Of a stretch of 64,000 nt of DNA, positions 1 through 64,000 are shown piece after piece. The translations under genes were made by a program, and so were the position numbers. This stretch comes from a bacterium. Its GTDB lineage: Bacteria > Bdellovibrionota_C > UBA2361 > RFPC01. Each line of letters begins with the position of its first letter. Positions within the stretch are counted from its first letter, which is position 1. Location: contig JAUIBK010000016.1 in NCBI GenBank assembly GCA_030428205.1, forward strand, positions 11,454 to 75,453, in the 5' to 3' direction. The notes beneath the pieces were generated by a model, which had not been told where the DNA came from, did not search any database, and saw only the letters and a list, made by a program, of their open reading frames with translations.

Positions 1-14
1 GTCCCCAAAGAGAC

Positions 15-76
15 CCAAGTGAATAGAAAGGTTAAGGATTTTTGGGTATGAGAACTTCCTCTTTTATTCTCATGAT
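15..76 (+). promoter_or_regulatory. Conserved ~60-nt upstream motif, copy 1. It recurs at 954-1015 and the core is gttaaggattttt.
   Basis: ccaagtgaatagaaaggttaaggatttttgggtatgagaacttcctctttt is about 80% identical to 954-1015. Both copies lie upstream of adjacent + strand genes. Confidence 0.3.
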
Positions 77-199
77 ATCTCTTATGTGATGAGGTCCGCT
101 GGTATCAGCTCTTTTCTGAGTTCTACGAAACGTTGTGGTTGACATTGTACGTAAACTTGGCTTTGTTAAGTTTTAAATGTTTTTTTTGAGTGAGTCCCA

Positions 200-721
200 A
201 TGAAGTCCAAATTCATCTTAATGCTCTTATCACCTTTCATTTTTATTCATTCTACCCTTGCTGAACCAGAATTCTCGGACCAGCAGTTATCCTTTGCCGA
301 TCTTTCATTCAGTTTTGACTCTCTTTCGTTGGAAACGCCCTCAATTCCTTCTCAGCGAGGAAAGAAGAAAAATACACTCGGTACATACTCTGGTACGTTT
401 GTTCTTGCTAAGAGTAAAAGCTTCAATGGTGCCAGCTGCACACCGACTCAGTCCTTTCCAGCTGTATTTACTGTTAGTGGAAAAAAGAACCGCCCAACTG
501 GTCAACTAGGGAATATCCCTATTTCATTTACTGGAAGAGCAAATAAAAAAGGGGCAAAACTCAAAGGCACTTATGTCTCAAATGGCTTGACTCGAAAATA
601 TACGATGCTTATTCGGAAAGTGAAGTCTCAGTCCGCAAAGTTGATCTTCAAAGAGACCATTAAGAGTGGGAGCCTCAAAGCGTGTCTCTTTAAGCACACT
701 GCATCTTTTTCTCGCTCATAG
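200..721 (+). CDS. Secreted hypothetical protein with an N-terminal signal peptide
   Basis: The ORF opens with MKSKFILMLLSPFIFIHSTLA, a hydrophobic leader followed by an AxA-like cleavage site. It has no recognisable domain. Confidence 0.45.
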   Translation: MKSKFILMLLSPFIFIHSTLAEPEFSDQQLSFADLSFSFDSLSLETPSIPSQRGKKKNTLGTYSGTFVLAKSKSFNGASCTPTQSFPAVFTVSGKKNRPTGQLGNIPISFTGRANKKGAKLKGTYVSNGLTRKYTMLIRKVKSQSAKLIFKETIKSGSLKACLFKHTASFSRS

Positions 722-953
722 CCTAGTATCCTCCGCTGGTTCTAGTCTTCAAAACTGCTTGGCAGCTCTATCGGCGACCTCTGTGTGCTCGTCTGAGTAG
801 CTCCAATTGTGGAATAGTATCTCGCCACTGGACGGGCCCTCTGCATTATGTATCTCACTCTAAGCCCTTAAGGGGGGTGACTTAATCTTACTCTATGAAC
901 TTATATGGGGTAGAATGTTGAACCCAGCAACATCACCACTCCTGAAAGTTCTC

Positions 954-1015
954 CAAGTAAACAGAAAAGTTAAGGATTTTTAGGTTTTAACAACTTCTTC
1001 TGTTGTCCGAGGATG
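954..1015 (+). promoter_or_regulatory. Conserved ~60-nt upstream motif, copy 2
   Basis: It aligns to 15-76. It lies about 90 nt upstream of the methyltransferase start. Confidence 0.3.
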
Positions 1016-1103
1016 TGCTCACATGTCATTGATTTTATGAGTAATAAATGATACTTACGTTGTTTGCTTGCACCATGTAAAAGCAGATCTAGGGAGTATC
1101 AAA

Positions 1104-2591
1104 ATGGGCAATACCGCCGCTGAAGATCACAGCGAAAACCGCAGCCAAGAGAGCCAGAATGGCAGCTGTGATGACAATAGCGTAGCTACAAACGGACAGA
1201 TCAAACCAGATGTCCTAAAGCTCATGGCTCAGATCCGTGAGCGAGTAAAAGAAGATGCCTCGCAACAAGAAGATGTAAGACCGGCGTTTCGTCCTGAAAG
1301 CTCGGAGCCAGGCAAAGGAAGCAACCGCAAAGCTGGAGAGCTCCTCTATTCTGAAGAGCTCCGATATATCAACAGCAACTACTCGTACAGTCTCCGAAAT
1401 AACTTCGATTCGCTCACTTCTCACCGTCCAGGGATTCTTGGAAAGTTCATTGTAAAGGTAAAGCGTAAGCTGCTCTCGATTATTTGGGATAGCTTACTCA
1501 AAGAATACTTTGAAGCAGAAAAAGAGTATCAAGCAAATGTCGTTCGTTTTTTAAACGATGTGAGCAAGTATGTTGATGAGCGTGATGGATCAAACTTCTG
1601 GGAGCTTATCCGTAAGATCGATGTGGATGTGACAAAGGCCATCGAACGTATTGAACGAATAAGTGACGAGCAGATGGGTTCTATCCGGTCTTCTGAGCGG
1701 AGAGTGTTTGATGCTCTTGATGAAGCGCTAGCGAGCCTTCGTGGTTCTATAGAGGGGCTTACTGGCACAGTGCAAAAGCATGATGTTGGCCTCTGTGAGC
1801 TAGAGAGTGTCGCAAGTGGGCTTGAAGGGATCATTGCGAAACTTGGAAAAGACTCTGTTCCTCGTACGCAAGAAGAAGGAGAGAGCAAGCAGGTACCAGA
1901 CTACTCCTACCTTATGCTTGAAAACCGCTTTCGTGGTAGTGAAGAAGCTATTAAGAATCACCTCAAGATATACCCGCCAATTTTTCAAAATGCCTCTGCT
2001 CCTATCCTTGAGATCGGCTCTGGTAGGGGAGAGCTCCTTGAGCTCTTTCAAGAGGGTGGGAATGAAGCATATGGAGTTGATATCGACCACGCGATGGTTG
2101 AGGCAGCGTGTGCTAAAGGACTCCGTAGTGAGCTTGGTGACGGCATCGCTCACTTGCGCTCACTTGAGCCAAACTCTCTTGGTGGTGTTGTTGCTATCCA
2201 AGTTGTAGAGCACCTCACGCAAGCACAGCTCGAAGAGCTCTTTGAGCTCGTTGCCTCACGTGTTGTCTCAGGTGGAAAAGCTGTCTTTGAAACTATTAAT
2301 CCACAATCTGTTATGGCGCTCTCGTCGAACTACTTTAGAGACCCGACACATGTTTTTCCACTTCATCCAGATACCCTTTCGTACACTATGAAGTTAGCAG
2401 GGCTTCCCACTCCGAAGGTCACCAAAATCTCTCCTGTTCCTCAAGAAGCACAGCTCAAACCAATTCCTGTGGAATCGTACATGACACCACGTTGGGCGTT
2501 TGTGATTGAGCGGATGAACTGGAACTTTGATCGCCTCAACGATCTTCTCTATGGACACCAGGACTACTTCATTGAAGTAGAAGTTCCTTAA
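1104..2591 (+). CDS. Coiled-coil N-terminal domain fused to a class I SAM-dependent methyltransferase
   Basis: The motif I methyltransferase signature LEIGSGRGELLELF...GVDID is present. AGGGAG sits 9 nt upstream of the ATG at 1104. The ORF track starts at 1068. Confidence 0.6.
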   Translation: MGNTAAEDHSENRSQESQNGSCDDNSVATNGQIKPDVLKLMAQIRERVKEDASQQEDVRPAFRPESSEPGKGSNRKAGELLYSEELRYINSNYSYSLRNNFDSLTSHRPGILGKFIVKVKRKLLSIIWDSLLKEYFEAEKEYQANVVRFLNDVSKYVDERDGSNFWELIRKIDVDVTKAIERIERISDEQMGSIRSSERRVFDALDEALASLRGSIEGLTGTVQKHDVGLCELESVASGLEGIIAKLGKDSVPRTQEEGESKQVPDYSYLMLENRFRGSEEAIKNHLKIYPPIFQNASAPILEIGSGRGELLELFQEGGNEAYGVDIDHAMVEAACAKGLRSELGDGIAHLRSLEPNSLGGVVAIQVVEHLTQAQLEELFELVASRVVSGGKAVFETINPQSVMALSSNYFRDPTHVFPLHPDTLSYTMKLAGLPTPKVTKISPVPQEAQLKPIPVESYMTPRWAFVIERMNWNFDRLNDLLYGHQDYFIEVEVP

Positions 2592-2610
2592 TAGAGAGGG
2601 AGGAAGTACG

Positions 2611-3714
2611 ATGGCTAATATCCTTATTCTCGGCGTAAAAGTTCCTTTTACCAGTGGTGGGCAAGAAGTCTTAGTGCGAACGCTCTGTAAGGAGCTCAAC
2701 GCACGTGGCCACAACGCTGATGTTGTAGAACTTCCTTTTACTGTTTTTCCAAAGGAGAGTTTTCTTAATCAAGCTGCTATGTGGCGCGCCGTGGATCTCA
2801 CCACCTTTGGTGGAAAAGATGTGGATCTTGTTATTGCCACCAAGTTCCCAAGTTACTACGCTTCTCACCCAAAGAAGAGCCTCTGGCTTGTTCACCAGCA
2901 CCGTGCTTTGTATGACCTCTACGGTTCTCGTTATTCAGATATTTCTGATGATCCACGAGATGAAGCTTTGCGTCGGATGCTTGTTGAAGGCGACCGTAAG
3001 GTTATCGGCGAGTGTCAGTTCGTCTCGGGAATCTCTCAAAATGTAGTCAGTCGTCTTGAGAAGTATATCGATATTAAAGGCACAGCGCTCTATCCACCGC
3101 TTCCACAAGGAAGTGCATACCGACGGGGCGAATCTGAAGAGTATTTTCTCTCTGTTGGACGGTTGTGTGCCATCAAACGTGTTGATTTGATGCTCAAGGC
3201 GATGCCTATTGTTCACAACGTGGCAAAGCTTAAGATCGTTGGCACTGCTGATGAGCCTGGTGTTATGGAGTACTACAAAAACGAGATCGACAAGCACCAC
3301 CTCTGGGATAGGGTTGAGTTTCTTGGGCGTGTAAGTGACGAGGAACTTATTGATCTCTACTCGAAAGCGCTTGGAGTGTACTACGCACCACACGACGAAG
3401 ATTATGGATACGTTACCCTTGAAGCATTTGCTTCTGGCAAACCTGTACTTGCAGGAACAGATAGTGGGGGAGTCTTAGAGTTTGTCCGTCACGAAGAAAA
3501 CGGTCTTGTCGTAGATCCCACAAGTGATGCGTTTGGACACGCTGCAAACCGATTGATTGAAAACAAAGAGTGGGCTGCGCAACTCGGTGAAAACGGATTC
3601 TCGTTCATTCAAGAATCAGGGCTCTTAGAAAGTGGATGGGATACGGTTATTGATGGACTTCTCTCTCCACTTGAGAATACGTCATGTCAATCAGCTGTCG
3701 GATGTGGAGTATAA
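2611..3714 (+). CDS. Glycosyltransferase, GT4/GT1 family
   Basis: The C-terminal GT-B motif EAFASGKPVLAGTDSGGVLEFV...GLVVDP is present. GGGAGG RBS. Confidence 0.7.
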   Translation: MANILILGVKVPFTSGGQEVLVRTLCKELNARGHNADVVELPFTVFPKESFLNQAAMWRAVDLTTFGGKDVDLVIATKFPSYYASHPKKSLWLVHQHRALYDLYGSRYSDISDDPRDEALRRMLVEGDRKVIGECQFVSGISQNVVSRLEKYIDIKGTALYPPLPQGSAYRRGESEEYFLSVGRLCAIKRVDLMLKAMPIVHNVAKLKIVGTADEPGVMEYYKNEIDKHHLWDRVEFLGRVSDEELIDLYSKALGVYYAPHDEDYGYVTLEAFASGKPVLAGTDSGGVLEFVRHEENGLVVDPTSDAFGHAANRLIENKEWAAQLGENGFSFIQESGLLESGWDTVIDGLLSPLENTSCQSAVGCGV

Positions 3715-3720
3715 GTTTCT

Positions 3721-5052
3721 ATGTCGGCATCTGATAAACTCCGCATAGCTTGGTTTTCTCCTCTCGGCTCAGAGGGTGAGACGTCGATCTCTGCCTATGC
3801 AACAGAGACTCTTCTGCCGTATCTCACGGATCGTTTCGAGATAGAGCTTTTTCACGACTCTTTCTTCTCTCACAAGAAGTATCCGACGTATCACTACTTA
3901 AACGCGTTTTTGCGTGATAAGGAGCGTCCGTTTGATCTCTTCTTTTATCAGCTAGAAGACTCTCCGTGCACAAAATTTGTGAGAATGCACCTTGGGCTTA
4001 TGCCAGGGATAACGTGGTTTCACCACTTTTTTCTCTCTGATGATGGACCAGAACCAATTTTAAATAGTGGTTGGCAAGATACTGTGGATCACTTCTGTGG
4101 AAAGAGAACGGTGTGGCCTGAGCGAGGAAAAGAGTATACCCGTCCAGGTCCTCAAGCGTACCGCGAGGCAGGTCTTAGCTTTGCTTCGCTCTTTTCACTT
4201 GAGCGAGACCACGGTGAATACGAGAGACTTGTCACTCATAAGCTCCTTGCTGATAGTAATCAGCGCCAAAGTTTCTTTTTGCCACTACCTGTTTCAGAAG
4301 AAGTTTTCTCGTGTCGTAGTAAACAATCAACGACAGATGCTCCATTTCGTGTCGGATACTTTGGTACGCCACGTATTGAGCACCGAGCCCATAAGGTTCT
4401 TCAAGCACTCACAGAGAAGTATGAGCAAGAGGTGCAACTCCACTGGGTTGTCCCAGAAGAAGAGCTTGTGATTGCCCAAGAGAGACTTTCTGAGTTCGAT
4501 CTCGATGGTGTGCTCTATCCTCAAGCAACCCCTGAGCAGTGGAAGCAACTTCTCCCAGAGCTTGATTGTGCTCTGCATCCACTTTTTAGCGTTTTTGGAC
4601 AACCTGGAGCACCGCTTGCGATGAGCTTAGCTGCCGGCGTACCAACGGTTGTAACTGGATTTGGAAATACAGAGCGACTCGTAGACGAGGTGGCATGTAA
4701 GATTGAGCCAGGAAGTAGCGAAGCCACTCAGGTAGCCTCTGCGCTTCGAGAGTTGATGAAACAACCGAGACCGTTACAGAACAGAGAGGCCCAAGCCTTT
4801 GCTCGTGAGATGTACGATGTGCAAGGCGTGGCTGCTCAGCTCGGTGATACTTTTGAGTACCTAGTGAGCGGCGAACAAAGTTACCTACCACAAGCTATGA
4901 AACGGTGGCGCGCACTTGAGCAAGATGCAGCCGACTCGCTTCGAAAAGAAGTTTCCTCCTTTTTGCCAGCATCACTTTGGGAAGGGAAAGATGGAGAGTT
5001 GCTCAATCCTGTTTTCGAAGAACTCGGCTGGTCGTCGAAAGGAGAAGGGTAA
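3721..5052 (+). CDS. Glycosyltransferase-like protein, divergent GT-B fold
   Basis: The N-terminus RIAWFSPLGSEGETSIS and the C-terminal GAPLAMSLAAGVPTVV resemble GT1 architecture. Motifs are weak. Confidence 0.45.
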   Translation: MSASDKLRIAWFSPLGSEGETSISAYATETLLPYLTDRFEIELFHDSFFSHKKYPTYHYLNAFLRDKERPFDLFFYQLEDSPCTKFVRMHLGLMPGITWFHHFFLSDDGPEPILNSGWQDTVDHFCGKRTVWPERGKEYTRPGPQAYREAGLSFASLFSLERDHGEYERLVTHKLLADSNQRQSFFLPLPVSEEVFSCRSKQSTTDAPFRVGYFGTPRIEHRAHKVLQALTEKYEQEVQLHWVVPEEELVIAQERLSEFDLDGVLYPQATPEQWKQLLPELDCALHPLFSVFGQPGAPLAMSLAAGVPTVVTGFGNTERLVDEVACKIEPGSSEATQVASALRELMKQPRPLQNREAQAFAREMYDVQGVAAQLGDTFEYLVSGEQSYLPQAMKRWRALEQDAADSLRKEVSSFLPASLWEGKDGELLNPVFEELGWSSKGEG

Positions 5053-8296
<3,244 letters not shown>

Positions 8297-8297
8297 A

Positions 8298-9776
8298 TTG
8301 ACTACCGTAAGAACCCGTTTTGCCCCGAGTCCTACAGGAATGCTTCATATCGGAGGCTTTCGCTCGGCTCTCTATGCATGGCTTCTAGCTCGTCACCACG
8401 GCGGAGAATTTCTCCTCCGTATTGAAGATACTGATCGAGAGAGAAAGGTAGAAGGAGCCATTCAGGGAATCCTTGATTGCTTTGAGTGGTTTGGGCTCGA
8501 TATTGATGAAGGTCCCACCAAAGAAGAACTTGCTCAGATTGATGAAGATGTGACTCTTTCTTCTACCGTAGGGCAGGGAGACTTTGGTCCCTACATACAG
8601 AGCCTGAGGCTAAAGCGCTACCAAGAAGTCTGCAGTCAACTCATAGAATCTGGCCACGCCTATCGCTGTGATTGTGCCCCGGAGATGTTAGACCAAGAGC
8701 GAGAAGCCCAAAAAGCTGCTAAGCAGCAAGTCGGCTACGGTGGAAGGTGTCGTGATAGAAATGTATCTGCCGATACGCCACACGTTGTTCGTTTTAAGAT
8801 GCCCGAGAATCCAGAGCTCGTGCTCCAAGATGGTATCCGTGGTGAGATTACGTGGGAGTCCATCCCCCTTAAAGACCCAATCATTGTAAAGTCTGATGGG
8901 TTTCCTACGTACCACTTGGCAGTTGTTGTTGATGATTACGACATGAAGATCTCTCACGCCATGCGCGGAGAAGAGTGGATTCCATCTACGCCGCTTCACC
9001 TGTTGCTCTATAATGCACTTGGTTGGGAGCCTCCTATTTATTGCCACTTACCTGTAGTACTTGGTACCGATGGCAAAAAACTTTCTAAACGACACGGTTC
9101 GACCGCATGGGATTCCTTTAAAGATCAGGGATATCTCCCCGAAGCAGTGGTCAACTTTGTTGCACGTATCGGCTGGTCGCCTGGAGATGGGTGTGATGAA
9201 GAGATTTTTTCTCTCAAAGAGATGGCAGAGCGGTTTAGCTTAGAGAAAGTAAATCCCTCAAGTGGCGTTTTTGATTATGATAAACTCCAATGGATGAATG
9301 GCCTTGCTATCCGTGCGCTCTCTTTTGAAGAGTTCACAAAGAGGGTAAATCCGTTTCTTGAAAAAGAGGGGATAAAGCTATCTCCTGAGCAGTGGGCACT
9401 GATTGGGCCACACATTCAAGAGCGCACGAAAGTACTCACAGAGGTTGCTCCTCAATTAGAGTGTCTTGTGACTGATTCACTTGAGCGTGAGATAGACCAG
9501 ATGCTCAGTAAGAAGGTTGATGCTGAGCTCGCGAAGAAAATTTTGACTTCTGAAAAAGAGGCGCTTTCTGTGCTTGAGACCTTTGATGTGGAGCATATTG
9601 AACCAGCGGTGAAGGCTTTGGCTCAAACGTTAGAGGTTAAAGCTGGAGCACTCTTCTTGCCGCTTCGTATCGCTACTTTGGGCAAGAAAGCTACGCCTCC
9701 ACTTTTTGAGTCGCTTCAGGTGATTGGAAAAGAGGTTACAGTGAAAAGGATTGAGGATGCGATCCTTGAGCTTTAG
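8298..9776 (+). CDS. gltX: Glutamyl-tRNA synthetase
   Basis: HIGH motif (PSPTGMLHIGG) and KMSKS-like KLSKRHG. TTG start preceded by AAGGAGAGG. Confidence 0.9.
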   Translation: MTTVRTRFAPSPTGMLHIGGFRSALYAWLLARHHGGEFLLRIEDTDRERKVEGAIQGILDCFEWFGLDIDEGPTKEELAQIDEDVTLSSTVGQGDFGPYIQSLRLKRYQEVCSQLIESGHAYRCDCAPEMLDQEREAQKAAKQQVGYGGRCRDRNVSADTPHVVRFKMPENPELVLQDGIRGEITWESIPLKDPIIVKSDGFPTYHLAVVVDDYDMKISHAMRGEEWIPSTPLHLLLYNALGWEPPIYCHLPVVLGTDGKKLSKRHGSTAWDSFKDQGYLPEAVVNFVARIGWSPGDGCDEEIFSLKEMAERFSLEKVNPSSGVFDYDKLQWMNGLAIRALSFEEFTKRVNPFLEKEGIKLSPEQWALIGPHIQERTKVLTEVAPQLECLVTDSLEREIDQMLSKKVDAELAKKILTSEKEALSVLETFDVEHIEPAVKALAQTLEVKAGALFLPLRIATLGKKATPPLFESLQVIGKEVTVKRIEDAILEL

Positions 9777-9831
9777 CGGTATCTGTAATTCTCCCCAGTA
9801 GTCTCTCTCTTTATCCCTAAGACAATGATAG

Positions 9832-12800
9832 CTAAACCTCGGCAGGTGGCTCAATTGATATCCGTAGTGTACAGAATTCTTCGTCGTTTTGGATAGATCG
9901 TGCTCGCTGTTCTAGATGAAATCGGAAGCCGTTTCGATTTGCAAGCTGGTGAAGTCGCGCGGAGAAAAAGCGAGCACTTGTTGATTGTCGGGTATCAAGT
10001 TCCAGCCGTATCTCTCCACCTTCAGAGAGGTAGTGGTATCGGAGCAACTCTTCGAACCCTCTTGAAAGCCGAATGGCCGCTTCACGTTGCCTCTTACTTG
10101 AAGCAAAACTAGATACAACGATGAGTGGATTACCCTCTTCATCTCTTCCTTCGTAAGCCAAGAGGAAGGCATCCAGCTCACCATCTGGCTGAGTGTGCTT
10201 AAGAAGAAGTGAAGGTCTTCCCTTTTGATGATTGTTAATAGCTACAGCTGTAGCAAAGTGAAAGAGGTCTACCCCTTCATGATCGAGAACAACGGGATTA
10301 TCGGTATAAGCTATCCTTTCAAGTTGACGTACAGCTAACCAATCAGACTGCTCGATAAGAGAAACTTGAGGGGGCAGAGAAACCGGTGCGGTATATTTTG
10401 CTCTGCTCTCCTGAACCTCTCCTACCTCTCGAGAGAAAAGCCGTTCATTCTCACCAATCTTAAGCTGGATGACACTCTCTCCATAGTTATCAGAATATCC
10501 AATAGGGATTTCAGGTAAGAAGTTGTTCGGTTGTCGAGGAAGCTTTGTGACTACACTCGAGAATGCTTCACCGATCGGTATCCAGTCTTTGGAGGTATCC
10601 CAAGAGCTATTGAGACGATTCTGGTAATTTCCAAAGAAATCAGAGAGGAGTTCGGGGAGTAAGGTGGCTAGAGTGCCCTCTCGATAATTTGGATGCACTT
10701 CTAGGTTATCCAAAGCAAGTTCGGACTTTGCGCCAACTCGAATAATCTCATCACTTGCCTCAGCCTTACCAATGAGACCACGAAGTTGTTCAGATGCTGG
10801 AACCGGCACTCTAGAGACCCTCGTGAGCACACTTTGTGCAAAGGTTCGCTGCGAACCATCAGGCCTTTCAAGTCTAACAGTGAAAAAAGCAGCGCTCGGG
10901 TTCACCGTATAGCTGTTGGTTTTTCCTACACCAAATAAGGCGCATTCGGTTATATCGTTGGCAGCGATTACACCGAGCGGATCTGATGGAAGATGAATCT
11001 CTGCTATTACTGCTACTGGTTCGTCAGGAATCCCGAACTGAGGATTGAATAAGATCTCTCGCAGTTGCGCATGGAAGTGCTCGCGCCCAGAGGCGATCAT
11101 GAGAGGAGATGAGGTAATGCAATCAGGTTCTGAAATATACTGCTGAGGTGAAACACCATACTGAGATAGTAACCCTTTTACAGAGTGAAAGAGTTTCCCA
11201 CTATTTCGAGCAAGTGGCTTGTCACCCGACTGAGAGCTTCCGAGAGCTCGTTTCAACAGTTCATGTGGAGTTGCTTGTATTGCGTCTGGGTTCACTTCAT
11301 AACGAATTCGGAAAGGAGGGATACTTTTCGTCGCGTCTAGGGTGCCATCCATCCATGCAGTGCGAAGATCTTCTGGTGTAAGATCTAGGTGTTCGAACAG
11401 GAAGAGATTCGACACATTCCACTCTTTGTCAGCATCTTCATTGAGTGAACTGTCTGGGCGAGAAAAGAATGCTTCGGGAGCCGTGATAAGGTCCTGCACG
11501 GCAGAAAGATCTATCTTGCTCCCAGGATGACCTATGAGTGGGTCTATGAACTTTACTAAATTGAGGTCACCACTATCGACGACATTCTGAAGCTGTTCTT
11601 GCAAACCTGCTGTTAGAGCAAGCTCTTCCAGTTCAGCATACTGCCGAAGCTTTGCCCAGGATTGAAAGGGGGTGGTCTGTTGGCTGAGCTGTTTCGCAAG
11701 TTGCTGGAGATGTGGGAATCCGGAGAGAGTTGAGAGACGAGCCGATATTCCCTTTCTCTCAAAGGTACAGGTGTTTCCAATTTTCTTCAAAAGTTGAGTA
11801 GCACTCCCTCCGCTATAACTATGACCGTCCTGCTTGACCTGTGAAAGGATGTTGTGCGTAAAGGCTTCAAGTGAGAGTCCAGATTGGTGATAAAGCTTTA
11901 CGATAGCATGTATTCCGTGCAACGCAGCAACGGAGGAACGATTGGTATCTCGTAAGTACCAGAGTAATCTATCAGCTCCTAAGACTTCAGCTGCCTCGCG
12001 AAACTCTCCTTCAAGAGATTTTGCCATTTCCCATTGAGGAGAATACTTGAGAAGTGCTTCAAAGGTCGCTATTCCACCAAGTTCTGACGAATGAACGCCA
12101 TTGAAGTAGATCATGTCGAGATCAAGAAGTGAGATATGTAGTTTTTTTGCAGTAGGAAGGTCTGATTGGTCTACACAAGAGAACCACTCGGGATCTTCAA
12201 GCAAAGTTGCGACATACTCTTGATTCTCACGCTTGAAACGGACGAGTTCCTCAAGGGTCGTAACCTCAAATCCTTCCCTCAAGCATGCAATCACCTCGGG
12301 TGTGAAGCCTTCTAAAGCAGTAAGGTCATCTCCTAGGTAGTGTTCTGCTATTACTTGCGCGACTTGAGAGGAATGTCCTCCTCCTGCCATTTGAATCCCA
12401 ATTCGCTCGAAAGAAGAGCCTTCAAACTCAAAACAGCTCACCATCGCTTTCGCTGCGAGTTCTCTGACAGATTCAGGCTGAATGGAGAACTTCTCTATGA
12501 GATAATCGGCGCAACCAAATGCTCCTGCTGCAATCGCTCGCTCTACACTGAGAAGAACACTCTCTCTGATCTCTTCATGCTCCTCTAAGAGAAGCGTGGA
12601 AGTGTTATAGGCTGTAACAACTCGCTCGGGGTTCCAAGGGAAGGTGAGAGTTGAGGGGATTCCCGAAACAAGTTCACGCTGCACATCTTCGGCTCGGATA
12701 ATGTCATCTACTTCTTCTTTTGAAAGCGAGCAGCGATTGATTACATCGAGTGGATCGCCATCACCGTAAAGCCCCAATGTCTTCAGAAGTGCTTCTTTGA

Positions 12801-13017
12801 ACTCTCTCTGTTCGCCAGAGAGCCCTTGGAATGTTGCCCGTGCAAGATGAGGGTGCTGTATCCGAGTAAGGAGGTTCGTAAACTCTTCACTCGATATTGA
12901 TGTTTCAGCGCTGAGCGTCTGATCGCCCTCTGGGGCGTGGGGGAGAGAAGCTGTCTCTCCTCCTTCGTTATGAGTTATTAGCTCACCTAGTGGTGATAGA
13001 AGGGGAGTGTGCGCCAT
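9832..13017 (-). CDS. Large (1061 aa) acidic hypothetical protein, no recognisable domain
   Basis: A long uninterrupted ORF. It has no Walker, nuclease or other motif I can identify. Confidence 0.5.
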   Translation of the reverse strand: MAHTPLLSPLGELITHNEGGETASLPHAPEGDQTLSAETSISSEEFTNLLTRIQHPHLARATFQGLSGEQREFKEALLKTLGLYGDGDPLDVINRCSLSKEEVDDIIRAEDVQRELVSGIPSTLTFPWNPERVVTAYNTSTLLLEEHEEIRESVLLSVERAIAAGAFGCADYLIEKFSIQPESVRELAAKAMVSCFEFEGSSFERIGIQMAGGGHSSQVAQVIAEHYLGDDLTALEGFTPEVIACLREGFEVTTLEELVRFKRENQEYVATLLEDPEWFSCVDQSDLPTAKKLHISLLDLDMIYFNGVHSSELGGIATFEALLKYSPQWEMAKSLEGEFREAAEVLGADRLLWYLRDTNRSSVAALHGIHAIVKLYHQSGLSLEAFTHNILSQVKQDGHSYSGGSATQLLKKIGNTCTFERKGISARLSTLSGFPHLQQLAKQLSQQTTPFQSWAKLRQYAELEELALTAGLQEQLQNVVDSGDLNLVKFIDPLIGHPGSKIDLSAVQDLITAPEAFFSRPDSSLNEDADKEWNVSNLFLFEHLDLTPEDLRTAWMDGTLDATKSIPPFRIRYEVNPDAIQATPHELLKRALGSSQSGDKPLARNSGKLFHSVKGLLSQYGVSPQQYISEPDCITSSPLMIASGREHFHAQLREILFNPQFGIPDEPVAVIAEIHLPSDPLGVIAANDITECALFGVGKTNSYTVNPSAAFFTVRLERPDGSQRTFAQSVLTRVSRVPVPASEQLRGLIGKAEASDEIIRVGAKSELALDNLEVHPNYREGTLATLLPELLSDFFGNYQNRLNSSWDTSKDWIPIGEAFSSVVTKLPRQPNNFLPEIPIGYSDNYGESVIQLKIGENERLFSREVGEVQESRAKYTAPVSLPPQVSLIEQSDWLAVRQLERIAYTDNPVVLDHEGVDLFHFATAVAINNHQKGRPSLLLKHTQPDGELDAFLLAYEGRDEEGNPLIVVSSFASSKRQREAAIRLSRGFEELLRYHYLSEGGEIRLELDTRQSTSARFFSARLHQLANRNGFRFHLEQRARSIQNDEEFCTLRISIEPPAEV

Positions 13018-13267
13018 ATTCGTGTCCTACAAGTCCCTGTTGGCAGGCTACAGAACTCCCAGCAGCTAATCAAAAATATCTCTCTGGAGAATGAGGAGAG
13101 CAAAGCTAAGCGTAGGAGATTTTATAGCTTGAGTAGTTTCAATGGCTTCTGAGAGTGCATCGATGAGCTCTAGGCTATGATTTCATATGGAGTATCTCTC
13201 GAGTATAAAATTTCAAGAAAGCTCGAATTTACAGGAATCTAACTGTTCATCTTGAGTATATACCCCG

Positions 13268-13488
13268 TGAGATCAGGTCTGTCGTGCTCTCTGAATGTTT
13301 GTGGCGCGTATGGTGGTGTGAAAACTGGTCGCTTTCACGTGTTTTTCTGCACGGTGTATATTTGTCTTCTCCAGGGAAGTACGCTGCTAACGCAGCATAC
13401 TTCCCGTGCGGCGTCCCCGAGGACGCCTTGAAAAGCGCATGGCGTTTTTTATACTCAAATCAGCTTTGTCTCCGACAAACCTGATCTC
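13268..13488 (+). repeat. Structured repeat element, copy 1. It is a candidate sRNA, cis-leader or MITE-like element, and its second copy is at 51213-51411.
   Basis: About 80% identity to 51213-51411. It has the terminal inverted repeat caggtctgtcg...cgacaaacctg and internal helices carrying compensatory changes. Its 3' hairpin carries a T-tract. Confidence 0.6.
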
Positions 13489-13589
13489 TTTGAGTTTATT
13501 TGACTAACATCTTCAAAATTTTGATACTTCGTTATCACCAAATGGACGGGGGATTGAGATATATTCTTCCATATCTTTAGGAGCTGCAC

Positions 13590-14732
13590 ATGAATTGCAA
13601 ACAAAAATGTCTTTTTATTCTTAAAAGTCTCTCGATAGTTTCACTTTTTCTTTTCGCTATGAGCCCTACTGCTTATTCAGAGGTTACCTGTGTGAAGGTC
13701 AAGTTGAATAAAAAGAAGAAGCCAAAGCTCGTTACTAAAGTTTTCCCAGATGCTTGCCCCGGAAAATTTGTACAGATTCAAGATACCAACGCAACTGTTC
13801 AAGGTGCGCAGGGGCCAAAGGGAGATACTGGGGCGCAAGGACCTCAAGGGCAGACTGGCCCGCAAGGCCCACAAGGATTGCAGGGGCTCCAGGGAGTGCC
13901 GGGAGTCGATGGGGCAGATCTGTATGAACGTACCATTGTCGTTCCTGCTGGAGAGGCGCCAACGGAGAATGGTAGTGCCCTTCTGAATGCTGCTTCTGGG
14001 CTTGTTGGAACTGTCGATGCTCCTTGGATGATTGAGCTTGAGAGCGGCACGTATGATCTTGGAGACCTTGTTCTTGAGCTTGGGACTTACGTGTCTCTTC
14101 GTGGAGCTGATACTCATAGCACTGTTGTGACAGGTTCGTCGTCCAGTGCAGTCGTTGATACAAATACTGGTAGCTCTCTTCGCAATATGTCAATTTTTGG
14201 AACTGCTATCACCACAAGCACCTTGTCTGGAGTTGTACGTGTTGATGACGACAACGATGTTCTTATTGAGAATGTCAAAATGACAAGCACTGGTCGTGGC
14301 TTGCTACTTGAGAATTGCTCTGGAGTGAAAATAAATCGTATCGACATTACAGCAGCTGGTTATGCTATTAATACGGATCATTCATCGCTTGATACCACGA
14401 TTTCAGATTCTCAAATAACCTCAACCGGTGATTCTGGTGTCGATTTTGGTACTTCGACTTCCCATACTATCGTTGAGCGTTGTGTCGTTACTGCCACGGC
14501 AATAGATCAGAGTGCTCTGCGAAGTAGTGGAGGAAGTGGTATCGTTCGTCATTCAACTTTGATTTCAAGCTTTGGTGGCACACTTGAAAGCTCAAATGGG
14601 AACACTGACATCGTAATCTCTCAAACGTATGTTGATGTTGAAGATTCTTTCAACATGCATTTTACAGGGGGAACAGCATCTTGTACTGCTATTTCCACAG
14701 ACAGTACATTTAGCACAACTACTTGTCTTTAG
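13590..14732 (+). CDS. Secreted collagen-like triple-helix repeat protein with a C-terminal right-handed beta-helix (pectate-lyase-like) domain
   Basis: Signal peptide, 15 G-X-Y repeats (GAQGPKGDTGAQGPQGQTGPQGPQG...), then Thr/Ser/Gly-rich beta-helix-type repeats. Confidence 0.65.
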   Translation: MNCKQKCLFILKSLSIVSLFLFAMSPTAYSEVTCVKVKLNKKKKPKLVTKVFPDACPGKFVQIQDTNATVQGAQGPKGDTGAQGPQGQTGPQGPQGLQGLQGVPGVDGADLYERTIVVPAGEAPTENGSALLNAASGLVGTVDAPWMIELESGTYDLGDLVLELGTYVSLRGADTHSTVVTGSSSSAVVDTNTGSSLRNMSIFGTAITTSTLSGVVRVDDDNDVLIENVKMTSTGRGLLLENCSGVKINRIDITAAGYAINTDHSSLDTTISDSQITSTGDSGVDFGTSTSHTIVERCVVTATAIDQSALRSSGGSGIVRHSTLISSFGGTLESSNGNTDIVISQTYVDVEDSFNMHFTGGTASCTAISTDSTFSTTTCL

Positions 14733-14828
14733 TGTTGCGATAAGTTCATTTGAAACAGCACGAATACTCTCTTTTCGCCCCGCTGAGCGGTTTGCGGCGG
14801 GGCCTCTGCAGAGTTCAGACAAGCCTCA

Positions 14829-17378
14829 TCAGGTATTACTTTCTATAAGATAGTTGTCGTCATCTGAGGCATCTTCTTCAGAGCATGCATATGTTTTTAC
14901 TGGAAGTTGTTTCGCAGCACCAATCGCTTGCTTAGCGAGTCTATGAATACGTTGGAGCTTTTTCTTTCGCTTTGTGCCTTTGAGGGCAAGGCGTAGTACT
15001 TTCTTCGCTTGTGACTTTAATGAGCGTATTGAATTTATGTACGTTTTCTTCTCTGAGCGAGTCTTCTTTTTTGTACAGAGAAGGGAGTCGTTGCATTTGA
15101 GAAGTTGCAGTTTCGTAACATCTCTACTTGCGCCTATCGCTTGTTCGTGAAGGAGGTTAAGAGTAGTAGACTCTTCAAGCAGTGCAGTCTGGTTGCTGCT
15201 TGACGTGTATGCTTTATGAGCAAGAGAAAGAGCAAGTTCTACCATGGCGGTGAGTTTTCGATTCGCTTTGATTATTTTCTTGCTCTTATTTTTTGTCTTA
15301 CAGTTATAATCTGCGAAATTTCTTTGTCGTACGACGACTGCTGGAAGGACTTCGCCTGTTGAGAGAGCTATGGAGTTGGTAGCGAGTGTGAGATCCTCAC
15401 GGTCTATGCTCAGGTTGTAGTCTCCTGCTGGGACATTCTGAAATGTAAATGTGTTTCCTTCTTCCAGAAGAGTGACGAAGGAACGAGGATGAGAAGATAT
15501 TCCACTCTCAGAAGTTGCGTCTGCTTCTCCTCCTGTTCTTGGAGTAAGGTGAGCTTGGGTGCCTGAGAGATCCGAAGAGGCTCCACCGACAGTACCACGA
15601 ACATCATAAAGGTCTTCTCCATCCTCTTGGCTTGTAGGTGTAGGAGCGGGAAGAGGTGGCGCATCGGGGAATTCCGCTGGTTGTACAACTTCGGTGAGAG
15701 CCGTAAGCTTTTCGTTTTCCCCAAGAGTAAGAAATGGACCATAGAGAAAACTACCAGGATGAGGGATGACAAATCGAATCGTATTCGTATAGCCATAGTA
15801 TGCTACATAAGGAGTTTCAGCGACTGATGTATCAAGATGTTGAATGCCAACTATTCGAGGAAATTCTTCTGGGTGAACACCGATACTGCCATACCAGTCC
15901 CCATTCTCGTAATCAAAACTTGGAAGTTCTTCTCTCCGAACCCAATAACCAGCGGTGTGCACGAGCTGATCATCATCAAAACTAGCGAAGCTCGAAATAG
16001 GGCTTATGAAGTTGACAAAGCTACTTGATACGCTTTTATCACCTCGATCGACTGTTTTATAGAGATAGAGGTTTCTGAAGTAATCATCCGACACAGCTTT
16101 TTCGACGAAAAGGACCGCATCACCATAGAATCCAAGACTTGAAAGAAGGGTAGAGTCTCCATTCAAAGAGAGGAGAGTTTCTTCATCGTCTCCATCTACC
16201 AAGTCAACACTCACTATGGTCTGTGAATCACTGCAGTAGTAGAGTCGGCCATAAATATCATCAGCTAACAGGCAGTAGACCGAAGAGTTTTGAAGAGTGA
16301 GAAAGTCTTCCACGTTTGTGCCATCTGCATCGGCCATTTTAATTTTGACGGTATTTCCGCTTGCATCCACCCAATACAGTTTTTCTGTCTCCACAGAATA
16401 GCTCATTGCCTTTACGTCTCCGATAGTATCGGAATCAAATACAGGCACGATTTCTTTCGTTATGTTTGTCCAAAATATTCGGGAAGTATTGAGTTGTGTA
16501 TCACGAACAGCAAAGTACATTCTTGTATCATCATAGATGCTCGAGGTGGGCTCCTGTGTGTCCCCTGTAGTAAAGTTCGCTATGATATCATAACCTTTTT
16601 GAGAAGCGACTGCGCTTAGAGAAGACCCATTTGTATTGACACTGCTGAGAAGTGTCCCTGAAGAAGGTGCGCCAATGAAGAGCAGCTTTTGAAGAGTGTT
16701 ATCATATGTAATTCCACGGGGAGAATTTGTACTTGAAGAGAGGAATGCTTCAGGAGAACTTCCATCGGTATTACATCGATAGATGGCATCTTTTGTATGG
16801 TTCGACCAATAGAGTTTTCCATTGAATAGAGTAAGATTGGTGAGGGTGTCTCCTTGGGCAATATTGTCGAAGAGAGAAGATTGATTGAGTCCATCACTGA
16901 GGTTCACACGCTCGATTCCTTCGAGGCTTGCGTAGTACAGAGTGTTTGTTGACTCGCTTACGAACAGACCATAGGGGTCTGACATACCAACAAGAAACAG
17001 CTCTTTGTTGCTACCATCTAGATCGGCTCGATAGATAGCTGCTTCCTGTGGATCGCTCCAGAGTATTTTATTATTTGTCAGGTCGAGTGCGATATCGTTT
17101 ATGGAGCTACTTGCTGAGGCAAAAATGGTGACGATATTGCTCCCATCCCGATTGGCTCGTTTTATTGAGGGGCCAGAGTCACTGTAATACAGGTGGTTAT
17201 TCTCAGGATCGTATGCGAGGGCTCTCGTTGCTGACGCAATGAAGGTTGAAGTTACGCTAGTCTCGCTGTCAACTAGTTTAATATCGCTGCCTGTAGCAAC
17301 AAGGATGTCCGCTGATAAGGGAAGCGACGATAGAAGGAGCAAAGTAAAGAGTATTCGAAGGAGGCTCATATATTTCAT
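14829..17378 (-). CDS. Secreted YWTD/LDL-receptor class B beta-propeller repeat protein with a Lys-rich C-terminus
   Basis: Signal peptide. Repeats of type LYYSD...IKRANRDGSN, ILWSD...IYRADLDGSN and LYWSN...IYRCNTDGS. The C-terminal tail is KK-rich. Confidence 0.6.
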   Translation of the reverse strand: MKYMSLLRILFTLLLLSSLPLSADILVATGSDIKLVDSETSVTSTFIASATRALAYDPENNHLYYSDSGPSIKRANRDGSNIVTIFASASSSINDIALDLTNNKILWSDPQEAAIYRADLDGSNKELFLVGMSDPYGLFVSESTNTLYYASLEGIERVNLSDGLNQSSLFDNIAQGDTLTNLTLFNGKLYWSNHTKDAIYRCNTDGSSPEAFLSSSTNSPRGITYDNTLQKLLFIGAPSSGTLLSSVNTNGSSLSAVASQKGYDIIANFTTGDTQEPTSSIYDDTRMYFAVRDTQLNTSRIFWTNITKEIVPVFDSDTIGDVKAMSYSVETEKLYWVDASGNTVKIKMADADGTNVEDFLTLQNSSVYCLLADDIYGRLYYCSDSQTIVSVDLVDGDDEETLLSLNGDSTLLSSLGFYGDAVLFVEKAVSDDYFRNLYLYKTVDRGDKSVSSSFVNFISPISSFASFDDDQLVHTAGYWVRREELPSFDYENGDWYGSIGVHPEEFPRIVGIQHLDTSVAETPYVAYYGYTNTIRFVIPHPGSFLYGPFLTLGENEKLTALTEVVQPAEFPDAPPLPAPTPTSQEDGEDLYDVRGTVGGASSDLSGTQAHLTPRTGGEADATSESGISSHPRSFVTLLEEGNTFTFQNVPAGDYNLSIDREDLTLATNSIALSTGEVLPAVVVRQRNFADYNCKTKNKSKKIIKANRKLTAMVELALSLAHKAYTSSSNQTALLEESTTLNLLHEQAIGASRDVTKLQLLKCNDSLLCTKKKTRSEKKTYINSIRSLKSQAKKVLRLALKGTKRKKKLQRIHRLAKQAIGAAKQLPVKTYACSEEDASDDDNYLIESNT

Positions 17379-17489
17379 AGTATTTATTCATCGTCTCCCC
17401 CTGGGTTTGATCTTGAGGTATTCGTGTACGAAAAAGAGTGCGAGATATCAGTAGGATAGGAACGTATCAGGCCTATGATGAGCTCTCGC

Positions 17490-17993
17490 TCATGAGCTTT
17501 GTGTATCATCACTGCAGGTCGAATCTTCGATTGCCTTATTGAGAAGTTCGTCAAATCCCTTTTCGGGAACAATTCGGTACCCACAACCAGGAAGCAATCC
17601 TCCACCGAGTTGAACCATCTCGGAGTGGGGATATCGACGACAGAGAGCCGGTCGAGACTCATAAATTCCACATTTGTTATCTGCTCGCAGGTTGGTGCAA
17701 GTATACCTAAGGTAGCCCTCTTCAGTTTGAGATCCGTTTGGTTGAAACATCTCATAGACTGGAAATTTCTTTTTGAGTTTTTCAAATGCAGCCTGAGAGG
17801 TGACAGGCTTGCCTCGGTCAACGAGTATAAGATTGCGGCAGCAATTTCCCGTTTGCCTGCAGCTTCCTTCAATCCGGAGCTTGTTCTTTTTCTTCTTAAA
17901 AAGAGAGAAGTAGAGATCGGTTTCCGTTAAGCGGGTCCAAAGGTTCTTTAACATGGAGTCATTGTACATAGGGAAAGAGATCAAGATACTCAT
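17490..17993 (-). CDS. YkgJ-family (UPF0153) zinc/iron-chelating cysteine-cluster protein
   Basis: CRQTGNCC...C-IYESRPALCRRYP cysteine signature. Confidence 0.6.
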   Translation of the reverse strand: MSILISFPMYNDSMLKNLWTRLTETDLYFSLFKKKKNKLRIEGSCRQTGNCCRNLILVDRGKPVTSQAAFEKLKKKFPVYEMFQPNGSQTEEGYLRYTCTNLRADNKCGIYESRPALCRRYPHSEMVQLGGGLLPGCGYRIVPEKGFDELLNKAIEDSTCSDDTQSS

Positions 17994-18160
17994 GAAGTTG
18001 TACCTATGACCGTTTACTCTATAAACATGCTGAGATCTCTCATTATTTTTCTAGGATAGACGATTTTTAGCCGAGTTCTGAAGTCTTGGCCTCCTGTTTT
18101 CTTGATTTTGTACTAACTACATGCTATATGCAAGTATATAACATGTGATTAGCACTTGGA

Positions 18161-19750
18161 GTGGCCATGACAACATTAGCGAGCAGCCCAGTATTACCCG
18201 ATGCAGAGTTGGTCCAACGAGAGATATTGACTCTGTTGCCAGTTGACACGAATCCGTTTGTCTCTGTGGCACCAATTGAACAGAAAACCTATCTAGTTGA
18301 TGGCGAGGTTCGAGAATGGAAAGGGAAAACCACAGATGTGACATCTCCACTTGATCTCGGTGGCGGGGAGCCAAGGCTCGGATCTCATCCAGCCTTAGGC
18401 CCGAAAGAGGCGCTTGAAGCAATGAGTGCTGCTAAAGCAGCATATGATAACGGCCTCGGGGAGTGGCCTCAAACGAGCCTCCTTGATCGAACAGCACAGG
18501 TACTCGACTTCGCACGTCGCATGGAGGAGGTTCGAGATGTTGTCATTGAGCGAATTACTTTAGAGATAGGAAAAACAACAGCTGATGCAACAGCTGAGTT
18601 TGACCGAACAGTTGAATATATACGTCGTAGCTGTGAGGAAGCTCTGAAGATTCACAGTGAATCTCAGGGCGTTCAACATGTCGATGGTATTGAAGCAAGC
18701 ATCTCGCGCCAACCACTTGGCCCAACCTTGTGTATGGGCCCCTTTAATTATCCACTCAACGAAACGTTTGCCACTATGATTCCAGCTCTGTTAATGGGAA
18801 ATACGGTAGTCATGAAACCTCCAAAAGCTGGTGTGCTTCTCTTTGAGCCACTTCTTGACGCTTTTCAAGAATCGTTTCCTGCTGGAGCAGTGAATGTGAT
18901 CTATGGTGATGGGGCTGAGATTATCGGGCCAATCATGGAGAGTGGAGACATAGACGTCCTCTCTTTCATAGGGAGTGCAAAGGTGGCTGATATTGTTTCT
19001 GGTGCGCACCCTGAGCCACACCGTCTCAAGAAAATTCTCGGTCTTGGGGCCAATAATCCTGCGATTGTGCTTCCTGACGCGGACTTGGAGTCAGCGATTC
19101 CTGTGGTTGGAAAGGGAAGTTTGAGTTACAACGGCCAACGGTGTACGGCACTCAAAGTTCACCTTGTTGTTGGTGAAGAGCTTGCCCAAGAGTATGCTCT
19201 CCGTTTTGCTGAGTATGTTGATGGGCTCCAACTTGGTGACCCTCGAGATGAGGGAGTAGACATTACACCTTTAGCTGAAGGAGCTTGGAAGGTTGAATAC
19301 CTCCAAGAGCTGATTGAGGATGCGGTTGCCAAGGGCGCGCGTGTGATGAATAACGGTGGGGGTATAGCTAAGGGGAATCTTATTACTCCTGCGGTCTTGT
19401 ACCCTGTAACACCTGAAATGCGCATCTTTCACGAAGAACAGTTTGGTCCTGTCGTTCCCGTTGTGCCAATTTCTTACGTTGAGGAAGCCACGCAGTTTGT
19501 CGCTCAGTCAAAAGTTGGCCAACAAGTGAGTATATTTTCAAGTGATGACTCAGAGCTTTACTCGCTTGCAAAAAAGCTTCAACCGCTTGTTGGGAGAGTA
19601 AATCTTAATGATGGTTGTAAACGGGGACCCGATGAGTTGCCATTTACTGGAAAACGGAGCGCTGCCATGGGAACGTTGTCCATTCGAGCAGCTCTTGAGG
19701 AGTTTTCGAGCCCCTCTGTCTTAGCCCGGTCTTTTGGGGGGTATTCTTAA
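18161..19750 (+). CDS. Aldehyde dehydrogenase family, GapN-like non-phosphorylating
   Basis: Catalytic Cys context (GQRCTALK) and EQFGPVVPV, typical of the ALDH superfamily. Confidence 0.75.
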   Translation: MAMTTLASSPVLPDAELVQREILTLLPVDTNPFVSVAPIEQKTYLVDGEVREWKGKTTDVTSPLDLGGGEPRLGSHPALGPKEALEAMSAAKAAYDNGLGEWPQTSLLDRTAQVLDFARRMEEVRDVVIERITLEIGKTTADATAEFDRTVEYIRRSCEEALKIHSESQGVQHVDGIEASISRQPLGPTLCMGPFNYPLNETFATMIPALLMGNTVVMKPPKAGVLLFEPLLDAFQESFPAGAVNVIYGDGAEIIGPIMESGDIDVLSFIGSAKVADIVSGAHPEPHRLKKILGLGANNPAIVLPDADLESAIPVVGKGSLSYNGQRCTALKVHLVVGEELAQEYALRFAEYVDGLQLGDPRDEGVDITPLAEGAWKVEYLQELIEDAVAKGARVMNNGGGIAKGNLITPAVLYPVTPEMRIFHEEQFGPVVPVVPISYVEEATQFVAQSKVGQQVSIFSSDDSELYSLAKKLQPLVGRVNLNDGCKRGPDELPFTGKRSAAMGTLSIRAALEEFSSPSVLARSFGGYS

Positions 19751-19811
19751 TAGTGGCAAGGGCAATCACTTCTTAGCCTTTTTGAGATAAACCTCAATGA
19801 GAAAAAGTGGC

Positions 19812-19844
19812 GGGGTGCTTCTTGTGTCAACAGGAAGCACCCCC
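19812..19844. terminator. Candidate bidirectional terminator hairpin between convergent genes
   Basis: ggggtgcttc-N13-gaagcacccc, a perfect 10-bp stem. There is a short T-run on the minus-strand side. Confidence 0.4.
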
Positions 19845-19872
19845 ACACCACTGTTACCTAAGAGAGAAGAAG

Positions 19873-20652
19873 TTACTTCTTCGATTTCTTCTTCTCCTTC
19901 TTTGGCTTCGGTTTCTGCTCTTTTTTTGGACTGGCTGCCTTCGCCTGCTGAGCAAGTACACGTTTCTTGTGTCGCTTGAGCATACGCCGCTCTTTTCGTT
20001 TTGCAGCAGCAGGGGTAAGAATGGGAAGCTGTTCTTGGAAGCCGAGGGCAAAGCGTGCTCGCTCTGTGCGACCAGCAATCACGCGCTTATGCCATCCAAC
20101 AACTGAGAGGTTGATGTCGTGCCATGGACCTTCTTTAGAACATGCAGCTCGATATGCTGCGTTATCGTCATTTGGTCCAACGATATACTTGCCTCCAGAT
20201 TGAGAGTAGAATCCCGTGTTTCCGATCTGCTTACCCTTTGGGGTATCAGCTTTCTTTGCCTTGGGAGGCTTTTCTTTACCTTTCTCCTTTTTATTCTTCT
20301 TGCCATCTTTCTTTGTTTTGGATGGCTTTGAATCAGGGGAAGGCTCTGTAGCGACTGCGCCAATCGCTGACTCCGTAACTATAGCTCCAACAGCTGCTTC
20401 CATCATGCTTGAGCCATCAGGGTCAGCCTCTTGCTCAACAGTTATGCTAGCGAAATCGATACTTGAGTCGCCAGCAATGGGCAGGATCTCGTCGTCCTCT
20501 ACGGCAATCGGGATCTCGCCGACTTCTTTGCCGGAGCTATCTTGAGGAGCTTCGTCTTCGAGTTGCTCGAGAGGGAGACTCTGGCTGTCGTCAGGCGTTT
20601 CGGTTGCTTCAACTTCGTGTGTTTCATTATTTTCTCCTGAACCTTTGCTCAT
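19873..20652 (-). CDS. Hypothetical protein with an acidic N-terminal half and a histone-H1-like Lys-rich C-terminal tail
   Basis: N-terminus rich in D and E. C-terminus KRKERRMLKRHKKRVLAQQAKAASPKKEQKPKPKKEKKKSKK. The start at MSKGSG is preferred, with AAGGAA RBS 8 nt upstream. The ORF track extends to 20739. Confidence 0.5.
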   Translation of the reverse strand: MSKGSGENNETHEVEATETPDDSQSLPLEQLEDEAPQDSSGKEVGEIPIAVEDDEILPIAGDSSIDFASITVEQEADPDGSSMMEAAVGAIVTESAIGAVATEPSPDSKPSKTKKDGKKNKKEKGKEKPPKAKKADTPKGKQIGNTGFYSQSGGKYIVGPNDDNAAYRAACSKEGPWHDINLSVVGWHKRVIAGRTERARFALGFQEQLPILTPAAAKRKERRMLKRHKKRVLAQQAKAASPKKEQKPKPKKEKKKSKK

Positions 20653-20734
20653 CGTTTGATTCCTTTCGGGGCGGACCCCCAAGTGTACGTTCACAACAAT
20701 GGAGTGTGTGAAAAGTGAGATGGAGGACCGCGTC

Positions 20735-20784
20735 CTCACCTGGCATCAAAAGTGGCATGCTCTCCACTGTTGATGCCAGGTGAG
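20735..20784. promoter_or_regulatory. Perfect 15-bp stem-loop in the 5' region of the 19873-20652 gene
   Basis: ctcacctggcatcaa-N20-ttgatgccaggtgag. The loop contains an inner gtgg/ccac stem. Confidence 0.4.
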
Positions 20785-21424
20785 TCTCATGAGCTAAAAC
20801 AATATGAAAGAAGTGATTGCACCTCGCTCAGAGGCTTTACTGCGGGTGAGGTGTTTGGGCTGTAAGAAGAGAATTCTGACAGGGGAGCAAAAAGCAGCTG
20901 AGTGAAGTGCAACAGGTGTGCATCTACTCTAGGAATAAGTTTTGGGAGTTAAAGAACGCTCCCCCCATCTCTTCATGTACGAAGATATGCTTAGTGTAGG
21001 ACAGCAGTAGGGGGCTACTCAAGTGTTCATGGGGGCAACGTACCCGTCTTGAGTAGGGAAATGGAGGGCACGTTCAAGTGCAAGGAGGAGCGGGGATGCT
21101 TCTCGTGGGCTGTTTTGGTGGTGGAGCTGGCCATGGTGGACAGGAGTAATAGAGCTTTAATATCAGTGGGTTAGATTGCCCTTTGTGCTGCTCTCTATGT
21201 TCTATCCAGAAATTGACTTCTTGGGGTGGACTTGCTACCTTTCGCACAAGAAAGTTTGAGTGATTAGAAGCACTTGGTTAGGTGCTTAGGGATAAGAGTT
21301 TTTTTAGAGTCTCTTGCTAGGGATTGTAAAAAAACTTCTGTGTACCTTCGCACCGTACCATACTTCTCGCTCGTTAACTTCTCACGTATTACATGTCATT
21401 TGTTGATCAATAAGGATTCATTCC

Positions 21425-21697
21425 ATGGCTTTAGAAGGCTACAAAACAAAACAAGAAATTATTGCCAAGTTTGGCAAAAGCGAAAACGATACAGCTTCTC
21501 CAGAAGTGCAGGTAGCACTTATTACCAAGCGTCTTGAAACACTTGCTACGCATTTTCAAAAGCACAAGCAAGACAAGCACTCTCGCCGCGGGCTCCTAGG
21601 GCTTGTGTCGCAACGTAAGCGTCTTCTCGGATACCTCCGGTCTGAAGATGTAACACGTTACCGCACACTTATCGGTGAGCTTGGTCTACGTAAGTAA
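21425..21697 (+). CDS. rpsO: 30S ribosomal protein S15
   Basis: 90 aa with the typical S15 sequence ...[20 protein letters not shown]... The gene is followed by pnp. Confidence 0.9.
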
Positions 21698-21909
21698 TCC
21701 TCTTGTCCCCAGTAGCGTTAGCTTGAACATTTCGTGTGCTGTGAGACAGACTGTTTTTTTCTGCACTGAGTTTTGGTGCCAGGAAGAGGAGTCTTTTTGT
21801 GCTCGTGAGGTTCACTCTCTAGCTGCATGTCATGGGGCGTTGCTGTATAGTTCAACCCAAAGTTTAAAGAAGAATAAATAGAACCTTAGATCGAATTAAG
21901 GAGTAGATA

Positions 21910-24039
21910 ATGTCATTAGGAAATAAAGTTGTTGTTGAGAGAGACTTTCATGGCCAGTCTTTTTCGTTTGAAACAGGATATGTCGCCAAGCAAACCTCTG
22001 GAGCAGTTCTCGTTCGAAGCGGAGAATCGGTTGTTCTTGTTACCTGTGTTCTTGGAGAAGAGAGAGGTGTAGATTTCCTCCCACTCACAATAGATTACAT
22101 CGAAAAAACATATGCTGCAGGTAAAATTCCTGGAGGATTTTTTAAGAGAGAAGGGCGTCTCGGTGAAAAGGAAACTCTTACCTCACGTTTCATTGACCGA
22201 CCTTGTCGGCCAATGTTTAAGAAAGGTTTCTCTTCTGAGATTCAGATTGTAGCCACCGTGCTCTCTGCTGATCCAGAAGTCGATACTGACGTTCTTGCTC
22301 TCTGTGGAGCTTCAGCTGCTGTCTCTATCTCGGCCATCCCTTTTGATGGGCCTCTTGCTGGTGTTCGTGTTGCAAGACATAACGGACAGCTTGTGATTAA
22401 TCCTCCAGTCTCGCAATTTGAAGAGTGCGATCTCAACTTTATCGTTGCCGGTTCGCGTGATGCGATTGTCATGGTTGAGGGTGGAGCCGCAGAAGCTACT
22501 GAAGCTGAAGTGCTTGAAGCTCTTTTTTATGCGCACCAAGAAATTAAGACGATCATCGAAATGCAAGATGAGCTTGTCGAAAAGTGTGGAAAGGAGAAAG
22601 TCGAGTTTACTCCGCGAGAGCTCCCTGCAGAGATTGTTGCCCAGGTAGAAAAAGCAGTAGGTGATAAGCTTACGAGCGCTATCACAGTCGCTGATAAGCT
22701 CGAGCGAAAGAAAGCTATTAAGGCAGTTCGTAATGAAGCTATCGAGTCAATCTGGGACGAAAATGCAGAGGACGCGGATCAGGTACTTGCTGATATGAAG
22801 TCGGCTTTTGACGATCTCGTATCAAAAGCTGTACGTGGCCTGCTCTTTGAGAAGGGGGTTCGTCTTGATGGGCGTGATAACAAAACTGTTCGAGATATCG
22901 AAATTGAAGTTGGTATGCTCCCACGCGTTCACGGCTCTTCGCTCTTTACCCGTGGAGAAACACAAGCAATCGTTACGGCAACACTTGGTGTCGATGATGA
23001 TGCCCAGCGTATCGATGGGCTCCTTGGTTCTTCGCTGAAGCGTTTCATGCTTCATTACAACTTCCCTGCATACAGTGTGGGAGAAGCTCGCCCGATGCGT
23101 GGGCCTGGTCGTCGTGAAATTGGTCACGGAGCGCTTGCTGAGAGAGCACTTTCAGCGGTTATCCCGTCAGAAGATGATTTCCCGTATGTGCTCCGTATCG
23201 TCTCTGAGATTACCGAGAGTAACGGTTCAAGCTCAATGGCCTCTGTCTGTGGTGGAACGCTTGCACTCATGGATGCTGGTGTTCCGATTAAGGCTCCTGT
23301 TGCAGGTGTTGCAATGGGCCTTATCGCCGAAGAAGAGAATACCGTTATCTTGACTGATATTCTTGGTGATGAAGACCATCTTGGTGATATGGACTTTAAA
23401 GTGTGTGGTACCGAAAAAGGTATTACCGCACTTCAGATGGATATCAAGATTAAAGGTCTCAGCCAAGAAATTATGACCAATGCTCTTGATCAAGCCAAGG
23501 ATGCAAGACTGCACATCCTCGGTAAGATGAGTGAAGCTATCAGTTCTTCACGAACTGAGCTCAGTGAATACGCTCCACGTGTTGAGACGCTTAAGATTAG
23601 CTCTGATAAAATTCGAGATCTTATCGGACCTGGTGGAAAGGTCATCAAAGGCATTCAGGCTACTTGGGAAGTAAACGTCAATATTGATGATAGTGGTATT
23701 GTGACTGTCTCAGGGAACGATGCTCAGAAGATGGCTTCTGCTATTGAGACAATTAAGTCACTTACCGAGAAGCCAGAAGTCGGAAAGATCTACGAAGGTG
23801 TAGTGAAGCGTATTGCTGACTTTGGTGCTTTCGTTGAGATTCTTCCTGGCACTGATGGTCTTGTGCACATCTCTCAACTCTCTGATGAGCACGTTAAGCG
23901 TGTGACTGATATTGTTCAGGAAGGAGACCTCGTCTCTGTGAAAGTTCTTGAAATTGATCGCATGGGTAAGATCCGTCTTTCAATGAAAGAGGTTTCCGCA
24001 GACGAGAGTGCTGAGGAAGAACGACAGGCGAACGCTTAA
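21910..24039 (+). CDS. pnp: Polynucleotide phosphorylase
   Basis: Two RNase PH domains, then KH and S1 domains. Conserved rpsO-pnp arrangement. Confidence 0.95.
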   Translation: MSLGNKVVVERDFHGQSFSFETGYVAKQTSGAVLVRSGESVVLVTCVLGEERGVDFLPLTIDYIEKTYAAGKIPGGFFKREGRLGEKETLTSRFIDRPCRPMFKKGFSSEIQIVATVLSADPEVDTDVLALCGASAAVSISAIPFDGPLAGVRVARHNGQLVINPPVSQFEECDLNFIVAGSRDAIVMVEGGAAEATEAEVLEALFYAHQEIKTIIEMQDELVEKCGKEKVEFTPRELPAEIVAQVEKAVGDKLTSAITVADKLERKKAIKAVRNEAIESIWDENAEDADQVLADMKSAFDDLVSKAVRGLLFEKGVRLDGRDNKTVRDIEIEVGMLPRVHGSSLFTRGETQAIVTATLGVDDDAQRIDGLLGSSLKRFMLHYNFPAYSVGEARPMRGPGRREIGHGALAERALSAVIPSEDDFPYVLRIVSEITESNGSSSMASVCGGTLALMDAGVPIKAPVAGVAMGLIAEEENTVILTDILGDEDHLGDMDFKVCGTEKGITALQMDIKIKGLSQEIMTNALDQAKDARLHILGKMSEAISSSRTELSEYAPRVETLKISSDKIRDLIGPGGKVIKGIQATWEVNVNIDDSGIVTVSGNDAQKMASAIETIKSLTEKPEVGKIYEGVVKRIADFGAFVEILPGTDGLVHISQLSDEHVKRVTDIVQEGDLVSVKVLEIDRMGKIRLSMKEVSADESAEEERQANA

Positions 24040-24064
24040 GCCTTTTTAGCTTTTTCCTTGAGAA

Positions 24065-24102
24065 GGCGTTACTATGGCTTTGCTGTAGTAGCGCCTTTTT
24101 TT
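24065..24102 (+). terminator. Rho-independent terminator of pnp
   Basis: ggcgttacta-N11-tagtagcgcc followed by ttttttt. Confidence 0.6.
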
Positions 24103-24121
24103 GTGTCAGTTCTCAAGTTTT

Positions 24122-24196
24122 ATTGAATCGCAGAGGCGCTCAGAGGAACACAGAGGAGAGCGATAGAACATCCTCTGTGCGCCTCTGTGATTCAAT
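24122..24196. terminator. Long imperfect hairpin between the convergent pnp and cls genes
   Basis: attgaatcgcagaggcgc ... gcgcctctgtgattcaat 18-bp outer stem. Inner cacagagg/cctctgtg stem. Confidence 0.4.
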
Positions 24197-24206
24197 TGTC
24201 TTAAGG

Positions 24207-25622
24207 TCAGAGCACTGGAGATGCTATTCGAAAGACATTTTCTCTGAGCCGAGTAAGGAGCGTCTCCTTTGGTAAGTTGCTGAGTGATAACTCTGTGCTC
24301 TCGGTCTTTATATCACTCAGTGTCTGTGACAAATCCTTATGAACTTTCTTGTCAATCGCAAGCAGACTCGATTCGAAGTTAATAAAGAAACTCCGTTGGT
24401 CCATGTTTGCTGAACCAATAAAAGAGACCTCATCATCAATGATGACGACTTTGGCGTGAACAAATGCCTTTCGGCTTTCGAAGATCTTTACACCTGCTTG
24501 AAGAAGTTCACGGTACCAACTTTTTGCTGTAACATTAACAATCCAAAGATCTGACTTGTAGGGGAGTAGCACCTCGACCGAAATCCCTTGCTGAGCAAGG
24601 GATTTAAGCGTGAGTATAAAGGCATCTGTTGGAATAAAATACGGGGTAAGGATGGAAACCCGCTGTTGTGCTTGCTGAAAGAGAGAGGTGAGGATCATCT
24701 CTAAGGTCGAGTCTTCTTCTTCTGGGCCCGTTGGAATGACTTGTAGTAACGTGTTTCCTTGTGGAGAGAGCTCTGGAAAATACTCTTGACCGTCGAGTTT
24801 TTCACCAGACGTAAATCCCCAATCTTCTGAAAAAATGCACTGTAGGTGTGCTACGGCAGGTCCTTTGATTTGCACGGCAACATCTCTCCAGAGTAATTTT
24901 CTGTTTCTCCACTGGAAATATTCATTTCCAATATTTTGACTGCCGATGAATCCTGTTGTGCCATCAATAATGGCAAGTTTGCGGTGATTTCGGAGTTGAA
25001 ATCCCCAAGGGCGTCTTAGGGTAAGGGGCCAGAAGAAAGCCACCTGTACACCAGCGTCTTTGAGAGGGCGAAGAAACTTACGATTGAGATAAAATGAGCC
25101 CACAGCATCTACGAGCAATCGACATTCAACACCTTGTAGAGCTTTCTTGATTAAGAGTTCTCGAAACTGTTTGCCAATATCGTCTGGACGAAAAATATAA
25201 TATTCCAAGTGAACATGGTGGCATGCAGACGCGATAGCTTCTGTAAGCGCGGTGTATGTCAAAAAAGATTCATCAAGGGGGGTTACAAGATTACCTCCAT
25301 TCTCAGGGAACTCGGTCAGATTTTGGGCGAGCCTATGAATTTTACTATAGCGACACGTGCTGGCTTTATCGGGGGTCTGGTTCGCATCGCTTGGTTGAGG
25401 GGTGGGGTTCGGCTTTATGGCACGTTGTCGGACTGTATAGCGGTAGCCTGCAAGGATAAAGATCAAGATGCCAAGATAGGGAAGGAGAAAGAACGCGAGA
25501 ATCCAAGTAAGCGTGGTTTCAGATCGTCTTCTTTGAGGCTGAACGAGTACGTAGAGAGAGAAGAGGGTGGCAAGGATAGGGTGAAGCGGCAGGATGTACA
25601 GCCATTGAGTGTGCTCGAACAT
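24207..25622 (-). CDS. cls: Cardiolipin synthase, phospholipase D family
   Basis: Two HKD motifs (HRKLAIIDG, HAKVVIIDDEVSFIGSANMD) and N-terminal transmembrane helices. The start is taken at MFEHTQW. The ORF track extends to 25751. Confidence 0.8.
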   Translation of the reverse strand: MFEHTQWLYILPLHPILATLFSLYVLVQPQRRRSETTLTWILAFFLLPYLGILIFILAGYRYTVRQRAIKPNPTPQPSDANQTPDKASTCRYSKIHRLAQNLTEFPENGGNLVTPLDESFLTYTALTEAIASACHHVHLEYYIFRPDDIGKQFRELLIKKALQGVECRLLVDAVGSFYLNRKFLRPLKDAGVQVAFFWPLTLRRPWGFQLRNHRKLAIIDGTTGFIGSQNIGNEYFQWRNRKLLWRDVAVQIKGPAVAHLQCIFSEDWGFTSGEKLDGQEYFPELSPQGNTLLQVIPTGPEEEDSTLEMILTSLFQQAQQRVSILTPYFIPTDAFILTLKSLAQQGISVEVLLPYKSDLWIVNVTAKSWYRELLQAGVKIFESRKAFVHAKVVIIDDEVSFIGSANMDQRSFFINFESSLLAIDKKVHKDLSQTLSDIKTESTELSLSNLPKETLLTRLRENVFRIASPVL

Positions 25623-25786
25623 ATTTTTCCTCTCTTGAGAGCATACGAGATGAGCAGCAATGGGAGCAAGAGGAAGGTGCTCACACGTTCTTAGCTCTTC
25701 GCTAACACTTTTCAAACTCGAACTGACTGAAAAGTTATGGCAGCGTTCCATGTATTGTACTGTCTCTCTCTCGAAGGAACCCGTCG

Positions 25787-27019
25787 ATGTCCGCTGAAGC
25801 TAAAGTATTGCTCAAGAATGCTGTTGAACACTCCTCTACGAAGCGTCAAGGGGCGCTTGAGAAGATGTTCACCTATTGGTTTAACGGTTTTGTCTATAAC
25901 CAGATTTGGGAAGATCCTGTTGTTGATATGAAAGCGATGCAGCTTTCAAGCCAGTCAAGAATCCTTACGATCTCATCTGGTGGGTGTAATGTGCTCTCTT
26001 ATCTTACGAAGTCTCCCGCTTCGATAGATGCAGTAGATCTCAATCCCTATCACCTGGAACTGACGAGACTGAAACTTACTGCCGTTCGACACCTTCCAAA
26101 TTATGAGACTTTCTATGAGTTTTTCGGAAGAGCTCGAAGTAGCGAGAATGTGAGAAACTATTTCAAGTATATCTCACCCCATCTCTCGTTTGAGCAGCGT
26201 GCATTCTGGGAGAATCGTCGTGGCCTGTTGGCTCCGCGCATTCAATACTTCCGTAAGGGACTCTATGATGTGTCTCGTTCCGGCTATTTTATCCGTTTTC
26301 TTCACTCTATTTGTCGCCTTGCAAACTGTAAGCCTGAAAAGCTCCTTGCTGCTCACTCTCTACAAGAACAAGAGGAGCTCTTTTCAAAATATCTTGAGCC
26401 TGTTTTTTCTCATCCCGTGGTTCGTATCTTGGGACCGGTATCGCCACTCCTCTTTAGCCTCGGTATTCCCCCGAAGCAATTTGAGGCGCTTCGGGCAGAG
26501 CACCCCGGAGGAATTGTTGCGCTCTATTGTGATAGGGTGAAACGGCTTGCATGCCGCTTCCCTATTCAAACAAACTACTTTGCTTGGCAAGCATTTTCTC
26601 GAAAATACAGTAACGATTGGCATGGGTTTCCTGAATATCTCAAGCCTCACCATTATGAAGCGATCCGTGAGAATGCTCACCGTGTTCGTCTTCACAATAT
26701 GGGACTCACTGCTTTTCTTGAAGAAAAAGCACCCGAAACCCTTTCACATTTTGTCTTTCTTGATTCTCAAGATTGGATGCCTGATCACGTGCTTCAAGAC
26801 CTTTGGTCAGAAGTGGGGCGTGTATCTCAACCGCAATCAAGAGTCATTTTTCGTACGGCTGCTGCCCATAGTCCTGTGTGTGCCGCCTTAGAATCACTGG
26901 GATGTAAGAAGTTTGAGTATCGCCGCGATGAGTCTTTGAGTCTCTACGATCAGGACAGATCCGCGATCTACGGTGGTTTCCATCTCTATGCTCGTGGTGG
27001 TTCAAAGAATGTCGCATAA
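25787..27019 (+). CDS. btaA: S-adenosylmethionine:diacylglycerol 3-amino-3-carboxypropyl transferase (BtaA-like, DUF3419)
   Basis: N-terminus MFTYWFNGFVYNQIWEDP...ILTISSGGCN, characteristic of BtaA. Confidence 0.65.
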   Translation: MSAEAKVLLKNAVEHSSTKRQGALEKMFTYWFNGFVYNQIWEDPVVDMKAMQLSSQSRILTISSGGCNVLSYLTKSPASIDAVDLNPYHLELTRLKLTAVRHLPNYETFYEFFGRARSSENVRNYFKYISPHLSFEQRAFWENRRGLLAPRIQYFRKGLYDVSRSGYFIRFLHSICRLANCKPEKLLAAHSLQEQEELFSKYLEPVFSHPVVRILGPVSPLLFSLGIPPKQFEALRAEHPGGIVALYCDRVKRLACRFPIQTNYFAWQAFSRKYSNDWHGFPEYLKPHHYEAIRENAHRVRLHNMGLTAFLEEKAPETLSHFVFLDSQDWMPDHVLQDLWSEVGRVSQPQSRVIFRTAAAHSPVCAALESLGCKKFEYRRDESLSLYDQDRSAIYGGFHLYARGGSKNVA

Positions 27020-27665
27020 CGAGCTGATGGATAAGACATATCGTTTTCAGCGATATATCTATGATGCAACAAGAAAGTACTTTTTGCTCGGGAGAGATCG
27101 CTTAATTGATTCACTTGAGCCAAAGCCAGGAGCTCGTATTCTCGAAGTAGGAGTGGGAACGGGGAGAAATCTGCTCTGTCTTGCAAAGAAGTATCCTGAG
27201 TGCACCTATTATGGACTCGATGCATCTTCGCTTATGCTTGAAACCGCGAAAACTCTTTTTACAAAAAAAGGTTTGACCCCACCAAAGCTCAAAGAAGCGT
27301 TGGCTGAAAAGGTTGATTATCGAGAGCTCTTTGATGTTCCAGAAGGCTTTGATTATATCATATTTTCATATGCCATTTCGATGATACCAGCTTGGGAGGA
27401 GTCACTTGCAAGAGGAGTGGAGGCGCTTTCGCCTCATGGAACGCTCTCTGTGGTTGACTTTGGAGATCAAGCTGGACACCCTCATATCTTTCGCACGTTC
27501 CTCTGGAAGTGGCTTGGATTCTTCCATGTCCATAAAAGGTTTTCTCTCTTGGGAAGCTTAGAAGGTTTGGCAATCAAAGCAAGGGCTCACTTCGAGTATG
27601 AGTCTGTTGTTCGAAACTATGCATGGGTTGCTCATGTACAACTTGGCCAAGAGAAAACCTCATGA
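27009..27665 (+). CDS. btaB: SAM-dependent N-methyltransferase (BtaB-like)
   Basis: YRFQRYIYDATR...ILEVGVGTGRNL methyltransferase motif I. It overlaps the end of btaA. Confidence 0.6.
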   Translation: MSHNELMDKTYRFQRYIYDATRKYFLLGRDRLIDSLEPKPGARILEVGVGTGRNLLCLAKKYPECTYYGLDASSLMLETAKTLFTKKGLTPPKLKEALAEKVDYRELFDVPEGFDYIIFSYAISMIPAWEESLARGVEALSPHGTLSVVDFGDQAGHPHIFRTFLWKWLGFFHVHKRFSLLGSLEGLAIKARAHFEYESVVRNYAWVAHVQLGQEKTS

Positions 27666-28372
27666 GTGCTGCCCCATTACATTCGTCTCCTGTTGATACG
27701 GATGCGGCAGAGCCGCAGCTTGAAGGGGTTTCCATGAGTCGCAACCCTCTTCCTTTCCTATGGATGACAGATAGGAACACATTTCCTTTTCGAGAGGACA
27801 CCGTTGTCCTTGTTCCTAGTGTTGTTGACTTTGAGGATCAGATATTTAACGTAAGTGTGAACGTTCGACGTTCACACCCAGATAGTGTGCCAGCTAATTT
27901 TATCCAAGAAGATCTCCCTCAAGAACTTCTCGAGAGGATTGAAGAGCTTCGAAGCGAAGGCGCTAAGATGCATTGGGTACTTCTTGATGTGCGATTGATG
28001 CAACCGTCTGACGTTTATGGTTCACGAAGTGCTTATAGCCCTTCACTCGCTTCGAGTTCTCGTAAAGGAGCAGTTCCTTTAAGTGAAAAGGAAAGTCTGC
28101 AGCGAACAAAACAAAGAGAAGCCAAGAGGCGGATAGCTTCGCCAAAAGAGGAAGCCTCAAGCCCCCATGGAAAGGCGAGGAAGCTTCAGCCCGTTACCGT
28201 TTCCCCTGCCTTGACACAGGCCCCTGATCTTGTCTTGGCTCAAGAAAGGGAGCATTCTGAATCGACCGCAGGTTCCACCGAAGAAGAGCTAACGGGTGCT
28301 CAGAAGCAAGAGGCTGACGCAAGAATGCAAGCGATTCTGAATAAATTTCGGAAACAAGGATACAAGGTTTAG
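27662..28372 (+). CDS. Hypothetical protein translationally coupled to btaB through an ATGA overlap
   Basis: The ATG overlaps the btaB TGA. The C-terminus is charged and Lys/Glu-rich. No recognisable domain. Confidence 0.45.
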   Translation: MSAAPLHSSPVDTDAAEPQLEGVSMSRNPLPFLWMTDRNTFPFREDTVVLVPSVVDFEDQIFNVSVNVRRSHPDSVPANFIQEDLPQELLERIEELRSEGAKMHWVLLDVRLMQPSDVYGSRSAYSPSLASSSRKGAVPLSEKESLQRTKQREAKRRIASPKEEASSPHGKARKLQPVTVSPALTQAPDLVLAQEREHSESTAGSTEEELTGAQKQEADARMQAILNKFRKQGYKV

Positions 28373-28403
28373 CCTGTGCCACTCTTTATGAGCATAGGAT
28401 ATG

Positions 28404-29180
28404 TTACGGCTCACCGAAGATAACATCGAGGTCGAATCGGTCTGAGTTATTTTCTCGAGCTTCCGCCTCTGCAAGGCGAGCCTCGAAATCAAGCATTTTT
28501 TGATATTCACGGTAGGGGGCAAAGATAAATTCGGCAAGAATTTCAAAATATGATTGCTCACCCGGAGTTTTCCCTTTTTTCTCGCGAAGGACAGGGAGTA
28601 GTATTTTTATTGCTTCGTAGGTTTCAAGGCTTAGTTGTTTATTGATAGCGATTTCGCGAAAAAGCCGAGAGGTGAGATCGAGAGCAATGATATTAGGCTC
28701 CATTCGCTTTCGTGGAGGCTTATATTCTTCGTCTTTCTTTTCGTTGTTGGTTTCTGTTTCTTCGTTCGAATTCTTTGCATTTGAACGCTTTTTTATTTTT
28801 GGTCTGCGAATAGCTTTCGGACGGCATGAAGACGAGAGAGCCTTAAAGAACTGTTTGCATGCCACACATCCAATGGTAGTACGAACGAAATCTTTCGTAT
28901 TCTCGTAAAGCCATTCGTTTCGACCATCTTCGGCAATCGCTGCGCATAGTGCCTTGAAAAGTTTTTTCTGTTTGCCGTAGCCACGAAAGCGAGTTGTTTT
29001 TTGCCGCTTTTTTTTCACAATCGAAACGGTAGGAAGCTCATCTTGGTATTCATGCTTGGGATTATCAAAGCGTGGTGATTGGGGAGCGATCTGTGGAGTT
29101 TCCTGGGCAAGCAGAGAAGGACCAGCGAGAAGAAGGAACAGAAGGAGCGAGAACGAAAATGTAAAGTATTTTCTCTGCAA
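28404..29180 (-). CDS. Secreted Lys-rich hypothetical protein
   Basis: Signal peptide MQRKYFTFSFSLLLFLLLAGPSLLAQ followed by a basic region. Confidence 0.5.
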   Translation of the reverse strand: MQRKYFTFSFSLLLFLLLAGPSLLAQETPQIAPQSPRFDNPKHEYQDELPTVSIVKKKRQKTTRFRGYGKQKKLFKALCAAIAEDGRNEWLYENTKDFVRTTIGCVACKQFFKALSSSCRPKAIRRPKIKKRSNAKNSNEETETNNEKKDEEYKPPRKRMEPNIIALDLTSRLFREIAINKQLSLETYEAIKILLPVLREKKGKTPGEQSYFEILAEFIFAPYREYQKMLDFEARLAEAEARENNSDRFDLDVIFGEP

Positions 29181-29269
29181 TTTCAGGAGCCTATAAAGAG
29201 TCTCAGTAGCACTTGTTATTCTTTGAAAGAATGCATAATTTTAACGAGTTATATCTTATTGTAGGGAGA

Positions 29270-30661
29270 ATGATGAAATATCACAACACTATCCTTGAAG
29301 CTATCGGAAATACTCCACTTGTAAAACTCAACAAGATTGTCCCCGATGGCGCAGCCACTGTGCTTGTAAAGTGTGAATTCATGAATCCTACGGGCTCGAT
29401 TAAAGACCGGATGGCTCTCTATATAGTAGAAGAAGCTGAGCGGGCAGGGGATCTCAAACCTGGTGGTACGATTGTAGAGAATACTTCTGGTAACACTGGG
29501 CTAGGGCTCGCCATGGTAGCAGCCGTGAAAGGATACCGTTGCGTATTCACGATGCCTGACAAGATGAGCCAGGAGAAAATCGATATGCTCAAAGGTTTTG
29601 GTGCAGAGGTTGTTATTACCCCAACCGATGTGCCTGGAGACTCCCCCGATCACTACGTCAATACTGCAAAACGTATTGCAGCAGAAACTCCTAACTCATA
29701 TTACGTTGACCAATATCACTCTCCCCGAAATATTGATGCACACTACCACAGCACTGGTCGAGAGATTTTTGAGCAAACTCAAGGAGACTTTGACTATTTT
29801 GTAGCCGGTACTGGGACTGGAGGAACTGCCTCTGGCGTTGGTCGTTACCTTAAAGAAAAAAACAAAGAAACAGGGAAGAATATTCAAGTTGTTGGTGTCG
29901 ATCCAATTGGAAGCGTACACTACCACTATTTTCATACGCAAACACTTGTGACTCCTCACGTCTACAAAGTAGAGGGGATTGGAGAGGATATTCTCTGTGG
30001 TGCTATGGACTTTGATGCCGTTGACCGCATGATGCAAACAAACGACAAGGAAGCGTTTACGATGGCACGAAGGCTCGTTCGAGAAGAGGGGCTTTTTTGT
30101 GGTGGATCATCAGGAGCGATTGTACACGGAGCTATTGAGCTTGCCAAAGAGGTTGGAGAGGGTAAGACAATCGTTACTGTACTAACCGACTCCGGCACGA
30201 GGTATATTTCGAAACACCTTTCTGATGCATGGATGAAAGATCATGGATTTTTAGAGCCCTACTCTGAGCTTGGGTTTGTTGAAGAGTTGCTCAAAGGTCG
30301 TAGCCAAGATGCAATTACTGCAAGTGCTTCTGATAAAGTTGGGGATATTGTTACTACTCTCAAAGACAAAGGAATCTCTCAGGTGCCAGTACTTGATGGC
30401 CAAGGAATGCCTCAGTCTATTGTGCACGAGCTTGATGTCTTACGAGCCCTTCAAACTGGAGAGGTCAATCTTGATACAGCTATCTCTGAAATTGCACACC
30501 CCATTGGTGGATTGACTTCTCCTAAAGCTCGTATAGAAGAGCTCTTTCAGATTTTCGATGAAGATCAGGTCGCTGTTGTGGTCGACAACCAAAAGCTTGT
30601 AGGGATTGTTTCAAAAATTGATGTCATCGATTTCATGGCACGCCATAGCTCAAAAGGGTAA
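29270..30661 (+). CDS. Cystathionine beta-synthase/cysteine synthase-like PLP enzyme with a C-terminal CBS pair
   Basis: PLP lysine context NPTGSIKDR and GNTGLGLA. Two C-terminal CBS domains. GGGAGA RBS. Confidence 0.8.
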   Translation: MMKYHNTILEAIGNTPLVKLNKIVPDGAATVLVKCEFMNPTGSIKDRMALYIVEEAERAGDLKPGGTIVENTSGNTGLGLAMVAAVKGYRCVFTMPDKMSQEKIDMLKGFGAEVVITPTDVPGDSPDHYVNTAKRIAAETPNSYYVDQYHSPRNIDAHYHSTGREIFEQTQGDFDYFVAGTGTGGTASGVGRYLKEKNKETGKNIQVVGVDPIGSVHYHYFHTQTLVTPHVYKVEGIGEDILCGAMDFDAVDRMMQTNDKEAFTMARRLVREEGLFCGGSSGAIVHGAIELAKEVGEGKTIVTVLTDSGTRYISKHLSDAWMKDHGFLEPYSELGFVEELLKGRSQDAITASASDKVGDIVTTLKDKGISQVPVLDGQGMPQSIVHELDVLRALQTGEVNLDTAISEIAHPIGGLTSPKARIEELFQIFDEDQVAVVVDNQKLVGIVSKIDVIDFMARHSSKG

Positions 30662-30854
30662 TTCGGAGTTTTCTCTGAGCTATCTCTGTTCAAACTCTTC
30701 TGCATAGAGAGAGAAGTCGACTACCAACTTCTGTAGGCTGTGTCTTGTTAGTGCCCTGAAATTACAGGATTTTTCATCTGGCCATCACTTTGCAGGGTTA
30801 TAAACGATTTTGTCTACTGACGGATGAAATCGAAATTCGTTATTCTCTACTCCT

Positions 30855-32582
30855 ATGAGTTACCGATCGGCTCTCCTCTTTGTTCTTCTTTTTTTTCTTG
30901 CTGGATATGCGTGTGCTGAATCTCCAGGTCTAGCGGTTGAGGAAGCTCAGGAGAAAGACCCTTTTGCCTTCACCTGGCAGAGAACGCGTGAAGCAGTAAG
31001 CGCTCGAAATCTTCTTGCTGTTCAAGAAGAGATAGCTGCCCTTGAAAATCTTAAACTCCTGCTTGGAGTTCGCTCGCTTGAGTCTTATTCTGCTGAGTTG
31101 ATTGAAGATGCTACAGATGAGCTTCGTGCTGGAAATCTTGATGAAGCAAGCTTTTATGTTCGAAAAGCTTTTCAACTTTCGCCTCAGTCTCCGTATGTTG
31201 TACTTTCGGCTTTTTCGATAGCACCTGCAACAGGTGTTGCATCACGGGCAGAACTTTTTGGAAAGCTGTTGTCACAAGTGATCTCCTCTCCTCTCTCATT
31301 GTTTTCAGCGGCACATCTCTTCCTCTATCCGCTGCTCTGGGCTGTTACTTTTGGGATTATTCTTTCGATCCTTCTTCTGCTTATTACTCAGTGCGATGAG
31401 GTATTACGAGCTGTAGCTCTTAGGATGCCTCTTCAATCACGTGGTTTTCTTGCGCCACTCTTTATAGCTCTGTGTGTCTTTGTCCCATTTTTCTTTGGCC
31501 CACTTGCTGTTCTCTCAGTTACGGTGCTGATGGTTTACCTTTTTTTGCCTCGTTTTCGATGGACGGCGTTCGTAGGCAGTGTTGTTGTTGCGCTTTGGGG
31601 ATTTGTTTTGCCTCTGCAAGAAAATGTCACGGTGTGGCTCGGGGACTCAGGTGTTCAAGCGCTCTTGCGAGTCTATGAAGGTGGGCATCAAGAAGGGGAC
31701 CTTGAGCGTCTTGGCGATCTTGTGTCTCGCAGACCATCTGATGGAGTTGCCATTTATACGTATGGCACACTCCTTCGCCGGTTTGGGAAGTATCACGAAG
31801 CTGAGAAAGCATTTCTTCTTGCCGAAAAGAATCTCCCATCTCCTGCATGGACCAAAGCACAGCTTGGCATGTTGGCGTTTCTCCGAAGCGATACACAGCA
31901 AGCACTTGAGTACTATGAACAAGCTGAAAGTGAGGGATTAGATACGGCGGCATTTTATTTCAACTTCTCGAAAATTGCTTTCGATCTTCTTGATACTACT
32001 CGTAGCCGCGAACTTGCCGATAAAGCAAGAGGTCGTGATCGTGCGTTTGTGAGAGAGCTGCAAGAGAGAGAGGCCTCTGTTGGTATGAAAGATGCCAGCG
32101 CAACTGCTGAACTACCTCTTCCGTTTGATTTGCTCTATCAATCAGCCCTCACGCCAGTCCCAGGGGTATCGCTCCTCTATGAGAAAAAAGCAGCGTCACT
32201 TTTTCAGGGGGTGTCACCTCAAGCGCTTGGAATTCTGGGTGTCGTGCTCTGTATCGTATTCTTTTTTGTCTCAGCAGAGAGACAAGCTCGACGTTTTCAA
32301 CTCTACTATACTGAGTATGCTCTTCCTGCTTCGCTTGTTGTGATCTTAAAGCTTATCCCTGGCGGAGCGTGGGTGTGGGCGAAAAGGCCGCTCTGGGCTG
32401 TTCTTATCTTAAGCCTTGTCTTTATTGCACTCTTGCCGCTTCTACACTGGCCATCAGAGGTGTCGCAGGTGTTTGAACTGTTCTCCTTCTCTAAGCGTGT
32501 GTATCTGATTCCTTTTGGAATTTTTCTCCTTGGTCTTTATTACTTGAGCTTTTTCCTTTCACGAGAGGAGGATGAGCAGTGA
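30855..32582 (+). CDS. Polytopic membrane protein with a TPR-like periplasmic segment
   Basis: Signal peptide and multiple hydrophobic helices. Confidence 0.45.
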   Translation: MSYRSALLFVLLFFLAGYACAESPGLAVEEAQEKDPFAFTWQRTREAVSARNLLAVQEEIAALENLKLLLGVRSLESYSAELIEDATDELRAGNLDEASFYVRKAFQLSPQSPYVVLSAFSIAPATGVASRAELFGKLLSQVISSPLSLFSAAHLFLYPLLWAVTFGIILSILLLLITQCDEVLRAVALRMPLQSRGFLAPLFIALCVFVPFFFGPLAVLSVTVLMVYLFLPRFRWTAFVGSVVVALWGFVLPLQENVTVWLGDSGVQALLRVYEGGHQEGDLERLGDLVSRRPSDGVAIYTYGTLLRRFGKYHEAEKAFLLAEKNLPSPAWTKAQLGMLAFLRSDTQQALEYYEQAESEGLDTAAFYFNFSKIAFDLLDTTRSRELADKARGRDRAFVRELQEREASVGMKDASATAELPLPFDLLYQSALTPVPGVSLLYEKKAASLFQGVSPQALGILGVVLCIVFFFVSAERQARRFQLYYTEYALPASLVVILKLIPGGAWVWAKRPLWAVLILSLVFIALLPLLHWPSEVSQVFELFSFSKRVYLIPFGIFLLGLYYLSFFLSREEDEQ

Positions 32583-33592
32583 ACTTACAAGGTGTGGTTT
32601 CAAACACTTCTCTTGAAGAGCTCCTCACATGTTTGGCCAAAGAGCGTCGGCAGGGTGTTCTGAAATTGCACCTTGGGGAGGCACCGCTTGAAATATTCTT
32701 TGAGCAGGGAAAGATTTTTGAAATTGCGTCTCATGCTGTACGACCGGAGGCGGAAGTACTTGCTTGGTTACACCAGTCGGGGCTGATTCCCGACACGTTT
32801 TCTTCACAAGCTGAGACCTATGAGGCGCTCTATGTAGATTTTTCCCCTGTTTTCATAAGCGAGGATCGAGAGTCGCATTACCGTCGTGTTATTTCTGCAC
32901 GTATACGTGAGAAGTTTCACAGCTTGAGCCTTCCTCAAGATATTCCTTATCTTTTTAGCCCTGAACGTGTCGTTCCTGAAGAGGGCTATAGTCCTTTGTT
33001 TTCCGTCAGTCAATTACTTCTGGAGCGTGCCGAATTTCTCGAGGATCTCTCTCAGCGGAAAGAAGAGTTTCCGGGCGATGGGGTCTTTGTGGCTGATACC
33101 GACAAAAAGGTTGATTTGACTGATGTGTCTCGAGCAGTCTTTTCGGCGCTTGACGGAATTACCCCTTTATCTGCAGTGCCTTTTCTTGCTGGTTCGTGCC
33201 GCTTTGATGTGTATCGTACGTTAGAAACTCTTCGAGATGCTGATGCGCTCATGCTTGTGAGTCAGGGAAGTGGTGTTGAGGCTCTTGATCTCGGTGTGCT
33301 TGATAATCTTGATGAGCTCTTTGATGAATCATTAGAAACCGACCCATCGGCTCTTCAGTCTTCTCATGTCCCCCAGATGAACCAAGAAAGGCCGAAAGCT
33401 CAGAGCACCAACGAGCCTCCTACTGAGGAAGTATTGCCAACACCTCACGCGCCCCAAGTGAGTACGGCGCAAATCTACAATGGACGCCTGCTCTCAAGTG
33501 TGCTTGTACCAAAGTTGCTTTCATACCTTATAGTTCTCGCTACTGTGCTATTACCACTCCTCCTTTGGGATAGTGTTTGGACCACTTTCTAG
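32579..33592 (+). CDS. DUF4388-domain protein
   Basis: N-terminus LEELLTCLAKERRQGVLKL matches the DUF4388 signature. There is a 4-nt overlap with the upstream gene. Confidence 0.5.
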   Translation: MNLQGVVSNTSLEELLTCLAKERRQGVLKLHLGEAPLEIFFEQGKIFEIASHAVRPEAEVLAWLHQSGLIPDTFSSQAETYEALYVDFSPVFISEDRESHYRRVISARIREKFHSLSLPQDIPYLFSPERVVPEEGYSPLFSVSQLLLERAEFLEDLSQRKEEFPGDGVFVADTDKKVDLTDVSRAVFSALDGITPLSAVPFLAGSCRFDVYRTLETLRDADALMLVSQGSGVEALDLGVLDNLDELFDESLETDPSALQSSHVPQMNQERPKAQSTNEPPTEEVLPTPHAPQVSTAQIYNGRLLSSVLVPKLLSYLIVLATVLLPLLLWDSVWTTF

Positions 33593-33719
33593 AGATTGAG
33601 CAAACGATGTTTGTCAAAGACGGGATAGATCGCCTCTAGTTTCATATTGTTTCTACCGAATATTGTACAGGTAGTGGTACCTCGTTTTCTTATGGCTTTC
33701 TCTTTGAGGATAACTTGTT

Positions 33720-35282
33720 ATGTATGCTTTTCGTAGGGTCTTGAAGACTCTCCTCGTTGGTTTTCTTCTCTCAAACTTCCTTTCTTCCACCGCGCTTGCT
33801 GGGAAGTTTACACCGAAATCTTGGGATAGTGTTCGTACGATAAAAAACTTTTTTTGCGTACGAGATGATGCAGATACAAAGTGGTTTCCTGCAAAGCAAA
33901 AAGGGGAGCTCTATAAGCGGTTGAAGAAGCCTAAATCTACCGCTAAGAACTACTCCTCGAAACTGGCAAAGTTTAAGAAGAGAAAGAAGAAGTGCAAAAA
34001 ACAATCGGCGCCAAATGCTCAAACCTTAGCGAGCTTGCCAAGTGGTGGTGACTTTATAACCGAAGTGACATCTCAAGAAGTGGTCACGGGCACGCCTCCT
34101 GCTTTCACCGATATCACCAATACCAGCGCTCTCTCCCTCTATTGGAGAGATGTTGATAGTGAAAACGTTATCGCTGGTCTTGTCAGTGGAACCCCAACAG
34201 CCAACCAGTGTGATGAGTTTTTTGCTGGGGGCAGTGATGGTGAGTCAGGTGGGCTTCTTGCGTGTCAGGCGAACATCGATGCTGTTCGAGCGCTCGTAAA
34301 GCCGCTTGAAGCAAGTATCGCCGCTTGTTATCTCCGTAACCTTGCGACGCAATCAACGGTTGATGATGGGGGAGTTTCGCTTACTTCTCCTTCAAGCTTT
34401 CCTGGAGCAAATATTGAAAACCTTTATGCTGCTCCAAATGGTTCGAGTGACCGGGTGGTGCGTATGGATATTGTCAACGATGATTTTCCTCAGTCTATCT
34501 TTGTGAAGATTTATGCTGCACAAAATAACGAGGCAAACGATCGTTCCTATCAGGTAGATCTCTGGTTTTGTGATGACACCAATAGTGGAACAAGTCCTAG
34601 TGGAGTCGACCAGATTTATGTTGGAACTGACAATAGCTTCTCAGCAACTTCGACATCAGCCTACGATGACAGCCTTTCTATGGTTTTGACTGGAATGGTT
34701 ACACAAGATGATGATGGAGATTATGATTTTGACCCTGAATCACCAAGCCAGGCCGCAATTAACTTCGTGACCTCTGATCAATCGAACAAATTTGCCTACA
34801 GCATCTCAGTTGAAGATGGGCGAATAACGATGAAGAAGAATGAAGTGAACACCGGCTCAAATAGCTCAGAGCAAGGGTATGCTTTGATTGATTATCTCGG
34901 TGATGTTGATGATCTTGCGATGAGTCAAGGTGGACTCAAATTCCGCAGCCTCGTAAATGATACTCCTGTGCTTGCTGACTCAGCCGCATTTGAGTATCGC
35001 ACGACAACGTACGCGAGTGCTCCAGGCAATGAGCTCCATGGACTTGTTCAAGCGTTCGAATTTAGCTCTGATACCTTTTATTCTACAGCCCCTTCAGTAT
35101 CACTCGATACAACGGGGTATGCCTGTGATGCCACAGCAAGCTATGTGATCGAAGTTGATATGGCTTCAACCTCTATGCAAGCTATTGAAACGGCATGTAA
35201 CGCGTTTGTACCACAAAATACTGATTTCTGTGCGAGTGATGATATTACTGATGCGGAAGACAGTTTTGAGAATAATTGTTAG
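33720..35282 (+). CDS. Secreted hypothetical protein
   Basis: Signal peptide, a Lys-rich stretch, then a Thr/Ser/Asp-rich body. Confidence 0.5.
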   Translation: MYAFRRVLKTLLVGFLLSNFLSSTALAGKFTPKSWDSVRTIKNFFCVRDDADTKWFPAKQKGELYKRLKKPKSTAKNYSSKLAKFKKRKKKCKKQSAPNAQTLASLPSGGDFITEVTSQEVVTGTPPAFTDITNTSALSLYWRDVDSENVIAGLVSGTPTANQCDEFFAGGSDGESGGLLACQANIDAVRALVKPLEASIAACYLRNLATQSTVDDGGVSLTSPSSFPGANIENLYAAPNGSSDRVVRMDIVNDDFPQSIFVKIYAAQNNEANDRSYQVDLWFCDDTNSGTSPSGVDQIYVGTDNSFSATSTSAYDDSLSMVLTGMVTQDDDGDYDFDPESPSQAAINFVTSDQSNKFAYSISVEDGRITMKKNEVNTGSNSSEQGYALIDYLGDVDDLAMSQGGLKFRSLVNDTPVLADSAAFEYRTTTYASAPGNELHGLVQAFEFSSDTFYSTAPSVSLDTTGYACDATASYVIEVDMASTSMQAIETACNAFVPQNTDFCASDDITDAEDSFENNC

Positions 35283-35314
35283 GGGACAAGAAAGCGTCTT
35301 GTAATCCTTTATTG

Positions 35315-35358
35315 AAAACGTGAGCCCGCCGTAAACAGATGGCGGGCTTCACGTTTTC
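35315..35358. terminator. Bidirectional rho-independent terminator
   Basis: aaaacgtgagcccgcc-N10-ggcgggcttcacgtttt. The stem is flanked by A- and T-tracts. Confidence 0.6.
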
Positions 35359-35367
35359 TTGATCTAC

Positions 35368-35568
35368 CTAGTCGCTGGTAGAGGAGAGGGACGCTTCACG
35401 GGCGATCTGATTTGCGACTTCTCGCCGGTGAATCTCGACATCCCGTGGGAAGTCGAATGCCACTCGTACCCGCTCTCCCTTGACCGATGCGATTCGAACA
35501 AACCCAATGGGATTGTTCGGATCTCCAACAACAACCTCTTCTCCTTCACGTCTCGTAATCACGAGCAT
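35368..35568 (-). CDS. csrA: Carbon storage regulator CsrA
   Basis: MLVITRREGEEVVVGD...VRIASVKGERVRVAFDFPRDVEIHRREV matches CsrA. AAAGGAG RBS. The ORF track start lies upstream at 35619. Confidence 0.8.
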   Translation of the reverse strand: MLVITRREGEEVVVGDPNNPIGFVRIASVKGERVRVAFDFPRDVEIHRREVANQIAREASLSSTSD

Positions 35569-35633
35569 TCCGTTACTCCTTTCGCTGGAGAAAGCCCTCT
35601 TTTGTTTGCACCCATGCAAACAGTAAGCTCAAA

Positions 35634-35677
35634 GGGGCCCATGAGAGTTGTGTCTCAACACAAGTCTCATGGGCCCC
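35634..35677. promoter_or_regulatory. 19-bp stem-loop between the upstream gene and csrA. It may be a leader element or a terminator.
   Basis: ggggcccatgagagttgtg-tctcaa-cacaagtctcatgggcccc, with one mismatch. Confidence 0.4.
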
Positions 35678-35846
35678 TCACTCTCAAGGATGTAAAGTAA
35701 CAGATGCGTTACAGGAGTAGCTCTCAAATCGAGAGCGAAAGAAACCCTATACGCTTTTGTCCCCAGTGAGGGGAGTATCGAGGCGATTCAAATCTTAGTC
35801 AAGTTCGCAGGAATATAGATGGGGAGGTTGGAGTTCGTCGGGAGGG

Positions 35847-36473
35847 CTAGCGGATATCGTCGTCTGAGGTATCAAGAAAAAAGATACCAGATACGAGGTC
35901 GATAACTTCATCCCCGCAGATACCGACATATCCACCAACAAAGAGATCGAGCCCTAGGCCAAACTCGGCCTTACAAATATCTCTATCTTTTGAGGCGATA
36001 AAGGCAGGACCAGCACCGAACTCGTTGGAAGACTCAACCATCACAGGAGCCCTCCGACCGAAGTTTCCGACCCGCAGGCTTGCTGGCGAAACAGAGCGAT
36101 AGCCAACCTGACCGTATTTGGTTACTCGAGCAACTCCGCCAAATGAGGTGCCAACTCCAACATCAAATTTGACCACATCAATCACATCAAGTACGCGGTT
36201 TACCGGCCAGAGGAGCACTTGTTGCCACCACGGTTTGCTAAGATCTTTTTCAACCACTTCAAAGTCTCCCCAGCCAGGTTTTGGGCTTGCCGTTACCCCG
36301 TCTTTTGGAGTGACGAGGTCTTTTTCTTTGACGGTTGAGGTTGATGGATCCGCAAGGCCGGGAGAAGGGGGAAGGAGGGAGAGGCACACAAACGCACAAC
36401 AGAGTGCTCGGAGCGAAGACCAGGCAAAAAATGAGCGGTTACGAATCATTGCAGTGACGCGACCAATAGTCAT
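35847..36473 (-). CDS. Secreted hypothetical protein
   Basis: Signal peptide-like N-terminus. No recognisable domain. Confidence 0.4.
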   Translation of the reverse strand: MTIGRVTAMIRNRSFFAWSSLRALCCAFVCLSLLPPSPGLADPSTSTVKEKDLVTPKDGVTASPKPGWGDFEVVEKDLSKPWWQQVLLWPVNRVLDVIDVVKFDVGVGTSFGGVARVTKYGQVGYRSVSPASLRVGNFGRRAPVMVESSNEFGAGPAFIASKDRDICKAEFGLGLDLFVGGYVGICGDEVIDLVSGIFFLDTSDDDIR

Positions 36474-38145
36474 CTAATTTACGTCGAACCTCTCTTACGA
36501 GAAACAAGCTTCCAATGATATTTGGAAAAGCCATGCTCAAGATCATAGCATCTGAAAAATCGAGCACATCTTTGAGGCTACTAATAGCTCCAAGATAGAC
36601 GAAGAATACAAATGTTAGCCGGTAAATGGATAACGTCTTTTGACCAACACCTTTACCGAAGTGATCGAGCAAGTATATCCAACCACGTTCACCGTAATAG
36701 CACCAGGAGATCATTGTAGAGTAAGCAAAGAGACCGATGCAGACAGTGAGCACCGTTGGAAACCACGGAAGAACCGTTCGAAAGGACTCTGTAGTGAGAG
36801 TTACCCCAATATTTCCACCTTGAGCAACGAGAGCAGGATCAGACCAAGTGCCAGTGACGATAATAACGAGTGAAGTCATAAGACAGATCAGGATGGTATC
36901 GATACACGGTCCGAGCATGGCGACCATTCCTTCTCGGATTGGTTCATCAGTTTTTGCAGCGGCGTGAGCAATAGCAGCACTACCAAGCCCAGCTTCGTTT
37001 GAGAAAGCAGCGCGCGTTATCCCACGAATAATGACACCGACAACGCCACCAAAGGCAGCGTTTGACGTAAACGCCATTGTAAAGATGAGTTGAATAGCAT
37101 GAGGGATTTCAGAGAGACTCGTTAATATGACAATCAGGGAAGCGAGAATATAAAGTCCACACATGGCAGGAACGATCTTAGATGTGGCAGCGCCAATGCG
37201 TTTAATGCCGCCAAGGATCACAACAGCTACAGCACAGGCCATGATGATTCCAATGGCATGACCAGCGTTGTTGCCGAGACCAAATGAGCTCGTAAATGCT
37301 TCAACGGTCTGATTCGCTTGGAACATATTTCCGCCGCCCACGGCTGCTCCCATGACCATAAAGGCGTACATGATAGCGAGAACTTTTCCGAGCCCAGCAA
37401 TGAGCGTTCCTTTATTCTTCAGCCCAAGATCAATGTAATACATCGGGCCACCTGAGATTGAGCCATCATCATTTACCTGACGGTACATCTGAGCGAGTGA
37501 GCAGCTATTGAATTTAGCTGTCATACCAAAAATCGATAACAGCATCATCCATAACACAGCTCCTGGCCCACCGGTCTGGATAGCAAGAGCAACTCCAGCG
37601 ATATTTCCTAGGCCCACCGTAGCAGAGAGTGCACTAGTGAGAGCACGGAAGTGAGAGATTTCACCAGCATCTTCTTCTTTGTCATATTTTCCACGAACAA
37701 CATCTATGGCGTGGCGAAATCCGCGGATATTGATAAAGCCATGGTAGAAAGTAAAAAAGATTGCTCCGAGCGAAAGTATAGTTACAAGAAAAGGAACGGG
37801 GACAGTTTGCATTTTAGGCGTTCCATCGTCACTGAGTACGGGAGTGCCATCAGGCTTGATCTGTTCAATTTCAAAAGCACCAAAGGCAACGTCAAAAAAG
37901 AGCACAGAGAAGATAGCGCCGTTTACTTGGGAGAGCAGGGTTGGTTGTTCTTCGTCGGGGGAGGGTTTTTTCGGAGTTGCACTCTCTTCCATAGCCGGAG
38001 TCTGGGACGAAGCAGGTGTGTCTTGAGCGGTGGCGGAAAAAGAAGCGAGGACAAGGGCGCAAAGGAAGAGCAGTGAAAGGAGAGAACGTGTTGTACGCTG
38101 CATAGAAAGGAGCCTCCGTGAGATGGGTTGTTCAGATGATGGCAT
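36439..38145 (-). CDS. Sodium:alanine (amino acid:cation) symporter, AGCS family
   Basis: GGPGAVLWMMLLSIFGMTAKF and a polytopic membrane profile typical of AGCS. Confidence 0.7.
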   Translation of the reverse strand: MPSSEQPISRRLLSMQRTTRSLLSLLFLCALVLASFSATAQDTPASSQTPAMEESATPKKPSPDEEQPTLLSQVNGAIFSVLFFDVAFGAFEIEQIKPDGTPVLSDDGTPKMQTVPVPFLVTILSLGAIFFTFYHGFINIRGFRHAIDVVRGKYDKEEDAGEISHFRALTSALSATVGLGNIAGVALAIQTGGPGAVLWMMLLSIFGMTAKFNSCSLAQMYRQVNDDGSISGGPMYYIDLGLKNKGTLIAGLGKVLAIMYAFMVMGAAVGGGNMFQANQTVEAFTSSFGLGNNAGHAIGIIMACAVAVVILGGIKRIGAATSKIVPAMCGLYILASLIVILTSLSEIPHAIQLIFTMAFTSNAAFGGVVGVIIRGITRAAFSNEAGLGSAAIAHAAAKTDEPIREGMVAMLGPCIDTILICLMTSLVIIVTGTWSDPALVAQGGNIGVTLTTESFRTVLPWFPTVLTVCIGLFAYSTMISWCYYGERGWIYLLDHFGKGVGQKTLSIYRLTFVFFVYLGAISSLKDVLDFSDAMILSMAFPNIIGSLFLVREVRRKLDDYWSRHCNDS

Positions 38146-38181
38146 ATTTTTGTGGGATCTTGCTAGCAGTAATGGGGGAGT

Positions 38182-38343
38182 GAGGCGGAAGCGGATACCA
38201 AGAATAAGACCAAAACGAAGATATAGGTCAAGGCGGAGGCTGAGAAAAAGATAAAGAGCAAGGAGATCCTATTTCTCAGCCTCTATCTCAGTCTTCGTCT
38301 AGATCTTGGTTTTGGTCTTATTCTTGGCCTTGGTCTCCGCCTC
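38182..38343. repeat. Long imperfect palindrome of 6-bp tandem units, copy A. The same family is at 52864-53082.
   Basis: Arm GGCGGA AGCGGA TACCAA GAATAA GACCAA... pairs with TCTTGG TTTTGG TCTTAT TCTTGG CCTTGG TCTCCG, with a perfect 18-bp core. Confidence 0.6.
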
Positions 38344-38365
38344 TAAAAAACAAGCAAAAGTTCTA

Positions 38366-38821
38366 TCAAAAATACACCACCGTAACCCCAGCATTCCCCT
38401 CATCAACCTTAAAATGCTTTACAGCTGATATCTCTCTCAATCTCTTATGAACAGCTTCCTGTACTTTCCCTGTTCCAATCCCGTGTACAACACGAAACGA
38501 ATCGTGACCAGCACGAAGTGCAGCATCAAGTGCGCTGTCGAGAGCTTCAAGTGCTTCGTGTACACGCTTGCCGTGAAAATCGATGGATGTTGGGGCCGAG
38601 TGTAGCGAATGTGCTTGTTTTGCTGGAGAGGTAAAAGCTCCTTTGGGAATCTCTTCTCTCTTAGATTTTTTCTTTTCAATTTTACGTAAATCTTGACACT
38701 TGCAACGCATTGAGAGGTTGCCAATTCGCACTTCAAACGTATTGCGAGCGAGTGATTGAACAATAATCCCGGATTTATTTAGCGGGATAACGAGGACACT
38801 ATCTCCTGGTTGAAGTTGCAT
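38366..38821 (-). CDS. Smr (small MutS-related) domain protein
   Basis: DFHGKRVHEALEALDSAL...VVHGIGTGKVQEAV Smr domain signature. Confidence 0.65.
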   Translation of the reverse strand: MQLQPGDSVLVIPLNKSGIIVQSLARNTFEVRIGNLSMRCKCQDLRKIEKKKSKREEIPKGAFTSPAKQAHSLHSAPTSIDFHGKRVHEALEALDSALDAALRAGHDSFRVVHGIGTGKVQEAVHKRLREISAVKHFKVDEGNAGVTVVYF

Positions 38822-38836
38822 GGAAGAGGCGCGGTG

Positions 38837-40102
38837 TTACGAGAGAAGCTTTACGAGGTGATACTTCTTTTTTCCTGTACGAAGTACGAGTAGCTCTTGA
38901 GGTTCTGGAAGAGCTTCTTTCAGAGAGAGGGCTCCGTCAGTAATACGCTCATTGTTGAGATAAGCACCGCCATTTTTAATTAGTCTCTTGCATTCTCCCT
39001 TTGAAGAGATAGCACCAGAATTGACAAAGAGATCGAGCAAAGAGCTCTCTCGTGTATCGTGTAAAGGAAGCGAAGAGGAGGGGACATCGGAAAAAATCTC
39101 TTCTAGCTGCTCAGTTGAAAGCCCCTCAAGTGACCCACCAAAGAGAACTTGCGCTGAGCGTTTGGCGTCTTCAGTGGCATCTTTGCCGTGAATGAGTGTG
39201 CATACTTCATCCGCGAGTGTTTTTTGAGCGAGCCGTTTTTCAGGCGCTTGTTCTACACATCTTTCAAGCTCTGCAACTTTCTCTTTATCGAGAAAGGTAA
39301 AGATCTTAATGTAACGAATGACATCGCTATCGTCAGTATTGAGCCAGAACTGGTGAAGCTTGTAGGGACTTGTCAATTTCGGGTCGAGCCAAATAGCCCC
39401 ATCTTCTGATTTACCAAACTTTTTCCCTTGGCTGTTGGTGAGAAGAGGAAAGGAGAACGCAAATGCTTCACCAACATTCTTTCGACGGATGAGTTCAAGC
39501 CCAGCAGTGATGTTGCCCCACTGGTCAGAGCCCCCGATCTGCAGCCGGCAACCGTGATGCTTAAAGAGGTGGAGGTAATCAAATGCCTGTAGAGTCATGT
39601 AGCTAAATTCAGTAAATGATATACCAGCCCCTTCGACTCGTGATTTGACGACTTCTTTGGCAAGCATGTAGTTGACGGTAAAGTGCTTTCCAATATCACG
39701 CAGAAACTCGAGCATTGTGACGTCTTTGGTCCAGTCGAAATTGTCTACAAAAGTGGCCGTAATACCAATTCGCTCGTAGATAGCTTCAGTTTGCGCTTTT
39801 TGAGTGTCAACGTTTGCTTGGATCTCTTCGCGCGAAAGAAGTTGGCGCTCTTTATTCTTTCCTGAAGGGTCTCCAATTGAGCCAGTTGCGCCTCCAAAGA
39901 GGATAATAGGCTTATATCCTTCTTGAGCCATGCGAGCTGAAACGAGCAGGGGAATAAGGTTGCCCAGCTGCAAGCTCGTAGCTGTCGGGTCAAAGCCCAC
40001 GTAAAATGGCGCTCCAGCCGGTAATTTGCCTGCTATCTCGTCATCAGAGCGGTCTTGGAGGAGACCGCGCCACTCAAGGTCTTGGAATAATTCAACTGTC
40101 AT
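38837..40102 (-). CDS. tyrS: Tyrosyl-tRNA synthetase
   Basis: Class I motifs, KMSKS-like KFGKSE and a C-terminal S4-like domain. No T-box leader; only 137 bp lie upstream. Confidence 0.9.
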   Translation of the reverse strand: MTVELFQDLEWRGLLQDRSDDEIAGKLPAGAPFYVGFDPTATSLQLGNLIPLLVSARMAQEGYKPIILFGGATGSIGDPSGKNKERQLLSREEIQANVDTQKAQTEAIYERIGITATFVDNFDWTKDVTMLEFLRDIGKHFTVNYMLAKEVVKSRVEGAGISFTEFSYMTLQAFDYLHLFKHHGCRLQIGGSDQWGNITAGLELIRRKNVGEAFAFSFPLLTNSQGKKFGKSEDGAIWLDPKLTSPYKLHQFWLNTDDSDVIRYIKIFTFLDKEKVAELERCVEQAPEKRLAQKTLADEVCTLIHGKDATEDAKRSAQVLFGGSLEGLSTEQLEEIFSDVPSSSLPLHDTRESSLLDLFVNSGAISSKGECKRLIKNGGAYLNNERITDGALSLKEALPEPQELLVLRTGKKKYHLVKLLS

Positions 40103-40239
40103 GGCCGGGAGAATACCTTTTTCTCTTCTTGCGTGTCCACAGCACTTGCCTTTTTTTCTGTGATCTGAGAATGTTAGCCTTCGATTTGATGGTACCCCTC
40201 ATGTTAGAGAGGGAGGAATTTTTTTGAGTTAACCAACTG

Positions 40240-40440
40240 ATGGCAAAAGCAGCGAAAGAAACCACTTTTCTCGTATCATCTGAGGGGACAGGGTATTTCT
40301 ACACGAACCGACGTAATAAGAAGAAGAACCGTGGCGATAGCAAGGTTTCTGTTCGTAAGTACGACCCCATTGCTCGAAAGCATGTGCTTTTCGAGGAGAA
40401 AAAACTCTCAAGGCTAAAGAAAAAGTACGTGCAGGCTTAG
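40240..40440 (+). CDS. rpmG: 50S ribosomal protein L33 with a C-terminal extension
   Basis: MAKAAKETTFLVSSEGTGYFYT...KYDPIARKHVLF resembles L33. Confidence 0.7.
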   Translation: MAKAAKETTFLVSSEGTGYFYTNRRNKKKNRGDSKVSVRKYDPIARKHVLFEEKKLSRLKKKYVQA

Positions 40441-40470
40441 ATTCCTCCGTGCTACGCTAACCGCGTTCGT

Positions 40471-40509
40471 TTTTTGCCCATTAACCTGAGTGTGGTGTGT
40501 GGGCAAAAT
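40471..40509 (+). terminator. Candidate terminator of rpmG
   Basis: A T-tract, then the tttttgccca...tgggcaaaa stem. Confidence 0.45.
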
Positions 40510-40576
40510 TATTGTTGTATTGCTCTTTGCTTCGGTGCAAGGAGAGTGTTTTTCCCGTAGAGAGTAGTGTTGTTCT

Positions 40577-42727
40577 ATGGCTTTGCCCGTCTCTGAGAGT
40601 AAGCCCAAATCACCTCAAGAACTCACCGCTGCCGGTGGTCCTGGAATACAGCAACAAGACCCTCCTCTCGATATACCAGTGCAACAAGGGGCTGGAGAAC
40701 CAGCAGTTCTGTCCATCCCCGAGGAGAGTATTTCTCGTCTCTCTCGTATTGAAAAGATTCGACCACTCACGGAGAACTCGCGCATCCTTTTCGGTGCTTT
40801 TGCGGCAATAAACGTTCTGCTCTATCACCTTATTCTTCGGTCTCAAGGCTCAGAGGTGATGAGCAACGAGCTTTTGCTTGGGCTTTTCTGTGTTGTCTCT
40901 AGTGTGCTTGGTGCGCTCACCCTTGTTTTTTCACTCTCAGAGCTCTTCCGCTCAGGTTTTTCAGCGCTCCTGCGTGGTAAGCCTTCAATTGATACCTCGC
41001 TGATGGTGGCGCTTGTCGTTGGTATGGCTGCCATTGTGTATAGCCTCATTTTTGATTTTCAAACACTAAGCCGCTCGGGGTTTGCTGACCTTTATGTACT
41101 TGCTGCCTTTCTTCTTACGGTATGGAGATTTTTAGCAAGCGGATACAGTGAGGCGTTAGGTGATTCGCTCGGTTTTGATCTGCGAAAATACGTCTCAACA
41201 GTGCGTCTCTCCTCTTCTCAAGCTGAAGGTGAGGAGGCCAAAAAAGAGGTTCCTTATCAATCTCTCAAAGAGGGGGCTCAGTTCGAGCTACAAGCCGGTG
41301 ACATGGTGCCCACAGACGCAACGATACTCAAAGGCACGGCTCAGCTAAACGAGAGAAAATTTGGCGGTAAGGCGAGCTCGCACGTTCGCACCGAAGGACA
41401 GACCATTTTTGCTGGCTCTCGAATTGTCGTTGGAAAGCTTGTGTGTGAGGCGCTCTTGCGACCAGAAGATGCGACTATTACAAACTTTAGTTCAAAGCTT
41501 AAAGAGGTTCTTGTTCGTTCGAGGCAGCAAGCCAAAGAGCTCTGGAAGTATGCTCCAGTGCTTAATGCGCTCCTTGTTTTTACGGCAGCATGCTCTGGCG
41601 TGTATTGGTATCAAGAAGGCTTAACTCTGCTCCATACTGTCGAACTGATTATGGCTGTGCTCTTTCTTGCGCCGCTATTGCAGTTTGTTCTTATCGTTCC
41701 ACGTCTGACAGGTCTACTCCTTACGGATCTCTTTATGAAAGGGGCGCTTGTGCACTCTCCTGAAACGTTGCACAAGCTACGGAAACTTGAGCGGCTCACC
41801 CTCTATGTGCATGAGGATGATACGATAGGTGAACCACAGGCAACTTCGTTTGAGATACTCGATTCTCGAGTTGATGAAGAGGGGCTCCGTGCCGTGTTGC
41901 TTGCTATTCTTGGTGCTGTCGACGGCGATAGAGAGCGGTCTCTTGTGCAGTTTCTCTCTAAAGATTCAAAGGTAACACCTCTTCTCGATGTCGATGACCT
42001 CACGGTGTATCCGGGATACGGCTTGTGTGCAACGGTGCGCGGAGTTGAGTTTAGTGTTGGTCGCGAAGGCTTTTTGATTGACCGTGGTGTGCAAATGACC
42101 GCTTCTGAGATAGGCCAAGACACTGAAACTGAAGAGTGGCTCTATATTGCACTTGGCGATGCTCTGGTAGCTCGCAGTAAGTTTATGAGAGCGTTCTATC
42201 AAGACGGAAGAGAGCTCCACGAGAGACTCCGTGCGCTTGGTATTCGGTGTTCGCTTGTCAGTGATTCAATAGATCAGAAGACGCTCGATCATGTAGGTAA
42301 GATTACAGGACTTGACCTGAGCCAGATTCATGGTGGAGCCTCTCTTGAAGAGCTTACTCGCCTCTGTGAGCGCGGGGAGGGACCACTTGCTACGTATGGA
42401 ACTTCTACCGTTCCAAAGGAGCTTCAAGCTCACGGACTCTCTTTTCGACTCTTTGACACCGTTTTGTGGGACCTTAAAGCGGGAGATGTGCTTCTCTTTG
42501 ATAGAAACCTATCGGTTCTCCCAAAGATCGTTTCGGCTGTAAGAAGATTCTATAGACTGAGAAATGTTGGAGTCGCTGTGTTGGCCGCACTCTCAGTGGT
42601 TTTACTCTTGAGTGCCTGTCTTGCTGCTGTGCCGCCACTTGCGCTGCTGCTGAGCTCTATGTTTGCTGCGAGTGCTTTTGGGCTTCTCTCGTTTCTCTTC
42701 CTCCCTGAGCTGCCTAAAGCCTCCTGA
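40577..42727 (+). CDS. P-type-ATPase-like membrane protein with degenerate catalytic motifs
   Basis: P-type architecture with N- and C-terminal transmembrane helices. HEDDTIGEP replaces DKTGT, FGGKAS replaces TGES and SDSI replaces TGDN. Confidence 0.45.
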   Translation: MALPVSESKPKSPQELTAAGGPGIQQQDPPLDIPVQQGAGEPAVLSIPEESISRLSRIEKIRPLTENSRILFGAFAAINVLLYHLILRSQGSEVMSNELLLGLFCVVSSVLGALTLVFSLSELFRSGFSALLRGKPSIDTSLMVALVVGMAAIVYSLIFDFQTLSRSGFADLYVLAAFLLTVWRFLASGYSEALGDSLGFDLRKYVSTVRLSSSQAEGEEAKKEVPYQSLKEGAQFELQAGDMVPTDATILKGTAQLNERKFGGKASSHVRTEGQTIFAGSRIVVGKLVCEALLRPEDATITNFSSKLKEVLVRSRQQAKELWKYAPVLNALLVFTAACSGVYWYQEGLTLLHTVELIMAVLFLAPLLQFVLIVPRLTGLLLTDLFMKGALVHSPETLHKLRKLERLTLYVHEDDTIGEPQATSFEILDSRVDEEGLRAVLLAILGAVDGDRERSLVQFLSKDSKVTPLLDVDDLTVYPGYGLCATVRGVEFSVGREGFLIDRGVQMTASEIGQDTETEEWLYIALGDALVARSKFMRAFYQDGRELHERLRALGIRCSLVSDSIDQKTLDHVGKITGLDLSQIHGGASLEELTRLCERGEGPLATYGTSTVPKELQAHGLSFRLFDTVLWDLKAGDVLLFDRNLSVLPKIVSAVRRFYRLRNVGVAVLAALSVVLLLSACLAAVPPLALLLSSMFAASAFGLLSFLFLPELPKAS

Positions 42728-42840
42728 AATTGTAAATACTTATACATGCAGTGCGTAGATTCCCGTATTCGTCAAAAAAATGACATCGATTGGCCTTTGT
42801 CTCCATCGTAATGGCAGAAGTGGCTACCCAATGGGAGGAG

Positions 42841-43209
42841 ATGATGTCTGAAGCACAATCAAACACTTGGTCAGGCTCAAATGGGAGAACACAAGTCTTT
42901 CTCGTAGATAATATTGCTGAAGAACTTGAGGGATATGCGAGGGGGCCTGAAAGAGCGCTCCTCACGGCGCTCCTCTTTGATGGTATTCAAGCCTATATGA
43001 ATTACGCTATGAGTGATGACTCACGCCCTACGCAAGATAAGTATCGAGAGGCCTACCTGTGGGTGCATACCACTGGCTCAGAGTACGTTTTTAGTTTTGA
43101 AAACGTTTGTGAAGCGCTTGGCATGAACCCCGACTATCTACGATTAGGTTTAGCGAACGCCACAAACTCTCAAACCTTTGAGTGGCGCAGATCGCGTAGA
43201 AATTTCTAG
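42841..43209 (+). CDS. Small hypothetical protein, paralogous to 49077-49364
   Basis: It shares the motif RxLLxAxL...EAxLW...SFxxxCEALxxxPxxLR with 49077-49364. GGGAGGAG RBS before the ATG at 42841. Confidence 0.45.
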   Translation: MMSEAQSNTWSGSNGRTQVFLVDNIAEELEGYARGPERALLTALLFDGIQAYMNYAMSDDSRPTQDKYREAYLWVHTTGSEYVFSFENVCEALGMNPDYLRLGLANATNSQTFEWRRSRRNF

Positions 43210-43390
43210 AGCAAATCTCTGTAAGCGTTTCTTTGAAGTAACTTGAAAGGTTCTAAGTGCAGTAGAGTGTTTGAAGACAAGCATTTCTCCAAAGCTTCGC
43301 AGGCAGCAGAGAATTATTGCTGTGAGGGATAAAGCTACTGCTCGAAAGAGAAACGATTTTATGTGTCAACACTGAGTGGTGAGGACCTCG

Positions 43391-45322
43391 TTATCCTGTT
43401 TCCTTCATACTTCTCTGATTTATTTGAGCTTGCAGCTCTCTTGCTTGGGCGATGAGGGAATCAACGCCAGTGGAAGGAGATTGAGTCCCTTCTCCATAAG
43501 GTCCTCTGTGTTCTGTTGGAAGAAGGGAAGCTACTCGATCACCTAACAGATGAGCCACTACTTGAGGGGAAGAGTTGTTCGCATGTTTGGTAAGCGACTC
43601 GGCTGGGAGTGGTTCGCCAAAGACAACTTGTATTGGACGAGAGGAACTGATCTTCGTAGTTTTTCCGTTTGAGAAGTTGGCGCCACCTACTTGGCACCAG
43701 GGCACGATAACGAGATCGCTCGGAAGTCCGCCACTATTAGAGAAAGCTGTAAGTGTCTCCATAAAGTGTGTTCCAAACGAGTTCATTGCCGTTGGTGAGC
43801 ATTCATTTTCAGGGAAGAGAGCGAGAGCATCAGCTGGGGACCGTAAAGCGTCAAGCCCTATTCTCATTGCCTCTTCGTATGGTGGAAGAGCTGGACTTGC
43901 AGGAAGATTTGTCGAGCGAGGTATGATAATCCTATTTGCGGCTGCTCCTAGAATGCTTTTAGCAAACTGACTGGAATAGTGCTCGTCTTTCTCGGTATGG
44001 GTAAGACCGTCAGCTATTCTCCGTAGACCTGAGGAACGTAAAGCGTGGGAGAGAAGAGTTGCATCACCCCAGCCACTGTGGTTTCCAATGAAAAGAAGTT
44101 TTTTGCCGTCACGATAGAGATCCGTGAGGGCATCCGCTCCAGTAACCTGAAAGTTTTCGTGTGTGAAGATGGACTGTGTCAGAGCTGTTGTGAGAAATTG
44201 GAGGGACCGACTTGCCGGAGAAAGTTCAATCGAAGCAGTTTCTTGAGGTTGTCCTTCAAATTCTCTGTCGAGTGCGGATTTGTATTCTTCAACATAATTG
44301 TTGAGTTCTATAAGTTCACTGTGATCGAGTCTGCTGAGTGCGCTGTGTAAAGCAAACGCGACAGCATCTCCCGCAAAACCGTGTCCGGGAAGAGTCGCCG
44401 AAAGATCTTGAGAGAGTTCGTGTCTGAGACTATCTGCCGATAGAGAAACTCCTTTGCCCCACTTTAAGGTGGGTTGAGTGCTTGGAGATGAGGCTTTGTG
44501 ATCTGTACGGCCAGCGTAGAGTTCTTGTTCTTGGGCGTATTGAGTTACAACGTCAATCCCCTTGGCCCGGCCTGCTCGGATATCGGTAGCATGAATGTTA
44601 TGTAGTCCTGGATAGACGAGAACCGTCTCCTTGAATCCTGGAATTTTGTTGTACATCCTCCGAAAGCCGAAGAATCGATCTGCATGAGGATTCTCTTGGA
44701 TTTCGGGAGTGTGAGTCCAGAGTGTATTTTGTGAGATTGCCTTTTCAAAGTTGTCTGGGCCAAGGAGTACATAATTATTTTTCCCCCAGAGTGAGCGTAG
44801 ACGTAAGTCGTCAAAAGTTCGTTTATCCGTGGGTATAAAAACTCCGGGTTCTTCGAGGGAGTCATCAGGGGAATCGAAAACGGTGATACCTACATTTTCA
44901 AGTGCTCTGCGAGCCATTTCATGTCTGTGCTCAAAGCTTGAAGATTGAGGTTTGTATGGATTTTGAAAAACAACACCGAGATTAACTCGAGAAAAGCCTA
45001 GTTTGAGTGTTTCTTGAATGATTTCTAAGTGGTGAGGTCCAATCGGATCAAATGTCCCTTCGAACCAAACAGAGCACTCGTGCGCATGTGAAGGAGCGCG
45101 AAAAGGATGTTGTTGCAAATGAAGCAGTGCTCGTGGGGGAATATTTGAGGTATCAACGAGTTCTATTGAGTTGTTTTCCCTTGAGGCATCTAGATTTGCT
45201 GCAGGGTGCTCCAGTGCAGCGAGTGGAGAGACGGGAAGAGCTGGCCTTTCTGGTGTGGATTCTGCTGGCTGTTGATTCCCAGGCTGTTCTGATAGATCAG
45301 GTTGCTTCGGATCAGTTTGCAT
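43391..45322 (-). CDS. Fusion protein: NadD-like nucleotidyltransferase domain plus PlsC-type acyltransferase domain
   Basis: GTFDPIGPHHL (HxGH) and IHATDIR (ISSTxIR-like) at the N-terminus. FIGNHSGWGD (NHx4D) acyltransferase motif at the C-terminus. Confidence 0.5.
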   Translation of the reverse strand: MQTDPKQPDLSEQPGNQQPAESTPERPALPVSPLAALEHPAANLDASRENNSIELVDTSNIPPRALLHLQQHPFRAPSHAHECSVWFEGTFDPIGPHHLEIIQETLKLGFSRVNLGVVFQNPYKPQSSSFEHRHEMARRALENVGITVFDSPDDSLEEPGVFIPTDKRTFDDLRLRSLWGKNNYVLLGPDNFEKAISQNTLWTHTPEIQENPHADRFFGFRRMYNKIPGFKETVLVYPGLHNIHATDIRAGRAKGIDVVTQYAQEQELYAGRTDHKASSPSTQPTLKWGKGVSLSADSLRHELSQDLSATLPGHGFAGDAVAFALHSALSRLDHSELIELNNYVEEYKSALDREFEGQPQETASIELSPASRSLQFLTTALTQSIFTHENFQVTGADALTDLYRDGKKLLFIGNHSGWGDATLLSHALRSSGLRRIADGLTHTEKDEHYSSQFAKSILGAAANRIIIPRSTNLPASPALPPYEEAMRIGLDALRSPADALALFPENECSPTAMNSFGTHFMETLTAFSNSGGLPSDLVIVPWCQVGGANFSNGKTTKISSSRPIQVVFGEPLPAESLTKHANNSSPQVVAHLLGDRVASLLPTEHRGPYGEGTQSPSTGVDSLIAQARELQAQINQRSMKETG

Positions 45323-45564
45323 AAATACTACGAAACTCCAAGTTCATAGACTCATAGATAAAAAGAATGATTCGCGATGGGCAGATGGTGAATAAAAGAA
45401 CAACAAATAGACTGGGAGAAGTGGATAGCGAAGGGGAGAGACGAACACACGCCTCACCCGTACTCACATGAACACTAACCCTAGTGGCGCGAAATATAAC
45501 CTAGCGCTTTTCAAATTGCACGGGGACAACGAAAGAAAACGCCACGAGAATTGTTTATTCTTTG

Positions 45565-46398
45565 TTAGTGGTTTGAGGCCAGTTGAAGAGGAGTTCTCTC
45601 ATGGGTGTAAGTTACTGGGTATACTCCCTCAATCCTTGTCGTAATGCGCGATTGGTCGATAGTAACCGTGGCAAAAGCTTCGGCCGCAACACCATTGTCT
45701 TTTGCGTCTTCAATAAATGATTGAATTGTAAAATAGGGAATATTATTGACTACATGGAAGTCATTGGAGTGCATGTGGCCATTAAATACAGCGGCAACTT
45801 TACCTGAGCCTTCGAGGAGTGTTCTCAGGGTTTCACTATGATGGATAAAAGCATACTCCGGGATTCCCTTGAACCAAAAGGTGTCTTCAAGGGGCCTCTC
45901 AACAAGTGGATGGTGAATAAAGACAAGTACAGGCTTTTGAGACTTCTTGAGCTCATCTGATAACCAGGTGAGCTCCTCCTCGGGAATATGTGCATTTTTG
46001 AGTTCTGGTGTGCGGCTATAGAGCACCAAGTTCGTAAATTCTTGAGATTCAAAAGAGTAGTAGAGCTTCTCGTAGCCAAAACCTTCTTGAAGCTCATGCT
46101 CAGAGAGCACGGCTGTGTCGTGGTTCCCAACTACGTGATAGACCGGGCATGGGTGCTGCCCGAAGATCTCCATTGAATCTGCAAGCTTCTTTGACTCTTC
46201 AGAGTGGGAGGGAGCATCTGGGTTTTCTTGAAAAAGATCACCAAGTTGGACGACAAACTCAGTGGGCTTGGATTCTAGTCGGCTCAGTGCTTCTTTGATT
46301 GAGGTTAAAGTCCCGTGTGTTACAGGCTCTTTTGTGACAGGGTGCTTGCGTGGTACGCCTACATGAAAGTCAGAGATGAGGCCAAAAACAGTAGTCAT
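45565..46398 (-). CDS. Calcineurin-like metallophosphoesterase
   Basis: GDLFQEN, YHVVGNHD and GHMH motifs. Confidence 0.7.
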   Translation of the reverse strand: MTTVFGLISDFHVGVPRKHPVTKEPVTHGTLTSIKEALSRLESKPTEFVVQLGDLFQENPDAPSHSEESKKLADSMEIFGQHPCPVYHVVGNHDTAVLSEHELQEGFGYEKLYYSFESQEFTNLVLYSRTPELKNAHIPEEELTWLSDELKKSQKPVLVFIHHPLVERPLEDTFWFKGIPEYAFIHHSETLRTLLEGSGKVAAVFNGHMHSNDFHVVNNIPYFTIQSFIEDAKDNGVAAEAFATVTIDQSRITTRIEGVYPVTYTHERTPLQLASNH

Positions 46399-46682
46399 AA
46401 CACGGTCTCCTTGTTTGGTCGGCGAGATTGTGCCTTATCTCTATTCTTGTTTCAACTGCCACCAACCTGAGTTTCTTCTCCAAGCACCATGAGCTCCGGT
46501 TGAGTTGTTGAGGGTGAGCAGGCCTGTTCGATATTTTACAGTTGCGTCAAGGAATCCCTGAGGAAGTATTGCTCTTCCAGAGGGGTTTGGTATATTTAAA
46601 ACCTCGTTTTGATGTCAGGGGCTATCTATAGTCAGTTTAACTCTCATCCTTTTATGAGTATGAGAAGAGGTGGGTCGTAATT

Positions 46683-48299
46683 ATGCTACATTCGCAAGGT
46701 GAAGGGACCTCAGGAGGTTCATCTAGGAATAACTCAGAACATGCCGTAACTGACCCCTCTGTGTCGCAACAGCTACGTCCTGATGACCAGAGATTGGCAA
46801 TTCTTGCACACCAAGGAGTCCAGGGGGAGCTTCCGCCAAATTCTCTTGCCGCCCTTGAGCAGGCATTTCATACCGCAGACGTTGTTGAATGTGACATCTA
46901 TACAGCCCCAGACTCCAGTGAAATCGTTGTGATTCACCCTGAGAGCTTCTTTCTCTTTGTTGATAAGAATGGGATGCAAAATGAAAAGCCCATTCCGATA
47001 GGCCTTGATGAATTGCGAGCTGTCAATGTTCGTGGCCACCAACTTGTACCGACCTTGAATGAAGTGCTGGATGTCTACACGTCAATCCCAGGAAGAAAGG
47101 CAGAGTTGCATATCGAACTGAAAGGCCCTGGAACAGCTGAGGCTGTTGTGCCCTTGCTCCGTCAACGAGTGGAGTCTGGGGAACTTGCATATGAAGACTT
47201 CCTCCTGACGGGCTTATGTTACAAAGGAGACGAAAAGTCTCGGATTGAAGTTGCTCGTGAACTTGACCCAGAAGCTCGCTTAGTTCTTGTGGTTCGTGGA
47301 GGAGATCTCGAATCAGAAGGATTTGATGGATGGCAAGGAGTTATCGAGAAGGGCAAAGAGCTCCAGGTAGAAGTGATTACGGCAGCAAGAAAATTCCTTA
47401 CTCCAGAGATCGTAGCTCAACTGAGAGATGCTGGTTTTGAAGTTGGATGTTATCACAGCCGTACCTCTGATGAGCTTGAAGCGGCCCTTGCTCTAGAAAC
47501 AGATGTTGTTGCAGCGGACTTCTTTTGTGGTGCGAGTGTGGAAGATTATCCACACGTGCGGAAAAATGGGTCTCCTCTTTTTGCTCCTCTACAAGAAGCA
47601 GGCTATTACCACATGCGTGATCTTATCTGGGAGCTTGGTTGGAAGCTTGAATCACAGCGAGATTCTTGGCCAAATGTTGATCAAGGGCCCGGAAAAGTGC
47701 AGGCAGATGCAGGGGTGCTCCACCGTGAGGACCAACTCATAGCGAAGCTGCTTCATGAAGGAGTCGAGTCTCCGGTCCACTGTGATCTCTCTCGAGTTCT
47801 CATTCCTGAAGAGTTTCTTGGTGACATTGATCGAACAGTATTCTCTACAACAGTGACGTTCTCAGAACTTCTTTCCCCTGGTGGGCAATTACGCCTTAGA
47901 GATAGCTTGCTCGATGATTTTCTTGATCGTGATGTCCCAGGTGTATCTGAAGCTACGGTTGATTTTCTAACAGGTCTTTCCGTGCGTGATTTTTTACGCA
48001 TTGGTGACGGAGTGCCTCAAGAACTCTTACGAGAAGTTTCGCAACCGCTCGATGAAACAGAGCTCTCGTTTTGTGAAACTTTTTCTCGCGATTTTGCCGT
48101 TCGTACGGGACGATTGCTTGGGATGCTTGGATTTACAGCATTAAACCCAAGGCATGGGGCGAAAGATTCTTATACGGTAGCTATCTCGTCACCTCTCTTA
48201 GATGAATCCTCTTGGGCGAGGCAGGGAGCACATGAGCAAGTACAGGCTCAGCTCCTTCGAAGTGGCAAGATGGGGGAAGTGGAGTTTCTTTCTTCCTAG
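46683..48299 (+). CDS. Glycerophosphodiester phosphodiesterase-like N-terminal domain plus a C-terminal domain of unknown function
   Basis: AHQG...PNSLAALEQAF...ECDIYTAPDSSEIVVIHPE resembles the GDPD catalytic region. Confidence 0.45.
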   Translation: MLHSQGEGTSGGSSRNNSEHAVTDPSVSQQLRPDDQRLAILAHQGVQGELPPNSLAALEQAFHTADVVECDIYTAPDSSEIVVIHPESFFLFVDKNGMQNEKPIPIGLDELRAVNVRGHQLVPTLNEVLDVYTSIPGRKAELHIELKGPGTAEAVVPLLRQRVESGELAYEDFLLTGLCYKGDEKSRIEVARELDPEARLVLVVRGGDLESEGFDGWQGVIEKGKELQVEVITAARKFLTPEIVAQLRDAGFEVGCYHSRTSDELEAALALETDVVAADFFCGASVEDYPHVRKNGSPLFAPLQEAGYYHMRDLIWELGWKLESQRDSWPNVDQGPGKVQADAGVLHREDQLIAKLLHEGVESPVHCDLSRVLIPEEFLGDIDRTVFSTTVTFSELLSPGGQLRLRDSLLDDFLDRDVPGVSEATVDFLTGLSVRDFLRIGDGVPQELLREVSQPLDETELSFCETFSRDFAVRTGRLLGMLGFTALNPRHGAKDSYTVAISSPLLDESSWARQGAHEQVQAQLLRSGKMGEVEFLSS

Positions 48300-48373
48300 T
48301 ATTCCGACAGAAAAGTTTTTTCACCTAACGGGGAGGGCCAATACAGTTGGCTAGTGCTCCGTCGGAAGAGATA

Positions 48374-48589
48374 TTACTGCTCTGCTGTTTTTTGTGCGTT
48401 TTCAAGGGCCTCTTGAATTTCACCTTCATCATCTGTTGGGAGAATCTCGCGTGAAATAACGTAGGAGCCGTTTGCCCAACTTCCCAGATCTTTAAGTCTG
48501 CACCGATCGCAGCAGAATGGGAAGGATGGAGACTCGCGCAAGGCAGGTTGTTTACACTCAGGGCAAGGGGGGAGGGACTTGGACGTCAC
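48374..48589 (-). CDS. yacG: Zinc-ribbon DNA gyrase inhibitor YacG-like protein
   Basis: CPECKQP...FCCDRCRLKDLGSW four-Cys ribbon. Confidence 0.6.
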   Translation of the reverse strand: MTSKSLPPCPECKQPALRESPSFPFCCDRCRLKDLGSWANGSYVISREILPTDDEGEIQEALENAQKTAEQ

Positions 48590-48868
48590 TTATTTCTCTT
48601 CGTACTTTCGGATACGTACTTTCTCAACACCAACGGCATCATGTGCGAGAAACTGAAGTTGTTGGAAGGTAGCATCGCGTTTAAGATATTCCTCGTCTTC
48701 ATCACTGCCCGGCTCAATGAAGAGCTCTTCGTGCTCGAAGTGGTAGGAGTTTGCTCGACGGAGGTGCTCGAGGAGAGCGAGTTGAAGCTTTTCGTCTAGG
48801 CTTTGAAGGAGCTTTTCCCAGAGTTCAGGTTGGTTTCCTTTTGCTGTTCCGCCCGCATCAGAAGACAT
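48590..48868 (-). CDS. Hypothetical small acidic protein
   Basis: The ORF abuts yacG. No recognisable domain. Confidence 0.35.
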   Translation of the reverse strand: MSSDAGGTAKGNQPELWEKLLQSLDEKLQLALLEHLRRANSYHFEHEELFIEPGSDEDEEYLKRDATFQQLQFLAHDAVGVEKVRIRKYEEK

Positions 48869-49076
48869 AATGCAACTCTTCTCCTTCTAAAAAATTCCTC
48901 TACCTCTATTATAGATCACAGCCTGTGATCCGTAAAAGGGATGAACTCAATATGTTTTCCCTTTCTTTCATTCTTAAGATGCACAAAACCCCTTTGTCGA
49001 TACATTCTGTTAGACAAAGGGGCTTTTATCAGAAATAAGCAGTCATTCGAGAGAATGCTTATTCTTATGAGAGCGA

Positions 49077-49364
49077 CTACATTGCGGCTTCTTGGCGTTG
49101 TGGAGTGGCGTCTCTGTTGGCTTGAAGTTTAAGGGCGTTGCGAAGGCTTGGCATGTCAAGATCGAGTGCTTCGCAGATAAAGCGGAAAGAGAGTGGGGCA
49201 TCCGTTGGTTCATCGTCCATGAGCCATAACTCAGCACCGTCACGGAGATCCCCGTCTCCTGTGAGGTAGTCAGTGATAGCGCGTTGGAGCACAGCTGCTA
49301 GGAGACGGCGCTCTGGAACTTGTGTGTTGCCAACAGGAACTTCTGCGTTTGACCAAAATTTCAT
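49077..49364 (-). CDS. Small hypothetical protein, paralogous to 42841-43209
   Basis: RRLLAAVLQRAITDYL...AELWL...SFRFICEALDLDMPSLRNAL shares the motif of 42841-43209. Confidence 0.4.
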   Translation of the reverse strand: MKFWSNAEVPVGNTQVPERRLLAAVLQRAITDYLTGDGDLRDGAELWLMDDEPTDAPLSFRFICEALDLDMPSLRNALKLQANRDATPQRQEAAM

Positions 49365-50052
49365 GATGATTACCCTTCAATAATGCTCAGAATAAAAATC
49401 TGTTAATTCAACAGAGAGTTTCATTTCTTCCTACCTTTTAGGGCGAGCAGCCCCGTGCAAGTTATAAGTGAGAAGCCGAAAAAGTCCCTCACCATCGTGA
49501 TTTACCCAACCACATGGCTTGCAAAAGATAGGTGATGTAAAAGAAACAACAGTTTAAGTATTTGTAACTCGTGCTCGAGTCAATCTGCGTGCTTTAGGAT
49601 GAAAATCACCGGCTTTTACTTTCAAGCCCAAACTAAAGGGTCTCGTGAAAAGCAAGCACACACAACAAACTACTGTGGAGATCAAATCATATGAGACCCA
49701 AGCAGTGAGCTGATGAAAAAAACCGAAAGGTGAACCCGAAAAGAGGTAAGTGTTTTCTTTTTACAGGCGGAGTTGTCTCGCCCCCAAAAAAAGAAAGCCC
49801 CAAAAAAAAAGAAAGCATGTCAGAAGTGACAAGCTTTCCCCAAAGACAAGCGAATACTACCGAACGGATATTCGGGAGTCAACGAAAAAATAACATTGCA
49901 CAAATAAAAAGTGCATTCAAAGAAAGTACTAATCAAACCCTCTATGAGGGGCTCACTAGCACCATCAATTGAAAAATAGAACAAAGGGTCAGTTCTTGCA
50001 AGAGGAAGACTCGATAAATATGCGATAGAATGAATCGATGAGCTTGTTAAGG

Positions 50053-51114
50053 CTATGTATTAGGGGAGATCCAACCTGAAAAGAGTAGGTCCGTCAGTGG
50101 CTGGGGGGCATGGTAAGTATATAGAATTATTAGTTTTGATAAGACTTGCTGTACTTCATGACGGATGTTGAGAGACGAAGTTCGTAGTTCAGTAATCTTC
50201 AACTGTGCGTTGGTCTGTTCGGCCAGTGCACTTTTGTATGAACTAGCTATATCAAGACTTGAAGTACGGATCCTACTGAGAGTTTTTTGAAAATCTTGAG
50301 GGCTACGTGCTCGGACTTTTCCCCCAGTTTGTTCGAGAAGCTTTTTGAGCGAGTTGAGGGTAAGAATATTGTCTCGAAGTGCTGGAATTTGTGGAAGATC
50401 CTTTAAAACCCCCCCTCCATAGACCTTGATAGATGAAGCTGGAGCGAGATCCCGAAAACTAGGATATCCCATAAATTCACGGAAATCCTCGGCAACGAGC
50501 TGAAATCTCTTCACTGAGCTACTTAGTGTTCCTTCTAATTGGCGTAATCTCTGTTCTTTTCCATCAATCTCTTCCTCTATATCAGTGTGTTGATGGGCAA
50601 GAGCGCGAGCATACTCGAGTCGAGCCGAGAGGTTTTCTCCTGAGCTCTTGAGCTCGAGTAGTGCTGGAGAATTTGGCAGCATCTCTTCATCAAAAGTATT
50701 TTGACCCATGATAGTCAAAACCTCTGAGAGTCTCCTCCTCTGAAGCAGAGGAAGGGCTTTGGCGTAGTGTTTAGCCGCTGAAAAGAGAAGCTTTTCTAGC
50801 TGTCTTGGGTGGGAGAAGCCCGGAAATGCAATGGTACTCAGTCGAGAGGTCGAGCGATCGATAAGCTCAAAGTATTCAGAAACTTGTGCTATATTTCCTT
50901 TTTCGAGGCTCTCTCGTAGTTTTTGAGAGGCTAAGACATGGTGCAGGTCTGACGTGAGGAGGTAGATGTACACAGAGACAAGGCCAACACCCAGAACAGA
51001 GAGTGCAGCAAGTACCCACACTTTCGCGGAGACTCGGATCTTAAGGTTGGGGTTGAGTAATAGTATGCCTTCGTCCATGTCACTATATCTACCAGAAGTC
51101 TGTGGAGATGGCAC
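50053..51114 (-). CDS. Single-pass membrane protein with a long coiled-coil
   Basis: Transmembrane helix VWVLAALSVLGVGLVSVYIYLL followed by heptad-like charged repeats. Confidence 0.45.
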   Translation of the reverse strand: MPSPQTSGRYSDMDEGILLLNPNLKIRVSAKVWVLAALSVLGVGLVSVYIYLLTSDLHHVLASQKLRESLEKGNIAQVSEYFELIDRSTSRLSTIAFPGFSHPRQLEKLLFSAAKHYAKALPLLQRRRLSEVLTIMGQNTFDEEMLPNSPALLELKSSGENLSARLEYARALAHQHTDIEEEIDGKEQRLRQLEGTLSSSVKRFQLVAEDFREFMGYPSFRDLAPASSIKVYGGGVLKDLPQIPALRDNILTLNSLKKLLEQTGGKVRARSPQDFQKTLSRIRTSSLDIASSYKSALAEQTNAQLKITELRTSSLNIRHEVQQVLSKLIILYTYHAPQPLTDLLFSGWISPNT

Positions 51115-51212
51115 TTAGTCTTCGTGGCATATTCCCCGAGATCGACAATGCGGAGCTCTTGCAGCATCGAGGGATGGAAGTATCCAAGGCCACCAATGGG
51201 GATATACCCCGT

Positions 51213-51411
51213 AACCTCAGGTTTGTCGTGCTCTCGGAGTATGGTGCAGCGTATCGTGGTGTGAAAGCTTGTCGCTTTCACGCGTATTTCCCCACGGGGT
51301 ATATTTGTCCTCCCCAGGCCCATAAATGGGCCGTGCGGCCTCCCCGAGGAGGCCTCGAAAATGCTTCGCATTTTATACTCAAGCAGCTTTGTCTGCGACA
51401 AACCTGGGTTT
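51213..51411 (+). repeat. Structured repeat element, copy 2, the same family as 13268-13488
   Basis: caggtttgtcg...cgacaaacctg perfect 11-bp terminal inverted repeat. Internal helices are conserved with compensatory changes. Confidence 0.6.
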
Positions 51412-51493
51412 GAGCATATACTTGATCAAATTTTTGATGTTTTGATGCTTGCTTGCTATCCTAGCCTCTTCATTTGCGTAACCGAGAGGTATT

Positions 51494-52831
51494 ATGAGTG
51501 AAAGAGCTGTGCTTGACGGCAATGAGAAACCCTCACCTTTATGCTCGAGTGAGCTTGGGGGCTGTGCGATGAGCCAAGAGCATCGATCTCTCGGAAAGCA
51601 AGTCCGCTCTGATTTCCCGTTCTTTGGTGGGGATAGAGACCAAGAGTCATCAAGAATAGCGTTTCTTGATTCGGCGGCGAGTGCTCTTAAGCCACAAGTT
51701 GTAGTGGATCGCATGTCTCATTACTTGCTCCATGAGCATGCAAATATCCATCGAGGTGCATACAAGCTTAGTGCTGATGCTACGGCAGCATACGATCTCG
51801 CTAAACTCCAAGTTGCTCAATTTCTCTCAGCCCCATCGGCTTCTTCTATTATTTTCACACGAGGGACTACAGAGGGAATCAACCTGCTGGCTCATAGCTT
51901 TGGAGAGAGGCTTGAGAAGGGTGATAGAGTCTTGCTCACTACGCTAGAGCATCACAGCAATATTGTGCCTTGGCAGCTTCTTGAAATGAGAAGGGGAGTA
52001 GGCGTGTCGTACGCTGATATTCGAGATGACGCCGCTCTTGATCTCGCGGATCTCTTTGCAAAGCTTCGCCAAGAGAAACCAAAATTACTTTCGATTACCG
52101 CCGTTTCAAATGCGTTTGGGACTATTATTCCACTAGAGAAGATTATTCCAGTTGCACGAGAGGTCGGTGCGCTTGTTCATGTAGATGCTGCTCAAGGAAT
52201 TGTGCACTTTCCGCTTGATGTTCAAAGTCTCGATATTGATTTTCTCACCTTCTCAGGTCACAAGATCTACGGCCCAACGGGAATTGGTGTCTTGTATGGA
52301 AAGCCGGAGCTTCTGGAAGCGATGCCTCCATACCAAGGCGGAGGTGACATGATCCATGAGGTCACGCTAGACGGTTCAACCTGGGCTGAATCACCTCGTA
52401 AATTCGAAGCAGGTACGCCTGCTATTGCTGAAGCTATTGGACTCGGTGAGGCCTTAGCCTATGTCACCGCACTTGGACGACAAGAGCTTCTTGACTATGA
52501 GTCACAATTGTTTGAAGAAGCTTTTGAACTTCTGTCGCGTGAGCCTGGGGTTACTCTTTATGGCCCTGCCACGAGCATTCAAAACGAGAGAAGCAAAGTA
52601 CAGACGTCAATCTTACCTTTTACCGTAGAAGGTGTGCATCCACATGATATTTCAACTATAGCGGACAGTTTCGGTGTTCAGATTCGTGCTGGCCACCACT
52701 GTGCTATGCCGGCGTTACGGAGACTAGGAATCCAGTCGACGGGAAGAGCGAGTATTGGTGCGTATACTATCTTAGAAGACTTCGAACTTCTGTGTGAAGC
52801 TATTCGGCGGGCGAGGAAGACTTTTCAGTAG
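51494..52831 (+). CDS. sufS: Cysteine desulfurase, SufS/CsdA-type class V aminotransferase
   Basis: RSDFPFF, FLDSAAS..KP, SGHKIYGPTGIGVLYG (PLP lysine) and a C-terminal catalytic Cys region. The true start may be the internal Met at 51569. Confidence 0.8.
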   Translation: MSERAVLDGNEKPSPLCSSELGGCAMSQEHRSLGKQVRSDFPFFGGDRDQESSRIAFLDSAASALKPQVVVDRMSHYLLHEHANIHRGAYKLSADATAAYDLAKLQVAQFLSAPSASSIIFTRGTTEGINLLAHSFGERLEKGDRVLLTTLEHHSNIVPWQLLEMRRGVGVSYADIRDDAALDLADLFAKLRQEKPKLLSITAVSNAFGTIIPLEKIIPVAREVGALVHVDAAQGIVHFPLDVQSLDIDFLTFSGHKIYGPTGIGVLYGKPELLEAMPPYQGGGDMIHEVTLDGSTWAESPRKFEAGTPAIAEAIGLGEALAYVTALGRQELLDYESQLFEEAFELLSREPGVTLYGPATSIQNERSKVQTSILPFTVEGVHPHDISTIADSFGVQIRAGHHCAMPALRRLGIQSTGRASIGAYTILEDFELLCEAIRRARKTFQ

Positions 52832-52863
52832 ATCGTGAGCTCCCTAAAGTTTTTCACTGTCTA

Positions 52864-53082
52864 GGTCTTAGCCTTAGTCTTAGTCTTAGTCTATAATCTT
52901 GGTCTTGGCCTGATTCTTAGCGTTGGCCTCCGCCTATAAAAACTCCCACTTTCACCTCAGCATGCACGCGTACGGGAACGTCTACGTTAACGTTTCATTT
53001 TAAATGCGAGGATCAGGCTGATGCCAAGAATAGGACCAAGACCAAGATGTAGACTAAGGCTAAGACTAAGGCTAAGGCTGAG
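52864..53082. repeat. Long palindrome of 6-bp tandem units, copy B. The arms are separated by an 88-bp spacer.
   Basis: Left arm CTTAGC CTTAGT CTTAGT...TCTTGG TCTTGG. The right arm is its reverse complement (CCAAGA...CTAAGG CTAAGG). The spacer contains acgttaacgt, gcatgc and acgcgt palindromes. Confidence 0.6.
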
Positions 53083-53254
53083 GGGGGTAGGGGGTTATCT
53101 TTTGGGCGGGGGAGGGAACCTAAAGCTCCCAAGATACCCCGGTAAAAAATACCGGGATATCTTAGTTGCATCAGGAACAGGACAGGCAACCGTGCATCGC
53201 ACCTATGCATGGCACCAAACGTTCTGCAATTATTGGGGGTGAAAGGACTGTTGT

Positions 53255-53902
53255 TTATACCACCTGATCAACAACAATACTTCCGGATTGAGCAAGCACC
53301 TCTTGTGAAACTTGTTCCGATACTTCGGTTTCAACCTTGAGAGGTTCAAGGCCGAGATCGGCTCGTTTTTGTGATTCGTATGCTATGAGTTTTTCTTCGA
53401 TCAGAGATTTGGTTTCTTCAATCCCTGCTTGAACTCCTTCGATCTCAAAAGCTCCGATGCCTTCGAGGATATCAAATGCTTCGCCGTATCCTGTTCCTAT
53501 TCCACTACGGATGGTGGACATAAACGAATCTAGCAGCTCTTCGCCTTCAAGCTCGGGGTTCTGTTTTGCATACACATCAAAGAAGGCTGTAGCACCTTGC
53601 ACGATACGCTCAGCCGTTGCTTCGGGAGTATGTTGTTCAGGTTGTAGCGACTCAACTCCGTCTGGAACTTCCGATGCGAGAATTTCGTTTAGCTTTTGAA
53701 TGACTTGATCTGTTGTAATCGTCAGTGAAGTTGGAAGATCAAGCGGGGAAAAGGACACCTTAGCTGCTGGTTCTCGCTCAAACTTAAGAGCTGAGTCGAG
53801 CACGTATTTGTCAGCCTGGAGTTTTCCAGTTTCACTTGATACGTTGGTGAGGGATTTAGGAACGGTTGTTCCACTTTGGATGAGAGATTGGCTACCTTCC
53901 AT
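53255..53902 (-). CDS. Hypothetical acidic protein
   Basis: ORF with a Glu-rich C-terminal half. No recognisable domain. Confidence 0.4.
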   Translation of the reverse strand: MEGSQSLIQSGTTVPKSLTNVSSETGKLQADKYVLDSALKFEREPAAKVSFSPLDLPTSLTITTDQVIQKLNEILASEVPDGVESLQPEQHTPEATAERIVQGATAFFDVYAKQNPELEGEELLDSFMSTIRSGIGTGYGEAFDILEGIGAFEIEGVQAGIEETKSLIEEKLIAYESQKRADLGLEPLKVETEVSEQVSQEVLAQSGSIVVDQVV

Positions 53903-54098
53903 GATGTACTCCTTACAGTGCCTTCCTTGTCACGTAATAGAGGTATCGACAAGGCTTGTGAGATCTTGAGTAAAAAATCGTTTTATTCTTGATTTTTCTA
54001 TGCTTTACAGTATGTTATGTGGGTAGGATTCTATCCATCGACGAGAACAAGTTGATACGTCAAAATGGCCTTAGAGTGACAAAGGAGAGGATCTCACC

Positions 54099-54905
54099 AT
54101 GGAGCTAGCCCGTGATTTACATGCAGACATATTGCCGAAGAAGGACCTAACCCGCATGGCATGTACTCACCTTGACTGTCATACATTTCGTGGTGCAAAC
54201 GCGCTGCTTGATACGTCCTCGTTTGTGTCTTTCAATCCCCATTGCTCACCAGGTAATCTGGTCATCGCTGGTGCTCGCGCCGTGAAACAGAGTATTGGTA
54301 GTCAGGTTGCTTGTAAGCTCTCGCTTGAACATTTTGTAGAAGGCATCCTCGACTATTTCTCCGGTAATTTTAGTGATGAAGATTTTGTTGAGGCTGAGCC
54401 AAGCCTTCGCGCTCTCGAAGCTGCGTTTAAACGTGCAAACAAGAGCGTATACTCTTTTGGCCACAGCCTTGCTGCTGGTGGGAGAATGGCTGCTGCCTTT
54501 ATCGGATTAGTTCTCGAAGAGGAAACAATTGCTTCTGGAAGGGTGGGAAACGGCTCAGCATATCTCTACCGTGCAGGTGAGCTTTTTCCTTTTTTTGATA
54601 GCGCTGATGAGGCTACCCAGGAACATCAGGAGGGTTATCTCGGAACGCAATCGCTTGTATCTGTCGAGCTTGCAAGTGTCGCTATTGAGCCAGGGGATGT
54701 GCTCTACGTTTTCTCGCAAGAGCTAAGTGAGAGCGAAGAGGCCGAACTTATATCCCTCTCTCAAGATATGGATTTTAATAGTCCGGGAAATCCTATCTCT
54801 GAAATTTGTCGTTTCCTCTTTGATTCACCCGATGATGTCGCCTTTGCCACGTTGACACGGGTAGGGCCGGAAACGATCTATCTCGATAATGTTGTTGGCG
54901 GATAA
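54099..54905 (+). CDS. PP2C-like Ser/Thr phosphatase fold protein, possibly degenerate
   Basis: SGRVGNGSAYLYRAGEL resembles the PP2C ANVGDSRAYLLRDGEL motif but lacks the metal-binding Asp residues. Confidence 0.4.
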   Translation: MELARDLHADILPKKDLTRMACTHLDCHTFRGANALLDTSSFVSFNPHCSPGNLVIAGARAVKQSIGSQVACKLSLEHFVEGILDYFSGNFSDEDFVEAEPSLRALEAAFKRANKSVYSFGHSLAAGGRMAAAFIGLVLEEETIASGRVGNGSAYLYRAGELFPFFDSADEATQEHQEGYLGTQSLVSVELASVAIEPGDVLYVFSQELSESEEAELISLSQDMDFNSPGNPISEICRFLFDSPDDVAFATLTRVGPETIYLDNVVGG

Positions 54906-54933
54906 TTTTGGGGCTCCGTTGTTCTTGTTGAGC

Positions 54934-54995
54934 TACCACTTTGATAGAGTTTTTGATCCTGTGAAAACAGGATCAAAAACTCTATCAAAGTGGTA
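54934..54995. repeat. Perfect palindrome with 28-bp arms and a 6-nt loop
   Basis: taccactttgatagagtttttgatcctg-tgaaaa-caggatcaaaaactctatcaaagtggta. No flanking T-tract. Confidence 0.7.
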
Positions 54996-55028
54996 AGACA
55001 AGTGTGCCTCCAATATCAACCGAGCTTC

Positions 55029-55139
55029 TTAGAAGTAGTCTTTATCCCCAACCATAAAGTAAACCACTGCAGCAATCAGGGCTGCGATGAGAACGAGGGT
55101 GACGTTGTCTGAGCTGTATTGATAGAGTTGTTCAATCAT
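55029..55139 (-). CDS. Candidate 36-aa small hydrophobic membrane protein (sORF)
   Basis: MIEQLYQYSSDNVTLVLIAALIAAVVYFMVGDKDYF. GGAGAAG RBS 6 nt upstream. Not in the ORF track because it is under 60 aa. Confidence 0.35.
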   Translation of the reverse strand: MIEQLYQYSSDNVTLVLIAALIAAVVYFMVGDKDYF

Positions 55140-55400
55140 AAGTTCTTCTCCGTTTGTGTATGTATATCTATATTATACACATATATACAGAGTATATGCA
55201 TATTATGTGTATGTTTTTCGTTAAGTAGCTGTTATTACAGGCGATAAGTTGATGGAGATTAGGTGGTGTCCAGGACTCGTAATTCTGTCCGTGAAAGACC
55301 TATGTTCCTTGTCTATTTTTCCGAGTAACTTCAGTAACAGCTGGTACAATGCTGCCAGTAGTAAGCTCATTTCGTTGTTTGTCCCAAGGAGATTCTTCGT

Positions 55401-55886
55401 ATGCCGTCTTTTGATGTTGTCTCAACTGTTGAATATCAAGAAGTTGTTAATGCTGTAGATCAGACGAGACGAGAGATAGGTACAAGATACGATTTTCGAG
55501 GTTCGAAGTCTTCAGTCGAGCTCAAAGACCATGAGATCATTCTCCTCTCTGAGGATGACATGAAGCTCAAAGCTGTAGTGGAGATTCTCAAGCAGAAGCT
55601 CGCTAAGCGGCAGGTAAGCCTTAAGTTGTGTGAGTTTCAAGATCCCAAAGCAGTTGGTGGAGACATGATCCGACAAGTAGTTCGTGTCAAAGACGGGCTC
55701 CAAGAAGAAGAGCTCAAAAAGCTAACGAAGATGATTAAACAAACGAAGATGAAGGTGCAACCGCAGATTCAAGGGGAGCAGGTGCGAGTTTCAGGAAAGA
55801 AACGCGACGTGCTTCAAGAAGTCATCTCTTACCTAAAATCAAACGCAACCGAGTTCGAGTTGCAGTTCGTCAATTTTAGAGACTAA
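55401..55886 (+). CDS. yajQ: YajQ-family (UPF0234) nucleotide-binding protein
   Basis: MPSFDVVSTVEYQEVVNAVDQTRREIGTRYDFRGS matches YajQ. Confidence 0.8.
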   Translation: MPSFDVVSTVEYQEVVNAVDQTRREIGTRYDFRGSKSSVELKDHEIILLSEDDMKLKAVVEILKQKLAKRQVSLKLCEFQDPKAVGGDMIRQVVRVKDGLQEEELKKLTKMIKQTKMKVQPQIQGEQVRVSGKKRDVLQEVISYLKSNATEFELQFVNFRD

Positions 55887-55935
55887 TTTTTTCTATTTTG
55901 TTGTTTTTTCGTTTTTTCAAAGAGGAGTTATACAC

Positions 55936-58641
55936 GTGGGAACAGAGCAGAAGAACGCCTTTGATGCATATGCAAAACTAGCTGGTGGTAAAATTGGAGA
56001 GGTAGAGTATGTCCGTTTGCATGCCCTCGAAGATGCTGGTGTTGCAAACCTCTCAAAACTTCCATTTTCTATCCGTGTGCTGCTTGAGTCTGTTCTTCGA
56101 AATTGTGATGGGTTTGTTTTTACTGAAGATCACGTCAAAGATCTTGCAGCCTGGAAGCCCCAAGGCGAGAGAAAAGAGACTCCGTATAAGCCTGCTCGTG
56201 TTGTGCTCCAGGACTTTACCGGGGTACCCGCCCTTGTTGATCTTGCTGCTATGCGTGATGCCATGAAGCGGCTTGGAGGTGACCCGAAAAAAATCAACCC
56301 TCTTGTACGTTGCGATCTTGTCATCGATCACTCGGTGCAAGTTGACCACTTTGCGCAGATTAATGCGCTCTCACAAAATGAAACAATCGAGTTTCAGCGT
56401 AATAAGGAGCGGTATGAGTTCTTGAAGTGGGGGCAGACCGCGTTTGAAAACTTCCGTGTTGTTCCACCATCAACTGGAATTGTGCACCAGGTAAACCTTG
56501 AGTACCTCTCTCAGTGTGTCTTTCACAATGAAAAGACGAATATGGTTTATCCTGATTCGTGTGTGGGAACTGATTCTCACACTCCAATGGTAAACGGAAT
56601 GGGCGTGGTTGCTTGGGGTGTTGGTGGTATTGAGGCTGAGGCTGTGATGCTCGATCAGCCAATTTACATGCTTGTTCCTGATGTCATAGGCGTAAAGCTT
56701 GTTGGAGAGCTTCCAGAGGGTACCACGGCAACAGACCTCGTGCTCCGCATTACAGAGAAGATGCGTGAAGTAGGCGTGGTTGGTAAGTTCGTTGAGTTTT
56801 TTGGTACAGGCCTTTCGTCACTACGTGTAGCAGACCGGGCTACGATCGGAAATATGGCACCAGAGCAGGGATCGACTGTTAGTTTCTTTCCGGTTGATGA
56901 TGCCACGATTGAGTTTTTACGTTCAACAGGACGTAGCGAAGAAACTGTTGAGCTTGCTGAGCGGTATTACAAAGAGCAGGGGCTCTTTCGTACGGCTAAA
57001 ACTCCTGATCCAGAGTACACGAAGGTGGTCGAACTTGATCTCTCAACTATTGAGCCAGCTGTTGCTGGGCCAAAGCGTCCTCAAGATCGCGTGCCTCTTT
57101 CTAAGCTTGGGCCAACGTACAACGATGTGCTGACAGCACCTGTGGGCCCTAAAGGGCTTGGGATTGATCCGTCTGAGCTAGACAAGAAAGCTACGATCGA
57201 AATTGATGGCGAAAGTGTTGAGATGGCACAAGGAAGTGTTGTCATTGCTGCCATTACTTCTTGTACGAATACAAGTAACCCCTCGGTGATGATTGCCGCT
57301 GGTCTTGTAGCCAAAAAAGCGGTCGAGAAAGGGTTAGCTGTTAAACCGTTTGTAAAAACTTCGCTTGCGCCAGGCTCAAGGGTGGTGACTGAGTACCTGA
57401 CCAAATCTGGCCTATTGCCGTACCTTGAAAAGCTCGGCTTTCATGTTGTGGGATACGGATGTACGACCTGTATTGGAAACTCTGGCCCACTTCCTGAAGC
57501 CGTGCACAACGGTATTGCAGATAATGATCTCGTTGTGTCAGCTGTTCTCTCAGGCAACCGTAACTTTGAGGGGCGAGTGCATGCGCTGACAAGAACAAAT
57601 TACCTTGCTTCTCCTCCACTTGTTGTGGCTTTTGCGTTGGCAGGATCAACGGCAATGGATATCACCACTGATGCTATTGGTGTTGATGGTGAGGGCAATG
57701 ATGTCTTTCTTAAGGATATCTGGCCTACATCGAAAGAGGTAAATGATGCAGTGACCTCTTTTGTCACCCGTGAGATGTTCCAAGAACGTTATGCAGAAGT
57801 TTTTCAAGGCTCTGATGCTTGGAGAGAGATTGAAGCTGGAGCAGGGGAGTTGTACGACTGGCAAGAGAGTTCGACATACATTCAGTGCCCACCGTTCTTT
57901 GATGCTGTGACGAAGGAAGAAGCCTCTATCTCTCCAATCAACGGTGCGCGAGCTCTCGCGGTTTTTCGGGACTCGGTAACAACGGATCATATCTCTCCTG
58001 CTGGTGGAATTGCGAAAGATTCACCTGCGGCCAAGTATCTTACGAGTAATGGTGTCAAGCCTGTTGATTTCAATTCCTACGGATCACGACGTGGAAATGA
58101 CCGTGTGATGGTCCGGGGAACGTTTGCGAATATTCGCATTAAGAACCAGCTTGTTCCAGGCTCTGAAGGAAACATAACTTTGCATCATCCTAGTGGAGAG
58201 CAGATGACGTTCTTTGAGGCAGCAGAGAAATACCAATCTGAGGGTACGCCTCTTATGATTCTTGCTGGAAAAGAGTATGGGTCAGGCTCGTCGAGAGATT
58301 GGGCTGCGAAGGGGCCTTTCCTCCAAGGGGTGAAGGCTGTTATCGCCGAGAGCTATGAACGTATTCACCGCAGTAACTTAATTGGTATGGGGATTCTCCC
58401 ACTTCAATTTAAGGATGGAGAATCTGCAGAATCTCTCAGGCTCAAGGGTGATGAGACGTTCGACTTTGCTATCTCTAATAATATGACCCCAGGAGAGGAG
58501 GTCGTAGTCACAGCAACTTCCCCCGATGGAAGTAAGCAAGAGATTACGGCTTTGAGTAGAATCGATACTCCAGTTGAAGTGCAGTATTACCGCGATGGTG
58601 GTATTCTTTGTACGGTGCTTAAAAAGCTAGCGACTCAGTAG
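55936..58641 (+). CDS. acnA: Aconitate hydratase A
   Basis: VLLESVLRNCDGF and the full Fe-S aconitase domains. GTG start. Confidence 0.9.
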   Translation: MGTEQKNAFDAYAKLAGGKIGEVEYVRLHALEDAGVANLSKLPFSIRVLLESVLRNCDGFVFTEDHVKDLAAWKPQGERKETPYKPARVVLQDFTGVPALVDLAAMRDAMKRLGGDPKKINPLVRCDLVIDHSVQVDHFAQINALSQNETIEFQRNKERYEFLKWGQTAFENFRVVPPSTGIVHQVNLEYLSQCVFHNEKTNMVYPDSCVGTDSHTPMVNGMGVVAWGVGGIEAEAVMLDQPIYMLVPDVIGVKLVGELPEGTTATDLVLRITEKMREVGVVGKFVEFFGTGLSSLRVADRATIGNMAPEQGSTVSFFPVDDATIEFLRSTGRSEETVELAERYYKEQGLFRTAKTPDPEYTKVVELDLSTIEPAVAGPKRPQDRVPLSKLGPTYNDVLTAPVGPKGLGIDPSELDKKATIEIDGESVEMAQGSVVIAAITSCTNTSNPSVMIAAGLVAKKAVEKGLAVKPFVKTSLAPGSRVVTEYLTKSGLLPYLEKLGFHVVGYGCTTCIGNSGPLPEAVHNGIADNDLVVSAVLSGNRNFEGRVHALTRTNYLASPPLVVAFALAGSTAMDITTDAIGVDGEGNDVFLKDIWPTSKEVNDAVTSFVTREMFQERYAEVFQGSDAWREIEAGAGELYDWQESSTYIQCPPFFDAVTKEEASISPINGARALAVFRDSVTTDHISPAGGIAKDSPAAKYLTSNGVKPVDFNSYGSRRGNDRVMVRGTFANIRIKNQLVPGSEGNITLHHPSGEQMTFFEAAEKYQSEGTPLMILAGKEYGSGSSRDWAAKGPFLQGVKAVIAESYERIHRSNLIGMGILPLQFKDGESAESLRLKGDETFDFAISNNMTPGEEVVVTATSPDGSKQEITALSRIDTPVEVQYYRDGGILCTVLKKLATQ

Positions 58642-58654
58642 AAAGGGCAGGTCA

Positions 58655-59092
58655 GTGCTTGCTCGACTCGCTTACCGTGTACTTAGTCTTTATTGGCGGA
58701 TCCGCCGTCCTATTGTGCTGGGGGTGTGCGCCGTTGTTGTCCGAGACGGTGCAGAAGTTTTGCTTGTGAGGCACTCCTATCTTCCTGGTTGGCATTTTCC
58801 AGGTGGCGGTATCAAGAGAGGGGAGTCTGCTTCCCAAGCCGCAGTTCGCGAGCTGTGGGAAGAAACTGGGCTCAGGGCTCTTGGCGAGCCAGTGTTGTGC
58901 GCTGGGCCAACTTACCGCGTGCTCGATGGAAAGCACGATCACGTTACTTTCTTTGCGATCGATTCATGGGAGGAGGACCCGGGGTGGAATAGAAGCTTTG
59001 AAATTGAAGAAGCTAAGTTTTTTCCTCTTAGCAATCTACCACCATCCACCAGTGAACGAGTAAGAGAGGTTCTCTCTCTCATAGCTACTTGA
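58655..59092 (+). CDS. Nudix hydrolase
   Basis: Nudix box GGGIKRGESASQAAVRELWEETGL. GTG start. Confidence 0.7.
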   Translation: MLARLAYRVLSLYWRIRRPIVLGVCAVVVRDGAEVLLVRHSYLPGWHFPGGGIKRGESASQAAVRELWEETGLRALGEPVLCAGPTYRVLDGKHDHVTFFAIDSWEEDPGWNRSFEIEEAKFFPLSNLPPSTSERVREVLSLIAT

Positions 59093-59170
59093 TTCTGCAC
59101 CTAGAACCCTGTAGATGTGAATTCTCTTTAAGCGCTACAGTAGGGAGGAGACGTAAGAACTTTTCTTTGT

Positions 59171-64000: not shown

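Follow-up and report, generated by a model that had tools for sequence, protein, structure and literature searches.

The PF01467 superfamily of nucleotidyltransferases holds TagD, a glycerol-3-phosphate (G3P) cytidylyltransferase, and the signatures RTxGISTT and RYVDEV mark the TagD/GCT family. NadD is defined in its substrate region by the motif SYTxDT. In GDPD enzymes, the arginine of HRG and the glutamate of PENT are canonical substrate-contact positions. CDP-alcohol routes lead, by pathway logic, to diglycerol phosphate, glycerophosphoinositol and the phosphatidylglycerol head group.

On the lipid side, the role of the HX4D dyad in acyltransferases has been described, as has the binding of G3P by the GPAT fold (PMC4792965). 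New cytidylyltransferases that act on small phosphoacids and supply lipid head groups continue to be discovered; one example is CpgD, the Caulobacter phosphoglycerate cytidylyltransferase, which uses an unexpected small phospho-substrate and supplies a lipid head-group donor (PMC12275187).

Here we describe a locus that joins relatives of several of these enzymes. It lies in a 64,000-nucleotide stretch of bacterial DNA, hereafter the window, and comprises the following features:

43391..45322, minus strand: whole fusion gene, 643 aa plus stop codon (ORF, full-length homologues, AF2 model)
45155..45322, minus strand: N-terminal tail, aa 1–56, disordered and P/Q/E-rich (pLDDT <50)
44513..45154, minus strand: NadD/NMNAT-class nucleotidyltransferase (NT) domain, aa 57–270 (PF01467, motifs, NadD relatives)
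44447..44512, minus strand: interdomain linker, aa 271–292, disordered (pLDDT <50)
43394..44446, minus strand: plastid-GPAT-like domain, aa 293–643, a helical bundle (aa ~293–360) and a PlsC-fold core (Foldseek, profile, motif census)
45565..46398, minus strand: GpdQ-like binuclear metallophosphodiesterase, 277 aa (PF00149, motifs, GpdQ match)
46399..46682: intergenic spacer of 284 bp separating the divergent metallophosphodiesterase and GDPD-like genes
46683..48299, plus strand: atypical GDPD-like gene, 538 aa (ORF, PF03009)
46794..47552, plus strand: GDPD TIM-barrel domain, aa 38–290
47580..48299, plus strand: C-terminal extension, aa 300–538, a single hexokinase/ASKHA-like lobe

A NadD-class domain fused to a GPAT-like fold

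The 643-aa protein is a genuine single-ORF fusion of a NadD/NMNAT-class NT domain to a plastid-GPAT-like fold. An earlier note on this DNA had proposed such a fusion, and both the ORF and the motifs it had pointed to are in place: GTFDPIGPHHL at aa 89–99, IHATDIR at aa 243–249 and FIGNHSGWGD at aa 411–420. Around 15 full-length homologues of 540–682 aa share this architecture at 33–37% identity. Mean pairwise identity falls to 18% in the tail and 12% in the linker, and reading the tail by eye brought out no signal-peptide features. The fusion protein is real yet very rare in bacteria.

Judged by its sequence, the NT domain is NadD-like, yet no NadD equivalog. It passes PF01467 over aa 86–249 (27.4 bits; gathering threshold 21), as expected of the nucleotidyltransferase that had been read there, and NadD is its top relative by NCBIfam, PDB sequence search and Foldseek. 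The closest relatives outside the family are NadD-like proteins of ~180 aa, followed by annotated NadDs. Against the TIGR00482 NadD equivalog, however, it scores 27.2 bits, about a quarter of the 112.45-bit cutoff, and against other NadD models 19–22 bits, where the cutoffs are 187–315. For the NT domain, the generic TIGR00125 domain gave 18.1 bits versus 27.7. No TagD model appeared among its NCBIfam matches, and RTxGISTT and RYVDEV are absent from the window protein sequence.

The motifs tell the same two-sided story. The window protein carries GTFDPIGPHH, QNPYK, GPDNF(x9)W and IHATDIR, the last three corresponding to the NadD-type PxK, GxDxxxxW and ISSTxxR, and a family-specific lead-in, HLxxHPFxAP, also belongs to the domain. 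The K, D, W and R of the NadD-type motifs and the last His of (H/T)xxH are invariant in 14 divergent sequences. Where NadD has SYTxDT, the alignment shows GVF(I/V)xx. Where an HxGH motif had been claimed, the window protein reads G-P-H-H. Family members all share only the last His of this (H/T)xGH ATP-binding motif; at its first position the fusion clade has G or S, and stand-alone relatives have H, T or N. Because the fusion clade has Gly at this position, its NT catalysis may be reduced or altered. Mean identity is 43% in the NT domain versus 26% in the GPAT core, with the NT motifs near-invariant, a pattern that shows a strongly conserved, putatively catalytic unit.

Most orthologues lack the catalytic His of the GPAT-like domain

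Sequence alone leaves the C-terminal domain below the Pfam gathering threshold (PF01553, 12.9 bits versus 23), but its fold and family profile confirm the acyltransferase domain first read from its motif. A Foldseek search with the AF2 model of the fusion protein matched 1iuq, 1k30 and 8ia1 at E values of 2e-8 to 2e-7; the best of these, plastidial GPAT 1iuq (E 2e-8), was covered over its whole 357 aa with a TM score of 0.53 over 342 columns. The family profile found PlsC 5kym at E 5e-8 and also matched GPAT1 8e4y. Mean identity within this domain is 20–26% among homologues.

The window protein keeps block I as NHSGWGD, with the H415/D420 dyad intact. In the motif census, the block I His was kept in 5 of 15 family representatives and replaced in the other 10 by E, Q, F, Y, A or S. 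Block III, in PlsC/GPAT acyltransferases the FPEG-x-R motif for binding the acceptor phosphate, reads FPENEC in the window and FPE(N/G/Q/D) across the fusion clade. G-x-R is missing in both cases. In the stand-alone relatives P0022, P0024 and P0028 the block is (F/Y)PEG(L/T)R. Block IV is VIVPW in the window and is followed by the family motif LLPxExRGxYG. Orthologues that lack the block I His still sit in the three-gene module described below (L001, L006), and in split-type modules there is no GPAT-like domain at all.

With the His missing from 10 of 15 representatives, block III short of its G-x-R and split-type modules doing without the domain, acyl transfer is not what has been conserved, and the logic of nucleotidyl activation plus acyl transfer that had been suggested for this locus is not supported as the common one. 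What is conserved at the core is the NT domain with two phosphodiesterases, and the GPAT-like fold is a clade-specific accessory. With its dyad intact, the window protein itself might possibly retain acyltransferase activity.

Two phosphodiesterases accompany the fusion

The neighbouring calcineurin-like metallophosphoesterase passes PF00149 with 58 bits (threshold 21.5), in agreement with its first annotation. Its metal-ligand motifs (DxH, GD, GNHD, H, GHxH) are all present and invariant in the family alignment. The closest solved relative is GpdQ (2dxl/2dxn, E 6e-18, versus 2e-8 for Rv0805), with the alignment spanning aa 4–221 of the 274-aa chain; matches to the NCBIfam SpdA and CpdA models were weak. 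The gene had been said to follow the fusion, which is so in plus coordinates only: on their shared minus strand it lies upstream, across a 242-bp gap.

The divergent GDPD-like phosphodiesterase seen earlier was likewise recovered, at 32.4 bits on PF03009, which passes the threshold. It has the TIM-barrel fold, two catalytic His and an E/D/E metal site (E-x-D, E-L-K), and its barrel superposes on G3P complexes. HRG has become HQG and PENT has become PPNS, both invariant in 20 family members, and on account of these substitutions its substrate may be other than a classical glycerophosphodiester. The hexokinase-like lobe has conserved motifs of its own, GRxxG...PRHG and QVxAQxLRSGK. This gene and the metallophosphoesterase gene are transcribed divergently over the 284-bp spacer, which had no Rfam match and contains one promoter-like site only, a weak one.

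A conserved three-gene module points to G3P

The fusion protein is always accompanied by the GpdQ-type metallophosphodiesterase and the atypical GDPD with its hexokinase-like lobe. The three genes (NT, GDPD-like, metallophosphoesterase) form a module at no fewer than nine independent loci, and they lie side by side in the window, L001, L002, L003, L005, L006, L008, L010, L014 and the P0164 contig. Their order is shuffled among at least five arrangements of order and orientation, the proteins are 33–46% identical, and the flanking genes are not conserved between loci. The neighbourhood is conserved and functionally linked.

Gene fusions and neighbours indicate what the module works on. Rosetta-stone fusions join the NT to the GDPD-like protein (GDPD-like::NT, P0017), to a HAD-IIA domain (NT::HAD-IIA, P0031) and to a lipid kinase (NT::DAGK_cat, P0061), and a 4-bp overlap links the GDPD-like and NT genes of L005. 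Each of the split-type loci L005, L013 and L014 also carries one GlpD-like G3P dehydrogenase and one or two of the GpsA-like kind. On the P0023 contig the NT adjoins two GDPDs, a HAD-IIA phosphatase, a CDP-alcohol phosphotransferase and an FGGY (GlpK-like) kinase. All such neighbours, whether G3P dehydrogenase, GlpK or CDP-alcohol transferase, belong to the split-type subclade, and none surrounds the fusion type of the window. Because of these fusions and the GlpD, GpsA, GlpK and CDP-alcohol phosphotransferase genes of split-type loci, the evidence points to sn-glycerol-3-phosphate as the metabolite common to the module enzymes. The kinship of the metallophosphoesterase with GpdQ, the superposition of the GDPD barrel on G3P complexes and the G3P-binding nature of the GPAT fold are further links to G3P. 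NAD biosynthesis is an unlikely role for the module, and the glycerophosphate or head-group theme first sketched for the locus finds support in this context.

A proposed mechanism

We tentatively propose, with a little less than even confidence, that the locus encodes a self-contained cytoplasmic three-enzyme G3P module in which the NT makes NDP-glycerol. From glycerophosphodiesters, the two diesterases would first free G3P or a close alcohol phosphate, which the NT domain would then join to an NTP, yielding NDP-glycerol as an activated glycerophosphate head-group donor in a TagD-like reaction; the assignment of G3P as its substrate is our inference. The coupling of GDPD-like and NT genes, by fusion and by 4-bp overlap, would reflect either successive steps or a complex. 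As for the GPAT-derived domain, it could have an accessory role in binding G3P, an acyl chain or a lipid; in the window it may still acylate G3P, and in most relatives it would be a pseudoenzyme. Several observations speak against the proposal: the NT is nearer NadD/NMNAT than TagD-type enzymes by every sequence and fold measure, the three-gene module has no obvious transferase to use NDP-glycerol, the G3P-related neighbours are confined to the split-type subclade, the GDPD-like enzyme is altered at HRG and PENT, and the fusion clade has Gly first in (H/T)xxH. If the proposal is right, uncultured deltaproteobacteria-like bacteria have an undescribed pathway of G3P salvage or activation.

Alternative explanations

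The kinship with NadD could instead be taken at face value. The NT would then be a true NaMN/NMN adenylyltransferase, either a diverged NadD paralogue or the sole NadD, that supplies or senses NAD(H) for G3P dehydrogenases or makes or destroys an NAD-derived signal, with the phosphodiesterases cutting nucleotide diesters. This fits the top matches and nearest relatives given above and the invariant PxK, GxD(x11)W and SxTxxR of NadD/NMNAT type, as well as the NAD-dependent GpsA genes among the neighbours and a cpYpsA (SLOG, nucleotide-binding) gene that adjoins or lies near the module in two loci. GpdQ-class enzymes are also kin to cyclic-nucleotide phosphodiesterases, and the hexokinase-like lobe could hold an adenine nucleotide. 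We nevertheless consider it unlikely: the NadD scores fall far under every equivalog cutoff (27 versus 112 bits), GVF(V/I) stands where NadD has SYTxDT, and fusions to GDPD, HAD-IIA, a lipid kinase and a GPAT fold are hard to fit with NAD synthesis. Nor did about 12 loci contain an adjacent NAD-pathway gene or the classical nadD neighbourhood, and a search for an NAD riboswitch found none.

Nearest to the earlier note is a reading at the level of lipids, in which the GPAT-like domain turns G3P into lysophosphatidate by acylation, the NT activates this (lyso)phosphatidate to NDP-(acyl)glycerol as a soluble analogue of CDP-diacylglycerol synthase, and the diesterases salvage deacylated head groups; the whole would be an alternative phosphatidylglycerol-type route. 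It draws on the NH(x4)D kept in the window protein and on stand-alone C-domain relatives, which keep NHx4D and FPEGxR and of which four of the five scanned pass PF01553 (P0018, P0022, P0024, P0028). The NT::DAGK_cat fusion places lipid-phosphate synthesis beside the NT, and the NT of the P0023 contig has a CDP-alcohol phosphotransferase of PgsA-like size and a HAD phosphatase as neighbours. The module persists, however, where the block I His is gone and G-x-R is missing, no GPAT-like gene occurs within 8 kb of split-type modules, and by eye the three module proteins have no membrane segments. To our knowledge no PF01467 enzyme uses a lipid phosphate. We regard this route as quite unlikely.

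The degenerate (H/T)xxH first position (Gly) in the fusion clade and the degenerate HX4D across the family, next to two diesterases with full catalytic sets, would suit a scaffold or pseudoenzyme, in which both fusion domains mainly bind or regulate, for instance through nucleotide- and G3P-sensing control of the diesterases, and the chemistry is plain glycerophosphodiester catabolism. No other part of the protein is as well conserved as the NT domain, however, and the invariance of its last His, Lys, GxD, Trp and SxTxxR Arg in 14 divergent sequences is typical of an active enzyme, which makes this reading improbable.

A role in CoA or ACP metabolism is very improbable. Here the NT would be a phosphopantetheine adenylyltransferase of PPAT type, with the GPAT-like domain docking (acyl-)ACP or CoA and a diesterase freeing 4'-phosphopantetheine. 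PPATs were the sole significant PDB sequence matches of a six-sequence full-length profile (E 5e-3) and came second after NadD in NCBIfam and PDB sequence searches, and GPAT folds bind acyl-ACP (PMC4792965). Those matches span the first 60 residues only, the NT has a NadD-type GxD...W segment missing in PPAT, and no neighbourhood holds CoA or ACP genes, all context leading to G3P. Finally, a frameshift joining two genes, for which nothing was found, is excluded because the same architecture, with the linker in frame, recurs in about 15 full-length homologues that are independent and come from different samples.

Comparison with known systems

The NT domain shares with NadD/NMNAT (TIGR00482, PRK00071) a Rossmann-like HxGH-superfamily fold and the motifs GxFxP...H, PxK, GxD...W and SxTxxR. 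Unlike NadD, it has Gly first in its motif, a replaced SYTxDT, the HLxxHPFxAP lead-in and, ahead of the last motif, ~40 inserted residues, and it is joined to a GPAT fold without NAD-pathway context. With TagD/GCT it shares PF01467 and, under the proposed mechanism, the reaction of G3P with NTP to NDP-glycerol; it is twice the size of TagD, lacks RTxGISTT and RYVDEV, and its module has no CDP-alcohol transferase. The NT, CDP-alcohol phosphotransferase, HAD phosphatase and GlpK-like kinase of the P0023 contig recall CDP-alcohol routes to glycerophosphodiesters.

The C-terminal domain resembles squash CmGPAT (1iuq/1k30) and PlsC (5kym) over its whole length, in the helical bundle and alpha/beta acyltransferase core and in NHx4D, FPE and block IV. 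It differs in its sub-threshold Pfam score, its lack of G-x-R, its position behind an NT domain and its own C-terminal LLPxExRGxYG. The metallophosphodiesterase matches the full binuclear-site motifs of GpdQ from Enterobacter aerogenes (2dxl/2dxn/3d03), of the class III phosphodiesterase branch of Metallophos. Its partner departs from UgpQ/GlpQ (PF03009) in HQG and PPNS, in a 240-aa hexokinase-like lobe absent from characterised GDPDs, and in its fusion to the NT in P0017. CpgD, in turn, offers a precedent for the NT domain at the level of logic alone.

A fused nucleotidyltransferase and acyltransferase-fold protein

Three neighbouring genes form the locus examined here.

43391..45322, minus strand: ORF, 643-aa fusion of a NadD/NMNAT-class nucleotidyltransferase (NT) domain and a plastid-GPAT-like half (NT::GPAT-like)
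45565..46398, minus strand: ORF, 277-aa metallophosphoesterase
46683..48299, plus strand: ORF, 538-aa GDPD-like protein

The ORFs lie where an earlier note had placed them and contain the peptide motifs it quoted. That note also described two phosphoesterases as following the fusion. Both enzymes are indeed nearby, but the metallophosphoesterase gene precedes the fusion on their common strand, with a gap of 242 bp, and a 284-bp spacer separates it from the divergently transcribed GDPD-like gene.

The fusion is real. Its Cytidylyltransferase-like domain (aa 86–249) passes Pfam PF01467 at 27.4 bits versus a cutoff of 21, while an Acyltransferase match at aa 393–435 is sub-threshold (12.9 bits versus 23), and the best NCBIfam model, NadD (TIGR00482), reaches 27 bits versus a cutoff of 112. 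A word-indexed search of 5.8 billion proteins recovered five homologues: one partial, 66% identical, from a metagenome-assembled genome (MAG) labelled 'Bdellovibrionales bacterium', and four full-length, with 34–37% identity. When 1.84 billion cluster representatives were searched exhaustively with HMMER, about 15 full-length proteins with the same two-domain architecture (540–682 aa) emerged. Because these homologues are full-length and the reading frame continues unbroken through the linker (12% identity, pLDDT below 50), two genes joined by a sequencing frameshift are ruled out.

Structure and profile comparisons together define the two halves. The AF2 model (mean pLDDT 72.5) comprises a disordered tail (aa 1–56), an alpha/beta NT domain, a disordered linker (aa 271–292) and a C-terminal half that opens with a helical bundle. 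In Foldseek searches of the PDB, the N-terminal domain matches bacterial NadD and NMNATs (E ~3e-3, TM 0.55). The C-terminal half matches human GPAT1 as well as whole soluble plastidial GPATs (1iuq, 1k30, 8ia1; E 2e-8 to 2e-7), the latter over ~340–370 alignment columns against targets of 357–363 aa. A profile of the C-domain and its stand-alone relatives also matches Thermotoga PlsC 5kym (E 5e-8) and GPAT1 (E 2e-5) by sequence, and the four of five stand-alone relatives that were scanned against Pfam all pass PF01553. Together these matches confirm the acyltransferase fold of the C-terminal half, although the window protein alone falls below the Pfam threshold.

Unequal constraint on the two halves

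Across 12 full-length family members, mean pairwise identity is 43% in the NT domain, 26% in the GPAT core and 20% in the helical bundle. The motifs G(S/T)FDP-(G/S)xHH, QNPYK, GPDNF...W and H(A/S)TxxR are near-invariant in the NT domain. In a wider alignment that adds stand-alone and differently fused relatives to the fusion clade, GxFxP has an invariant Gly and Pro, NPxK an invariant Lys and SxTxxR an invariant Arg; the last His, GxD, the Trp and one more Arg do not vary either. This set of residues matches the pattern of a NadD/NMNAT active site. At the first motif position, stand-alone relatives carry H or T, and members of the fusion clade have drifted to G or S.

The C-terminal half follows a different course. 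In GPAT-family enzymes the HX4D histidine is the catalytic base (PMC4792965). Only 5 of the 15 representatives keep this histidine, the window protein (NHSGWGD) among them; the others have E, Q, F, Y, A or S in its place. Block III of the fusion clade is reduced to FPE(N/G/Q/D) and lacks G-x-R, which is still present in the stand-alone relatives P0022, P0024 and P0028. The His-less orthologues P0006 (locus L001) and P0009 (L006) nevertheless occupy the same gene module. Because these residues are lost while His-less orthologues stay in the module, canonical acyl transfer, judged from its sequence motifs, cannot be what unites the family. The locus also provides a natural series for the decay of a GPAT acyltransferase fold to a pseudoenzyme that remains fused and conserved.

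A three-gene module in changing surroundings

We scored four profiles (NT, GPAT-like, GDPD-like and metallophosphoesterase) over all loci fetched for comparison. The neighbourhood that the earlier note had pointed to is conserved: NT, GDPD-like and metallophosphoesterase genes adjoin in the window and in L001, L002, L003, L004/L005, L006, L008, L010 and L014. On the P0164 contig the module is apparently present, by gene sizes and order alone, as two of the three genes have no Pfam match on record. The module occurs in at least five gene orders or orientations, and the flanking genes are wholly different among loci. In most loci the gaps within the module are short (32–51 bp), and the GDPD-like and NT genes of L005 share a 4-bp overlap.

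P0017 is a single 823-aa polypeptide in which a GDPD-like protein, including its C-terminal extension, precedes an NT domain, a Rosetta-stone fusion linking the two. Other NT domains are fused to HAD-IIA (P0031) or to DAGK_cat/YegS_C (P0061). In the split-type loci L005, L013 and L014, by comparison, no GPAT-like domain is found on the NT gene or encoded within 8 kb; it is therefore a clade-specific accessory.

Housekeeping genes flank the window module (TyrRS, an Smr protein, an alanine symporter, a SufS-like protein and aconitase). We rejected an anti-phage defence role on the basis of these flanks, the lack of PADLOC matches for six proteins and the lack of matches on phages or plasmids; a repeat-bounded mobile cassette was rejected as well, with only short chance repeats present. 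Immediately beside the module (40577..42727, plus strand) is a 716-aa P-type-ATPase-like protein that scores 47.7 bits with PF00122 and 66 bits, versus a cutoff of 346, with the heavy-metal ATPase model TIGR01525. Inspection by eye shows no DKTGT phosphorylation motif (LYVHEDDTIGEP stands in its place), no TGES (FGGKA instead) and no GDGxND, and the protein resembles a degenerate or pseudo P-type ATPase. Two small ORFs bracket the module in inverted orientation (42790..43209, plus strand, 139 aa; 49077..49364, minus strand, 95 aa). They share the pattern ...PER.LL.A.L...Y... SF..CEAL.....LR and are at best weakly paralogous (BLASTP E 4e-4, 27% identity), with no Pfam or PADLOC matches and no counterpart in the other fetched loci. 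Cumulative GC skew climbs monotonically over 1..64000, from 0.03 to 2.23, which suggests that the window lies on a single replichore with no origin or terminus inside.

A probable shared metabolite and a proposed mechanism

The partner families converge on sn-glycerol-3-phosphate (G3P). The metallophosphoesterase keeps all binuclear-site motifs and passes Pfam Metallophos (58 bits); the GDPD-like protein passes GDPD (32.4 bits). As a profile, the metallophosphoesterase is much closer to GpdQ, the Enterobacter aerogenes glycerophosphodiesterase (2dxl/2dxn, E 6e-18; identity of 2DXN confirmed), than to the cyclic-nucleotide phosphodiesterase Rv0805 (E 2e-8). Each of three divergent split-type loci (L005/L010, L013 and L014; NT identities 34–39%) encodes two kinds of G3P dehydrogenase: a GlpD-like, FAD-dependent enzyme and one or two long NAD(P)-dependent enzymes of the GpsA-like type. 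On the P0023 contig, a stand-alone NT gene sits beside two GDPD genes, a HAD-IIA phosphatase, a CDP-alcohol phosphotransferase and an FGGY (GlpK-like) kinase. Counting GpdQ, GDPD, the GPAT fold, the HAD-IIA and lipid-kinase fusions and these split-type and P0023 neighbours, all partner families make, consume or bind G3P or its esters.

This common theme leads us to propose a path from glycerophosphate to NDP-glycerol. The two diesterases would release glycerophosphate, which the NT domain would activate with NTP to give NDP-glycerol; the GPAT-derived domain, often catalytically dead, would bind G3P, an acyl chain or a lipid. Co-occurrence, fusions and folds are direct observations; the NT substrate and the order of steps we infer. 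Our confidence is high that the module centres on glycerophosphate and modest for the specific NDP-glycerol step; the mechanism as a whole we advance tentatively, at slightly less than an even chance. Of the lipid or head-group pathway suggested in the earlier note, the head-group and glycerophosphate theme survives, but acyl transfer as its core function does not.

The GpsA-like proteins beside split-type modules (L005 4296–5735 and 11439–13133; L013 5709–7391) are unusually large, at 479–564 aa with long extensions, and the 564-aa protein scores well below NCBIfam cutoffs; a typical GpsA has ~330 aa. A Ppk1 polyphosphate kinase and a Ppx/GppA exopolyphosphatase with an HD domain follow the split-type module at L005 13557–17231, and may be there by coincidence. 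Genes for cpYpsA, a circularly permuted, nucleotide-binding SLOG protein, lie directly beside the module on the P0164 contig and a few kb from module genes at L007 2721–3191, a possible link to nucleotide signalling.

Alternative readings

The NT domain could instead serve NAD biosynthesis, since it is NadD-like in fold and motifs and its nearest outside relatives are ~180-aa NadD-like proteins, then annotated NadDs. However, it falls below all NadD equivalog cutoffs, its counterpart of the NadD SYTxDT segment is replaced, it never lies beside NAD genes in the examined loci, and its recurrent fusion partners are phosphoester or lipid enzymes; we consider this role unlikely. No second nadD-like gene was found in the window. 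The ~180-aa relatives (L011 6001–6537, L012 3697–4242) lie in a conserved order of NT, HDOD protein and PAS histidine kinase, which is not a classical nadD context. A PPAT-like function in CoA synthesis is highly improbable.

Rfam returned no match in the window region at E ≤ 1 except one chance lncRNA match, and nine related loci had no match that reached the gathering score; no riboswitch was thus found to reveal a ligand. The promoter and terminator scan was uninformative because it found fewer sites than in shuffled sequence.

Distribution and relation to known systems

Members of the fusion family come only from uncultured lineages that are labelled Deltaproteobacteria or Bdellovibrionales. 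The 1.84 billion cluster representatives gave 244 matches at E ≤ 1e-3, mostly single-domain acyltransferases or NadD-like proteins and few of them fusions. Among 185,579 species-representative genomes the family appeared on one contig, from a 'Deltaproteobacteria bacterium' MAG; a first genome-collection scan had no matches, and a metagenome scan added only two loci. A word-indexed search with a broad NT profile returned NadD-like proteins and no stand-alone family members. Practical reach is limited because the family is extremely rare.

We found no literature on this architecture or neighbourhood, and no description of the NT–GPAT-like architecture, of a GDPD barrel joined to a single hexokinase lobe, or of the fixed three-gene module. 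If the glycerophosphate reading is right, a NadD-class enzyme was recruited to glycerophosphate chemistry in fixed partnership with two different glycerophosphodiesterases, as part of a head-group salvage or activation route absent from the literature searched. A bolder version, which we consider rather doubtful, is a new cytoplasmic route in which a GDPD, through a hexokinase lobe that binds nucleotide, is equipped to work in physical association with a transferase derived from NadD. Such a route would turn glycerophosphodiesters directly into a glycerophosphate activated by a nucleotide, or would both form and cleave a new kind of nucleotide-glycerol conjugate (e.g. ADP-glycerol), with the GPAT-derived pseudoenzyme as a G3P or acyl sensor; it would imply that NadD gave rise to a new enzyme specificity and that the GPAT and hexokinase folds were both put to new use. 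The building blocks all belong to known superfamilies, and it is unusual to find a GDPD barrel paired with just one hexokinase lobe.

Follow-up and report, generated by a model that had tools for sequence, protein, structure and literature searches.

Two intergenic regions of the 64-kb window (the whole stretch of DNA analyzed here) carry copies of the same element, 38 kb apart. The second copy (copy 2; 51198/51202-51410, + strand) precedes a sufS-like gene (51494..52831, +) encoding a stand-alone SufS/CsdA-type cysteine desulfurase, which matches Pfam Aminotran_5 (E 3e-128) and scores 473.7 bits against NCBIfam sufS, where the cut-off is 475.1. The nearest SufS is 59% identical and, judging from the N-terminal alignment with relatives, the true start of the gene may be the ATG at 51569. 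On the other side of copy 2 lies a divergent gene (50053..51114, -) without a Pfam or NCBIfam family, which likely starts at the ATG at 51078 and whose distant orthologue adjoins sufS in a relative (L001). The first copy (copy 1; 13254/13258-13488, or 13254..13492 at its widest, also +) lies between an orphan gene (9832..13017, -), whose 1061-aa product has no homologue at all in a protein database search, and a collagen/beta-helix gene (13590..14732, +). The genes on both flanks of one copy are non-homologous to those of the other, and the two downstream genes, sufS-like and collagen-like, are functionally unrelated. Both intergenic regions separate divergently transcribed, unrelated genes, so each copy is equally 'upstream' of an unrelated minus-strand gene, and the hairpins described below are not terminators of the flanking genes.

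A first-pass annotation of this DNA had described 51203-51411 as a second copy of the family at 13268-13488, and alignment, blastn and a covariance model bear out these coordinates to within a few bases. The copies are 85% identical over 239 columns (MAFFT), and blastn of one intergenic region against the other returns 119 nt at 82% (E 1e-25) plus 80 nt at 84% (E 2e-17), with homology stopping at 51406 in copy-2 coordinates. Copy 2 is ~210 nt long and the unit overall measures about 210-235 nt. A covariance model built on both copies finds them, at 254 and 293 bits, as its sole two matches in the window, the next-best hit being the reverse strand of copy 1 at 18 bits; no further copies appeared in the 64 kb when this model was run with filters off or when motifs and sub-modules were searched. 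The left edge of similarity is sharp in the alignments, falling at the start of a conserved 5′ tail, and 5′ of this tail there is no similarity (686 of 2000 shuffles score as well). Similarity in the 3′ flank is marginal (84 of 2000 shuffles, p about 0.04), for which reason a shared promoter in that flank was rejected.

An ORF of 103 aa (51102-51413) is present across copy 2. It had been flagged as spurious, and rightly so: indels shift the frames, so that its reading frame differs between the copies, and six-frame translations of both copies gave no match at E of 10 or less against 5.8 billion proteins. The sole ORF common to both copies is a mini-ORF of 7-8 codons in the linker J1, which we judge to be without meaning. 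With frames shifting between copies and no protein match, a protein-coding or type I toxin mRNA reading was rejected.

The architecture common to both copies consists of a 15-16 bp closing stem (P1) and four local hairpins (H1-H4), accompanied by complementarity between the 5′ tail and an internal segment (PA) and by an alternative 3′ hairpin that competes with P1. Read along the + strand of copy 2, the conserved 5′ tail (51198..51212), TG-NN-GATATACCCCGT, includes a -10-like GATATA/TATATA box, and its ATATACCCCGT (51202-51212) forms the 5′ arm of PA, a long-range pairing with 51294-51304. The P1 5′ strand, AACCT-CAGGTTTGTCG (51213..51228), pairs with 51396-51410 and is followed by J1 (51229..51258), the least conserved linker in the alignment. 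Hairpin H1 (51259..51283), GTGTGAAAGC-TTGTC-GCTTTCACGC, has arms that also read as -35-like TTCACG (+) and TTCACA (-). The next segment (51294..51316) holds the 3′ arm of PA, ACGGGGTATAT (51294-51304), overlapping a -10-like TATATT box (51300-51305), and then a pyrimidine-rich linker, TTGTCCTCCCCA. Three hairpins follow: H2, GGCCCA-TAAA-TGGGCC (51317..51332), which alignment and helix check identify as a variable arm; H3, GGCCTCC-CCGA-GGAGGCC (51337..51354); and H4, AAAATGC-TTC-GCATTTT (51358..51374), a weak stem in which one side has an A-run and the other a U-run. J5, ATACTCAAG-CAGCTTTGTCT-GC (51375..51395), contains a direct repeat of the P1 5′ core, CAGCTTTGTC (51384-51393), whose local pairing with the P1 3′ strand can give an alternative hairpin, H5. 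The P1 3′ strand, CGACAAACCTG-GGTT (51396..51410), ends the strongly conserved unit. The 3′ flank (51411..51460), weakly similar to that of copy 1, starts with TTGAGCATATAC, which nearly repeats the left end of copy 1, TTGAGTATATAC; this flank contains the promoter-like hexamers TTGATC-N16-GATGCT and TTGATG-N17-TGc-TATCCT (+). In copy 1, also on the + strand, the corresponding parts are PA (13258-68/13351-61), P1 (13269-84/13473-88), H1 (13316-40), H2 (13374-13405), H3 (13410-27) and H4 (13431-49).

Both copies fold better than their shuffled sequences. Copy 2 has a minimum free energy (MFE) of -99.4 kcal/mol (z -6.9), which none of 200 shuffles equaled, and copy 1 reaches a z of -4.9. Because the RNAalifold two-sequence consensus mixed alternative pairings and misaligned H2 and H4, the helices were defined by hand. 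Standard pairs fill 96% of the 100 pair cells of these named helices, against 30-55% in controls with slid partners. Although copy 2 has diverged from copy 1 by ~15%, all of its 55 P1, PA and H1-H4 pairs are free of mismatches (one G.U, one bulged U). P1, with pair probabilities of 0.98-1.0, has 15 Watson-Crick pairs and one bulge in copy 2 and 15 of 16 pairs in copy 1; its inner 11 bp are conserved, whereas its outer 4-5 bp differ between copies yet still pair, two pairs having changed on both sides. PA is Watson-Crick at 11/11 positions in copy 2 and 10/11 in copy 1, H1 has 9 Watson-Crick pairs and 1 G.U, and H5 keeps 9 of 10 pairs in both copies. H3 shows one compensatory change (C-G to G-C) relative to copy 1, and three pairs of H4 differ and are all still paired, with stem energies of -4.5 kcal/mol in copy 2 and -8.8 kcal/mol in copy 1. 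H2 is replaced in copy 1 by an unrelated 14-bp hairpin (13374-13405) whose sequence is unique in the window. This pattern is suggestive of stems that keep pairing through sequence change, as far as two sequences can tell; a shuffle control for covariation on the same two sequences was not significant (53/500).

The fold is nearly symmetric between strands, with strand-informative G.U pairs split 4 to 3 and the MFE pointing to the + strand for copy 2 but to the - strand for copy 1. Near strand symmetry is typical of dispersed palindromic repeats, and strand-symmetric pairing would also suit an element acting at the level of DNA: either a relic of a MITE-like non-autonomous transposon or a duplicated or mobile promoter cassette serving the flanking divergent genes, with the hairpins as by-products or protein-binding palindromes. 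In the MITE-like version, CAGGTTTGTCG...CGACAAACCTG would be the terminal inverted repeats and the subterminal motif a third copy. We consider such a DNA element unlikely. The inverted repeat does have a perfect 11-bp core, its motif occurs three times in the element, and both ends carry the 12-nt direct repeat TTGAGYATATAC in imperfect form. However, the 4-5 bp at the outside of the inverted repeat vary between the copies while staying complementary, and a conserved 15-nt tail extends beyond it, contrary to what transposase-defined ends would predict. No target-site duplication abuts the inverted repeats, the TTGAGYATATAC repeat being offset and partly inside the conserved unit, and the window holds neither a transposase gene nor further copies of the motif. 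Furthermore, the exchange of H2 for a different perfect hairpin and the compensatory changes in H3 and H4 suggest that selection has acted to keep the hairpins forming and not to preserve a sequence recognized by a protein.

The version of this proposal with a promoter cassette draws on the abundance of promoter-like hexamers, which are found both inside the element and downstream of it. Matches resembling sigma-70 promoters are commoner than in shuffles (3-4 found, 0.5-1.1 expected), and include a TTCACG-N17-TATATT match conserved in both copies and a minus-strand TTCACA, back-to-back with TTCACG and built from the H1 palindrome. Homologous upstream regions before non-homologous genes have been described as putative mobile promoters (PMC3488235), which the element resembles in that upstream DNA is >=80% identical over >50 nt within the same genome and the CDSs and upstream neighbors are non-homologous. 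The published definition requires at least 50 nt at >=80% identity within -150 to -51 and non-homologous flanking CDSs (PMC3488235), whereas the element aligns there over 37 nt at 92%, and the bulk of it is a structured domain, not a recognizable promoter.

The same hexamers bear on whether the element is an RNA gene of its own. According to this explanation, the copies would be two paralogous genes for an independent ~200-220 nt sRNA on the + strand. The conserved TG-NN-(G/T)ATATA box would drive transcription from the first P1 base, 7 nt downstream of it (about 51213 and 13269), and the RNA would end at or just after the P1 3′ strand, before the separate promoter of the downstream gene, with P1 clamping both ends. 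Conservation begins sharply 15 nt upstream of P1, with this -10-like box correctly spaced in both copies; the covarying outer pairs of P1 close off the entire domain, a feature of many stable sRNAs; the divergent setting means that the hairpins do not terminate flanking genes; and UUUAUUU comes after the 3′ hairpin of copy 1. The downstream genes also have promoter-like sites after the element, TTGACT-N17-GATACT (13500-13528, 9/12 matches) after copy 1 and weaker equivalents after copy 2. On the other hand, the -10-like box lacks the conserved final T and no conserved -35 stands upstream of it, a consensus scan found no canonical intrinsic terminator in copy 2, and neither the G.U pairs nor the MFE consistently favor the + strand. 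The 11-nt complementarity of the 5′ tail to 51294-51304 would then lie partly in promoter DNA and be left unexplained, and, if the genome has only two such genes, their presence within 38 kb of each other would be improbable. On balance we regard a pair of sRNA genes as rather unlikely, if somewhat more credible than a transposon relic or promoter cassette. The position of the 5′ arm of PA at the extreme edge of the unit, together with the lack of a conserved -35 upstream, argues instead for a repeat carried in a longer transcript.

The first-pass annotation offered two functions for the element: a cis-acting leader, which would bring sufS and the collagen-like gene under a single RNA control, or an sRNA gene, whose terminator-like 3′ hairpin may insulate the downstream gene. 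The distance of ~88 nt between the element and the sufS-like gene holds, as the P1 core ends at 51406 (full P1 at 51410) and the annotated ATG is at 51494, although the gap would grow to about 160 nt if translation starts at the internal ATG at 51569. The hairpin exists as well, but it is modest in copy 2 (51378-51414 in its extended form, -12.8 kcal/mol, z -1.6) and lacks a U-tract, the consensus scan finding no intrinsic terminator in that copy; the copy-1 hairpin is stronger (-14.8 kcal/mol, z -4.4) and has UUUAUUU next to it. In its developed form, the leader proposal is a dedicated cis-regulatory leader common to both genes, riboswitch-like or a protein-binding attenuator, in which a signal would select between closed P1 (read-through) and a 5′ tail paired internally together with the 3′ hairpin (attenuation or masking). 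Such a complex multi-helix domain with conserved junctions, closed by a P1 and lying upstream of a gene, is reminiscent of riboswitch and attenuator leaders and of orphan Rfam motifs, as is the ability of the P1 3′ strand to enter an adjacent or downstream hairpin instead. The P1-closed and 3′-hairpin conformers are mutually exclusive, use a direct repeat of the P1 5′ strand in the manner of classic attenuator logic, and differ by only about 0-6 kcal/mol. The copies also agree in orientation and lie at comparable distances from the downstream (+) start codon (83-88 nt and 101-106 nt), which a dedicated leader would predict, as would an sRNA-plus-promoter unit.

Comparison with relatives weakens this proposal. 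The element is absent upstream of sufS in all three relatives examined (L001, L017 and L018; SufS 57-59% identical). The L001 locus is fully syntenic, with a spacer of 134 nt instead of the about 380-415 nt seen here and no similarity to the element, an absence that a DNA-level insertion would also account for, and the upstream regions in L017 and L018 score 8.7 bits or less with the covariance model. Absence at orthologous loci had been named beforehand as an observation that would speak against the element; it was indeed found, but these relatives are distant, so it is no proof of recent insertion. For copy 1, whose 1061-aa neighbor has no homologue, the orthologous locus was not found. In addition, the promoter-like hexamers between the element and each downstream gene mean that the genes may have their own promoters and that the element may lie outside their mRNAs. 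Joint control is further weakened by the divergent settings, the lack of a canonical terminator in copy 2 and the disagreeing strand signals of G.U pairs and MFE; the genes are functionally unrelated, no convincing sequestration of a ribosome-binding site was seen, and the element, unlike known riboswitches and attenuators, has neither an Rfam match nor conservation upstream of orthologous genes. We therefore hold a dedicated leader to be improbable. No more probable is its boldest form, namely an undescribed class of bistable, pseudoknotted ~210-nt regulatory RNA in an uncultured Bdellovibrionota-like lineage that co-controls the cysteine desulfurase and a secreted collagen-like beta-helix protein, in which a ligand or protein could switch the RNA between the P1-closed form and the form with an internally paired 5′ tail and 3′ hairpin.

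Searches against known families and wider collections turned up no relatives of the element. No Rfam 15 family matches at its gathering threshold anywhere in the window. With permissive settings, the best hit for copy 2 is whalefall-1 (18 bits against a threshold of 37, minus strand) and that for copy 1 is STnc430 (20 bits against 47); as the permissive matches disagree between copies, the resemblance to whalefall-1 was dismissed as chance. Exact-pattern scans for homologues gave 0 and 5 matches in genome contigs and 0 and 10 in metagenome contigs, the 5 and the 10 being chance matches according to the covariance model, and 0 in a viral collection, while blastn against plasmids and phages yielded only chance matches of 28-40 nt. 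Retron msr/msd, integron attC and REP/RAYT elements were rejected, since no reverse transcriptase, integrase or Y1 transposase is encoded nearby, and a 6S-like rod was rejected because the fold of the element is branched.

We tentatively favor the view, at somewhat less than an even chance, that the element is a lineage-restricted, RNA-structured intergenic repeat of the BOX/ERIC kind that is co-transcribed in 5′ leaders. Copies have arisen at two or more unrelated sites in the chromosome, and the element combines an intergenic location and a stable predicted RNA fold with conserved pairing ends and a variable interior, as elements of this kind do. What is conserved, in our best reading, is an RNA-type fold, as opposed to a protein-coding sequence or an association with any one gene. 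Repeats of this type are spread over a genome in tens to hundreds of copies, so calling the element a 'dispersed repeat' is an extrapolation from two copies in a 64-kb window, and the failure to find a target-site duplication, an empty site in a close relative or a transposase counts against a repeat. Published accounts describe BOX, ERIC and Correia elements as intergenic repeats that fold, are co-transcribed, contain variable modules and influence expression (PMC3049150, PMC3488235). The element is thus new as a sequence family, and its kind is already known.

The closest parallel is BOX of Streptococcus pneumoniae, a modular repeat composed of boxA, boxB and boxC (PMC3049150). Both are intergenic and a few hundred nucleotides long or less, with conserved end modules that pair mutually and central modules that vary, and both are predicted to form stable stem-loops if transcribed and lie upstream of unrelated genes (PMC3049150). 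Like BOX, the element could be co-transcribed as a 5′ or 3′ extension, spurious ORFs have been called through both, and for neither are the mobilization mechanism and target duplication clear (PMC3049150). They share no sequence similarity, however, and BOX occurs in >100 copies per genome compared to the 2 in this 64-kb window; moreover, the interior of the element consists of four distinct hairpins and a pseudoknot-type complementarity, not of repeated boxB units. The MITE-like Correia (CREE) elements of Neisseria and ERIC elements of enterobacteria are likewise intergenic with terminal inverted repeats that yield a long RNA duplex, and they can bring in or generate promoters as well as change how stable co-transcribed mRNAs are (PMC3049150, PMC3488235). 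Correia and ERIC have well-defined, conserved termini, and Correia has a TA target duplication. In the element, by contrast, the outermost stem pairs show variation with covariation, conservation extends past the inverted repeat into a tail, and no duplication of a target was seen.

As a co-transcribed repeat, the element would be expressed within a longer transcript, most likely the 5′ leader of the downstream (+) gene. Because its outermost complementary segment begins right at the boundary of conservation, only a transcript that starts in non-conserved DNA can contain all the pairings. Its action would then be generic and similar to that of BOX, ERIC and Correia repeats, namely that of a stable folded block altering the stability, processing or read-through of the leader, in which competition between P1 and the 3′ hairpin would set how much transcription or translation reaches the gene. 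The element may also contribute promoter-like hexamers. No sulfur or Fe-S regulon shared with the collagen-like gene would be involved; both genes would simply have acquired a copy, and the location 'upstream of sufS' should not be taken as a sign of Fe-S or sulfur regulation.

If the favored interpretation is true, the element is a further structured intergenic repeat that has spread into the 5′ regions of unrelated genes, in this case within a lineage that is poorly sampled, and a candidate case of promoter or leader rewiring that involves no new principle. It matters for annotation, because the nearest SufS is only 59% identical and the 1061-aa neighbor is an orphan, and it accounts for both the spurious ORF and the length of the spacer. 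Its importance would be greater if the two-state fold were a real switch or a stable sRNA, as it resembles no known family. Such repeats do occur in this genome, since the 64-kb window also contains a second family of structured intergenic repeats, unrelated to this one.

The structured element upstream of the sufS-like gene (copy 2, 51198-51410, + strand) is a diverged homologue of its same-strand twin at 13254-13488 (copy 1), with 85% column identity over 239 columns of a MAFFT alignment. Blastn of both full intergenic regions yields two collinear blocks, 51202-51318 versus 13258-13375 (119 nt, 82%, E 1e-25) and 51331-51406 versus 13404-13483 (80 nt, 84%, E 2e-17), and a covariance model built from both copies returns them at 254 and 293 bits in an unfiltered scan of the window. 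All three bear out the first-pass annotation, which had placed a second copy of the 13268-13488 family at 51203-51411. With the same model, nothing else in the window scores above 18 bits, the value that copy 1 reaches on its reverse strand, and a repeat finder run on the window gives no element copy beyond these two. The ORF at 51102-51413 had been called spurious, rightly so: the frames differ between copies through indels, and six-frame translations of both copies match none of 5.8 billion proteins. The left edge of similarity is abrupt (~51198/13254), with no likeness above chance between the 5′ flanks (686/2000 shuffles score equally well), while the right end coincides with the 3′ strand of the closing stem, followed by ~50 nt of marginal likeness (84/2000 shuffles).

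The feature is real and conserved for its fold. Copy 2 has an MFE of -99.4 kcal/mol on the + strand (z -6.9) and -91.8 kcal/mol on the - strand (z -6.2), and copy 1 folds with a z of -4.9 on the + strand. The helices, set by hand and verified base by base in both copies, comprise a closing stem, P1 (51213-28/51396-410), with 15 Watson-Crick pairs and one bulge (15/16 in copy 1), and four local hairpins: H1 (51259-83; nine Watson-Crick pairs and one G.U), H2 (51317-32; 6 bp, where copy 1 holds an unrelated 14-bp hairpin), H3 (51337-54; 7 bp, one pair inverted from C-G to G-C relative to copy 1) and H4 (51358-74; 7 bp, three pairs changed relative to copy 1 and pairing kept in all). The 5′ tail pairs with an internal segment (PA, 51202-12/51294-304; 11/11, and 10/11 in copy 1), and because PA crosses P1, it represents a pseudoknot or an alternative fold. 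A 3′ hairpin competing with P1 (H5, 51384-93/51397-406; 9/10) draws on a directly repeated copy of the P1 5′ core (CAGCTTTGTC); its extended form (51378-51414) has -12.8 kcal/mol, and the copy 1 equivalent -14.8. Between the P1 and PA+H5 conformers, the energy difference is ~0-6 kcal/mol. Such bistable logic would fit a dedicated riboswitch-like leader; this reading is weakened in that the element is not conserved, its target genes are unrelated and a terminator is lacking, and we consider it quite improbable. We give equally little credence to a new class of bistable regulatory RNA that co-controls unrelated genes.

Standard pairs occupy 96% of 100 pair cells in the MAFFT alignment, versus 30-55% in controls with the partners displaced by 1-3 columns. 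Both-sided changes occur at three aligned pairs; since there are only two sequences and their shuffle control is not significant (53/500), this covariation is suggestive rather than statistical. A stronger argument for pairing is that copy 2 has zero mismatches over the 55 pairs of P1, PA and H1-H4 (one G.U, one bulged U) despite ~15% divergence from copy 1, together with the swap of H2 for another perfect hairpin between copies. In the outer 4-5 pairs of P1, the sequence differs between copies and complementarity is kept. These covarying outermost pairs contradict a DNA-level MITE or promoter cassette, as do a conserved tail that lies beyond the repeat and the missing target duplication, so that we consider such a cassette unlikely even with an inverted-repeat core, a triple motif and promoter-like hexamers that fit it. 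Strand-informative pairs (G.U on one strand, A.C on the other) number four for + and three for -; the MFE of the extended elements is lower on + in copy 2 (-105.9 versus -96.1 kcal/mol), whereas in copy 1 it is lower on - (-99.4, versus -92.5 on +), so that neither measure consistently favours one strand. The motif TTGTC/GACAA occurs five times in copy 2, against a hand-estimated expectation of ~0.4, and only three times in copy 1.

Both copies sit between divergent genes, and each is therefore equally 'upstream' of a minus-strand and a plus-strand gene. Copy 2 is flanked by a gene of no family (50053..51114, -; likely true start 51078) and the SufS/CsdA-type gene (51494..52831, +), and copy 1 by a 1061-aa gene (9832..13017, -) and a collagen/beta-helix gene (13590..14732, +); no homology was found between the two upstream or between the two downstream genes. 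The 1061-aa gene is an orphan, having no Pfam family and no homologue but itself among 5.8 billion proteins. The sufS gene is solitary, with a convergent DUF5610 gene after it and no suf partners nearby. Its product scores 473.7 bits in NCBIfam sufS, just below the cut-off of 475.1, and carries a 25-residue N-terminal extension (51494-51571) absent from relatives; as their proteins begin at the internal Met, ATG 51569 may be the genuine start codon.

In a consensus scan, copy 2 lacks an intrinsic terminator, and copy 1 has only a weak one, inside the element. Sigma-70-like sites, which are consensus matches only, exceed shuffles (3-4 found, 0.5-1.1 expected): both copies contain an identical TTCACG-N17-TATATT (51277-51305 and 13334-13362), TTGACT-N17-GATACT lies downstream of copy 1 (13500-13528) with weaker equivalents downstream of copy 2, and a minus-strand TTCACA-N16-CATACT is made from the other arm of H1. 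Given these matches, the downstream genes may have their own promoters between element and start codon. The motif ATATAC/GTATAT is present at four places within or near the element (51202-51207, 51299-51305, 51374-51380 and 51415-51422, with equivalents in copy 1), each site being both a -10-like box and one arm of a potential long-range pairing. An independent sRNA with its 5′ end at the first P1 base, 7 nt past a conserved -10-like box, would account for the abrupt left edge and for the stem that clamps the ends; it leaves the PA complementarity and the missing terminator unexplained, and we rate it as unlikely. The 5′ arm of PA lies at the extreme edge of the conserved unit with no conserved promoter upstream, so a transcript with all pairings would have to start in locus-specific DNA, and the element would be a module within a longer transcript.

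The reading that covers most of the evidence, which we favour tentatively and at somewhat less than even confidence, takes the element as a structured intergenic repeat that is restricted to its lineage and acts at the RNA level. This reading is favoured by the module-like position just described, the placement ahead of unrelated genes, the absence from the relatives' syntenic locus, the nearly strand-symmetric fold and a second, unrelated structured intergenic repeat family in the same window. In this the element resembles BOX, ERIC and Correia elements, which behave in the same way (PMC3049150, PMC3488235). The window SufS matches itself at 100% (NCBI) and otherwise 59% at best in the protein database, and there is no close sequenced relative; named neighbours are Bdellovibrionales or 'Deltaproteobacteria' MAGs. 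The 59% relative keeps the gene order (a distant orthologue of the 353-aa gene, sufS, DUF5610, next gene), and its 134-nt spacer upstream of sufS bears no resemblance to the element, which is also absent upstream of sufS in two further relatives. Four conserved blocks, used as exact patterns against genome and metagenome collections, had 0, 0, 5 and 10 matches, all 15 of them chance by covariance-model screening; scans of viral collections and blastn against plasmids and phages found none, and no Rfam family matches. With no match in Rfam or the databases, the element, represented by two copies in one uncultured genome, is a new sequence and structure family, although its kind is already known from orphan RNA motifs and structured intergenic repeats.

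The genes of the window are those of ordinary chromosome (LigA, GltX, PNPase, TyrS, aconitase), with no transposase among them. The second repeat family (52865-53082 and 38182-38343) consists of long inverted repeats with arms of tandem hexamers, GTCTTA/GCCTTA/GTCTTG on one and CCAAGA/TAAGAC/TAAGGC on the other, and CCAAGAATA(A/G)GACCAA is common to both loci. The first locus falls between sufS and DUF5610, which converge, and the second between two genes on the minus strand. After sufS, the 59% relative has an ordinary long hairpin, not of the hexamer type. A perfect 29-bp inverted repeat with a 4-nt loop (54934-54995), directly 3′ of a PP2C-like gene (54099..54905, +), is probably a terminator-type hairpin, and the element's covariance model matches it weakly as a generic long stem. 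Eukaryote-typical domains, namely LDL-receptor class B repeats (14829-17378, -), collagen triple-helix repeats fused to beta-helix (13590-14732, +) and a DDAH_eukar dimethylarginine dimethylaminohydrolase (59171-60094, +), may be a hint of a predatory or host-associated way of life. Finally, a 46-nt direct repeat of 78% identity (2-47 and 940-985; repeat-finder family D4) precedes the consecutive + ORFs 200..721 and 1068..2591, and may be another shared upstream sequence.

Follow-up and report, generated by a model that had tools for sequence, protein, structure and literature searches.

A hexamer-periodic inverted repeat between convergent sufS and DUF5610 genes shares an ~80-nt unit with a second locus 14.5 kb away

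Results

The stretch of DNA analysed here, 64 kb in length and referred to below as the window, is ordinary chromosome that carries ligA, gltX, pnp, tyrS, acnA, sufS and a flagellin gene, together with many proteins without a Pfam family. A SufS-type cysteine desulfurase gene (51494–52831, plus strand; Pfam Aminotran_5, 3e-128; homologues named SufS) and a DUF5610 gene (53255–53902, minus strand, identified with Pfam) converge in it, and the spacer between them holds an imperfect palindrome of ~220 bp (52863–53082), hereafter copy B, the base of whose hairpin lies ~25–30 nt past the sufS stop. The original prediction had placed a palindrome at a convergent junction here, and the two genes confirm this setting. 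A second hairpin with related arms, copy A (38172–38351), is found 14.5 kb from copy B. Two minus-strand genes flank it, one for an Smr-domain protein, whose stop faces the hairpin, and one for a sodium:alanine symporter, whose start does; the base of copy A is ~15–23 nt past the Smr stop. Of the window ORFs, 49 were scanned with Pfam, and they included no transposase, integrase, invertase, Y1/RAYT or reverse transcriptase. Rfam, tRNA and tmRNA searches gave no match over the whole window, and at relaxed thresholds Rfam returned just generic miRNA-precursor hairpin models, far under the gathering level.

Both arms of copy B were recognized by repeat search, periodicity and profile as instances of one unit, which we call U. 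The left arm (52863–52944, plus strand) is the forward unit; it is pyrimidine-rich and reads (CTTAGY)4 CTATAA TCTTGG TCTTGG CCTGAT TCTTAG ... CCTCCGCCTATAAAAA. The sequence first listed for this arm was right except that it had one CTTAGT too few, the true beginning being CTTAGC (CTTAGT)x3 CTATAA. The right arm (52997–53082, minus strand) is the unit reversed and appears on the plus strand as a purine-rich tract, ...CCAAGA CCAAGA TGTAGA (CTAAGR)4 CTGAG, that ends at 53082; it matches the left arm at 55/64 positions. The claim that one arm is the reverse complement of the other was thus borne out in an imperfect form: the inverted-repeat search paired 52867–52893 with 53050–53076 at 96% (27 nt) and 52896–52929 with 53015–53048 at 79% (34 nt). 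The arms also pair in registers offset by 6 or 12 nt, with 86–96% complementarity, and the hexamer arrays may leave several pairing registers open to them. Because pairing runs inward through CCTCCGCCTATAAAA / TTTTAAATGCGAGG to about 52944/52997, the loop is ~52 nt and not the 88 bp initially assigned to the spacer. Tandem Repeats Finder gave periods of 6 and 12 in each arm, and in a lag-6 autocorrelation of the whole 64 kb such periodicity appeared solely at copy B and at copy A (38279–38346).

The predicted fold of copy B is far more stable than that of shuffled sequence, and the palindrome proposed for this place is real. RNA of 52855–53095 folded to -119.6 kcal/mol on the plus strand (z -11.9) and to -100.4 kcal/mol on the minus strand (z -8.6), with 0/200 shuffles as good in either case; the DNA fold of the same segment reached -56.9 (z -9.2), which no shuffle equalled. 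The stem is ~75 bp long and imperfect. Lone units of ~80 nt folded no better than shuffles (z 0.06, -0.07, 0.15 and 1.25 for the four units, the first value being that of the copy B left arm); since the units do not fold singly, pairing requires an inverted partner.

The central loop of copy B (52945–52996) carries overlapping 6-bp palindromes and three ACGT cores, and its sequence has no relation to the copy A loop. The slightly wider spacer of 85 nt (52930–53014) contains six 6-bp palindromes (GCATGC, ACGCGT, CGTACG, GTTAAC, AACGTT and TTTAAA) where ~1 is expected, a number reached nowhere else in the window, in agreement with the restriction-site-like density described for it at the outset. 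Palindromes of 10 bp occur 59 times in the window against 62 expected, and the one in copy B is unremarkable. The spacer shows no unusual structure (z 0.14), no promoter-like site was found by scanning the loop and the element, and a consensus terminator scan picked up a weak 7-bp stem within the loop. Restriction avoidance as an explanation for CTNAG and the spacer 6-mers was dropped, as CTNAG occurs at the expected frequency in the window and most of the 6-mers are not avoided there; just GTTAAC (3 against 17 expected) and TTTAAA (10 against 23 expected) are depleted.

Alignment and profile identify the copy A left arm (38172–38253, minus strand) as the unit reversed, the most diverged of the four, and the right arm (38271–38351, plus strand) as the unit forward, with its 5' (CTYAG) end toward a loop of 18–48 nt. 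Copy A folds to -87.8 kcal/mol on the plus strand and -77.3 kcal/mol on the minus strand (z -8.6 and -7.6). With the four arms co-oriented, the consensus is 5'-(CTYAGN)3-5 CTAnA TCTTSG TYTTGG YCYKAT TCTTRG ... CYTCCGCCT(A/C)TAAAAA-3', and 42 columns of the alignment are invariant; among them is a core, common to both loci, that goes beyond simple periodicity (CTAnATCTTGGTYTTGGYCYKATTCTTRG...CCTCCGCCTMTAAAAA). Identity of the unit between loci is 75–86%, with 64/78 for the copy B left arm against the copy A right arm. This pair scored 80, whereas the maximum in 1000 hexamer-block shuffles was 58 (0/1000); among the other five arm pairs four gave 0–2/1000, and the two left arms gave 36/1000. A profile built from copy A only found both copy B arms at E 3.6e-11 and 1.1e-10, the next match in the 64 kb having E 4, and single-copy profiles in general recovered the other copy at E 1e-10 to 1e-12 for 3/4 arms and at 3e-05 for the copy A left arm. 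The similarity of the arms, for which low complexity had been raised as a possible cause, is therefore well beyond what low complexity gives, with a score of 80 over the shuffle maximum of 58 and E values near 1e-10.

The two copies are nevertheless arranged in opposite ways, and the view of them as two copies of one palindrome had to be given up. Copy B runs unit, loop, inverted unit, so that the CCGCC (3') ends face the loop, and is pyrimidine-first on either strand; copy A runs inverted unit, loop, unit, with the CTYAG (5') ends facing the loop, and is purine-first on either strand. As the copies are inside-out of each other, they are not whole-element copies, and the repeated entity is a single ~80-nt unit, not the palindrome. 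Homologous arms at two loci make this a repeat family, as had been proposed, and the word "dispersed" in that proposal refers to n=2 documented loci.

The nearest other SufS homologues are 56–59% identical, and the few of them that carry names are labelled as Bdellovibrionales or Deltaproteobacteria MAGs, which gives a tentative placement. One of these relatives, L033 (GCA_030431715.1), has the gene order symporter, Smr, TyrRS and, further on, SufS with DUF5610, and another, L030, keeps the SufS and DUF5610 pair. The unit profile (nhmmer) found no match on the syntenic loci L030–L033, but the position past sufS is occupied by other hairpins, unrelated to copy B: in L030 a hairpin with 50-nt arms (2763–2875; 17 nt past the sufS stop; -60.6 kcal/mol, z -7.6), and in L033 a 13-bp stem 9 nt past the stop. 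Because the spacer between sufS and the DUF5610 gene is 110 nt in L033 and 423 nt in the window, copy B appears to be a lineage-specific gain in a conserved hairpin slot. The same length of 110 nt means that L033 can have no counterpart of the ORF at 53021–53242, one of the two ORFs over copy B (the other being 53013–53210, minus strand) that had been called translation artefacts; this ORF has no Pfam hit and indeed no counterpart in L033, so that the artefact reading stands. A coding reading of the units was rejected as well, with stops in most frames and neither a Pfam hit nor a counterpart in relatives for 53021–53242.

In the L033 spacer orthologous to that of copy A, between Smr and symporter genes, a hexamer-periodic tract of its own was observed at 1724–1771 (CCTTGA CCTTAA CCTGAA CCTATA CCTGAA); homology of this tract to the unit was not detectable, and it gave no significant hairpin.

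A G-run tract, G6 TA G5 N9 G3 C G5 A G3 (53082–53118, plus strand), abuts the right arm of copy B as described earlier, and its three runs of at least five G at 53082–53112 are the sole such cluster in the window. The equivalent that had been claimed for copy A was not found in that place: copy A has a single G5 run, which abuts the opposite end of the unit. Counterparts of the tract are present in the spacers of L033 (GAGGGGGCGAGTAGGGGTTGTTA, 11358–11384) and L030 (GGGGGCGGGGGAGAG / CAGGGGTTAT, 3117–3190), with a modest significance of 12/1000 shuffles for L033. As both relatives have these counterparts without the repeat, the tract seems to be ancestral to the intergenic region and to lie outside the repeat, so it is not a feature of the family. 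The hairpin of the slot follows the sufS stop and precedes the G-run, abutting the latter in the window and ending ~29 nt before it in L033. The G-quadruplex motif in its standard form (four runs of at least three G, loops of 1–7 nt) is absent at 53082–53112; the candidate sequence, GGGGGGTAGGGGGTTATCTTTTGGGCGGGGGAGGG, fits under relaxed settings only (loops up to 12 nt, one of them 9 nt). A G-quadruplex role is a weaker reading than a 3'-end hairpin: the tract is not a family feature and the motif needs the 9-nt loop.

Several minor features accompany the tract. The G-rich sequence is read as C-rich in the transcript of the DUF5610 gene; three genomes (56–59% SufS identity) have it between sufS and that gene, and it may represent a conserved element of the 3' UTR, a site of Rho loading on the minus strand or a G4. 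A 7-bp hairpin, CCGGTAA-AAAAT-ACCGGGA (53139–53157), lies between the G-tract and the DUF5610 stop and may be the proximal 3' hairpin of the DUF5610 gene itself. A motif TTCTGCAAT(TA)TTGGGGG occurs immediately past the DUF5610 stop, at 53221–53238 in the window and at 11385–11400 in L033; it gave the sole significant spacer alignment between the two (score 25, shuffle maximum 24), and apart from this motif and the G-run the homology of the orthologous spacers of L033 and L030 with that of the window was not significant. Two overlapping 7-nt direct repeats, CCTAAAG (52843–52849 and 53119–53125) and AGCTCCC (52838 and 53124), bracket a 270-nt segment holding copy B and the G-tract, and could be a duplication footprint or chance.

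Long hairpins without a U-tract are frequent in the window. At least five others, mostly past gene ends and each of unique sequence, were found besides the two copies, and strong stems are present in 4/10 of the convergent spacers. The strongest simple hairpin is a perfect 29-bp inverted repeat with a GAAA tetraloop (54934–54995), 29 nt past the stop of a PP2C-like gene (54099–54905), and no U-tract follows it; a 26-bp hairpin at 24122–24196 and long hairpins at 35633–35678, 19807–19848, 20735–20784 and 21297–21336 likewise have none. Short tandem repeats were seen in the arms or loop of three hairpins, at 24122–24196 in the window, 2763–2875 in L030 and 1629–1696 in L033 (CAGAGG three times at about 9–10 nt, CACAGAA twice and GCAAAGAG twice). 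Building hairpins from repeats may be a habit of the lineage and not peculiar to the family of copies A and B. A stem with a 79-nt loop was also noted at 40106–40226, in the divergent spacer between tyrS and an E1-E2 ATPase gene and beside a probable rpmG ORF (40240–40440).

A scan for further copies with a core pattern of 19 bases, ATCTTNGTNTTGGNCNNATTCTTNG, gave 8 hits in genome contigs of species representatives, 21 in JGI metagenome contigs and 1 in IMG/VR viral contigs. All these matches were single, in coding or unrelated low-complexity DNA, and none had extended similarity; blastn against plasmids and phages returned nothing. The unit family is so far documented by the two loci alone. 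One metagenome contig in the set (Ga0307377_10377479, L025, 1–1058) consists over its entire length of (GGTCTT)n arrays broken about every 150 nt by GGAATTGGTCATGAAATCTnnTTTTAATGCTGA, and its plus strand encodes at least five tandem small ORFs of the form MKSxFNA(E/D)S(WS)n...RNWS* whose stops and starts overlap as ATGA. This odd contig matched through low complexity only and is probably unrelated to the unit. In a more distant relative, L035 (58% SufS identity), a 306-aa protein (3506–4426) has a weak Y1_Tnp match of the IS200/RAYT type, and no repeat like those of copies A and B is near this gene.

Discussion

The reading we favour, to which we give an even chance of being right, is that copy B is a co-transcribed bidirectional 3'-end hairpin, serving as a terminator or an exonuclease barrier and derived from a lineage-specific dispersed repeat. 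We infer that transcription enters the element from sufS on the plus strand or from the DUF5610 gene on the minus strand, and in either case the RNA would fold into the imperfect hairpin of ~75 bp. Most likely this hairpin would mark and protect transcript 3' ends, either as a bidirectional terminator that lacks a U-tract, as a barrier to 3' exonucleases, or as both; the stem is possibly long enough to be a substrate of RNase III. The slot itself would be functional and its filler a genome-specific dispersed repeat, which after the Smr gene, at copy A, is used inside-out. As for the spread of the repeat, single units were probably duplicated or recombined and then paired with an inverted sibling.

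A terminator role had been suggested for the palindrome from its location. This putative role fits the position 25–30 nt past the sufS stop, the hairpins that fill the same slot in relatives and the U-less hairpins elsewhere in the window. A canonical intrinsic terminator has a short G+C-rich stem, a loop of 3–8 nt and an immediate U-tract. Copy B is not of this type because no U-tract follows its stem on either strand (the flanks are GAGGGGGG on the plus and CTAGACAGTG on the minus strand), and the consensus scan found no canonical terminator at either end of the palindrome. Bidirectional intrinsic terminators without a U-tract, called "I-shaped", are closer. Copy B resembles them in being symmetric, in lying between convergent genes, in its predicted stability on both strands and in having no U-tract, but their usual stem is 5–20 bp, whereas that of copy B is ~75 bp with a 52-nt loop and is made of a repeat common to another locus. 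A stem of 75 bp is far larger than termination needs, and this counts against a terminator. The arms themselves give a weak indication of selection on their pairing: the two arms of a copy have changed jointly in 3 alignment columns, and 2 columns show the opposite pattern. Mismatches on the plus strand are G.U in 14 cases and A.C in 4, an excess that cannot be interpreted as to the strand under selection because the GC skew is positive throughout. The palindrome-dense 52-nt loop of copy B stays outside the 3'-end hairpin explanation and is unexplained by it.

If copy B does act at transcript ends, an uncultured lineage would fill its transcript-end slots with very long U-less hairpins, at least two of which were assembled from one shared unit in opposite polarities. 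The slot would then be a natural example of a conserved position whose filling sequence turns over, and repeat families could yield structures that resemble terminators while not being REPs or MITEs in the classical sense. For annotation, ORFs over such elements can be flagged as artefacts and the unit profile can be applied to the remaining genome. With two loci, the finding is modest and opens no long-standing question.

Copies A and B belong to a known kind of sequence, the extragenic repeats that form hairpins at the ends of genes. REP, BIME and REPIN sequences of gamma-proteobacteria are dispersed extragenic repeats that follow genes, form inverted pairs with variable linkers and fold into hairpins; their units are imperfect palindromes of 20–40 nt that occur in both relative orientations, and the proposed roles include termination and mRNA stabilisation (PMC3333891, PMC3116915, PMC3733652). 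A conserved GTAG or CGTC tetranucleotide at one end is given as the tag of the REP unit (PMC3733652). The units of copies A and B are similar in forming inverted pairs, in both orientations and with variable linkers (52-nt against 18–48-nt loop), and they differ in being ~80 nt long, hexamer-periodic and non-palindromic, in being documented at two loci and in having no RAYT gene among the 49 Pfam-scanned ORFs of the 64 kb. The end tag is also absent: GTAG occurs in the copy B right arm alone and CGTC in the copy A right arm alone, both internally, and the aligned position of the unit reads NTAG. The unit is thus REP/BIME-like in logic and not a member of the class.

Bacterial MITEs such as Correia/NEMIS, ERIC and RUP are intergenic elements of 100–250 bp with terminal inverted repeats, which are co-transcribed with flanking genes and form a long RNA hairpin. 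Copy B is likewise intergenic, with inverted arms and a long RNA hairpin, but its arms make up nearly the entire element, and copies A and B have no common ends, topology or internal sequence, copy A having its arms inside-out and a different spacer. The STRR sequences of cyanobacteria are intergenic, lineage-specific tandem arrays of a short period of 7. Copies A and B are also intergenic, lineage-specific arrays of short period; here, however, the period is 6, the motifs are others, the arrays form inverted pairs and the host lies outside the cyanobacteria.

The strongest competitor of the 3'-end hairpin is a selfish non-autonomous mobile element of MITE- or REPIN-like character that would be mobilised in trans by a transposase encoded at another place in the genome and whose position after genes would simply be a tolerated insertion. 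We consider this possible but rather unlikely. The occurrence of the unit at two loci 14.5 kb apart with 75–86% identity speaks for mobility, as does the 110-nt orthologous spacer of L033, against which copy B looks gained, and the head-to-head and tail-to-tail inverted pairs recall the BIME clusters of REPs (PMC3333891). The opposite topologies and unrelated spacers nevertheless argue against a single shared element with defined ends, and the units are non-palindromic and have no conserved GTAG or CGTC tag. The direct repeat CCTAAAG at 52843–52849 and 53119–53125, the sole flanking one, could be read as a target-site duplication, but it lies 14–37 nt outside the arms instead of adjacent to them, its two copies would have the ancestral G-tract between them, and for a shared 7-mer the chance expectation is ~0.1. 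Similarly, a weak Y1_Tnp-domain protein exists in the more distant L035, whereas the 49 Pfam-scanned ORFs of the window include no transposase, integrase or Y1/RAYT gene, and no copy was found in the genome, metagenome, viral, plasmid and phage collections. Other mobile or rearranging elements were set aside: against attC sites, retrons and invertible promoters stand the absence of an integrase, a reverse transcriptase and an invertase from the 49 scanned ORFs, ends that do not resemble attC core sites, and the unrelated spacers of the two loci.

A bolder reading, which we regard as unlikely, would make the unit a new non-palindromic dispersed module that builds large hairpins with an inverted sibling in either polarity and provides the genome with a self-propagating set of modular, register-tolerant, U-less hairpins at 3' ends, possibly with the help of an unknown mobilising enzyme. 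Such a module would be an analogue of REP/BIME in function and distinct from them in mechanism and structure.

The periodicity of the arms also raises the idea, in our judgement an improbable one, of an array to which a multimeric protein binds cooperatively on the 6-nt repeats, with the palindromic loop as an operator. Its sites would be the UAG/AAG triplets that recur at 6-nt steps in RNA, or CTNAG/CTTGG boxes on DNA, and candidate binders would be a TRAP- or HutP-like RNA-binding protein, Rho through YC dinucleotides, a nucleoid protein or a partition protein. The periodicity of 6 nt is strict, extends over ~60 nt per arm and is unique in the window, the short palindromes of the copy B loop are unusually dense, and in copy B the arm transcribed first, on either strand, is rich in pyrimidines and has one YC in each hexamer. 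In copy A, however, transcription from either side meets the purine-rich arm first, and a single-strand binding logic common to the copies fails for this reason. The strong pairing of the arms would in any case occlude single-strand sites, extrusion of a DNA cruciform is unlikely with a spacer of 52–88 nt, and no candidate binding protein is present among the scanned window ORFs. A binding array is possible, with the periodicity as its sole support.

A recent local inverted duplication of a functionless microsatellite by replication template switching, with convergence accounting for the similarity to copy A, we take to be very improbable; hexamer arrays are prone to slippage, the L033 spacer that corresponds to the one of copy A contains a hexamer-periodic tract of unrelated sequence, and other hairpins of the lineage contain short tandem repeats, but comparison of the sequences appears largely to refute it, as the loci share a non-periodic core, hexamer-block shuffles gave 0/1000, and arms that differ by 14–25% are not very recent duplicates.

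Apart from the repeats, the window encodes proteins that are an unusual complement for a segment of bacterial chromosome: an ORF of 1061 aa without a Pfam hit (9832–13017, minus strand), a collagen-repeat/beta-helix protein (13590–14732, plus strand), an LDL-receptor class B repeat protein (14829–17378, minus strand) and a eukaryote-type DDAH (59171–60094, plus strand).

Follow-up and report, generated by a model that had tools for sequence, protein, structure and literature searches.

The window, that is, the whole 64-kb stretch of DNA that was analysed, comes from an uncultured Bdellovibrionota genome. The palindrome studied here lies in a 495-nt spacer within the local gene order sufS-like, DUF5610 (minus strand), PP2C-like (plus strand), spacer, yajQ (plus strand), aconitase, and NUDIX. 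The features of the spacer and its two bordering genes are as follows.

54099–54905, plus strand: PP2C-like gene, encoding 268 aa
54923–55003, no strand assigned: extended stem, with five to six pairs (CTTGT/ACAAG) added to the palindrome past an asymmetric internal loop
54934–54995, no strand assigned: palindrome with 29-bp arms and a 4-nt loop, the proposed bidirectional transcript-end hairpin
55029–55139, minus strand: 36-codon ORF (hereafter sORF), probably encoding a small single-pass membrane protein
55145–55151, minus strand: Shine-Dalgarno (SD) sequence GGAGAAG, 5 nt ahead of the sORF ATG
55150–55215, no strand assigned: AT-rich purine/pyrimidine-alternating tract with repeated TGTGTAT/ATACACA motifs, the proposed promoter region
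55401–55886, plus strand: yajQ (DUF520), which directly follows the PP2C-like gene in relatives

The PP2C-like protein matches Pfam PF13672 with E = 2.6e-4, which is below the curated cut-off, and has 123 homologues, mostly from Bdellovibrionota/Oligoflexia metagenome-assembled genomes (MAGs; the named ones are Bdellovibrionales, Oligoflexia, and Bdellovibrionota).

Structure and copy number of the palindrome

The palindrome consists of 62 bases, TACCACTTTGATAGAGTTTTTGATCCTGT-GAAA-ACAGGATCAAAAACTCTATCAAAGTGGTA, with no mismatches and no G-U pairs, and the GC content of its stem is approximately 38%. An earlier note on this DNA had assigned it 28-bp arms and a 6-nt loop without a mismatch; the coordinates and the perfection were reproduced, but the outermost T and A of the 6-nt loop pair as well, which lengthens the arms to 29 bp and leaves 4 nt in the loop. 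The loop reads GAAA on the plus strand and UUUC on the minus strand. The folding energies were −47.4 kcal/mol for the plus-strand RNA and −46.0 kcal/mol for the minus-strand RNA, and a stem-loop is possible in both; for the extended stem, the values were −52.0 and −50.3 kcal/mol, respectively. The palindrome lies 28 nt from the stop codon of the PP2C-like gene and 33 nt from that of the sORF, the latter distance having been put at about 35 nt previously. The sequences flanking the stem are AGACAAGTGT on the plus strand and GCTCAACAAG on the minus strand. As the earlier note had remarked, there is no T-run after the stem on either strand, and a terminator scan made no call. Because this U-tract test failed, the palindrome is not a canonical intrinsic terminator.

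Within the 64-kb window, the palindrome arm was found only at its own two sites when up to three mismatches were tolerated, and 100 shuffles gave no matches even at that tolerance. A dispersed repeat, for which a search with the arm had been suggested, was rejected since the window contains no other copy of the arm and an exact-match scan of viral contigs found none. The 495-nt spacer had no match in phage and plasmid records by blastn. No Rfam family passed the gathering threshold anywhere in the window, and relaxed E-values brought up only miRNA-precursor models, far below their thresholds, because of the generic hairpin shape. A tRNA and tmRNA scan found neither.

The palindrome sequence is identical in two Logan contigs, L001 and L002, which derive from different sequencing runs. 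Three independent assemblies (the window, L001, and L002) therefore agree, and an assembly artefact was rejected as the origin of the palindrome. The near relatives that carry the palindrome have only 100% identical copies, with no compensatory variation among them. Both contigs are 100% identical to the window from approximately 54760 to 56060 (1.3 kb), and positions 54690–54760 diverge by approximately 10% from positions 1–70 of the two contigs, mostly at synonymous-looking positions. This pattern suggests that recombination between strains has produced a mosaic whose breakpoint falls within the PP2C-like gene.

The 36-codon ORF, its upstream tract, and the arm repeat

The sORF starts with ATG, encodes 36 aa (MIEQLYQYSSDNVTLVLIAALIAAVVYFMVGDKDYF), and has the previously described GGAGAAG sequence, which lies 5 nt upstream; the long genes of the window are preceded by comparable SDs. 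The claim that it encodes one transmembrane (TM) helix also agreed with our analysis, in which the 17-residue Kyte-Doolittle maximum was 2.79 and AlphaFold2 predicted one helix spanning residues 2–35, with a mean pLDDT of 87.5. The N-terminus is acidic and rich in aromatic residues, and the peptide finishes with a K-[DE]-x-[YF] end.

Codon usage was scored with a table derived from the 37 long ORFs of the window. The sORF obtained +9.45 bits in frame versus −25.9 and −20.3 bits in the other two frames, and its per-codon score (+0.262 bits) was the highest among 198 small non-genic ATG ORFs (mean, −0.147; sd, 0.138; next best, 0.13). This comparison set comprised ORFs of 30 to 60 codons, excluding in-frame parts of long genes; 36-codon windows taken from real genes scored approximately 0.19 bits per codon. 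An SD together with a TM-like stretch is found in only two ORFs of the window, all frames considered, and 12 of 3000 shuffled spacers (0.4%) yielded such an ORF.

A HMMER search of 1.84 billion representative proteins matched the sORF peptide only to its own sequence, on the NCBI contig that also bears the identical PP2C-like protein, and to P0242, the latter being a 1714-aa junk repeat protein that was rejected as a homologue. Pfam, NCBIfam, and PADLOC returned nothing credible, and no toxin or small-protein family, for the peptide, and an exact-product look-up with the 36 aa found no called gene. Conservation of the peptide, to which the earlier note had looked for support, was not borne out by these searches, and the counterpart in a related contig described below is positional only. 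The proposal that the ORF is coding fared better: its codon usage, SD, predicted helix, and rarity in shuffled sequences suggest that the sORF is probably a real, fast-evolving, and previously undescribed small membrane protein gene.

The tract at 55150–55215 has the alternating, AT-rich composition previously reported, with a GC content of 26% and 83% alternating dinucleotide steps; the window mean is 45% (sd, 7%), and the tract is the window maximum. It contains the longest alternating run of the window (16 nt, 55174–55189), carries TGTGTATG twice on the plus strand, and carries TATGTGTAT on both strands. On the minus strand, TATAAT at 55177–55172 is located 32 nt ahead of the sORF ATG and is aligned to TACTAT in L072, a Logan contig with a related locus. 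The locus-wide maximum of alternation is also at the corresponding place in three relatives: just upstream of the small ORF in L072, within the 790-nt gap of L045, and upstream of yajQ in L046. A scan for sigma-70 consensus promoters found no site with at least 9 of 12 matches in the tract. From its sequence, the tract probably contains promoters, possibly divergent ones for the sORF and yajQ.

Closer to yajQ, a non-coding block at 55291–55355 is kept in L046, whose YajQ is 86% identical (shared positions, GTGAAAGACCTATGT.CCTTG..TA.TTTTCCGAGTAACTTC...), and the TTCCTTG in this block could pair with the yajQ SD (CAAGGAG). A consensus fold of the yajQ leader from two sequences showed weak structure and no compensatory changes, and a metagenome scan with the conserved block gave no matches.

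A segment of the palindrome arm, TTGATAGAGTTTTT (54941–54954), recurs as TTGATAGAGTTGTT at 55119–55132 with 13 of 14 matches, and the second site is the complement of sORF codons 2 to 6; extension by eye gives 16 of 19. A match of this length occurred in 1 of 500 dinucleotide shuffles of the flank (p ~0.002), a value to be read with the fact that the repeat was spotted post hoc. Pairing of the arm with the start region is predicted to yield a duplex of −18.3 kcal/mol that spans the UG of AUG through codon 7. The hairpin itself is so much more stable that a lasting alternative fold is improbable. The repeat could be left over from the way the hairpin arose, or it could make a contact that serves regulation, in the manner of type I toxin-antitoxin loci; a regulatory role seems to us very doubtful.

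The junction in relatives and hairpins at other gene ends

We compared the gap between the PP2C-like gene and yajQ in related loci. It is 5 nt in L043, 10 nt in L065, 29 nt in L073, 66 nt in L044, 111 nt in L055, 128 nt in L054, 495 nt in the window, and 790 nt in L045. The six loci with short gaps (5–128 nt), which lack the minus-strand unit, showed no notable hairpin past the PP2C-like stop codon. Since only the window and L045 have a long gap, the spacer is a lineage-specific expansion of a tight junction. The relative closest by its PP2C-like protein, L040 (81%), ends inside the gene, and the contigs of P0003 and P0004 end at the stop codon; none of the three supplied sequence beyond it. 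A YajQ scan of genome contigs gave only distant relatives of at most 50% identity, mainly from Rokubacteria and Methylomirabilota, which are useless for synteny.

In L045, the minus strand at the equivalent place ends with a canonical terminator (stem 2371–2401 followed by T9). On the same strand, its 790-nt gap (region 2362–2700) contains an ATGTGTA-rich alternating tract and a 12-bp perfect palindrome (2440–2464) and has no TM sORF; the slot may here be occupied by a small RNA or by another kind of peptide unit. The spacer DNA of the window and that of L045 showed no significant similarity, with the best alignment (E = 0.16) in the AT tract. An 8-mer common to the hairpins of the two loci, ACAGGATC, was considered as a sign of homology and judged to be chance.

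The PP2C-like protein of L072 is 60% identical to that of the window. A small gene was called on its minus strand at 2513–2620, 198 nt past the PP2C-like stop codon, with the same position and orientation as the sORF. This ORF has a GGAGGG SD and encodes 35 aa (MEFVFEFANRLDPLSVTTILLVIIVFSIIQFKEPY) that include a single TM stretch. Both this peptide and that of the window begin with an acidic N-terminus rich in aromatic residues and finish with K-[DE]-x-[YF]. The alternating AT-rich tract just upstream of it can be aligned with that of the window. A TM ORF of this kind is absent at that place from the other loci among approximately 30 related ones. BLASTP produced no alignment between the two peptides, and the L072 peptide matched only itself among the 1.84 billion representative proteins; the two have no detectable similarity, so the homology is positional only. 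The codon-usage test was uninformative for L072 because the table contained only 629 codons. To the right of the tract in L072 (2777–2866) is not yajQ but an ORF starting MSKHYKRVNVLIRPDQYDRVV that is cut by the contig end. The sORF and tract therefore travel with the 3′ side of the PP2C-like gene and not with yajQ. The palindrome itself was not present at the equivalent site of L072 or L045, and the equivalent region of L072 contained modest stems only and folded no better than shuffles.

Long hairpins are frequent at gene ends in the window. Of 10 convergent junctions between long genes, six are marked by a hairpin with an energy of −25 kcal/mol or lower, in most cases lacking a T-run. Nine hairpins have 11 or more pairs, and all but one of these nine lie between genes. 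No other hairpin of the window is as strong as the palindrome, and no other is perfect. Others are located at 19807–19848 (−35 kcal/mol, 4-nt loop), at 24122–24196 (−44.5 kcal/mol, 26-nt arms), immediately past 35282 (−40 kcal/mol), at 35633–35678 (21-bp arms, 4-nt loop), and below the gene at 53255 (−37 kcal/mol). The full palindrome sequence did not match any of the window's other hairpins. Relatives have the same habit of gene-end hairpins with unrelated sequences; in L048, a relative from a JGI metagenome, an 18-bp perfect hairpin lacking a U-tract comes right after the PP2C-like stop codon and is followed by four more long hairpins.

Several further repeats were observed. Among the five long hairpins whose loop is 4 nt, three (54958–54971, 35651–35660, and 19823–19832; loops GAAA, CTCA, and GTCA) have an apex of the form TGT-NNNA-ACA. 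A rough, post hoc estimate puts the chance of this at approximately 0.02, and the apex may be a common signature of the transcript-end hairpins of this genome. The five consecutive hairpins of L048 (3223–3470) are perfect or near-perfect, and two of them have a common GCC-ATCC-GGGC apex. In the window, two large, imperfect inverted repeats (52860–52935 with 53013–53085, and 38182–38238 with 38287–38343) have arms composed of hexamer-periodic arrays (GTCTTA/GTCTTG/GCCTTA). By our own estimate, the arms are related across the two loci with ~75 to 80% identity over ~75 nt; at both loci they terminate in ...TTGG(N)CTCCGCCT(N)TAAAAA, and they are oriented tail-to-tail at one locus and head-to-head at the other. 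By their sequences, they look like a dispersed family of hairpin-forming repeats at gene ends. Two stretches, 20740–21909 (1.17 kb) and 48300–50052 (1.75 kb), have no ORF of at least 110 aa and contain long hairpins (20735–20784, 21297–21336, 48985–49026, and 49811–49838). Rfam gave nothing for either stretch at the gathering threshold, and they may hold unannotated small genes or RNAs.

Interpretation of the palindrome

Given the position of the palindrome, its folding on both strands, the hairpin habit of the genome, and the match to published work, we consider it moderately probable that the palindrome is a bidirectional transcript-end hairpin between the PP2C-like gene and the sORF unit. 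The 495-nt spacer would then house, on its minus strand, a small transcription unit of its own, in which a promoter within the alternating tract gives rise to a short mRNA for the 36-residue single-pass membrane peptide; this mRNA would run toward the PP2C-like gene, head-on. The 29-bp hairpin, midway between the two stop codons, would form in both transcripts as their common 3′ end and act as a bidirectional hairpin-dependent terminator, as a 3′ barrier to exonucleases, or as both. It would also block transcription of the PP2C-like gene from entering the promoters of the sORF and of yajQ. The anatomy of the locus, the gene-like properties of the sORF, the similar hairpins at other gene ends, and the enlarged spacer were observed; that the sORF is transcribed, that transcripts end at the hairpin, and where the promoters lie is what we infer from them. 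The placement between convergent genes holds if the sORF is a gene, for which the coding evidence is good but indirect.

Bidirectional terminators of convergent genes in Escherichia coli do not look like intrinsic terminators but depend on a stem-loop of the nascent RNA (Wang et al., bioRxiv 10.1101/2022.10.23.513370), and they have been studied by SEnd-seq (Ju et al. 2019, as cited in bioRxiv 10.1101/2022.10.23.513370). The palindrome resembles them in lying between convergent stop codons, in forming a stem-loop on both strands, and in its non-canonical look, and differs in that it is known from sequence alone, is the most stable stem of its window, and belongs to an uncultured Bdellovibrionota MAG. 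REP hairpins act as terminators in 3′-UTRs and as stabilisers that protect against decay (bioRxiv 10.64898/2026.03.23.713779). Like them, the palindrome is extragenic, lacks a U-tract, and is positioned at gene 3′ ends, including between convergent genes, and its proposed dual role, termination plus protection from decay, is the same. By contrast, REP elements form dispersed families with a common sequence, whereas the palindrome is single-copy in 64 kb; this single copy and the lack of a target-site duplication indicate that it is not a repeat of the REP/MITE type. With the canonical Rho-independent terminator it shares a hairpin within approximately 30 nt of a stop codon and a 4-nt loop that fits the 3- to 8-nt range, but it has no U-tract on either strand and a 29-bp stem of approximately 38% GC. 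Such a stem exceeds the usual length in intrinsic terminators. The closest resemblance is to the hairpin-only terminators without a U-tract that have been described for some lineages. The argument that the palindrome is too long and perfect for a terminator is weakened by the many long, mostly U-less gene-end hairpins of this genome. The 29 wobble-free Watson-Crick pairs nevertheless exceed the needs of termination, and perfect symmetry is unexpected from selection on RNA structure alone; the palindrome may have arisen recently, for instance by template-switch correction, or may act at the DNA level.

Small bacterial membrane proteins of 30–50 aa include AcrZ, CydX, and KdpF. The sORF peptide is similar to these in its size, predicted single TM helix, and own SD. 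However, it is not located beside a partner operon of a known kind, has no family match, and is an orphan apart from one positional counterpart. Type I toxin-antitoxin loci such as par/Fst of pAD1 consist of convergent RNAs with a common terminator. In the window, the small hydrophobic single-TM peptide (<60 aa), the convergent transcript, the common hairpin, and the start-region repeat are like such loci, whereas the acidic peptide and the lack of a family match and of an identified antitoxin RNA gene are unlike them; of a possible antisense or overlapping RNA, only the convergent 3′ end of the PP2C-like gene and the 13/14 arm repeat at the start codon region were seen.

Three other explanations were considered. 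If the sORF were non-functional or unexpressed, the hairpin could be a one-way terminator and 3′ stabiliser of the PP2C-like mRNA, insulating a separately regulated yajQ–aconitase promoter region that replaced the ancestral operon junction. Consistent with this, only the plus strand has a GNRA tetraloop (GAAA), yajQ has its own conserved upstream block at 55291–55355 that is kept in L046, the sORF has no homologue in 1.84 billion representative proteins, and L045 retains a tract and a long gap without a TM ORF. This explanation appears rather unlikely to us, as the codon usage of the sORF is gene-like (top of 198 small ORFs), the combination of an SD and a TM stretch is rare by chance, and L072 has a counterpart at the same place. 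A DNA-level role or origin, in which the palindrome is a protein-binding or cruciform site, the remnant or hairpin end of a mobile element, or a quasi-palindrome perfected by template switching without any RNA function, would account for the perfect Watson-Crick symmetry over 29 bp without a G-U pair and for the missing palindrome at the same position in L072 and L045; the 1.3 kb that is identical between strains with an approximately 10% divergent flank suggests recent exchange. We nevertheless regard it as improbable. The palindrome is unique in 64 kb, with nothing found by exact matching in viral contigs or by blastn in phage and plasmid records; it is not flanked by a target-site duplication or terminal repeats; there is no adjacent transposase, integrase, or regulator gene; and an RNA hairpin fits both the 4-nt centre, which is not palindromic, and the location between two stop codons. 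Two readings offered by the earlier note found no support: a protein-binding operator, because the site lies past two convergent stop codons rather than at a promoter and no regulator gene is adjacent, and a mobile-element footprint, because there is a single copy in 64 kb with neither flanking direct repeats nor a viral, phage, or plasmid match. In addition, 29-bp half-sites far exceed operator half-sites in length.

The remaining explanation is a type-I-toxin-like or fold-back-controlled module, in which the start of a membrane-damaging peptide is masked by the 5′ arm of the hairpin, either in cis or via the 3′ UTR of the convergent PP2C-like gene, with the complementary 3′ hairpins providing a double-stranded RNA target. 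The arm at 54941–54954 repeats at sORF codons 2 to 6 (13/14; 1 of 500 shuffles as long), the predicted −18.3 kcal/mol duplex extends over the start codon, the peptide is small and has one predicted TM helix, and the unit is a lineage-specific addition within an operon junction. Several observations make such a module a poor prospect, however: the perfect partner of the arm (−46 kcal/mol) should out-compete the −18 kcal/mol alternative, no promoter or terminator of a separate antitoxin RNA is visible, no toxin family was matched in Pfam, NCBIfam, or PADLOC, and the peptide is acidic. Most type I toxins are, to our knowledge, not acidic. The unit is also single-copy in the window, and the repeat was noticed post hoc, with no analogous repeat seen in L072. 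In its specific form, namely, arms that mask the start codon of a toxic 36-aa peptide in a new, family-less type-I-toxin-like module at a Bdellovibrionota operon junction, the idea is highly improbable; the masking strand in that module can be the sORF mRNA's own 3′ end or the 3′ UTR of the convergent PP2C-like gene. Of the earlier readings, the one that held up is a gene for a small membrane peptide followed by a structured 3′ element, which is supported by codon usage, the SD, the helix, chance rarity, and the L072 counterpart; its toxin-like variant found no family match.

Read as a bidirectional transcript end, the arrangement of a convergent-gene hairpin and a small membrane-protein gene is ordinary, in an unusually clean form. 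Its value is mainly for annotation: a small membrane protein gene of an unannotated type, probably real, is present in an uncultured Bdellovibrionota genome, and the long hairpins without a U-tract at convergent gene ends in this genome escape standard terminator finders. The locus would gain in importance only if the peptide turned out to be toxic or the arm's match to the start codon region turned out to be regulatory. It also suggests that a very small convergent unit, equipped with a putative promoter tract and terminator of its own, can come to separate two genes, here a PP2C-like gene and yajQ, that otherwise form a tight junction.
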